A stretch of DNA of 35,497 nucleotides from Geosiphon pyriformis uo1. Its lineage: Eukaryota; Fungi; Glomeromycota. The position numbers and the translations under genes are program-made. Location of the stretch: contig JAAOMT010000483.1 in assembly GCA_016748015.1 (NCBI GenBank), positions 280,163 to 315,659 on the forward strand, given 5' to 3'. Of the stretch, positions 1 to 35,497 are shown piece after piece. The notes beneath the pieces are model-generated. The model saw only the letters and a list, made by a program, of their open reading frames with translations, made no database searches and was not told the DNA's origin. The stretch's first letter is position 1; each line of letters starts with the position of its first letter.

Positions 1-1537
1 TTAAGTTCAGCCAAAAAAAACTATGGAACACCAGCACTAAAACACTTGGCAATCTATTGGGCAGTCATAAAATGGAGAGAATACTTGAGCCAAAAGTTTG
101 AAATATACACAGATCACAAAGAATTGACTTCAATCCAGAAACAAGAATTTGCAGATGAACATCCAAAAATACTAACAACTACAATATTATATAAATACCC
201 AATTGTTCAAGGGAAAATTATCTCAAAAGAAACAAAAAAACATAAAACAACAATCAAAATATTTTATCAATCATCAAAATATACTCTACCAGAAGAACAG
301 AAGAAATCCAGATCAACCAATCAGAGTAATTACAGAACCAAAGAAAGAAACAATATTATTCAACATGCACTTAGATCCAACAACAAGACATTTTCATAAA
401 GAAGCAATCATGGAAAAAACTAGAAAAAAATACTATTGGTCATCAATGTATCCAGACATTATCCAGTATGTTCAAAACTGTGATGTTTGTCAGAAAAAAG
501 GAGGAACAAAACCCAATAAACCATTAAGACCAATCAGAGTGGAACAACCATTTGATCGAATTGGAATTGATCTAGTTGGACCATTAACAATAACCAGCAG
601 AGACAACAAATATATTGCAGTAGCCATGGACTATCTTACCAAATGGCCAGAAGCAAAAACCATTCAAAAAACAGATGCAGAATCCATTGCCAAATTCATT
701 CATCAAGATTTGATATGTTAATACAGATATCTAAAAGAATTATTATCAGATCAAAGAACTCACTTTGTAAATAGAACATTAGCAGAATTAAGTCAAAGAT
801 TCGGGATAAAAAGACCATTATCATCACCATACCATCCACAAACCAATGGATTGGTTGAAAGATTTAATAGAACACTGTGTGAAGCAATCACCAAGATCAG
901 TCAAGAAAACCAGGACAAATGGGATTTGTTTATATCATCAGTATTATTTGCTTATCAGACAATAAAGCAAGATACCACAAAAGCAATACCATTTGAATTG
1001 GTATACAGTAAAACAGCAACATTATTAGTTAAGATAGAAGTCAATACATATCCAACTGAACCAATAACAGAAGATAATTTTCAAGAAACATTGTTAAAAA
1101 GAACATATGACTTAATAGAAACACTAGAAAACAGACAACAAAAAGCAGCTGATAACATCCAAAAGTCACAAAAAAAGCAAAAAGAATGACATGATAACTA
1201 ACTATCAAATAAACTAGTTGAATTTAAGATTGGAGACAAAGTACTATTACATCATACCAAAGTGAAAAAACAATAGAGTAGAAAATTTGACCCCAAATAG
1301 GATGGACCATTTCACATAGAAGAAATTCTTGGAAATGGAGCTTATAAATTAAGATGGGACAACAAAATTTTAGCCAAAGCAGCACATAGGGATTGACTGA
1401 AACAATATCACCAGATAGCATCATCATCTACCAATAATATTCTACAACTGGGAATACAAAGAATACTAATTCAATCAAATAAGATTCCACGAGATCTGGA
1501 ATTAATCATAGTCATTGAACCAAACATGTCAAATTAA
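1..1537 (+). pseudogene. Gypsy pol remnant: partial RNase H plus integrase (HHCC, DDE core, GPF/SH3-like C-terminus)
   Basis: YTDHK; H..H...CDVC; IGIDLVGPL; YLTKWPEA; YHPQTNGLVERFNRTL; DGPFHI. Contains internal stops. Confidence 0.92.
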
Positions 1538-1593
1538 ACAACCAAAAGAGTATATAAAGACACAGCATACATGACAAAAGCAACCAAAAAAAA

Positions 1594-2229
1594 ATGGAAA
1601 TACCAGATCATATTTACACCATAGCTCAACAATTGTTCCAGGCCTTAAGTAAACAACAGTTAGACATGGAAATTGTTATTAACAACCAAATAATTTGCTA
1701 TCGAAACATCCAAAGAAAGACAAAAAATACATCATATTAGTAACCACTAAAAAATGGTAAAAACTGAACAGATAACTTAATAAAAAAAGTGAAGAACACC
1801 TTTGGGAAAAGACCTATTATGGTACCAACAAAAGAGCTTACAAAAGAAAATTAGAAACAATGGATAGAACAACTTCCAATATCATATTGCTACTACCAGT
1901 TAGGTCAAAAGTTGAATATTTAGGGGTTGTATATCGACAAATCCAAAAGAATATTTAACCAAAACATAATACAACAAATTGAAGAATTTATCGGAAAAAA
2001 AACAAATTCAACACTACATGTTAAAACAATGTACTGACTACACAACATATTTTGGAATTATCCAGAAATACTGTTACATTCTGACATAGAAATTATAACC
2101 ATTAACCAATGGGGAAGAATAAACAATATACAAGTAGAAGATGTGAGAATCAGAATCAAACAAACAATACTTGAAAAAGAGGTATTAGAATTAATTCAAA
2201 ACAAAAATTTCAACAGAGCTCAATATTAA
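1594..2229 (+). pseudogene. Accessory ORF3 of element A, unknown function
   Basis: ATG at 1594 (MEIPDHIYTIAQQLFQAL...YCYYQLGQ...WGRI...FNRAQY*) with a few point stops; homologous to 33940-34569 and 6123-6799. Confidence 0.7.
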
Positions 2230-2240
2230 AAAGGAGGAGA
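2228..2240 (+). other. Polypurine tract of element A
   Basis: AAAAAGGAGGAGA, ending 3 nt before the LTR start TGTTAC. Confidence 0.85.
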
Positions 2241-2243
2241 TAA

Positions 2244-3068
2244 TGTTACTCATAGAAAAAAAAAACAGATATAAAAAAATAGTAAATTAATAGGAGAGTA
2301 GTAGTTAGCACATAAACACATTGCTCAGCAATGTGGAGCAATGTCAGAAATTATGGCACATTGCTCAGCAATGTGAAGTGATGTCAAGAAAATATGGCAC
2401 ATTGCTTAGCAATATGAGCATTGCTTGAGAAATTATAGCACATTACTCAAAAATGTGAGTGATCTCATAGAACCCAAATTATGTATATATAACAGCAGTA
2501 CTAGAAGTAGAAAGGGAAGAATCCATCAGTTAGAAACCTTTTATAATACACATATCAAATAAATAATTATTCATTATCTTAATCCACTTTCTACTATCAA
2601 CACTTTATGTTGATAGTAATTGATACTTAACACCACTGGAACAATAGCTCTTGATTATGGCTATTGACAGAATACTAACTTGTGCATTGCCTTGGCTCAT
2701 TTCTTTATTTTCTTTTCTTTTACTTTCTTTTTTTTCTTTGATTTTATTGTTGTATACTAATTGATTGAGGATTAAAATGCTGAGACACAGACGTCATAGT
2801 GGCTGGTAAAAGACCCATGAAATAAGAGTAGAACACTCATAGATTTAATGATAGCTTACCAGGAGAATTACCAGCCACCACGCTGAGAAAAAAATTTGAC
2901 AAAACTGTGGTTTCGGGAAGCTACGGATAAAACCATCAATTAAATCTCTGTCCATTATACAAAAAACTCTACAACAAAACCTTCAGATAAACAATACCAG
3001 AATACCAACCAAATACTAAGTTACAGATTTTTTATTTGACTTAAGACCCCAAATAATCATCTGTAACA
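2244..3068 (+). repeat. 3' LTR of element A (825 bp)
   Basis: TGTTAC(2244)...GTAACA(3068); TATATATAA at 2484-2492; the portion after the TATA box aligns with the E LTRs. Confidence 0.9.
2317..2457. repeat. Four 40-41 bp tandem units with palindromic core CACATTGC-TCA-GCAATGTG, in U3
   Basis: Cores start at 2317, 2357, 2398 and 2439. Confidence 0.9.
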
Positions 3069-5138
3069 ATGAATTACTCTATTGAGCTTTCTGTAATCTA
3101 CACAAAAGTGAATCTTTCCATTTTTTTTACAGACAAGTACCACTGGTAATGACCATGGGCTCATTGATGGCTGAATTAGCCCATTGTCAAGCATCCGATT
3201 GATTTTTTAATGAATAATCTCATGGCTGGCTGGTGGTACTCTATATGCTCTTTGTTTAATTGACATTGCATCTCCAGTCTTAATCTGATGCTGGATGATG
3301 TTTGTTTTACCGAATTCATTTTTGCTAGCAAAGATGTTATTGAAGTTGTATTTGTTGAAGTGGATCTAAGTTTCCTATGTTTATTTGTTCCAATTGTTCT
3401 GGTTGGAGCAAATAGCATTTATTTTATCCATAAATTGTTTGTGATGTGATGTCAACATATCCACAAAGCTGTGAAAAGTCTGGAATGGAGTTTGGTGGTT
3501 AATCTTCTATTTTTGTGCTTAGATATTCAATGATAGTTCTTTCTGGTATTTCTACAATATTTTCTGTGTTGTTGTAGATGGAAATTTTAATGTGATTATG
3601 GTTCTTGGCTGGTATATGGAGATTGATGAGTCCAATCTTTTCTGATTTACAAATGGTTGGTTTGGCTTCAAAAATCTGCACCTGATCTTTCACTTTCCTA
3701 TCTATAGTGTATATGTACTGATCATATGGTGGAATAGAAATTAATTGACGGATTGAGATAATTTCTCCTTTGTCAACAATTTTTTCTTCTGTCATATTAA
3801 CTAGTACATCTATTCTACTCATTGATCCAAATCTCTGTATCTCTTTAGCTGTAATCTTTAATTCTTCCTTGTTTTTCACTAATACTAATTAGGCTATTTT
3901 AACCAGAGACAGGAATATTGCCTGTGCTATCTTTTTGTTTGGCTCTATAATATAGGCTTTTTCTAAGTCATTTTGTAGCATTGTAATAATATTTCTTACA
4001 TATTCTGCATTAATTATTTCTCCTTTGATATTGATTTTTTTTTTGCTAAACTATTCCTAAATGCTAGTTGAACTATGATGGTCACTGAAATTTCCAGTGC
4101 TATTTTAAGATCAATACAAGTGCACAAATGTGGTTTCAGTTTAATGGCATCCTTCCCTGGATATCTCAAATCAAACTCTGCATTAATATTATGTGTGCAT
4201 TCCAGCATGATATTTTCCTTATTATCACTGAACCATTTAAGTTCTTGCTCCTTGGTGAGATCAGGGAGTGCAATAAATGTATTGGTATTTGAATCGAAGT
4301 TCAGGTTATTGTTATTTTTATTGCCATATTGTGCAAAGCTGGAACCAATGTTTTTGTCATCATCATTGTTAGAGTTTAAATTGGGATTAAAATCTGTTTC
4401 CAATTCTAATATACAGCTGCTGATTAGTTTTTTCTCTTCTGAGATTGTGTAGATTATGCATGATGGTAGATTGTAAATAAGGTCACACTTATTACAATAT
4501 TGGAAGTTATATGGGATCAAACAGTGGTTACATAGTCAAGTATTTAGTTGTGCTAACCATTGCTCTTACTCTTCTCTTGTGAGTGTTAATTGCTGGTAGT
4601 ATTCATAAAATTTTTCTGGATTGTTCTCAATGTTGCCAAAGACATCAAACATTTGGACATATTTGGATTCAGGCAGAAACAAAGAGTTGTTCTTGATTTC
4701 CAGTAGCTCACTGATGGTTGTGTCTTCTGCTTTTGTACTTGTTATTCTCCAGATTTCATGCTCATTATGTGGATATCCTTCCAATTGTCACAACACTTGT
4801 TTCCATGCATTGTTGATTGGTGTTCCCTTATGTATCCAGTTGTTAATAAGGATTATATACTGGCAGGTTTTGTTGCATGTTCCTCCTCACCTAGGAATGT
4901 TATTCCACATTTCTTCATTAGGCAATATAGTTCTACATGCAAGACAAGATTTGTTATCCCATTTTCCTTGTTGTTTTGGTCATCCAAAGTGCTTTATGAT
5001 GCATGGGTGACAGTAGAATCTTGTTGCTGTGTGGTATTCCTCATCATTGCCACAACATGCACCCATTGATGACAATTTCTTGTCACAATTGACGCATATA
5101 AGCTTTGGTCAGCAATAGGTAGATTGTTGTGATAGCAT
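3069..5138 (-). mobile_element. Fragment B of an E-family Gypsy: Cys-rich region, dUTPase, start of RT
   Basis: Reverse-strand homolog of E about 29280-31375; cut at FCVDYRKLN by LTR A and on the right by LTR C. Confidence 0.9.
3818..4244 (-). pseudogene. dUTPase domain of fragment B
   Basis: AEFDLRYP, FRNSL, EIINAEYVRN, KIAQAI, QRFGS (decayed motifs I-V). Confidence 0.85.
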
Positions 5139-6111
5139 TGTTACCAGAGGTTTTTGGTCTCTTTTCTTGAATGTTGTTAATGTTGATTTGCTGTAAATTC
5201 ACGTTTCTAGGAAGTAATTGGACCTCCAGTAACTGAATTTATCTTCAAATTATCTCCTATAATTTGAACTGCTAGGCTTATAAGTAGAATGACCAATTCC
5301 TTGCCAGTTACTTTATGTAGTTATATTGTAGTAAACATCAACTTTTTCCCAGGAATTGCTCATTTGGAATCTCACTAAAAATGTGTAGTTACTTTGCTGT
5401 AAAAGTCAACTCTTCTACAGGAATCTCATCTGTAAGCTACCCTAATGATTATAATAAAAAAAGAAAAAGAAAATAAAAGAAATATAAAAGAAATAAAATT
5501 CTGTCAAAGAAAACGTTTTCTATCCAGGCCTGGAGTCACTAACAGTTTATTGAAATTGGTAGCTAATCAATTTCAAAATGTTAGTTGTGTTGAGAGAATT
5601 TCAAGTGTAATAATTTAAGAATTTGGTTTTCGAATATTTAATTTTTATTTGATTTTTGTAAAAAGTAATTTGTTTCTAATTAAGATATCTAAAGTAAGAT
5701 ACTATAGTAAGATATTATGAGAAGATACATTTTCTTGAAGAGAAAAGCTCTTCTTTTATACAACTTGTTGTAGTACTATTCCTTAAACTTGCACTTTTTC
5801 TCTTTTCTTCAATTTGGGTGAACTAAAGATACATTTCGGCAAATTTACAAGTTATTTCACTGAACTATTGATTATTTCGGCAAATTTCATTAATTTCGGC
5901 GAATTTTGACTATGTTAAATGGTTCAGGGTATTGTGTAATTTGATCATCTTAATTTTTAGAGTACAAATCGGATTATTGATTGAGTAATAATATTTGATA
6001 ATTTGGCTAATTTAATAAGTGATAATCGAAATGATAATAATATGCTAATGAATAATAGGAATTATGAAGATAATTTCGTGCTAATTAATAGCTAAAATTC
6101 TACTGGTAACA
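5139..6111 (-). repeat. 3' LTR of element C (973 bp)
   Basis: 9-bp terminal inverted repeat TGTTACCAG/CTGGTAACA; TATAAAA on minus strand at 5754-5760; homologs at 10100, 14782, 17921 and 35164. Confidence 0.93.
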
Positions 6112-6114
6112 TAA

Positions 6115-6124
6115 TCTTCTCCTT
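6115..6124 (-). other. Polypurine tract of element C
   Basis: AAGGAGAAGA on minus strand, 3 nt before the LTR TG. Confidence 0.8.
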
Positions 6125-6799
6125 AAGACTGAGCTCCATTGAAGTTCAAGCACTATCTGTGATGTTAAGATAGTAGTCCAAAATAATTGAAGTGATCTGG
6201 TCTGAAAATTGTTAAAATTTCAGTTCTGTGAGTTTTCCAATGTATTGAATCTTCATTGGATGGAGTATTAGATTTTGTAAGACGTTTTTACAAGTGTTGA
6301 ATAAATCATAGAGTCTAGATGCTGCTCTAAGTTTATAGTGAGTGTTTGTTGGTCCAGCTGCTGTCTTGAATTCATTGTGAATTTGTTTTTGTATTGTTTC
6401 AGGAGTAATGTTGGTTGCTTCAAGTTCCAGTTTTCATTCATAAAGTGTTCTTTCAATATAAAAATATCTATATATAAGAGTATGTTCCTTGTTCTGTTCA
6501 TTGAGAAATAGTAGTAGTTTTTGTTGAATTGTGGCATTTGGTAGAATATCAATAGGGACAAATAAAAGGTTTTCTTTCAGTGTTTGCTTCAAAAGTTCTG
6601 GTAACCTATTTTCAGAGTGACCTCTTGTTTTTTTTCTATAGGAGTGGTAGTTCTGAGAATTATTTACTACTGGGACTGTGGTTTCTTTTTGAATGTAATT
6701 AATTTGATTTCCATTAATCGTTATAGATAAGTCAGGAAGTGTTTTCAAGGCTAACATTAATTTTTGGAATATTTGTTAAATGTTTTAAGGAATAATCAT
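6123..6799 (-). pseudogene. Accessory ORF3 of element C
   Basis: ATG at 6799: MIIP*NI*QIFQKLMLAL...DLSITINGNQINY...YRYFYIE...RLYDLF...IGKLT; includes track ORF 6434-6757. Confidence 0.65.
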
Positions 6800-6953
6800 G
6801 GTAAAATTGACTAATTAATGAAAAGAGAGAATAAAAAAAATTATTTTTGGATATGAGATTTTATTTGTTTTTGGGTTTGTGTGTTTTTGTAATTATTTAC
6901 TATTTTTGTCTTTGTGTGTTATTAAAAAGATTATTGTAAAATTATGTTGAATT

Positions 6954-9900
6954 AAATATTCAAGTTTGGTTGTTGTTCTATTATAATTATTGGTTCTAAA
7001 TTTCAGAGAATATCTTCAGGATTAATTAAAGGGAAATGTGTACCAATTTGTGAAATTAATGGTTCAGGATTGTTTCTGGAATAATAGTGTTTCAATCTAT
7101 CTTTATGTGCAATTTTTGCTAATACTTTGTCATCAAGTCTTAACTTGTATGATCTATTGCTTAGAATTTCGTGAATATAAAATAGTCCATTCCATTTATG
7201 TTCAAATTTTCCACTCTATTGTTTTTCAGTCTTAGTTCTGTATAAGAAAACTTTATTTGCAACGTTAAATTTGTTGGTAATTGGTGGCAGTTTGTTGTCA
7301 TGTTTTTTTTTTGTAAAGCTTGGAAGTGTTCAATATGAGTGGCTGCCATGTGTTTTTTTCCTTCCAATGTACTAAGAAAAGTGTAGGCTCTTCTTTGGAG
7401 TGTTTCTTGAAAGTTTTCTTCATTGATTGGTTGTACTGAGTATGTTTCCACTGTAAAATTAATTGGTAATGTTGCTGTTCTTCCATATGTAAGATCAAAT
7501 GATGTGTGTTTCATAGTATCTTGTTTTAGTGTTCTGTATGCTAATAACACTGATAGAATAAAGATATTCCATTCCTGCTCAAAATCTGTTGAGACTTTGG
7601 CTAAAGATTCACACAATGTTCTGTTAAAATGTTCTACAAGTCCATTTGTCTAAGGGTGATAGGGTAATGATAGAAGTCTTTTGACATTGAATCATTCACA
7701 AATTTTCTGTATCAAGTTGTTTACAAAATGTGTTCCTTGATCAGATAAAAGTTCAATTGGACATCCATGTCTACAAATAATGTCTTCATAGATGAAATTT
7801 GCTACTAATTTTGCATCTGCTCTTTGGATGACTCTAGCTTTAGGCCATTTGGTAAGATAATCTACTGCAACTGCAATATAACGATTTCCTTGGGTTGTGA
7901 TAGGTAATGGTCCGACTAAATCAATTCCAACTCTGTCAAAAGATTGTCCAACTTTGATTGGATTTAAAGGTTCTGTAGAGCAAGTTCCTTTTCTTCTTTA
8001 ACAACTATTATAAGATTCTATATATTGCTGAATGTTTTTTTGCATATGAGGCCAAAAATAATGTTCAAGAGTTCTTTGGATTGTTTCATCTCTTCCCAAG
8101 TGTGCTAAAGATAGATCTGTGTGCATATTGTATAGAATTGTTTCTTTTTCATTTTCCTGTACTAATTTGAGTAGTTGGTTTGGATTTCTACAATTTTTGT
8201 AATAGATTTTGTTGTGGTGTATAAAGTATTGTTTTAATTAGTGTTGTAAATGATGTTTTTCACTTGGAAACCAATTTTCTGGCATGATAAGGGTCTCCAA
8301 ATAGTTTTTGATGTTGTTGTAGTTTTTTGGATCTATTGTTGTTGGTTTTGTTATTTGTTTAGCTATTAAGTTTGTTAGTATTTTGTTGGTATTGGTGTTG
8401 GTATTAATCTTGTCTCATTCTTGAAAGGCTATCAACATTGGTGTGTAGTTTTCCTGGTTTGTGATGTACAATATATTTGTAGTCTGCCAGGAAATTATTT
8501 CATTGAGACTGTTTGGCACTTTGTTCAGTTTTCTTTTTATTAAGCTATTTGAGACCAATATTGTCGGTTATGATGTCAAATTCTTTTCTACTTCTCAAGT
8601 ATTGTTGAAAATGTTTAAGAGCCCAAATGACTATGACAGCTTCTAATTCAGTTGAGCCATATTTGAGTTTTGTAGGCTTGAGTGTTCTACTGGTATAAGC
8701 AATAACTTGTTCCTGGCCATTTTCATCCAATTATGATAGGATGGCACCAAATGCTATATGTAAAGCATCAGTGGCTAGTTGAAACTATTTGTTGAAGTCT
8801 GGATAAGCAAAAACTGGGGCTGTTGTCAATTTTGTTTTGAGGGTATCAAAGGCTTTCTGTTGTTCTTTAGTCCATTGATATGGTACATTTTTGTTGATGA
8901 GATAGTTGAGTGATTTGGCAATCTCTGAAAATCTTTTTATGAATTTTTGATAGTAAGAAGCTAATTTTACAAATCCTTGTAGCTCTGTGGTATTTTGGGT
9001 GTTTGAAAGTTTTTAACAGCACTGATTGTTCTAGGGTTTGGTTTGATTTTATCTTTACTAACTATGTGTCTCAGAAAGATTAAACTTGTTTTTCCAAAGT
9101 GACATTTTTCAATGTTCAACTTTAATCCTGCTTTCTGTAATCATTGAAAAACTTCTCACAGGTGAATAAGATGGGCTTCAAAGCTTGGTGAATAGACATT
9201 AGTGTCATCAAGATAAACAACTACTGATTGCCATAAGAGTCTTTCATATACAACATCCATGGGTCATTGGAATGTTACTGGTACATTGCAGAGTTTAAAC
9301 GGCATAACATTGAATTCATAGTTTTCTCCTTGGGTAGTAAATGCTGTTTTGAGTCTATCCTTTGGGTCTATTTCGACTTGCCAGTATCCACTTTCCAAGT
9401 CTAAAGTTGAGAAGAACTTGGCTTTTCCTAATGCATCTAACATGTCATCAATTCTTGGAAGGGGGTAAACATCTCCAATTGTGATACTGTTGAGCTGACA
9501 ATAGTCTATACAGAATCTGATTTTTCCGTTTTTTTTTCACTAGAACTATTAGTAAGGCCCAAGGATTTCTTGATGGTTGAATCAATCCGTTATTGAGCAT
9601 TTTTTGAACCTCTTCTCTGATAAATTGATGGCTGGCAGGTGGTACTCTATAAGCTTGTTGTTATTTTGGTGGAGCATCTCCTGTGTGGATCTGGTGTTGA
9701 ACAATATCTGTTTTTCCCAGATCATTGTTGTCTTTTGCAAATATATCTGCAAATTCAGCTATTAGTTGTTTCAATTGTCTTTGTTGTTGGAATTCTAAGG
9801 GACTTATATTGATTTTAGAGAGTTTTTCTTCTAGAACATGGTAGTTTTCAGTGGTCAAAGTAATGTTTGGATTTGGTAATAGGGTATGTCTTATAATTTC

Positions 9901-10099
9901 GATGAAATTAGAGACAATTTAAGGGATTTCATCTTGAAAGATATTGCTATGTATGATTCCAATTTTTAATTTGTTAAATAAAACAATGGGATAGTTGTTG
10001 GGGTTGTAGAAGGTGACTCAAAATTTTTTCATTCCTTTTGGAATGTAGACATTTGGAATTAAAATCTCATGTTTTAAACAGATTTGTTGGATAGTGGTA
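6954..10099 (-). pseudogene. Gypsy pol of element C: RT (YLDD at about 9204-9215), RNase H, integrase
   Basis: FCIDYCQLN, LDLESGYWQV, VYLDDT, LATDA, ELEA..WALKHF, VGIDLVGPL, GLVEHFNRTL; many stops. Confidence 0.93.
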
Positions 10100-10874
10100 C
10101 AACTCTTTTTCAGGAATTGCTCATCTGGAAGCTCACTAAAAATGTGTAGTTACTTTGCTGTGAAAGTCAACTCTTCTACAAAAATCTTGTCTGTAAGATA
10201 TCCAAATAATTATAATAAGAAAAAAAAATAAAAAAAAATAAAAAAAATGTAAAAAAAATGGAATTTTGTCAAGAAAAATGTTTTCTATTTAGGTCTGGAG
10301 TCATTAACAGTTTATTGAAATTGGTAGCTAATCAATTTCAAAATATTAGTTTGTGTTGAGGGAATTTCAAGTGTAATAATTTAAGGATTTGTTTTTCAAA
10401 TATTTAATTTTTATTTAATTTTTGTAAAAGATGATTTGTTTCAATTAAGATATCTAAAGTAAGTTACTATGATAAGATATGAAAAGGATACATTTTCTTG
10501 AAAAGAAAAGCTCTTCTTTTATACAACTTGTTGTAATACTAGTCTTTGAACTTGCACTTTTCTTTTTGCTACAATTTGGGTAAATTAAAAATACATTTCG
10601 GCAAACTACAAGTTATTTTACTGAACTATTGATTATTTCGGCCAATTTTTATTAATTTCGGCGAATTTTGACTATGTTAAATGATTCAAAATATTGTGTA
10701 ATTTGATTATCTTAATTTCTATGGTACAAATCGAATTATTGGTTGAATAATAATAATTGCTAATTTGATTAAATAATAGATAATAATTGAAATGATAATC
10801 ATATATGCTAATTAATAAGGGGAATTATGAGAGTAATTTCATGCTAATTAACAGCTAAAATTCTATTGGTAACA
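10100..10874 (-). repeat. 5' LTR of element C, missing about 200 bp at its U5 end
   Basis: Aligns to about 5338-6111 and ends GGTAACA at 10874; joined directly to pre-RT pol sequence. Confidence 0.9.
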
Positions 10875-11448
10875 TTGGCTTGCCAAGTTATATGAGAAAA
10901 AAAATGTTCCAATTTCTCACTCTGCTACTTTTGGTGACAAATCTTGGGCCCAAGTGGTTTCACTTGCTGGTTCTTCTGGTGGCACTCACTTTGAATCTGG
11001 TCCTAAGTTTCTTTCTTTTGGTATCTCAGATTTAGTTAATACTTTTTCTCCTACTTCTGTTGATACTTTTTTCTTAGGTGCTCATTTGGATTCCTTGAAA
11101 TTTCTAACTGATCAAGTTTCTGGTATTATGTACAAGCTCATTAATTTTGATTTGATGTCTCAAACTTCTCTTCTTTCCTTCTTAGTTTTGGTTACTTCAA
11201 TAGCTGTTAATTTAAATTTGGGTTTAACAATGGTTTCAAATGTTCCTGGTCTGATAACTCTGCCTCCTTCTTTTACTATTTCTAATGTCTTAATTCTTGG
11301 TCTGAGCAGTTCAAAAATACTAACTACCAAGGTGGACTTTCTGGAATTTAAGTTAGTAGCTCTCAATGCTTTTATTGGTTCAGTATTGGTAAAGTTAGAT
11401 TAGTTGTGTGTTGGATTGAGCTCTCAAGTACTTTTTTCTTCCCAATAA
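10875..11448 (+). pseudogene. LINE D ORF1 C-terminal remnant
   Basis: Track ORF 10954-11403 extended through one stop to TAA 11446-11448; directly precedes the APE domain; ends in a heptad-like LEFKLVALNAFIGSVLVKLD. Confidence 0.6.
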
Positions 11449-13315
11449 ATGATTTAATATGAAAAGTTGCTATGTGTAATATTCATGGCATCAATGTGCT
11501 GGCTAAGCAAGAAGATATTGTACATTAGCACAAGGATTCTGGTAATATAATCTCAATAATTACTGAAACAAAATTAAGATCTGGTGTTAGGCCTTGGATT
11601 ATGAACAAGTTTAATGGTGTGTGGGTATTTATTTTTGGTTTAAATGAGGGTTTTCTTGGTGCTGAAGTGGCAATTATTATGAACAATTCTCTGGCTTGTC
11701 ATGTTTCTAAGATCAAAAAAGTTTCTGGTTAGGTTATTTTGGTGTGGCTTCTCTTTAAAGGCAAGCTTTCAGTGATGGTTTTGGGTCTGTATGCTGGTGC
11801 TTTTGCTGAGACTAGGTTTGGTTAAGCTTTGAAAATCAACTCCTTTATTGTTAAGACTGTAAACTCCAGCTTTTTCATATTTTTGGATGGAGATTTCAAT
11901 GAAAATAGATTTAAAAGAAGTGTGAGTTTTAAGTTTTGCTCAGATCTGGATTTGGGCAATTTTTTTGGTAGATATATGCTGGCCAAAACTGCTACTTGGA
12001 ACAATTTAAGAGGTGCTGAAAAAATTATTGATTACATCTTTGTAAATAAGCAATTATTGTCTGCAGTAGCTGGTCTTAAGATTGATTTTATCTTTGAATT
12101 CTTTGATACAGATCACAAAGCTGTTCTGGTCTTAGTTAGTCTGAAAAGACTTTTGAATATTCATCTCAACAGCATATGTAGACAAACTAATAGAGATAGA
12201 TAGAAATTTAAAATCAAGGATGTTAATGCAAATAAGTAGTCACGTTTTAGAGAATGTTTATTGAATAGGTTCTTAGTGAGATTGGATGAATTTAATAGGA
12301 CAAAAAATGATGGAAATTTGAATACTATGTAAGATATTTTTAAGAGAGTGGTTGTGGAGTCAGCTGATGAAGTGTTTTCCAGATTTTGGTTTAGTAAATT
12401 TAAGTGTTTGAAGAATAAACAATCTTCTAAGTTTTTCAAGCTAGAATTGGTGGTAGCTAAAATAGTAAGGTGTTTGAATTTAGGTTAGAGGTCAGAAGTT
12501 AATTATCTTATTCATACTTGGCTAGCTATTGATAATAAAAAAGCTTTCCAAGTGTGTATCATGCTCAAAGATAACAATAGCATGAGAGATATATTACATC
12601 ATTTGTCAAAAGTCAAGAAAAGGTATCATAAATCTAAATATTATGAGTCTAGAGTTGTCAGAAACATTTTTATTAAAAAAACAATAGATAAGCACATGGA
12701 AAACTTTTGCTCTAATAAAGAACGTATGATTAAGAGTGTTTTGGAATGGTCATTTCAGAAGGTTGTTCTCAATTATTTGATAGTGAATAATAAACTGGTT
12801 TTGGTGCCTGAAAAGATCAAGTCTACAGTTGATTGTATTATGGAGAGATAGACAAGGAAGCATGTGATCTCCAATTTTCTACATGCTTGATGGTCTGATC
12901 AATATGGTCTTCTGGTTTATGTCAATAATGATGTATTTTTAAATGTTATATGTGATATCAATTCTGATGAATTCCTTTAGGTAATTAATAATCTGCTTGA
13001 CAAGAAGACTGTTGGTCTTTCTGGCATTTTTAATGAACTTTAAAAGCATGGAAATAAAAAAGTTTTAGGCAGTTTGTTGGACATTTTGAATTTATGCCTG
13101 GTGTTAGGTGCAGTGCCTACATATTAAAAGCAGGTCTGAGTTTTAATGATACCTAAACTGTATAACTGGAGGAGAAATCTGACTAACACTAAGCCTATAG
13201 CTTTAATTTAAATGGCCCAAAAGATATTATTTAAGATTCTATTAGATAGAATATTTTTGGTCTGTAATAAATTTGGTATCTTATATGATAATAATTTTTC
13301 AGTTCTTAAAAGTAT

Positions 13316-13980
13316 TGTTATAGTTGAAACTTATACTTCTTCTTAATTATTACATGTATTAGCCATTGATGTCACATAAATTAGCCACTCTATTTTTAGT
13401 AAGTAATCATTGACCTAGTCATTGATCTGATCATTGACCACTTTTGACAACTATATAAGCAATGAATCTCTTAGCTGTAAAAAGGCATGAAGAAATGAAG
13501 AAATCAAGGAAATCAAATAAATAAAATAACAACTTTTATCTCAATCTCTCTTTTATTGCTAATTTCTCTTTCCCTACTTTCAAGTATCTGAACATCTTAA
13601 AGATAAAAGATTACTTGTTGGTTATTTCTTACTCTTTTTCCTGAAAACGTGTAATTACAACATTTGGAGATTATTGAATAAAACGTGACTGAAGAGCACA
13701 TTTGATACTTGATATTGAATTCTAAGAGTGCTGACATAAGGCATAGAATTATACCAAGTGTGATCATTTGTTGACAGTATGGATTATCCTTCTATCTTTA
13801 GATTCTCCAGTTATCTTTGAAAAGTATAGTGACTGAGATATTTTATGAGACTGATCTCGCATATTGAATTCATACTCATTCAATTTGCTCTTTGAAGTTG
13901 AATTCTCTTTGATTATTTCTATCATCCTACAATTCTGTTCTCCCTTGCTATCTATTAACTTGTTATTCCAACCCATAACA
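13316..13980 (+). repeat. Solo LTR of a third family (665 bp) with 4-bp TSD GTAT
   Basis: TGTTAT...ATAACA flanked by GTAT (13312-13315, 13981-13984); removing it restores LINE RT NFSVLKSMSTYSPIFAVG. Orientation inferred from TATATAAG at about 13453. Confidence 0.88.
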
Positions 13981-14781
13981 GTATGTCCACTTATTCTCCA
14001 ATTTTTGCTGTTGGGTTGATAATTGAAGATGTACTGGAAAAAGACAGAGAACTGTGATTAGTTCTCTAGAATATGTAAAAAGCTTATAACTTAATTAGAT
14101 GGTTTTACTTACAGAAAAGCTTGGCTAGAATCAAAATGTGCCCCCATTTCATGAGATTTTTTGAAAGTATACATAATAATTGAATCAATTAGATGATAAT
14201 AAATTTTGGTCTAACTGATGGGTATATTGTTCATGATGGCTTGGATCAAGGAGAAGTTTTCTTACCACTGCTTTGGAGAATTTTTTATGATTCTTTACTT
14301 TGTGAGATCAAGAGACATAAACAATTGTGTAGTTACAGATTGAGTTTGAAGTTTTTCACAAGAACTGGCAGATATGATCCTAAGAGTAAAAAAGAGTTGT
14401 TTTTTGCAGTTGGTGCTTTTGTTAATGACACTATTTAGATTAGTAATTGTATGGCAGTCATGCAATACATTTTGGATATTGCAAGCAAGTTTTTTTTAAT
14501 CAATAATATTTTGATTAATACAGACAAAACAGTCACCATTCTTATCAACCAGAGAGTTAGAACTGCATTACTGTCTATCAGTGATTCCAATATCTTGATT
14601 GTCAAAAAACATGAATTTTTTGATATTTGGGAATTTTCTTCTCAATAAATAATCTGTCTAAACCGAGCTTAGTCAAAGCTTATTTGGATGTCAGGTTTTT
14701 TTTTAATGTGGTGCTGAGGAAGGCCATTACTGAGAAGCAGTTTTTGTATCTGGTTTCTACTGTTTTACAACCCATAGTCAG

Positions 14782-15752
14782 TGTTACTGGAGGTTTTTGG
14801 TCTCTTTTCTTAAATGTTGTTAATGTTGATTTGTTGCTAATTTACATTTCTAGAAATAGTTAAACCTCCAATAACTGAATTTATCTTCAAATTATCTCCT
14901 ATAATTTGAACTGCTGGACTTATAAGTGGAATAGCCAATTCTTTGCCAGTTACTTTATGTAGTTACATTGTAATAAATGTCAACTCTTTCCCAGAAATTG
15001 TTCATCTAGAAGCTCACTAAAAATTTGTAGTTACTTTGCTGTGAAAGTTAACTCTTCTACAGGAATCTCGTCTGTAGGCTACCCTAATGATTCTGATAAG
15101 AAAAAAAAAGAAAAATAAAAGAAATGTAAAAGAAATAGAATTTTGTTAAGGGAAACGTTTTCTATTCAGGTCTGGAGTCACTAACAGATTATTGAAATTG
15201 GTAGCTAATCAATTTCAAAACGTTAGTTGTGTTGAGCGAATTTCAAGTGTAATAATTTAAGAATTTAGTTTTCAAATATTTAATTTTTATTTGAATGTGT
15301 AAATGGTAATTTGTTTCAATTAAGATATCTAAAGTAAAGTACTATGATAAGATACTATGAAAAGATACATTTTCTTGAAAAGAAAAGCTTTTCTTTTATA
15401 CAACTTGTTGTAGTACTAGTCTTTAAACTTGCACTTTTCTCTTTGCTACAATTTGGGTGAATTAAAAATACATTTTGGCAAATTTACAAGTTATTTCACT
15501 GAACTATTGATTATTTCGGCAAATTTTCATTAATTTTGGCGAATTTTGACTATGTTAAAAGGTTCAGAGTATTGTGTAATTTGATCATCTTAATTTTTAG
15601 AGTACAAATCGGATTATTGATTGAGTAATAATATTTGATAATTTGATTAAATAATAAGTGATAATCAAATTAATAATAATGTATGCTAATTAATAATAGG
15701 AATTATAAGGGTAATTTCATGCTAATTAATAACTAAAATTCTACTGGTAACA
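14782..15752 (-). repeat. Solo LTR of family C (971 bp), TSD TCAG/TCGG
   Basis: Full-length homolog of 5139-6111; removing it restores LINE QPIVGYRLQF. Confidence 0.93.
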
Positions 15753-17920
15753 TCGGCTATAGACTGCAGTTCAATTATGTTTCTAAAAATGTGTGTAAGA
15801 AATAGAATAAAATGCTAAGAAAAGGGTTAAAGCTCAAAGCCAATTTGGCTAGAAACTTCTCAAATGAAGCTGTGTATCATCCTGAATTATATGGTCTAAG
15901 AACTTTTGAGCAAGTGCTGGCTGAAAATTTGTTAACTGGTTTGGTTAACTTTGCTAATACTAATGAAATTCTCAGTAATTTATTTAAGCACAGAACTATG
16001 GATCTACAGACCACTAGCTGGATGCTCTGACACCTTCTTAGATTTCTGGCCAAGTTGTTGATTGATCCATTAGGTTGCTTTTTGGCTGGTGTAACACATA
16101 TTCTTAATTTGTGCAACCTGTTTTTGGGTGGTCATCTGCCTAATGTTTTTTAGGCTGGAAGTAAAATTGCAGTTTTGAACATGCTAGACTTGGGTCAATA
16201 TTTGAGTACAGTTAAGTTTTTTAAGAAATATGGTATTGTGTTTGTGAACCAACTTCTGGACCATCATGGTAAGTGCTTCATGTGGAATACTTTTTACAGA
16301 TGGAAAAAGCTGGATCCTAAAGATCTAGCTCCTGTCTGGTTTGTTTCTTTGGTAGAATTTATTGGTAGTAGGAGTTTGTCACATAGTGGGTTGTTGTTTT
16401 CTCAGTTCATTTCTGTTAATACTTTTTATAATTTTGGCTTTGTTTGTGAGTATTTGCTGAAATCTAAATTGAGTTCTATAAATGTTTACATAGATGGCTT
16501 GGTCAAAGACTTGGGATCGGTTAGTGCTCATGATAGTACTGCTGCATATTTTTCAGATGTAGATGTTAGTATTGGGGTCAGGGTAAACAAGTTGCTTTCC
16601 TTGACTTTGGTAGAACTGTAGGTCATTGCTTTTGTTTTGAAATGCATACTAGCTTCTAATTTAGTTATATTGTTTACAGACAGTCAAGCTTTACTAAACA
16701 TGTATTGCTTATATAATAGTATATCTGGTCCTGATTTTTGCAAAAAATGCTGGATTGAGAAAGAATATATTCATCAGATTATTTCTAAAAAAAGTTTATT
16801 AGTTATGTAAAACAAGATCAAGAGTCACTTTGGAAATATCAAAAATGAGTGTGCTAATTTCTATGCTAATACTACTGTCAATTCTAAGTTCTTTCTGTCT
16901 TTGGTGATTCCATGTTATTCTTTTAATGTTAAAGGCAAGCCTGTTTTTGAAAATGTTTGTTACTTTGTTAAAAAATTGTTTAATGCAGTCAATTTTGTTG
17001 GATGGGAAGCCAGGTGTGTTGATGGCATTGTAAATATAAGTTTCTATAATAAGATCAATATGATTAAGACTTTTAATGTTTGGTATTCTAATAACAAGAT
17101 GAATTCTGGCTACACTAGCTTAGCATCAGCTATGCTTTGGTTATACTTCATGAAGGCACTACACTATTACTTGCCAGTTGTTGTGAGAAAAAGATTGTAT
17201 AATCTAAGATATCTGAATATTGTTTGTATTAGATGTGAATTGGTAGAAGAATCTGATTACACATTCTTTTGCACTTATAACAGTGGGGTTAGGAATGAAA
17301 TATTGACAGAGGCTGTACTGGAATGGGATGTGTTGTTAAAGGCTTTGGCTGTGAAGAACATGGTTGTTCAATCTTTGAGTAAGGCTGTTTCATTTATTGA
17401 TTTGTACATAATACTGGCTAAAAGGTTTGTTTTAAAGGATTGGGTAACTAACATGGCCTGTTGTTTGGGTGCTGGTTCTGATAGTAATGTGATGATTGTC
17501 AAGTTGGTTCATTGTTTTGCTGAGAAGCACTGATCTGCTATTTGGTTATCTGCAACCAAAGTTAAGATTCTACTATGAAAAGCACAACCTTTTACCACAT
17601 AATAGATCTCCTATTTCTTCAGTGTCTGATTTGTCAACTTTGTGGTTTAATAAGATGATTTACAGTTTTGGCATTAGGTTGAATATACATGTCTGCTTTG
17701 GTTTGCATTCTTGTTTGTCCAAATTGGACTTTGGTTTTTTAAATAATGTTCTTATGATAAGTTATTTAGGTGTATAGTGCTGTCTTGATTGGTCCGAGTG
17801 GCTAATTGCATGTAAAAAGAGCATAAGCCATACTTAATTTAAAACTTGTCTTGGTTTTATGTATTTAGGTAGTGGTTGGGCTGTATTCATAAAACTTTAA
17901 TAAAAAAATAAAAAAATAAA

Positions 17921-18457
17921 TATCAAAACATTAATTGGTTTTTGGGAAATTTCAAATATAATTGATCTAAAAAATTTGGGTTTTTAAAGTATTTTTTTAT
18001 TACTTTTTTTACCAGATGATTTATTCTAATTAAAATAATTTTGAATAAGATAATTTTAAGATAAAATACATTTTCTCAAAAAAAAAAGCTCTTCTTTTAT
18101 ATAATTTGTTATAGTATTAGTCTATAAATTTGAACTTTTCTTTTTGTTATAATTTTAATAAACTAAAAATACATTTTAACAAATTACAAATTATTTTGAC
18201 AAATTATTAACTATTTTGGTAAACTATTTATTATTTTTACAAATTTCTACAAATTTTAGTAAATTTTTGAATGCTATATAGTCTAAAGTATTGTGTAATT
18301 TAATTATCTTAATTTCTATTATACAAATTGGATTATTAATTAAATAATAATCTTTAATAATTTTAATTAAATAATAAGTAATAATTTAAATAATAATATA
18401 ATAAAAATTATAAGAGTAATTTCATATTAATTAATGACTAAAATTTTACTGATAATA
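17921..18457 (-). repeat. Heavily AT-eroded partial LTR related to family C
   Basis: Aligns by eye with about 5570-6111; terminus ACTGGTAACA has decayed to ACTGATAATA. Confidence 0.75.
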
Positions 18458-19100
18458 GCATACAGTCTTAATAAATGTTTTTACTGGAATTTTTATTATT
18501 ATTATAGTTTAATTTAAATGTCTAGTTGATTTTTTAAGATTAGAATTTACCAAAATCTTTGCAGCTTTTGTTTTTTTTGTTACTTGCACTAAATTCAATT
18601 TAAAAGTAAATAATACATAGATAATCTTAGTAAATTTTAAAAGAATAAAAGCTTCCTTAAAACTATTAATACAAGTAAATAATTTTTTAACCATTTTTAA
18701 TTTTTCTTAAGAAGATTTTTTTATCACAGTATCTAAACTGGTATCTAAACTAATATTTAAATTAATATTTAAAACAAAAATTTTTTTAACCAAGACCTAA
18801 ACCAGATTTTTGAAAAAAAAAGTGATAAAGAAGTATTTATTACAAAGTTATTATCATTATTATTAAAAAATTAATTCTGTCCAAAAGTTTTTTTAAAACA
18901 TGCTTGGTTATAATTTTTGGTTCTTTTAGAGTACTATTAACATTTTCACTACTATAATTAACACTATTATTTTTTATTAATAGTCTCTTTTTATGTTAAT
19001 ACTCTCAAACTCAATAGTGTTTTCAGCTTTTAATTTCTTTTTATGTTTAAAATATTAGAGCCAATTGCTAGTTTATTATTAAACAAAAAAAGTTTTGAAG
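18458..19100 (-). pseudogene. Eroded coding relic, probably the N-terminal part of a LINE ORF1
   Basis: Track ORF 18509-18694 and flanks resemble, from recall only, ORF1 of this LINE type; boundaries approximate. Confidence 0.4.
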
Positions 19101-19851
19101 TAACTAACTAAATATTGAAAGAAAAACAATAAAAAAAAACAATAAACTTTTTTTTTAAAATTAAGATTCTTTAATAATTATTAAAATAAATAAGAGAAAA
19201 ATTTTTTTTTTGTTTTTGTTTATAATAAAATTTTCTATATATTTTACAATAATTATTTAAATAATTAAAATTATACTAATATAAAACTTATAATATTTTG
19301 ATTTTTTATAATTTTTTTTTATATTTAAAAGAATAAAACACATATTATTTATACATAAATTTATATTAAATACATTTTAAATTAAGAAAACTATTAAGTT
19401 ATTTATAAATATTTATGCTTTTATAAATTTATTAATATTAATATTAATATTATTTTTTAGTTCTTTGGAAATTTTAAAAACCAAAATTTTTAGATTATAG
19501 AATTTTATTTTTACTGTTATCAAAATCTTTAATTCATAATTTGTTAAATATTTTATTAACAAATATGTATAAAATATTCTTAAAAACAGTTTATATTTTA
19601 TTTAAATTACTATATTAATATAGTTTTTTAAAAGAATCAAATATTTTTATAGCTAATAAAAAATAAAATTTTTAAAAAAATTTTATTTGACAAAATTAAT
19701 ATTTTTAATAATTTTTGTTAAAAAATTTATACATAACAAAAAAAATAAGTATTCAACAAATTTTTTAATTTAATAAAAACAAAAATAGTTTTGTAATTAA
19801 TATTAAAAAATTTAAAAATATTGTATATATATTAATCTGTTGTAATTAAAG
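19101..19851. other. Extremely AT-rich low-complexity tract
   Basis: Very few G/C; (AATATT)n near 19434-19451; no ORF in the track. Confidence 0.7.
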
Positions 19852-22800
19852 TTTTTTTTTTATTTATTTATTTAATGAATGAAGTCCAAATATTGCCTAG
19901 TACAATACATCAAATAATTAATCTAAACTAGGTGTGAATTATGCATTTACTATATGCAATCAGCTACTCAAACCAATTAGGACAACACTATGTACCTATA
20001 TAAACAGAAACAGAGCCCCCAATACCTAAGAAAAATAAATGAGACTTACAAAATCCAAAACCCATACCAAATGCCTCATCAATACTCAACAGCCTAACTA
20101 CATCAGAAGAAAATAATGAGAACAGCCCAGAAATTGACCCAGAAATTAAACCATCAGATGGTATTAGCCTATTTTTCTCTATAAAAGCATGATGCTTGGC
20201 ATGAACCAACCAAATTTTCTTCCTAAAAGCAAGACAAAAGCTACACACAAAGTTTACAACTTTCTTATTCACAATCTTAAAATCTTTGAAAATTGATGTA
20301 GTTTCTCGAAACCAAATCTTAAAAACAAAGCTCTTGCAAAAAGCTGTATACACTGCAGTATTCGAAGCACAAGATAACAATAACTGAGACACACACAAAA
20401 AGAAGCTAGAAAGACCAAAAAGCACATGCCAAATAGTTGTATGGGCATCCAACAAATAACGATGAGCTGAATTATCAACCATGCAAGAAAAAGCATGATC
20501 TAAGACTTCAACATCACCACAATACAAACACAATACACTGGAATAACACCTGCCATATAATCACTTCCAAACAGCAACTGGCAACTAATGATGTAAAGCT
20601 TTCATAAAGTATGTATGAGAGCCAGCAGTAAGTTTACTAGTAAAGCCAGCAGCCATGTGTAAGTTGGGATGCCACACCAAGGATGAGCTAGGCCAATTCA
20701 TATCTGAAAACAAACTACTATCTAACATCTCAGATTCAGAACCAAGCTTCCAGTATGCATGATGAATAGAACAAAAAATTCCATGCACAAAATGTCTAGA
20801 ATTCCCAGAAACAACACTACTTTCAGCCAAAATACAACGTTCCATCAAGCCGAGAGAAAAGCACCAAGGGGAAAGAGAAGCTGTATTAGTGAAAACATCA
20901 GCACATTTATTGCCCAAGACAAAATAACCTCTAACCTTGCACCAAATAACATTTAAATTTTTCTTTCTAACAATGTTTACAATGTGCTAATGCTTCATTC
21001 AGCACCAATTTTGGAAGTCTGGATGCACCAAACTCAATTCTGATTTGCATGCATCCAAGACAGCCTGACTGTCTGTAAAAAGGCAAACTGAGCTAAAAGA
21101 AGGGACACACTCAAGAGCTAAAGCAATAGTCTGCAGCTCTGCTAAAGTAGAGGACAACAGACCAGAAATTCTAACTCCCAAATCCAAGTTTACATTCTCA
21201 AAAAAAACCACTGTGCCAGCTCTAACATTAGCACTTCCCAAGTCCTTCAAAGATCCATTTATATATACTGATAGGGTGTCAGCTCCAACATCCAACAATT
21301 GATTACAAATAAGCCCAAACTCACTAAATCTCAAAACACTTAAAAGTTCAGATTCATCCAAAGAGAAAAAACATACAAAGGAAGAAGCTACACCACCAAG
21401 AAAGTTAACAGAAAGCCTAAACCAGTCTGGAACAAAGCCATATGGGTCCAGTTTTTTCCAACACTTGAAGGTCTTCCAATTAAAAATAGTGCCTTTTTGA
21501 CAATAAAGCTGCTTCACAAAAGCTACACTATAGTGGCAAAGTGAAGAGAAAAATCTACAGAACTTAGACTCACCAAGGACAGTCAACATAGAAGTTTTAT
21601 CCCAAAAGTGGAAAGAACTGAACATTGGACTACTAAGAGATAAGTTGCAACCAAGAAAAATACAAACCACACCTGCCAAAAAATTATTAGAAGAGCTGAC
21701 TCTAATATGAGCTAGAGAGTTCAAAAGATGAAGTGGGTGCCAACTCAGAGTTTGCTAGTCAAAAGACCTGTGTGAAAACAAACATTCCAAAATCCCAACA
21801 GAGTTTGCGAAACACACAACAGAAGCTATTTTGTTTTTAGTCTGAACTTACTCAAAAGGCTTCAAACTATACAAAGAAGAGTAATAAAGCACATTGCTAG
21901 AAAAGTCAAGAGGCAGACCAGATTTCAATTTTAACATCTTGCAAACCATAGCATCTTACTTTTTGCACACTCTAATAGGAACAAAACTGAACTGCATTCT
22001 GTAGTTAACAATAGGATACAAAACAGCCAACACCAAATACAAAAACTGTTTATTTGAAATGGCCTTCCTCAGCACAAGATTGACAAAAAACCTAATGTTT
22101 AAATGCATCTTAGCCAAACTAGGCTTTGACAAACCATCTGTAGACAGAAAAATACCCAAATAGTAATGAGACCTCTCTTTCTTGATAATGGAAATAGATA
22201 AACCACTAATTAACAAAGAAGAACACTCTACCCCACAATTAATAAAAATAACCACTGTTTTGTTGTTATTAATAGAAATGTCATTGATTCTGAAAAATTT
22301 ACTAGCAATATTGAGAATGTGTTGTATTACAGTCTGATTGCTACCAACCCATATTGTATCATCAACAAAAGCACTAGTAGCAAAAAAAGATATCAATCCA
22401 GTCCGAGATTCTACACAACTAATCCTGACAATAAAATGAGAGTTCAGTCTATATTCACACACACTTTCCTGTCTCTTGATTTCACATAAAAAGGGATCAT
22501 AAAAGATGTGCCAAAGAAGAAGTGAAAAGACCTCTCTCTAATTCAAACCATCATGCACCTAATATCCATCTGTTAAACCAAAATCTGTCATAACTCTATT
22601 AACATGATCATTGTGAATACCACTAAAAAATCTAATGAATTTACTGCACATTTTTATCCTGACCAAGCTCTTCCTAAGATGCTCCTATCTAACTGAATTA
22701 TAGGCCTTTTGCATGTCCTGTAAGACAAGTCAGAGCTTATGGTTCTTCTCCAATATATCTTTAACTACTAAACCAATGGCAAAAATTGGAGATTGCATGG

Positions 22801-24375
22801 TCATACTCTTTAAAACCAAGAAATTGTCTCTTTGCAAAACATCAAAAGTGCTGCATGCTAAAGAAATTCTGTCCAAGAAAATCTTAGAAAGAATTTTACA
22901 CACAGTTTTAATCAAAGCAATAGGTCAGGTGTTCATTAAAACTCCCTTCCGTTCATATGACTTGGGAATTATTGAGACTCAGGCTTCCTTTCAAATACTT
23001 AACACTAGCTTTGGAAGCATTGCAGCAGATTAATCTTTAGTTTTTTTAAATTTTTGTTTGATCCATAAGTTTATTTAAAATCCCAGAAAGACCAACTGCT
23101 TTGCCATCAGGTAGATCAGAAACCACACCGAGCAACTTATTGAAATCAACTAAGCACATAACATTTGAAAATGCATCATCAAAAATGTAATTCAATGGCT
23201 AATATTAATAAGACCAAGAAACAGAAAAATTCTCCACCACCTCGCATTTCCTAGTCCAGCCCTCTATAATAACATCTACCCTGGCTTTGACCAGATTGGG
23301 CTCCAAAATTAGTTCATTCCCAACCATCAGATGGTTTAAGACTACCTTTCAAAAAGGATGTTTCAGCACACTTCTGATTATGTAACCTTTATTGGTCACA
23401 AAATTTTTTATTTGTTTGTCAACAACTGACCTAATTCTTGACTTTTCAGTCCACAAAAACTTAGCAAGCTAGAGGCACAATACAATTTTTGCATACTGAA
23501 AAAAGCCAAATGCACATGATTCAAATCTGCACCAGAATTTAATAGTGTCTGAACAGGCAAAGTCTTATCAGCATCCAAAGATTCCCAGTGGTCCAACAAA
23601 GATTCAAAAGCACCACCAGCACTTTCATGTAAAACTTTGGCAATCCTTAACACCAAAACTTCAAGCTTATAAAACTTAGAGGACTTTTTTGAGAAAACAC
23701 CATCATACTCCTTGAACCATTTTTTCTTAAAAACTTCATTTGCCGAAAAACACATCACTTTGTGCACAACATCTTATATAACATTCAAATCTGAAAACTT
23801 CACAGAAGTGGCAAACACATCTGAGAATAATGCTGCATTGGCTAATGTAGCACTCTCAAAATTGTTCTATTTAGTCTCATTAGTATTTTTAAAGTCAAAT
23901 TTTCACCAATTCCTATTTGCCTGCTTGTAAATAGAGTTCAATCATATATTCAAAAGCCCATCTAGACCCACAAACACAGTCCAATAATCAGTGTTAAAGA
24001 ATTTCCCAACATTAAACACATTACAATTCATTACAACATTAACCAAGTTTGAAGAAATAAACAAAAAATCAATCATCTTAGCCACACCATGAGAGTTAGC
24101 CTATGTTGGCATATTTACATGAAGACATCCACTTAAAAAATTGACCAAACCAAGATCCAGACACTTTTTGAAACTGGCACACTTATGAGACCCATTTTCA
24201 TTGAAGTTGTCACTCAGAATAACAAAAGATGACTTATTTATGGCTTTAGCAATCATAGAATTGATATCACCAGCTTGGGAAAACCAAGCTGCCAAAGAAG
24301 CACCAGCATAGAGCCCCAGAATTGAAACAAAAAGTTTATTTTTAAAAAGTAGCTTGAAAGAGATAAGTTGATCAG
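19852..24375 (-). mobile_element. LINE F (same type as D), cut in the APE domain by element E
   Basis: (TAAA)n/poly-A tail at 19852-19873 on minus strand; ORF2 fragments colinear with D. Confidence 0.92.
19988..24375 (-). pseudogene. LINE F ORF2: APE (partial), RT (FVDD), RNase H, CCHC knuckle
   Basis: DNFNE; AFVDDTIW; YINGS..AELQTI..FTDSQA..GNKCAD; CLYCGDVEVLDHAFSC. Confidence 0.92.
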
Positions 24376-25281
24376 TGTTACTCATAGAATATAGAAAATA
24401 TAGTATTATTAGTCAATAGATATTAGCCAATCAGATATAGACATAGTAAATGTGGAATTCTAAGATTCCTTTCAGAGAAATTGCAGGATTTCAGGAATTT
24501 CAGAATTCTCCAACAAGGAATCGCAGGATTCCAGAATTCCTCTCATCAAGAATCACAGAATTCCAAAAATTCCAAGATTCCTGTTACAAGGAACTGAGGA
24601 ATTGAAGAATCTCAAATATGTATATATAGCAGTAGTATTAAAAGCAGAAAAGACAGAATGGACACCAAGAATTCTTAGCTTAGTTACTACAATCCTCAAA
24701 TAAAATAATTATTCACTATATCAAATTCCTTCTTCACTATCAACACTTTATGTTGATAGTAACTGATACTTAATCATACTGGAACAATAGCTCTTGATCA
24801 TGGCTATTGACGGGATACGAATTAGAATTGCCTTGGCTTATTTGCTTTATTTCATATTATTTGCTTTCTTTCTTTTCTTTTCTTTTCTGTTTTTGCTTTG
24901 TTGTTTTATACTAATTGATTAAGGATTAAAAGTGCTGAGTTATTAATGTCATGGATAGTCTGGTAAAAGATTCAGAAATAAGAGTAGAATTTTATATATT
25001 ATCGGATAGCTTACCAGAAAAGCACAACTGCCAGAATAAATCTGGCCTCTATACTGAGAAAGAAATTAAATGGAATTGCGATTCTGAAGACTATTACAAT
25101 TACAATTGAATTTCTGTTTATAATACAAAGAACTCAACCCAAAATCTTCAGATATCAAAATCTTCATATATCAAAACCTTCAGATTACCAATACCAATAT
25201 CAACAGAAATCAAGATAGCTTTTGAGCACCAAGTTATGGGTTTGTTATTTAATTCTACAGCAGAAATAATCACCTGTAATA
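24376..25281 (+). repeat. 5' LTR of element E (906 bp)
   Basis: TGTTAC...GTAATA (decayed GTAACA); CCAAT at 24427; TATATATA at 24621; three 16-bp tandem units at 25141-25188. Confidence 0.9.
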
Positions 25282-25283
25282 TT

Positions 25284-25300
25284 TGGTGCTCCCTGTGAAG
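25284..25300 (+). promoter_or_regulatory. Primer-binding site, possibly for tRNA-Ile(UAU)
   Basis: TGGTGCTCCCTGTGAAG begins 2 nt after the LTR end; TGG complements the tRNA CCA. tRNA identity is from recall. Confidence 0.7.
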
Positions 25301-25471
25301 TATAATCCTACAGAGAACCCACACCAACAAACACCATCCAAAAGTGGCAGAATCAGAAAATATAGGAGCAAACCATTTAGAATTTGCAAAATCCTTATTT
25401 CAATACTATTGTCAATACTTGGAATTAAACCACAATCATATATCCGTCGAATCAGCCTTCAATTTCTATGT

Positions 25472-26348
25472 TGTTACAAGTGATTATTTGAGGTCTCAAA
25501 TCAAATAACAAACCCATAACTTGGTGCTTAATTGATATAAAGTTATTGGTAATATCTAAAGATATTATTATCTAATGGTTTTGGTTGAGTTCTTTGTATA
25601 ATGGACAGAGATTCAGTGGTGATGGTATTAGTTTTCCTGGAGTCACAATTATGCCCAATTTCTTTCTCAGCTTGGCGGCCAGATTTATTCTGGCAGTTGT
25701 GCCCTTCTGATAAGCTATCTGTTAATATATATAATTCTACCCTTATTTCTGGGTCTTTTACCAGGCTATTCTTGACGTCAATAACTCAGTGCTTAATTCT
25801 TTTAATCAATTAGTAAACAACAAAAGAAAATAAAATAAAGAAAAATAAAAGAAAATAAAGAAATAAAGAAAATAAAATAAGAAATAAGTGTCCTGTCAAT
25901 AGCCATGATCAAGAGCTATTGTGCCAGCAGGTTAAGTAGTGGATAATAACATTAATATGGAAGTGATTTCATTTCAAGTTATAGTATTCTATCTTTTGAA
26001 GGAAGGATATTTAATAATTATGACCTGCGAGTCTAATTGACTCTGAGAGTCCTATTGACTCTCAGTCTTCTTAACTTTGAGCCTAATTGACTGCCTAAAT
26101 TTTTTTTCTTCTTTTCTAGCTTCTGATACTACTGCTATATATACATAATTGAGATTCCTTAATTTCTCAATTCTTCACACCAGGAATCCTGAAATTCCTG
26201 GAATCTTGCAATTCCTTTGAGAAGAATTCTGGAATTCTGGAATCCTACAATTCCTCATACGAGAATCCTGGAATTCCACATTTACTACATTTATTCTGAT
26301 TGGCTAATTTATGTACTAATATTTAATTCCTATATTCTATGAGTAACA
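25472..26348 (-). repeat. Inverted solo LTR of the E/A family (877 bp), TSD ATGT
   Basis: Reverse complement starts TGTTACTCATAGAATATAGG; ATGT at 25468-25471 and 26349-26352. Confidence 0.93.
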
Positions 26349-26352
26349 ATGT

Positions 26353-28600
26353 CAATGAAAAGATTTCCTCTTTGTTAAAAACACTAGTGAATATTGAATC
26401 AGCAAGGGAACTTTCTATAGGAAATTAATTCAAAACACCAACCTACCAACAAATCATTATTTCACATCCATCATTACTGAGATCAACAAAGAAATTGAAC
26501 ATCACACCCAACAAAGATATCTAATTACATATGCTAATAAAGGCAAAGGAAAACTACAAACACCAGCAGTAACACCCAGAAAAATACAACCACCTACTTA
26601 AAAAAAAAACAGAATTGAATCCCCAAGCAACCCATCCTACCACTATACACCTGGAAGCGCCATTAACATATCATCAACAGACATGCCCCCATCAACTACG
26701 ACATCAGTATTTAAATGATTCCCATTCCAAAATAGACAAAAAAAAACAGAATTATTAGGACCATATGGCGAATACTTTAAAAGATTTAATTCATGATCAT
26801 TAATCCCATTAGGACTTCGATCACCACTGTCTCCACCAGATTTCAGAATTTCTGATCCGTGAAAAGTAATGGAATCAGAAAAAGAGGAAAAAGAATCAGA
26901 GGATCAAGAATTCACTTACCAGCACCTGATTACTGAAAACCCAGAAGTTGAAACCCCAAATCTTCAAACTCAGCAAAATCTAAATCTAGAAAATTTGGAA
27001 ATTGAAACTCCGAATATTCACACCCCGTTAAATCAAAGAAATCAAAACCCCAATTTAATTCATCAGCAACACCTACCTTCCATTATCATCATCAATCAAC
27101 CACCAATTGAGCCGATCAGTGAGCCAATTCAACCACTTCAAGTACTACCCCAACAACCATTATCTCTTCAACTACTTCAGCAACAGCCGCCTCAACAGTC
27201 CCAACAACCTATAGTACTGATGGCCTATACACCAATTGCCAAATTAGAAAAATTCACTGGTAAAGAGGATGATGCTCAAGCTTGGTTGAATGATATCGCC
27301 AAAGCAATCATGGCAAACAATTGGAACAATGACAGAGCTTTTTAGGCAATCCCATCTTTCCTCCAAGATACTGTAAATTCATGGTATCAAAGCTTAGTCG
27401 CAAAACCTCAAATGTTTGATGCATTTAAGCAGGAGTTCCTAAGATACTTCAGTAATAATAATAATATCAACCATTTGGTAAATACTTTTACTACTATTAA
27501 ACAAAGAGACACTGAAGCCATTACCACGTACTTAGGACAATTCTATAGATGCCTGCGCCAAATCCAAGCTATCAATGCTGATTATTTTACAGTGGCCCAA
27601 ATTTTGAATCAATTTATCAGAGGCTTATGCAGTAGTATTTTCCAGTGCATATGTTCACTACATCCAGCAGATTTACAAGCAGCTGTCACTAACGCCAAAG
27701 ATTTTGAAGCAACCGAACTCGAAGCTAACCACACCCAAGCCGTTAATCTAGTAATGAATAGATCATCTGAATTGGATTCTAAATTGAAACAATTCAATGA
27801 TTTCATCAATCAAAAATTAGAGGAGTACTTAGCTGACAACCAAGCAATCTATCAACCGCCACAACGATGCAACAATCAGGGAAACTCTAATCACGTCCAA
27901 AATCAGCTATGTCCATCATTTCCGGCCAATCAACAGTGGCAACAAGAAACACATGTTTGCCACTATTGTGGTAAACAAGGACACATACAAATTGATTGCC
28001 GCCAATGTTTAAATAACCAACAATTGGGAAATCAATATCAAAACCCTGATCACTGGTTCTCAGTTCCGAGTTCCCAGCAAAATCAAAAACAATACCAACA
28101 CTTATCTCATTATGCACCAATGACACAGCAATCAATGTATCAACCATCAGTATATCAAGCTCCAATTTATCAACTGCAGCTGCAAGTGATTTATCAACAA
28201 CCGCAGCCACAAATAATATATCAACCCCAACAAATTCAAACACCGCTCCAAAACTTACTACTCAATAGAACACAAAGACTGAGAATGACTCAACAAAGTT
28301 AGAGATTGGCGATAGTGGTCCATCAGCTGATCCCCAGTTCTTCACAGCAACCATTTGGATTATGCTAGTGGAATTCAGGTACCAGTCAACCCCAGAACCC
28401 AAATTCTCAGAACTATTTAAGTCTCCTGGTCACCCCAGAAGACGCCTTAGCCAATAACCCAGCATTCGCCCAAAAACAACCACTCACCAGTAATATCCCC
28501 CCTGCTATCATTACCGAAGACAAGTCCTTGGCTGCTATCTTCTCATTCAAATTCGAGGAAACAACTGCAATGCCATTATTTAGTGGAGCCACTCTTAAAG
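26353..28600 (+). pseudogene. gag: gag of element E (long N-terminal extension, capsid-like region, CCHC knuckle, Q/P-rich tail)
   Basis: KLEKFTG..DAQAWL; FIRGL; CHYCGKQGHIQIDC; the frame appears to continue upstream of the solo LTR to about 25302. Confidence 0.85.
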
Positions 28601-28611
28601 CCAAACTGATT

Positions 28612-28980
28612 ACTACAATGTACACTGATGTCAAAGTTAAGGGACAATTCATCAAATTAATCCTTGACAGCAGTTCAGCAGGCAGCATTATTACATGACA
28701 ACTCATGGATCAATTAGGTTGCCAAGTTGATTGAACTGCCAGTGCCAGAATCATCACAGCCAATGAAGCAACCAAAACTCCAATCAGCGAAATCAATGAC
28801 TTCCCTTTCAAAGTTAATGGCATCATAACTCTCATTAAAGTGATAGAAACCACTCAATACCAAGCTCTTGTTGGTAATGACTGGCTATTCAAAGTCAATG
28901 TAACATTAGACTAGAACACCCAGGAACTCCAGCTAACATATCAGGGCCAATACATACGTGTACCAGTCATGTGTGGTCAC
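28612..28980 (+). pseudogene. Retropepsin-like aspartic protease
   Basis: IKLILDSSSAGSIIT (decayed DSG, Asp at 28666) and ALVGNDWL. Confidence 0.85.
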
Positions 28981-29328
28981 TTCAAGACTCCTCCAAAAGA
29001 GAAACTATTGATTGAACTGGAGAAAGAAAAAGAAAAACCTACCTGGAAAGCTTACCAAGTCTCCTGGGCTGACGTTGACCACAACAAACTACCACCCATA
29101 CTCTCATGAAATGACAAGGGAAAGAAGAAGGAAGAAAAAGAACTTGCCTGAGAGCCAAACCTAGGAGCATAAAATGACGACAGCCAGAGCAAACCAACCA
29201 CTAAATGGAATTAGGAAGAAAAAGAAAAAGGGAAGGAATGAGAAGAAAAGCTGACACTAGCCAACAAATTGACTTATGTCCCATATGCCTACCAACCACC
29301 AGCTCAATACTGTCGACCCAAGCTAGTG

Positions 29329-29931
29329 TGCGTCAATTGTGGCAAGAAATTGTTGTCAATGGGTGCATGTTGCAACAAAGATGAAGAATGGTCTACAGTA
29401 ACCAAATATTATTGTCACTCATACATTATCGAACACAATGGATGACCAAAATAAAAAGGAAAGTGGGATGGCGAACGTTGTCTGGCATGTGGAAACACCC
29501 TTCTTGATGAAGGAATGTGGAATGACATTTCTGGGGAAGGAGGAACGTGTGACAAGTCATGCCAATACATGATTCTCATTAGCAACTGGATATAAAAAGG
29601 AATGTCCATTGAAGCTGTCTGGAGAAGAACTGTTTAGTGTCTGGATGGTTACCCACATGACGATAATGAAATTTGGCGAATGGCACTCGCCAAAATTGAA
29701 GGAGTGTCACCTGAAGAAATAAAAACGATCAAAGACAACCCCTCAGAATCTCTAGAACTTGACTGGGATGCAGAACCCATCATAAATCTCCTAAATCTAG
29801 AACAATTCCACAAACACTACCAAGAATTAGCACCCACAAGGAAAGAACAAAAACAATGGTTAGAGCAGTTGAACACTTGACTATGTCAACACTGCCTAAT
29901 TCCCTGTGACTTCCAGTATTGTGATGAGTGT
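29329..29931 (+). other. Cys-rich putative multi-zinc-finger insert in pol
   Basis: CVNC..CC..CHSY, CLAC..CDKSC, CQHCLIPCDFQYCDEC; Cys mostly shared with copy B. Confidence 0.65.
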
Positions 29932-30180
29932 AACCTTATCTACAATCTACTACCACATATGATCTACATGATCCCAAAAGAAGAAGAACCAATCAGCAGC
30001 TGTGTATTGGAATCAGAATTGCTGATCAATCATGCTTCAAACTCCAACAACAATGATGATAACAACGGTTCAAGCTCCAGTCAAGATGGCAATGACAATG
30101 ACAATAGTATAAACTCAGATTTAAACTCTGATTCAGACTCCGAACAATATATTGCACTCTCTGATCTTACCAAAGACCAA

Positions 30181-30609
30181 GAACTTAAATGGTTTAGTGA
30201 TAATGACGAAAGTATCATGCCAGAATAAGCACATGATACTGATGCAGAGTTTGATCTGAGGTATCCAGGAAAAGATGCCATCAAATTGAAACCACATTCA
30301 TGCATCTGCCTTGATTTGAAAATAGCGCTGGAAATTCCAGCAACAACAATGGTTCAATTAACATCTAGGAGTAGTTTAGTGAAAAGAGGGATTAATATAA
30401 AAGGAGGAATAATTGACACAGGATATGTAGAAAATATCATTGCTATGCTATAAAATGACTCAGAAAAAGTCTATATAATAGAGCCCAATGAAAAGATAGC
30501 ACAGGCAATATTCCTGCCTCTGATTAGAATAGCTTAGTTAGTATTAGTGGGAAAAAGGGAGGAATTAGGAATAACAGCGAAAGGAATACAGGGATTTGGA
30601 TCAACAGAT
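30181..30609 (+). pseudogene. dut: Trimeric-family dUTPase domain between protease and RT
   Basis: All five motifs: DAEFDL, SRSSL, GGIIDTGY, EKIAQAI, KGIQGFGST. Confidence 0.92.
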
Positions 30610-31119
30610 AGAATAGATGTGCCAGTCAATATGGCAGAAAAAAAAATTGTTGGCCAAGGAGAAATTATCTGAACTGGTCAAGCAATTTCCATTCCACCAT
30701 ATGACCAGTACATAATAACAATAGAGAGGAAGATAAAAGACCAAGCACAAATTTTTGAAACAGAAGCAAGTCTTTGTGAATTAGGAGAAGTTGGACTCAT
30801 CAATTTCCATATACCAGCCAAGAACTATAACCACATCAAAATTCCCATTTACAACAATACTAGAAATATTGTCAATATACCAGAAGGAACCATCATCAAA
30901 TATTTGACCACAGAAATAGAGGATCAACCACTAAGCACCATTCCAAACTTTCCAAAGCTTTGTGGATATGTCAATATCACATTACAAACAATATATAGAT
31001 GAAGTGAATGTTATTTGCTCCAACCAGAACAGTTGGAACAAATGAACATGGGAAACTTAGATCCACTTCAACATATGCAACTTAAAATGTTGCTTAACAA
31101 TTTCAATAACATCTTTGCC

Positions 31120-32430
31120 AGCAAAAACGAGTTTGGCCAAACTGACATCATCTAGCATTAGATCAAGATGGAAAATGCAATGCCAATTAAACAAAAAGCA
31201 TACAGAATACCACCAGCTAGCCATGAGATTATCTATCAAGAGATAAACTGAATGCTTGACAATAGGCTAATTCAGCCATCAATGAGCCCATGGTCATTAC
31301 CAGTAGTACTTATTCAGAAAAAAAATGGGAAAATTTACTTTTGTGTAGATTATAGAAAACTCAATGGAGTAACTTGTGGAGATAGGTACCCCACTCCACA
31401 GATCCAAAAATTATTCGATGCTTTTGGTAAAAACAAATGGTTTTTAATATTAGACCTAAACAGTGGTTACTGGCAAGTAGCCATGGATCCAGTCAACAAA
31501 GAGAAAACAACATTCACCACAAGGGAAGGGAATTTCGAATTTAAAGTAATGCCATTCAGCTTAACCAATGCCTCAGCAACTTTCCAACAGCTAATGAAAA
31601 TTGTTTATACTGGCTTATTATAGAAATCAGTAGTTGTATACTTGGATGACACCAATGTATTCTCAAAAACATTTGATGATCATCTTCATCATCTTCAACA
31701 AGTGTTCAAAAGACTAAGAAGAGCAGGACTAAAGTTAAATGCAACAAAGTGCTTTTTCGGCAAAACAGAACTAAAATTCTTGGGACACATAGTCAGCAAA
31801 GATGGCATCAAAACAGATCCAGAGAAAATAAAGATAGTAAAAAACTTTTCAGTGCCAGCCAATATAACAGAACTGAAATCATTCTTGGGATTTGCCAACT
31901 ATTATCGACATTTTATTAAGAACTTTTCCAAGATAGCGCAACCATTCAACCAACTGCAAACCAAGAATACAAAATATGAATGGACAGAAAGTCAACAAAA
32001 AGCTTTTGATATTCTGAAAAGAAAGCTCATTCAAGCTCCAGTACTGATCTATTCAGATCACAGCAAACCATTCATCATTACCACCAATGTATCTGGCCAA
32101 GCATTGGGAGCAGTATTATCTTAGAGAAAACCAGATGGCAAAAAACATCCAGTAGCATATGCCAGCAGAGGTTTAACACCAGCCAAAAAGAACTATGGAA
32201 CACCAGAACAAGAACACTTAGCAATATACTGGGCAGTCATGAAATGAAAAGAATACTTAAGCCAGAAGTTTAAAGTATACACAGATCACAAAGGATTAAC
32301 ATCACTTTAAAAACAAGAATTTGGAGATGGAAGACAGTCAAGATAAAAAATAGCACTCACACCATATAATTATACTATACATTATAAAAAAGGAAAAGAC
32401 AATGGAAATGCTGACAGTTTGTCATGAATG
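31120..32430 (+). pseudogene. pol: Reverse transcriptase (YLDD 31639-31650) and RNase H of element E
   Basis: SPW..PVVL, FCVDYRKLN, LDLNSGYWQV, MPFSL, FLGH; TNVSGQALGAVL, YTDHK, NADSLS. Confidence 0.95.
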
Positions 32431-32505
32431 AGACAAATCTAAAGAACAGTTCAATCCAAAAATATAACAAAACCAGAACAATATCAACAAAAAATATAAC
32501 AAAAG

Positions 32506-33888
32506 ATGAACATACAAAAATATCAACAACTGCAACATTATATAAACACTCAACAATTCAAGAAGAATTTATCTCAATGGAATGAAAGAGTATCAAACAA
32601 CAATCAAAATATTTTATCACTTACCAAAATATACTTATCAAAAAAATAGAAAAGATTCAGATCAACCAACCAGAGTAATTACAGAGCCAGAAAAAGAGAC
32701 AATATTATTCAACATGCACTCAAATCCAACAGCAGGACATTTTCACAAAGAAGCAACCATGAAAAGAACCAGAAAAAGGTACTATTGGCCATTAATATAT
32801 TCAGACATCATCCAATATGTTCAAAATTGTGATGCTTGTCAGTAAAGAGGAGATATGAAACCCAGTGAACCATTAAGACCAATCAAAGTGAGACAACCAT
32901 TTAACTGTATTGGAATTGATTTAGTTGGACTATTAACAATCACCAGCGGAGGAAACAGGTACATAGCAGTAGCCATGGACTATCTCACTAAATGGCCAGA
33001 GGTGAAAACAATTCAAAGAGCAGATACAAAATCCATTGCCGAATTCGTTCATTAAGATTTGATCTGTCAACATGAATGTCCAAAAGAATTACTTTCAAAC
33101 TAAGAAACTTATTTTGTGAACAGAACATTGGCAGAATTAAGCCAAAGATTTGGAATTAAGAGACCACTATCATCACCATACCATCCACAAACCAATGGAT
33201 TAGTCGAAAGATTTAACAGAACATTGTGTGAAGCAATAGCTAAACTCAGCCAAGAAAACCAGAATGATTGGGATTTGTTGATATCATCAGTACTATTTGC
33301 TTATTGGACAATAAAGCAAGATACTACACAAGCAACACTATTTGAATTAGTATATAGTAGAACAGCAACACTACCAGTGAAAATAGAAGTCAGCACATAC
33401 CCAACCAAACCAATAACAGAAGAAAATTTCAAAAACACATTGTTGAGAAGAACATATAACTTAATAAAAACATTAGAAAACAAACAACAAAGAGCAGCTG
33501 ATAACATACAAAGATCACAAGAGAAACAAAAAGAAAGACATGATAACCAACTACCAGATAAACCAGTTGAATTCAGGATTGGAGACAAAGTACTACTACA
33601 TCGTACCAAAGTGGAAAAACAATGGAGTGGAAAATTTGATCTCAAATGGGACAGACCATTTCACATAGAAGAAATTCTAGAAAATAGAGCTTACAAATTA
33701 AAATTGAATAACAAAATCTTGACCAAAGCAGCACATGGAAATTGACTGAAATCATACTACTATACAGCATTATTATCCACCAGTAATATTCCACAATTAG
33801 GAGTACAGAGAATACTAGTCCAATCAGATGAGATTTCACAAGATCTGGAACCAATCATTATCATTGACAACAACACGTCCAATTGATT
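32506..33888 (+). pseudogene. Integrase of element E (no chromodomain recognised)
   Basis: H..GH...CDAC; IGIDLVG; YHPQTNGLVERFNRTL; KWDRPFHI; ends DLEPIIIID. Confidence 0.93.
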
Positions 33889-33939
33889 AACAAAAGAATA
33901 TATAAGAACATAGTCAACGTGACAGAAGAGATCAGAAAA

Positions 33940-34569
33940 ATAGAAATTATAAACAATATCCATTTATTAGCCCAACAAATTTTTCAATTAATCCAACACC
34001 AGGAGATGGAAATTACAATCAATCAACAAACTATTTGTTACAAAAATACAGCAAAAATACCACAAAACAAAGCACAGAAAAGACTTGAAAATGTTGTTGA
34101 CAAGATCATGATCAAGATAAAATTGGCCATAAAAGAACAACAAATAGTCAAATTACATCAAAAACTTACTAAAGAAACTTGGACTTGGTGAACACAACAA
34201 TTTCCAAAAAATTATTGTTACTTTTACTTGGGACAATACGTGAATATCCAGAACTTATATACGGATAAAACAAAGCGGTTATTCGACACAACAATACTAC
34301 AACAACTAGAATATTTTGTAGGGAAAAACAACTTATCCACACAAGCTCGAGCTATATACTGAATACACACAACATTTTAGGATTGATCAGGAATCCTACT
34401 CAACAAAGCAATGGATACAGTTACCAATAATCAATTGGGAAAAATCACTAATGCTCAATTTGAAGAATTACAGACTCAAATAACACAAGTAATTCTTGAA
34501 AACAAAATTCAGGAAATACTTCAAGAGGGAGAATTAAAAGAATTAGATTTTGACAGAGCTTAATATTAA
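33940..34569 (+). pseudogene. Accessory ORF3 of element E
   Basis: IEIINNIHLLAQQIFQ...YCYFYLGQ...LGKITNAQF...FDRA*Y*; homologous to ORF3 of A and C. Confidence 0.7.
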
Positions 34570-34579
34570 AAGGAAGTGA
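34568..34579 (+). other. Polypurine tract of element E
   Basis: AAAAGGAAGTGA, ending 3 nt before the LTR. Confidence 0.8.
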
Positions 34580-34582
34580 TAA

Positions 34583-35163
34583 TGTTACTCATAGAATATA
34601 GGAAATATAGTATTATTAGTCAGTAAATATTAGCCAATCAGATGTAGACGTAGTAAATGTGGAATTCCAAGATTCTTCTCAGAGGAATTGCAGGATTCCA
34701 AGAATTTCAGGATTCTCCAATAAGGAATTGCAGGATTCCAGAATTCCAGAATTTCTCTTATCAAGAATCACAGGATTCCAAAAATTCTAGGATTTCTGTC
34801 ACAAGGAATTGAGAAATTGAGGAATCTCAAATATGTATATATAGCAATAGCATTAGAAACAGAAAAAACAGAATCAACACCAAGAATTCTTAGCTTAGTT
34901 ATCACAATCTTTAAATAAAATAATCATTCACTATATCAAATTCCTTCTTCACTATCAACACTTCATGTTGGTAGTAACTGATACTTAATCATACTGGAAC
35001 AATAGCTCTTGATTATGGCTATTGACGGGATACAAATTAGAATTGCCTTGGCTTATTTGCTTTATTTCATATTCTTTGTTTTCTTTGTTTTTTTTTTTTT
35101 CTATCTTTGTTTTGTTGTTGTATACTAATTGATTAAGGATTAAAAGTGCTGAGTTATTGACAT
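34583..35163 (+). repeat. 3' LTR of element E, interrupted by a C-family LTR
   Basis: Direct repeat of about 24376-24949. Confidence 0.93.
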
Positions 35164-35497
35164 TGTTACTGGAGGTTTTTGGTCTCTTTTCTGTAATGTT
35201 GTTGATACTTATTTGCTGTGAATTCACGTTTTCTGGATGTGGTTGAACCTTCAGTAACTGAATTTATCTTCAAATTATCTCCTATAATTTGAACTTGCTG
35301 GACTTATGAGTGGAATGGCCAATTTTGTGCCAGTTGCTTTGTGTAGTTACGTTGTAGTAAACGTCAACTCTTTTCCAGGAATTGCTTGTCTGGAAGCTCA
35401 CTAAAAATGTGTAGTTACTTTGCTGTAAAAGTCAACTCTTCTACAGGAATCTCGTCTGTAGGTTACCCTAATGATTATGATAAGAAAATAAAAGAAA
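35164..35497 (-). repeat. Family C LTR running off the window end
   Basis: Starts TGTTACTGGAGG; homolog of 5139 and 14782. Confidence 0.92.

Follow-up and report, generated by a model that had tools for sequence, protein, structure and literature searches.

The window, that is, the whole stretch of 35,497 nucleotides of the Geosiphon pyriformis contig that was analysed, is a stack of decayed, nested retroelements, three of which are called here E, A and C. Element E contains a pair of LTRs, a polypurine tract (PPT) and, in order, a Ty3-type gag/capsid, reverse transcriptase (RT), RNase H and integrase, as recognised by Pfam matches and by translation, and is thus a Ty3/gypsy element. Element A is represented by its 3' half only (1-2787), and element C lies on the minus strand and ends at the LTR 5132-6112. 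In the pol of E, a segment between protease and RT (30230-30480, plus strand), recognised by eye from its motifs, is presumably dUTPase-like. A Cys/His-rich region 5' of it (29300-29950, plus strand) recurs in the minus-strand insert 3074-5130. Fungal Ty3/gypsy retrotransposons bearing a dUTPase are mentioned in a passage of PMC2774666. Four more copies or fragments of the C-type LTR lie elsewhere in the window, each of them on the minus strand (10100-10875, 14774-15753, 17915-18455 and 35161-35497); one of the four adjoins the end of the E 3' LTR. Decayed frames on both strands of 10900-24300 look like non-LTR (LINE-like) RT/RNase H remnants, and the segment 18001-20000, which takes in part of the heavily decayed C-type LTR 17915-18455, is extremely AT-rich (GC 13 to 16%).

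Each of the three elements carries a further frame, ORF3, which follows the integrase stop and precedes the PPT/3' LTR. For element E it occupies positions 33940..34569 of the plus strand (about 209 to 210 codons, ATA start, five in-frame stops), for element A positions 1594..2229 of the plus strand (212 codons, six internal stops), and for element C positions 6149..6799 of the minus strand (about 217 codons, five internal stops), where the family frame runs on through the PPT into the LTR. An in-frame start exists further upstream of the E frame, at 33910, and is used by some intact relatives; a 10-residue N-terminal extension is carried by P0006, P0033, P0094 and P0097. A six-frame HMM scan of the window returned exactly these three loci and no fourth, which, together with the translations, bears out the frames of roughly 210 to 225 codons that a sequence-only reading had placed after pol in A, C and E. 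All three copies are dead, and they are strongly depleted in CpG (observed/expected 0.09 to 0.25); their interrupted frames agree with CpG-depleted decay. The nearest intact relatives are P0005 (75% identical to E), P0004 (77% to A) and P0008 (87% to C). KAG9303264.1 is an intact natural protein of the E type, and KAG9285377.1 is one of the A type.

The A and E proteins are clearly related (37.5% identity, E about 1e-42 by tblastn). Pairwise comparison of C was weak with E (E 2e-5 to 3e-5) and not significant with A. When profiles of intact natural copies were compared, the A/E-type and the C-type aligned from end to end over 188 columns (probability 93%, E = 3.3e-7), with a score of 51 against a maximum of 25.5 over 50 column shuffles. 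The protein-level homology between A/E and C that had been perceived by eye is therefore significant.

Upstream of ORF3, the RNase H of E closes with a stop in the interval 32380-32640 (plus strand), and the integrase opens there as a separate ORF in another frame. This integrase (32570..33886, plus strand, start approximate) lies directly 5' of ORF3; it has an rve_3 match and an SH3-like C-terminal part, where SH3_Tf2-1 scored below the Pfam cut-off and no chromodomain match was found. The same order recurs elsewhere: in 14 of the 14 gene models that hold both (E, C, C2 and D subfamilies), the integrase is N-terminal to ORF3. The signals immediately before the frame are candidates drawn from sequence only. 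TATA-like boxes, which may be part of an internal promoter, precede the ORF3 start by 41 nt in E (33899..33905, plus strand) and by 43 nt in A (1551-1557, plus strand); in C, a pyrimidine tract followed by TAG (6800..6840, minus strand), about 10 nt before the ATG, may be a splice acceptor.

At the other end, the ORF3 stop of E overlaps a conserved pre-PPT DNA motif and the PPT itself (34550..34582, plus strand), which is followed by the 3' LTR (34583..35160, plus strand), 90% identical to the 5' LTR at 24376-24944. Three kinds of C-terminus were encountered among the natural proteins: 27 (A, E and D types) end in F(D/N)xAQx and a stop; in 61 (58 C-type, 3 metagenomic) the frame crosses the PPT and enters the LTR; and three end in a third way. 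The ending F(D/N)xAQx, which had been proposed as common to all three elements, is accordingly in frame in the A, E and D types and falls outside the reading frame in C. Because the C-type and metagenome frames read through the PPT into the LTR, the conserved terminal F(D/N)xAQx plus stop is, judging from these junctions, a DNA motif just before the PPT and not a peptide motif.

Homologues of ORF3 amounted to 303 protein clusters (2,870 candidates), and every one of the 120 matches listed is annotated in Geosiphon pyriformis as a 'hypothetical protein'. When 1.84 billion representatives were searched, 122 matched at E ≤ 0.001. By similarity, six Geosiphon subfamilies (E, A, C, C2, D and F) and four metagenome groups can be distinguished among the 251 natural proteins that were fetched; the source was checked for 20 proteins (14 Geosiphon, 6 ENA or JGI), the remaining representatives being assigned by similarity only. 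Subfamily representatives are 20 to 40% identical to each other, except for C and C2 (67%). The two most distant groups, borderline in the search (E = 3e-4), gain support when profiles are compared (E = 1.5e-5 and 1.3e-7). Intact natural copies with open frames were found, 107 of the 251 proteins matching over at least 180 aa, which made a stop-repaired consensus unnecessary. Many GenBank gene models of Geosiphon (P0069, P0072, P0133, P0249 and others) fuse ORF3 to integrase, to gag or to neighbouring elements; these chimeras are therefore annotation artefacts of nested transposons.

The metagenome proteins probably sit in LTR elements as well, because in three of the four groups the C-termini spell a PPT/LTR junction. 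As to their DNA context, viral contigs gave 57 candidate stretches and metagenome contigs 81, of which none was confirmed; scans for the junction pattern gave no match apart from three viral ones, and an integrase query against the viral contigs gave three matches, short and weak. Longer fused forms (663 to 2000 aa) were absent from 6,902 candidates, which is weak evidence since fused models are known from the search of representatives. With P0165 as a tblastn query, no plasmid match and four phage matches (E 0.4 to 10) were obtained.

Selection on ORF3 was estimated from A and E over 196 codons (dN 0.46, dS 1.60), giving a dN/dS ratio of 0.29 with a bootstrap upper bound of 0.49, whereas the lower one carries no information, since a value of 0 was assigned to saturated replicates. 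Mismatch proportions at codon positions 1, 2 and 3 were 0.40, 0.29 and 0.54. As decay after insertion raises dN/dS, the value of 0.29 is conservative; the comparisons involving C gave 0.51 and 0.37, near saturation. The ratio is not near 1, and the selection that had been suspected from protein conservation is upheld. In ten out of ten representatives, the maximal 19-residue Kyte-Doolittle mean was 0.27 to 1.29, with 0 to 3 cysteines and no segment resembling a signal peptide or a transmembrane segment; four metagenome representatives have an overall pI of 5.4 to 6.8, neutral or acidic. Lacking a transmembrane segment, ORF3 is not an env, as the sequence-only reading had maintained. We conclude that ORF3, with homology extending over at least ten subfamilies, is a genuine, selected, non-env third gene of Geosiphon Ty3/gypsy elements.

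Along the A and E elements, divergence is unevenly distributed. Across RNase H and integrase, nucleotide identity is 79 to 87% and transversions are scarce; over ORF3 and U3, identity is 54 to 64%, with 20 to 34 transversions per 150 nt (shuffled control, 50%); in R/U5, it is 74 to 76% (81 to 88% of aligned columns). Similarly, dS is 1.6 in ORF3 versus 0.35 to 0.51 in the integrase. The simplest reading of these alignments would be an exchange of an ORF3+U3 cassette between families. Because their U3 halves differ, A and E do not form a single LTR family, as had been believed, and the window holds three ORF3/U3 types, not two. Another mosaic of U3 and R is seen in an inverted LTR plus leader (25471-26355, minus strand), which has an E-type U3 array and a different R with palindromic repeats of its own. 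The R of the A and E LTRs contains a conserved hairpin-forming inverted repeat (2592-2618, 24736-24760 and 34951-34975), possibly an RNA element.

The U3 of each type has its own repeated motif. The E-type array (34662..34811, plus strand) consists of 3.7 copies with a period of 40 and a palindromic unit, GGAATY-N4-GATTCC, and is also found in the 5' LTR and in the minus-strand LTR 25471-26355. The A-type array (2317..2459, plus strand) has 3.5 copies with a period of 41 and a 19-bp palindromic unit. In the C type, the motif AAATTYGCCGAAAT (5833..5906, minus strand) recurs at spacings of 41 and 19/20 bp, and the C-type LTRs near 10595-10655 and 15472-15533 show this pattern too. TRF reported periods of 41 (A), 40 (E) and 39 (E-like LTR 25471-26355) and none for the C-type motif, for which the palindrome excess was not significant either. 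Compared with 200 shuffles, an excess of palindromes was found in three of the eight LTRs tested, namely A (0/200), the E 3' LTR (1/200) and the LTR 25471-26355 (0/200), and was not significant in the E 5' LTR (17/200) or in any of the four C-type LTRs. Matches to each motif fell mostly inside the LTR type to which it belongs (A 4 of 4, E-type 18 of 22, C-type 10 of 11), an enrichment that is partly circular, since inspection of those very LTRs by eye had supplied the motifs.

Structure prediction with AlphaFold2 gave a pLDDT of 61.6 for P0005; for P0165, with a diverse alignment of 75 sequences, it gave a pLDDT of 84.0 and a pTM of 0.68. The P0165 model is composed of an N-terminal helix and a beta-hairpin at 11-42, and an all-helical core at about 85-210, mostly with pLDDT above 90. 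Two core helices with a conserved G-x-x-N turn between them are predicted to resemble a helix-turn-helix (HTH); the second of these predicted helices varies by family in its initial part and ends with the conserved R-L-Y-x-x-F. Foldseek returned no match at E ≤ 0.001, with two models against the PDB and one against BFVD. The VIA wide structure comparison of both models gave no match at Z ≥ 5 among 48,161 chains, the N-terminal part being barely covered, and folded only within the whole model. The best VIA row for P0165 was the HTH DNA-binding domain of Spo0J/ParB (Z 4.5, rmsd 5.5, 93 aligned residues, model 84-210), followed lower down by SigF (3.9), KorB (3.5) and RptR (3.5); the rows for the first model included KorB, SopB, CENP-B and DnaA-IV, with a Z of 2.8 to 2.9 for the ParB/KorB type. 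All of these Z values are below the stated noise level of VIA, which is 7 to 8, and about 13 for helical proteins.

Pfam DUF1016_N matched below the cut-off in 12 of 115 members. The ORF3 core profile was therefore compared with alignments of 30 ParB-HTH and of 60 (out of 69) YhcG/DUF1016_N proteins, and the probability was 0.35 to 0.38%, inside the spread of the shuffles; ParB against YhcG_N, as a positive control, was significant (E = 4.6e-6). With the core at the shuffled level, membership of the ParB/YhcG family is not supported, and the proposed homology did not hold up in sequence profiles. What is common to ORF3 and the ParB, KorB and YhcG-N HTH domains is a similar order of predicted helices across the core, at noise-level Z; ORF3 differs from them by its extra N-terminal helix and hairpin. 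No described domain was detected above cut-off in Pfam, NCBIfam, PHROGs or PDB sequences, so that the protein is as uncharacterised as had been claimed. The PDB sequence search brought up only importin-5 (E = 0.018), and nothing with a wider profile. Matches below cut-off to Glypican, FtsQ (21 of 75) and phrog_23683 (12 of 75) were judged to be due to chance or specific to a subfamily. In the ESM Atlas there was no usable match for P0005, and P0252 gave sub-threshold leads only, the first being RegA, a family of phage translation repressors (score 0.90 with 136 features; recognition fell short of the threshold). The fold comparison proposed with the sequence-only reading thus ended in a confidently predicted fold with no clear match among solved structures, which may be either new or a very remote HTH.

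What might such a protein do? The reading we favour, although we put its probability short of even, is that ORF3 may be a family-specific DNA-binding regulator that recognises the array of repeats found in the LTR promoter of its element, in the manner of VANC or Tas. The protein would be expressed from an internal promoter (A and E) or from a spliced RNA (C), and would bind the U3 units of the cognate array; once bound, it would activate transcription or shield the LTR from silencing by CpG methylation. As protein and array changed together, each family would regulate only itself. Between A and E, ORF3 and U3 diverge together as one block, and the U3 of each family has a different array spaced at about 40 bp; equal spacing with unrelated motifs is the trace that would be expected of one reader protein with shifting specificity. 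The motif matches that keep largely to their own LTR type, the palindrome excess in three LTRs, the strong CpG depletion of the copies, the VANC precedent and the fold hints, all of them weak, also count in favour. Against the regulator stand the negative ParB/YhcG profile comparison, the noise-level Z values, the neutral or acidic pI of four metagenome representatives, and a palindrome excess short of significance in the E 5' LTR and the C-type LTRs. Also, ORF3 adjoins U3, so that a single recombination swaps both with no functional link needed, and repeated sites for host factors are ordinary in the U3 of LTRs. Since adjacency and host-factor sites could yield the same picture, and three ORF3/U3 pairs were examined, the regulator is proposed only tentatively. 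It is ranked ahead of an RNA-binding protein, of an adaptor or targeting protein and of a general suppressor.

An RNA-binding accessory protein, of Rev/CERV or Tat type, would export, translate or package the element RNA, and might be needed since the integrase is a separate ORF. A conserved basic helix would suit RNA as well as DNA, a hairpin-forming repeat is conserved in R, CERV of the C. elegans element Cer1 offers a precedent (PMC10309623, in part), and the RegA lead for P0252, below threshold as it is, points in the same direction. Against this, domain searches and inspection of representatives revealed no RNA-binding domain or arginine-rich tract, and the R hairpin is common to A and E, whose ORF3s have no more than about 40% identity. 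We regard this role as unlikely, and equally so that of a protein adaptor, which would be an integrase partner for targeting of integration or tethering to chromatin, or a particle component, replacing the chromodomain of other fungal Gypsy integrases. The position of ORF3 directly after an integrase with only an SH3-like C-terminal match, and the soluble, all-helical predicted fold, would suit an adaptor; but the A and E integrases are nearly identical while their ORF3s are deeply diverged, which means that ORF3 tracks U3 and not the integrase.

The fast divergence of ORF3 relative to pol could also reflect an arms race, in which ORF3 would suppress host defence (RNAi or DNA methylation) independently of sequence; in the related fungus Rhizophagus, transposable elements are acted on by CG methylation and small RNAs, according to a passage of bioRxiv 10.1101/2021.03.30.436303. 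Structure searches with the ORF3 model revealed no resemblance to a known suppressor, though, and such a role leaves the family-specific arrays unexplained, so that we consider it distinctly improbable. Far more so is an env-like envelope or movement protein: ORF3 does occupy the env position, yet the ten representatives have neither the hydrophobic segments nor more than three cysteines, and the helical model matches no viral structure in BFVD. As for a frame that is open by chance or carried along neutrally, the interruption of all three window copies is what speaks for it, and it is refuted by the selection and homology results: dN/dS is 0.29 with an upper bound of 0.49, subfamilies that are 20 to 40% identical align in frame from end to end, and the fold is predicted with confidence. 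Its chances are next to nil.

How do these elements compare with known ones? They resemble Ty3/gypsy elements (Metaviridae) by their LTRs, their PPT and the order of Gag, protease, RT, RNase H and integrase, and differ from the usual ones in that the integrase has an ORF to itself and a third gene, other than env, is present. Passages of a survey of fungal LTR elements mention gag and pol only (PMC3248453). Troyka elements, according to part of PMC12440569, are animal elements with CG termini, and were hence set aside as not relevant. No description of a third ORF in Glomeromycotina Gypsy elements was found in the literature; Repbase, Dfam, GyDB and article supplements may hold such elements. 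Additional ORFs (aORFs) in 3' position are described for plant LTR retrotransposons (Athila/Tat, Grande1 ORF23, Retand ORF3/4), and passages of the same article give the functions of such ORFs as unknown (PMC11728184). Like them, ORF3 is an extra ORF of no known domain or function that several families have conserved after pol and before the 3' LTR, and it is under purifying selection. Unlike them, it is found in Glomeromycotina, has no detected Pfam homology and no transmembrane segment, and is paired with family-specific U3 arrays. ORF3 thus represents a family of 3' accessory genes that was apparently undescribed until now.

For the function of regulator, two other systems are of interest. 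VANDALs are Mutator-like DNA transposons. The tandem repeats bound by their anti-silencing protein VANC in Arabidopsis vary from one related element to another, and VANC diverges faster than the transposase (PMC5735166, in part). ORF3, likewise, is far more divergent than the transposition enzyme, and family-specific tandem motifs are found in non-coding DNA, in three families only. VANC differs by its DUF1985/DUF287 domains, which are not among the Pfam matches listed for ORF3 (25 of 38 families in one scan), and binding and demethylation, shown for VANC, would be conjectural for ORF3. The second system is Tas, whose gene is located 3' in foamy virus. The Tas/Bel1 protein, encoded by the element itself, activates both the LTR and an internal promoter (PMC4929722 and PMC8670036). 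ORF3 may be similar in being an element-encoded activator of an LTR and an internal promoter, in 3' position. Tas belongs to a vertebrate retrovirus with env, unlike the ORF3 elements, and no sequence or structure match of ORF3 to Tas/Bel1 was seen.

A stronger proposition, which we hold to be doubtful, is that a sequence-specific factor for transcription or against silencing, whose HTH-like fold would be new or very remote, may be encoded by the elements themselves, with ORF3+U3 as a swappable 'lock and key' cassette; each protein would then read its own array of about 40-bp period, providing private regulation of the kind that VANC gives to a plant DNA transposon and Tas to foamy viruses. 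The three natural pairs of protein and array permit a direct test of cross-specificity. Hundreds of Geosiphon 'hypothetical proteins' are, at any rate, transposon genes of the ORF3 family, and a selected accessory gene found in at least six subfamilies may be one means by which the heavily CpG-depleted LTR elements multiplied. LTR elements make up 41.2% of the G. pyriformis genome (PMC11952901, in part), and the lock and key cassette, if true, could help explain this 41% cover.
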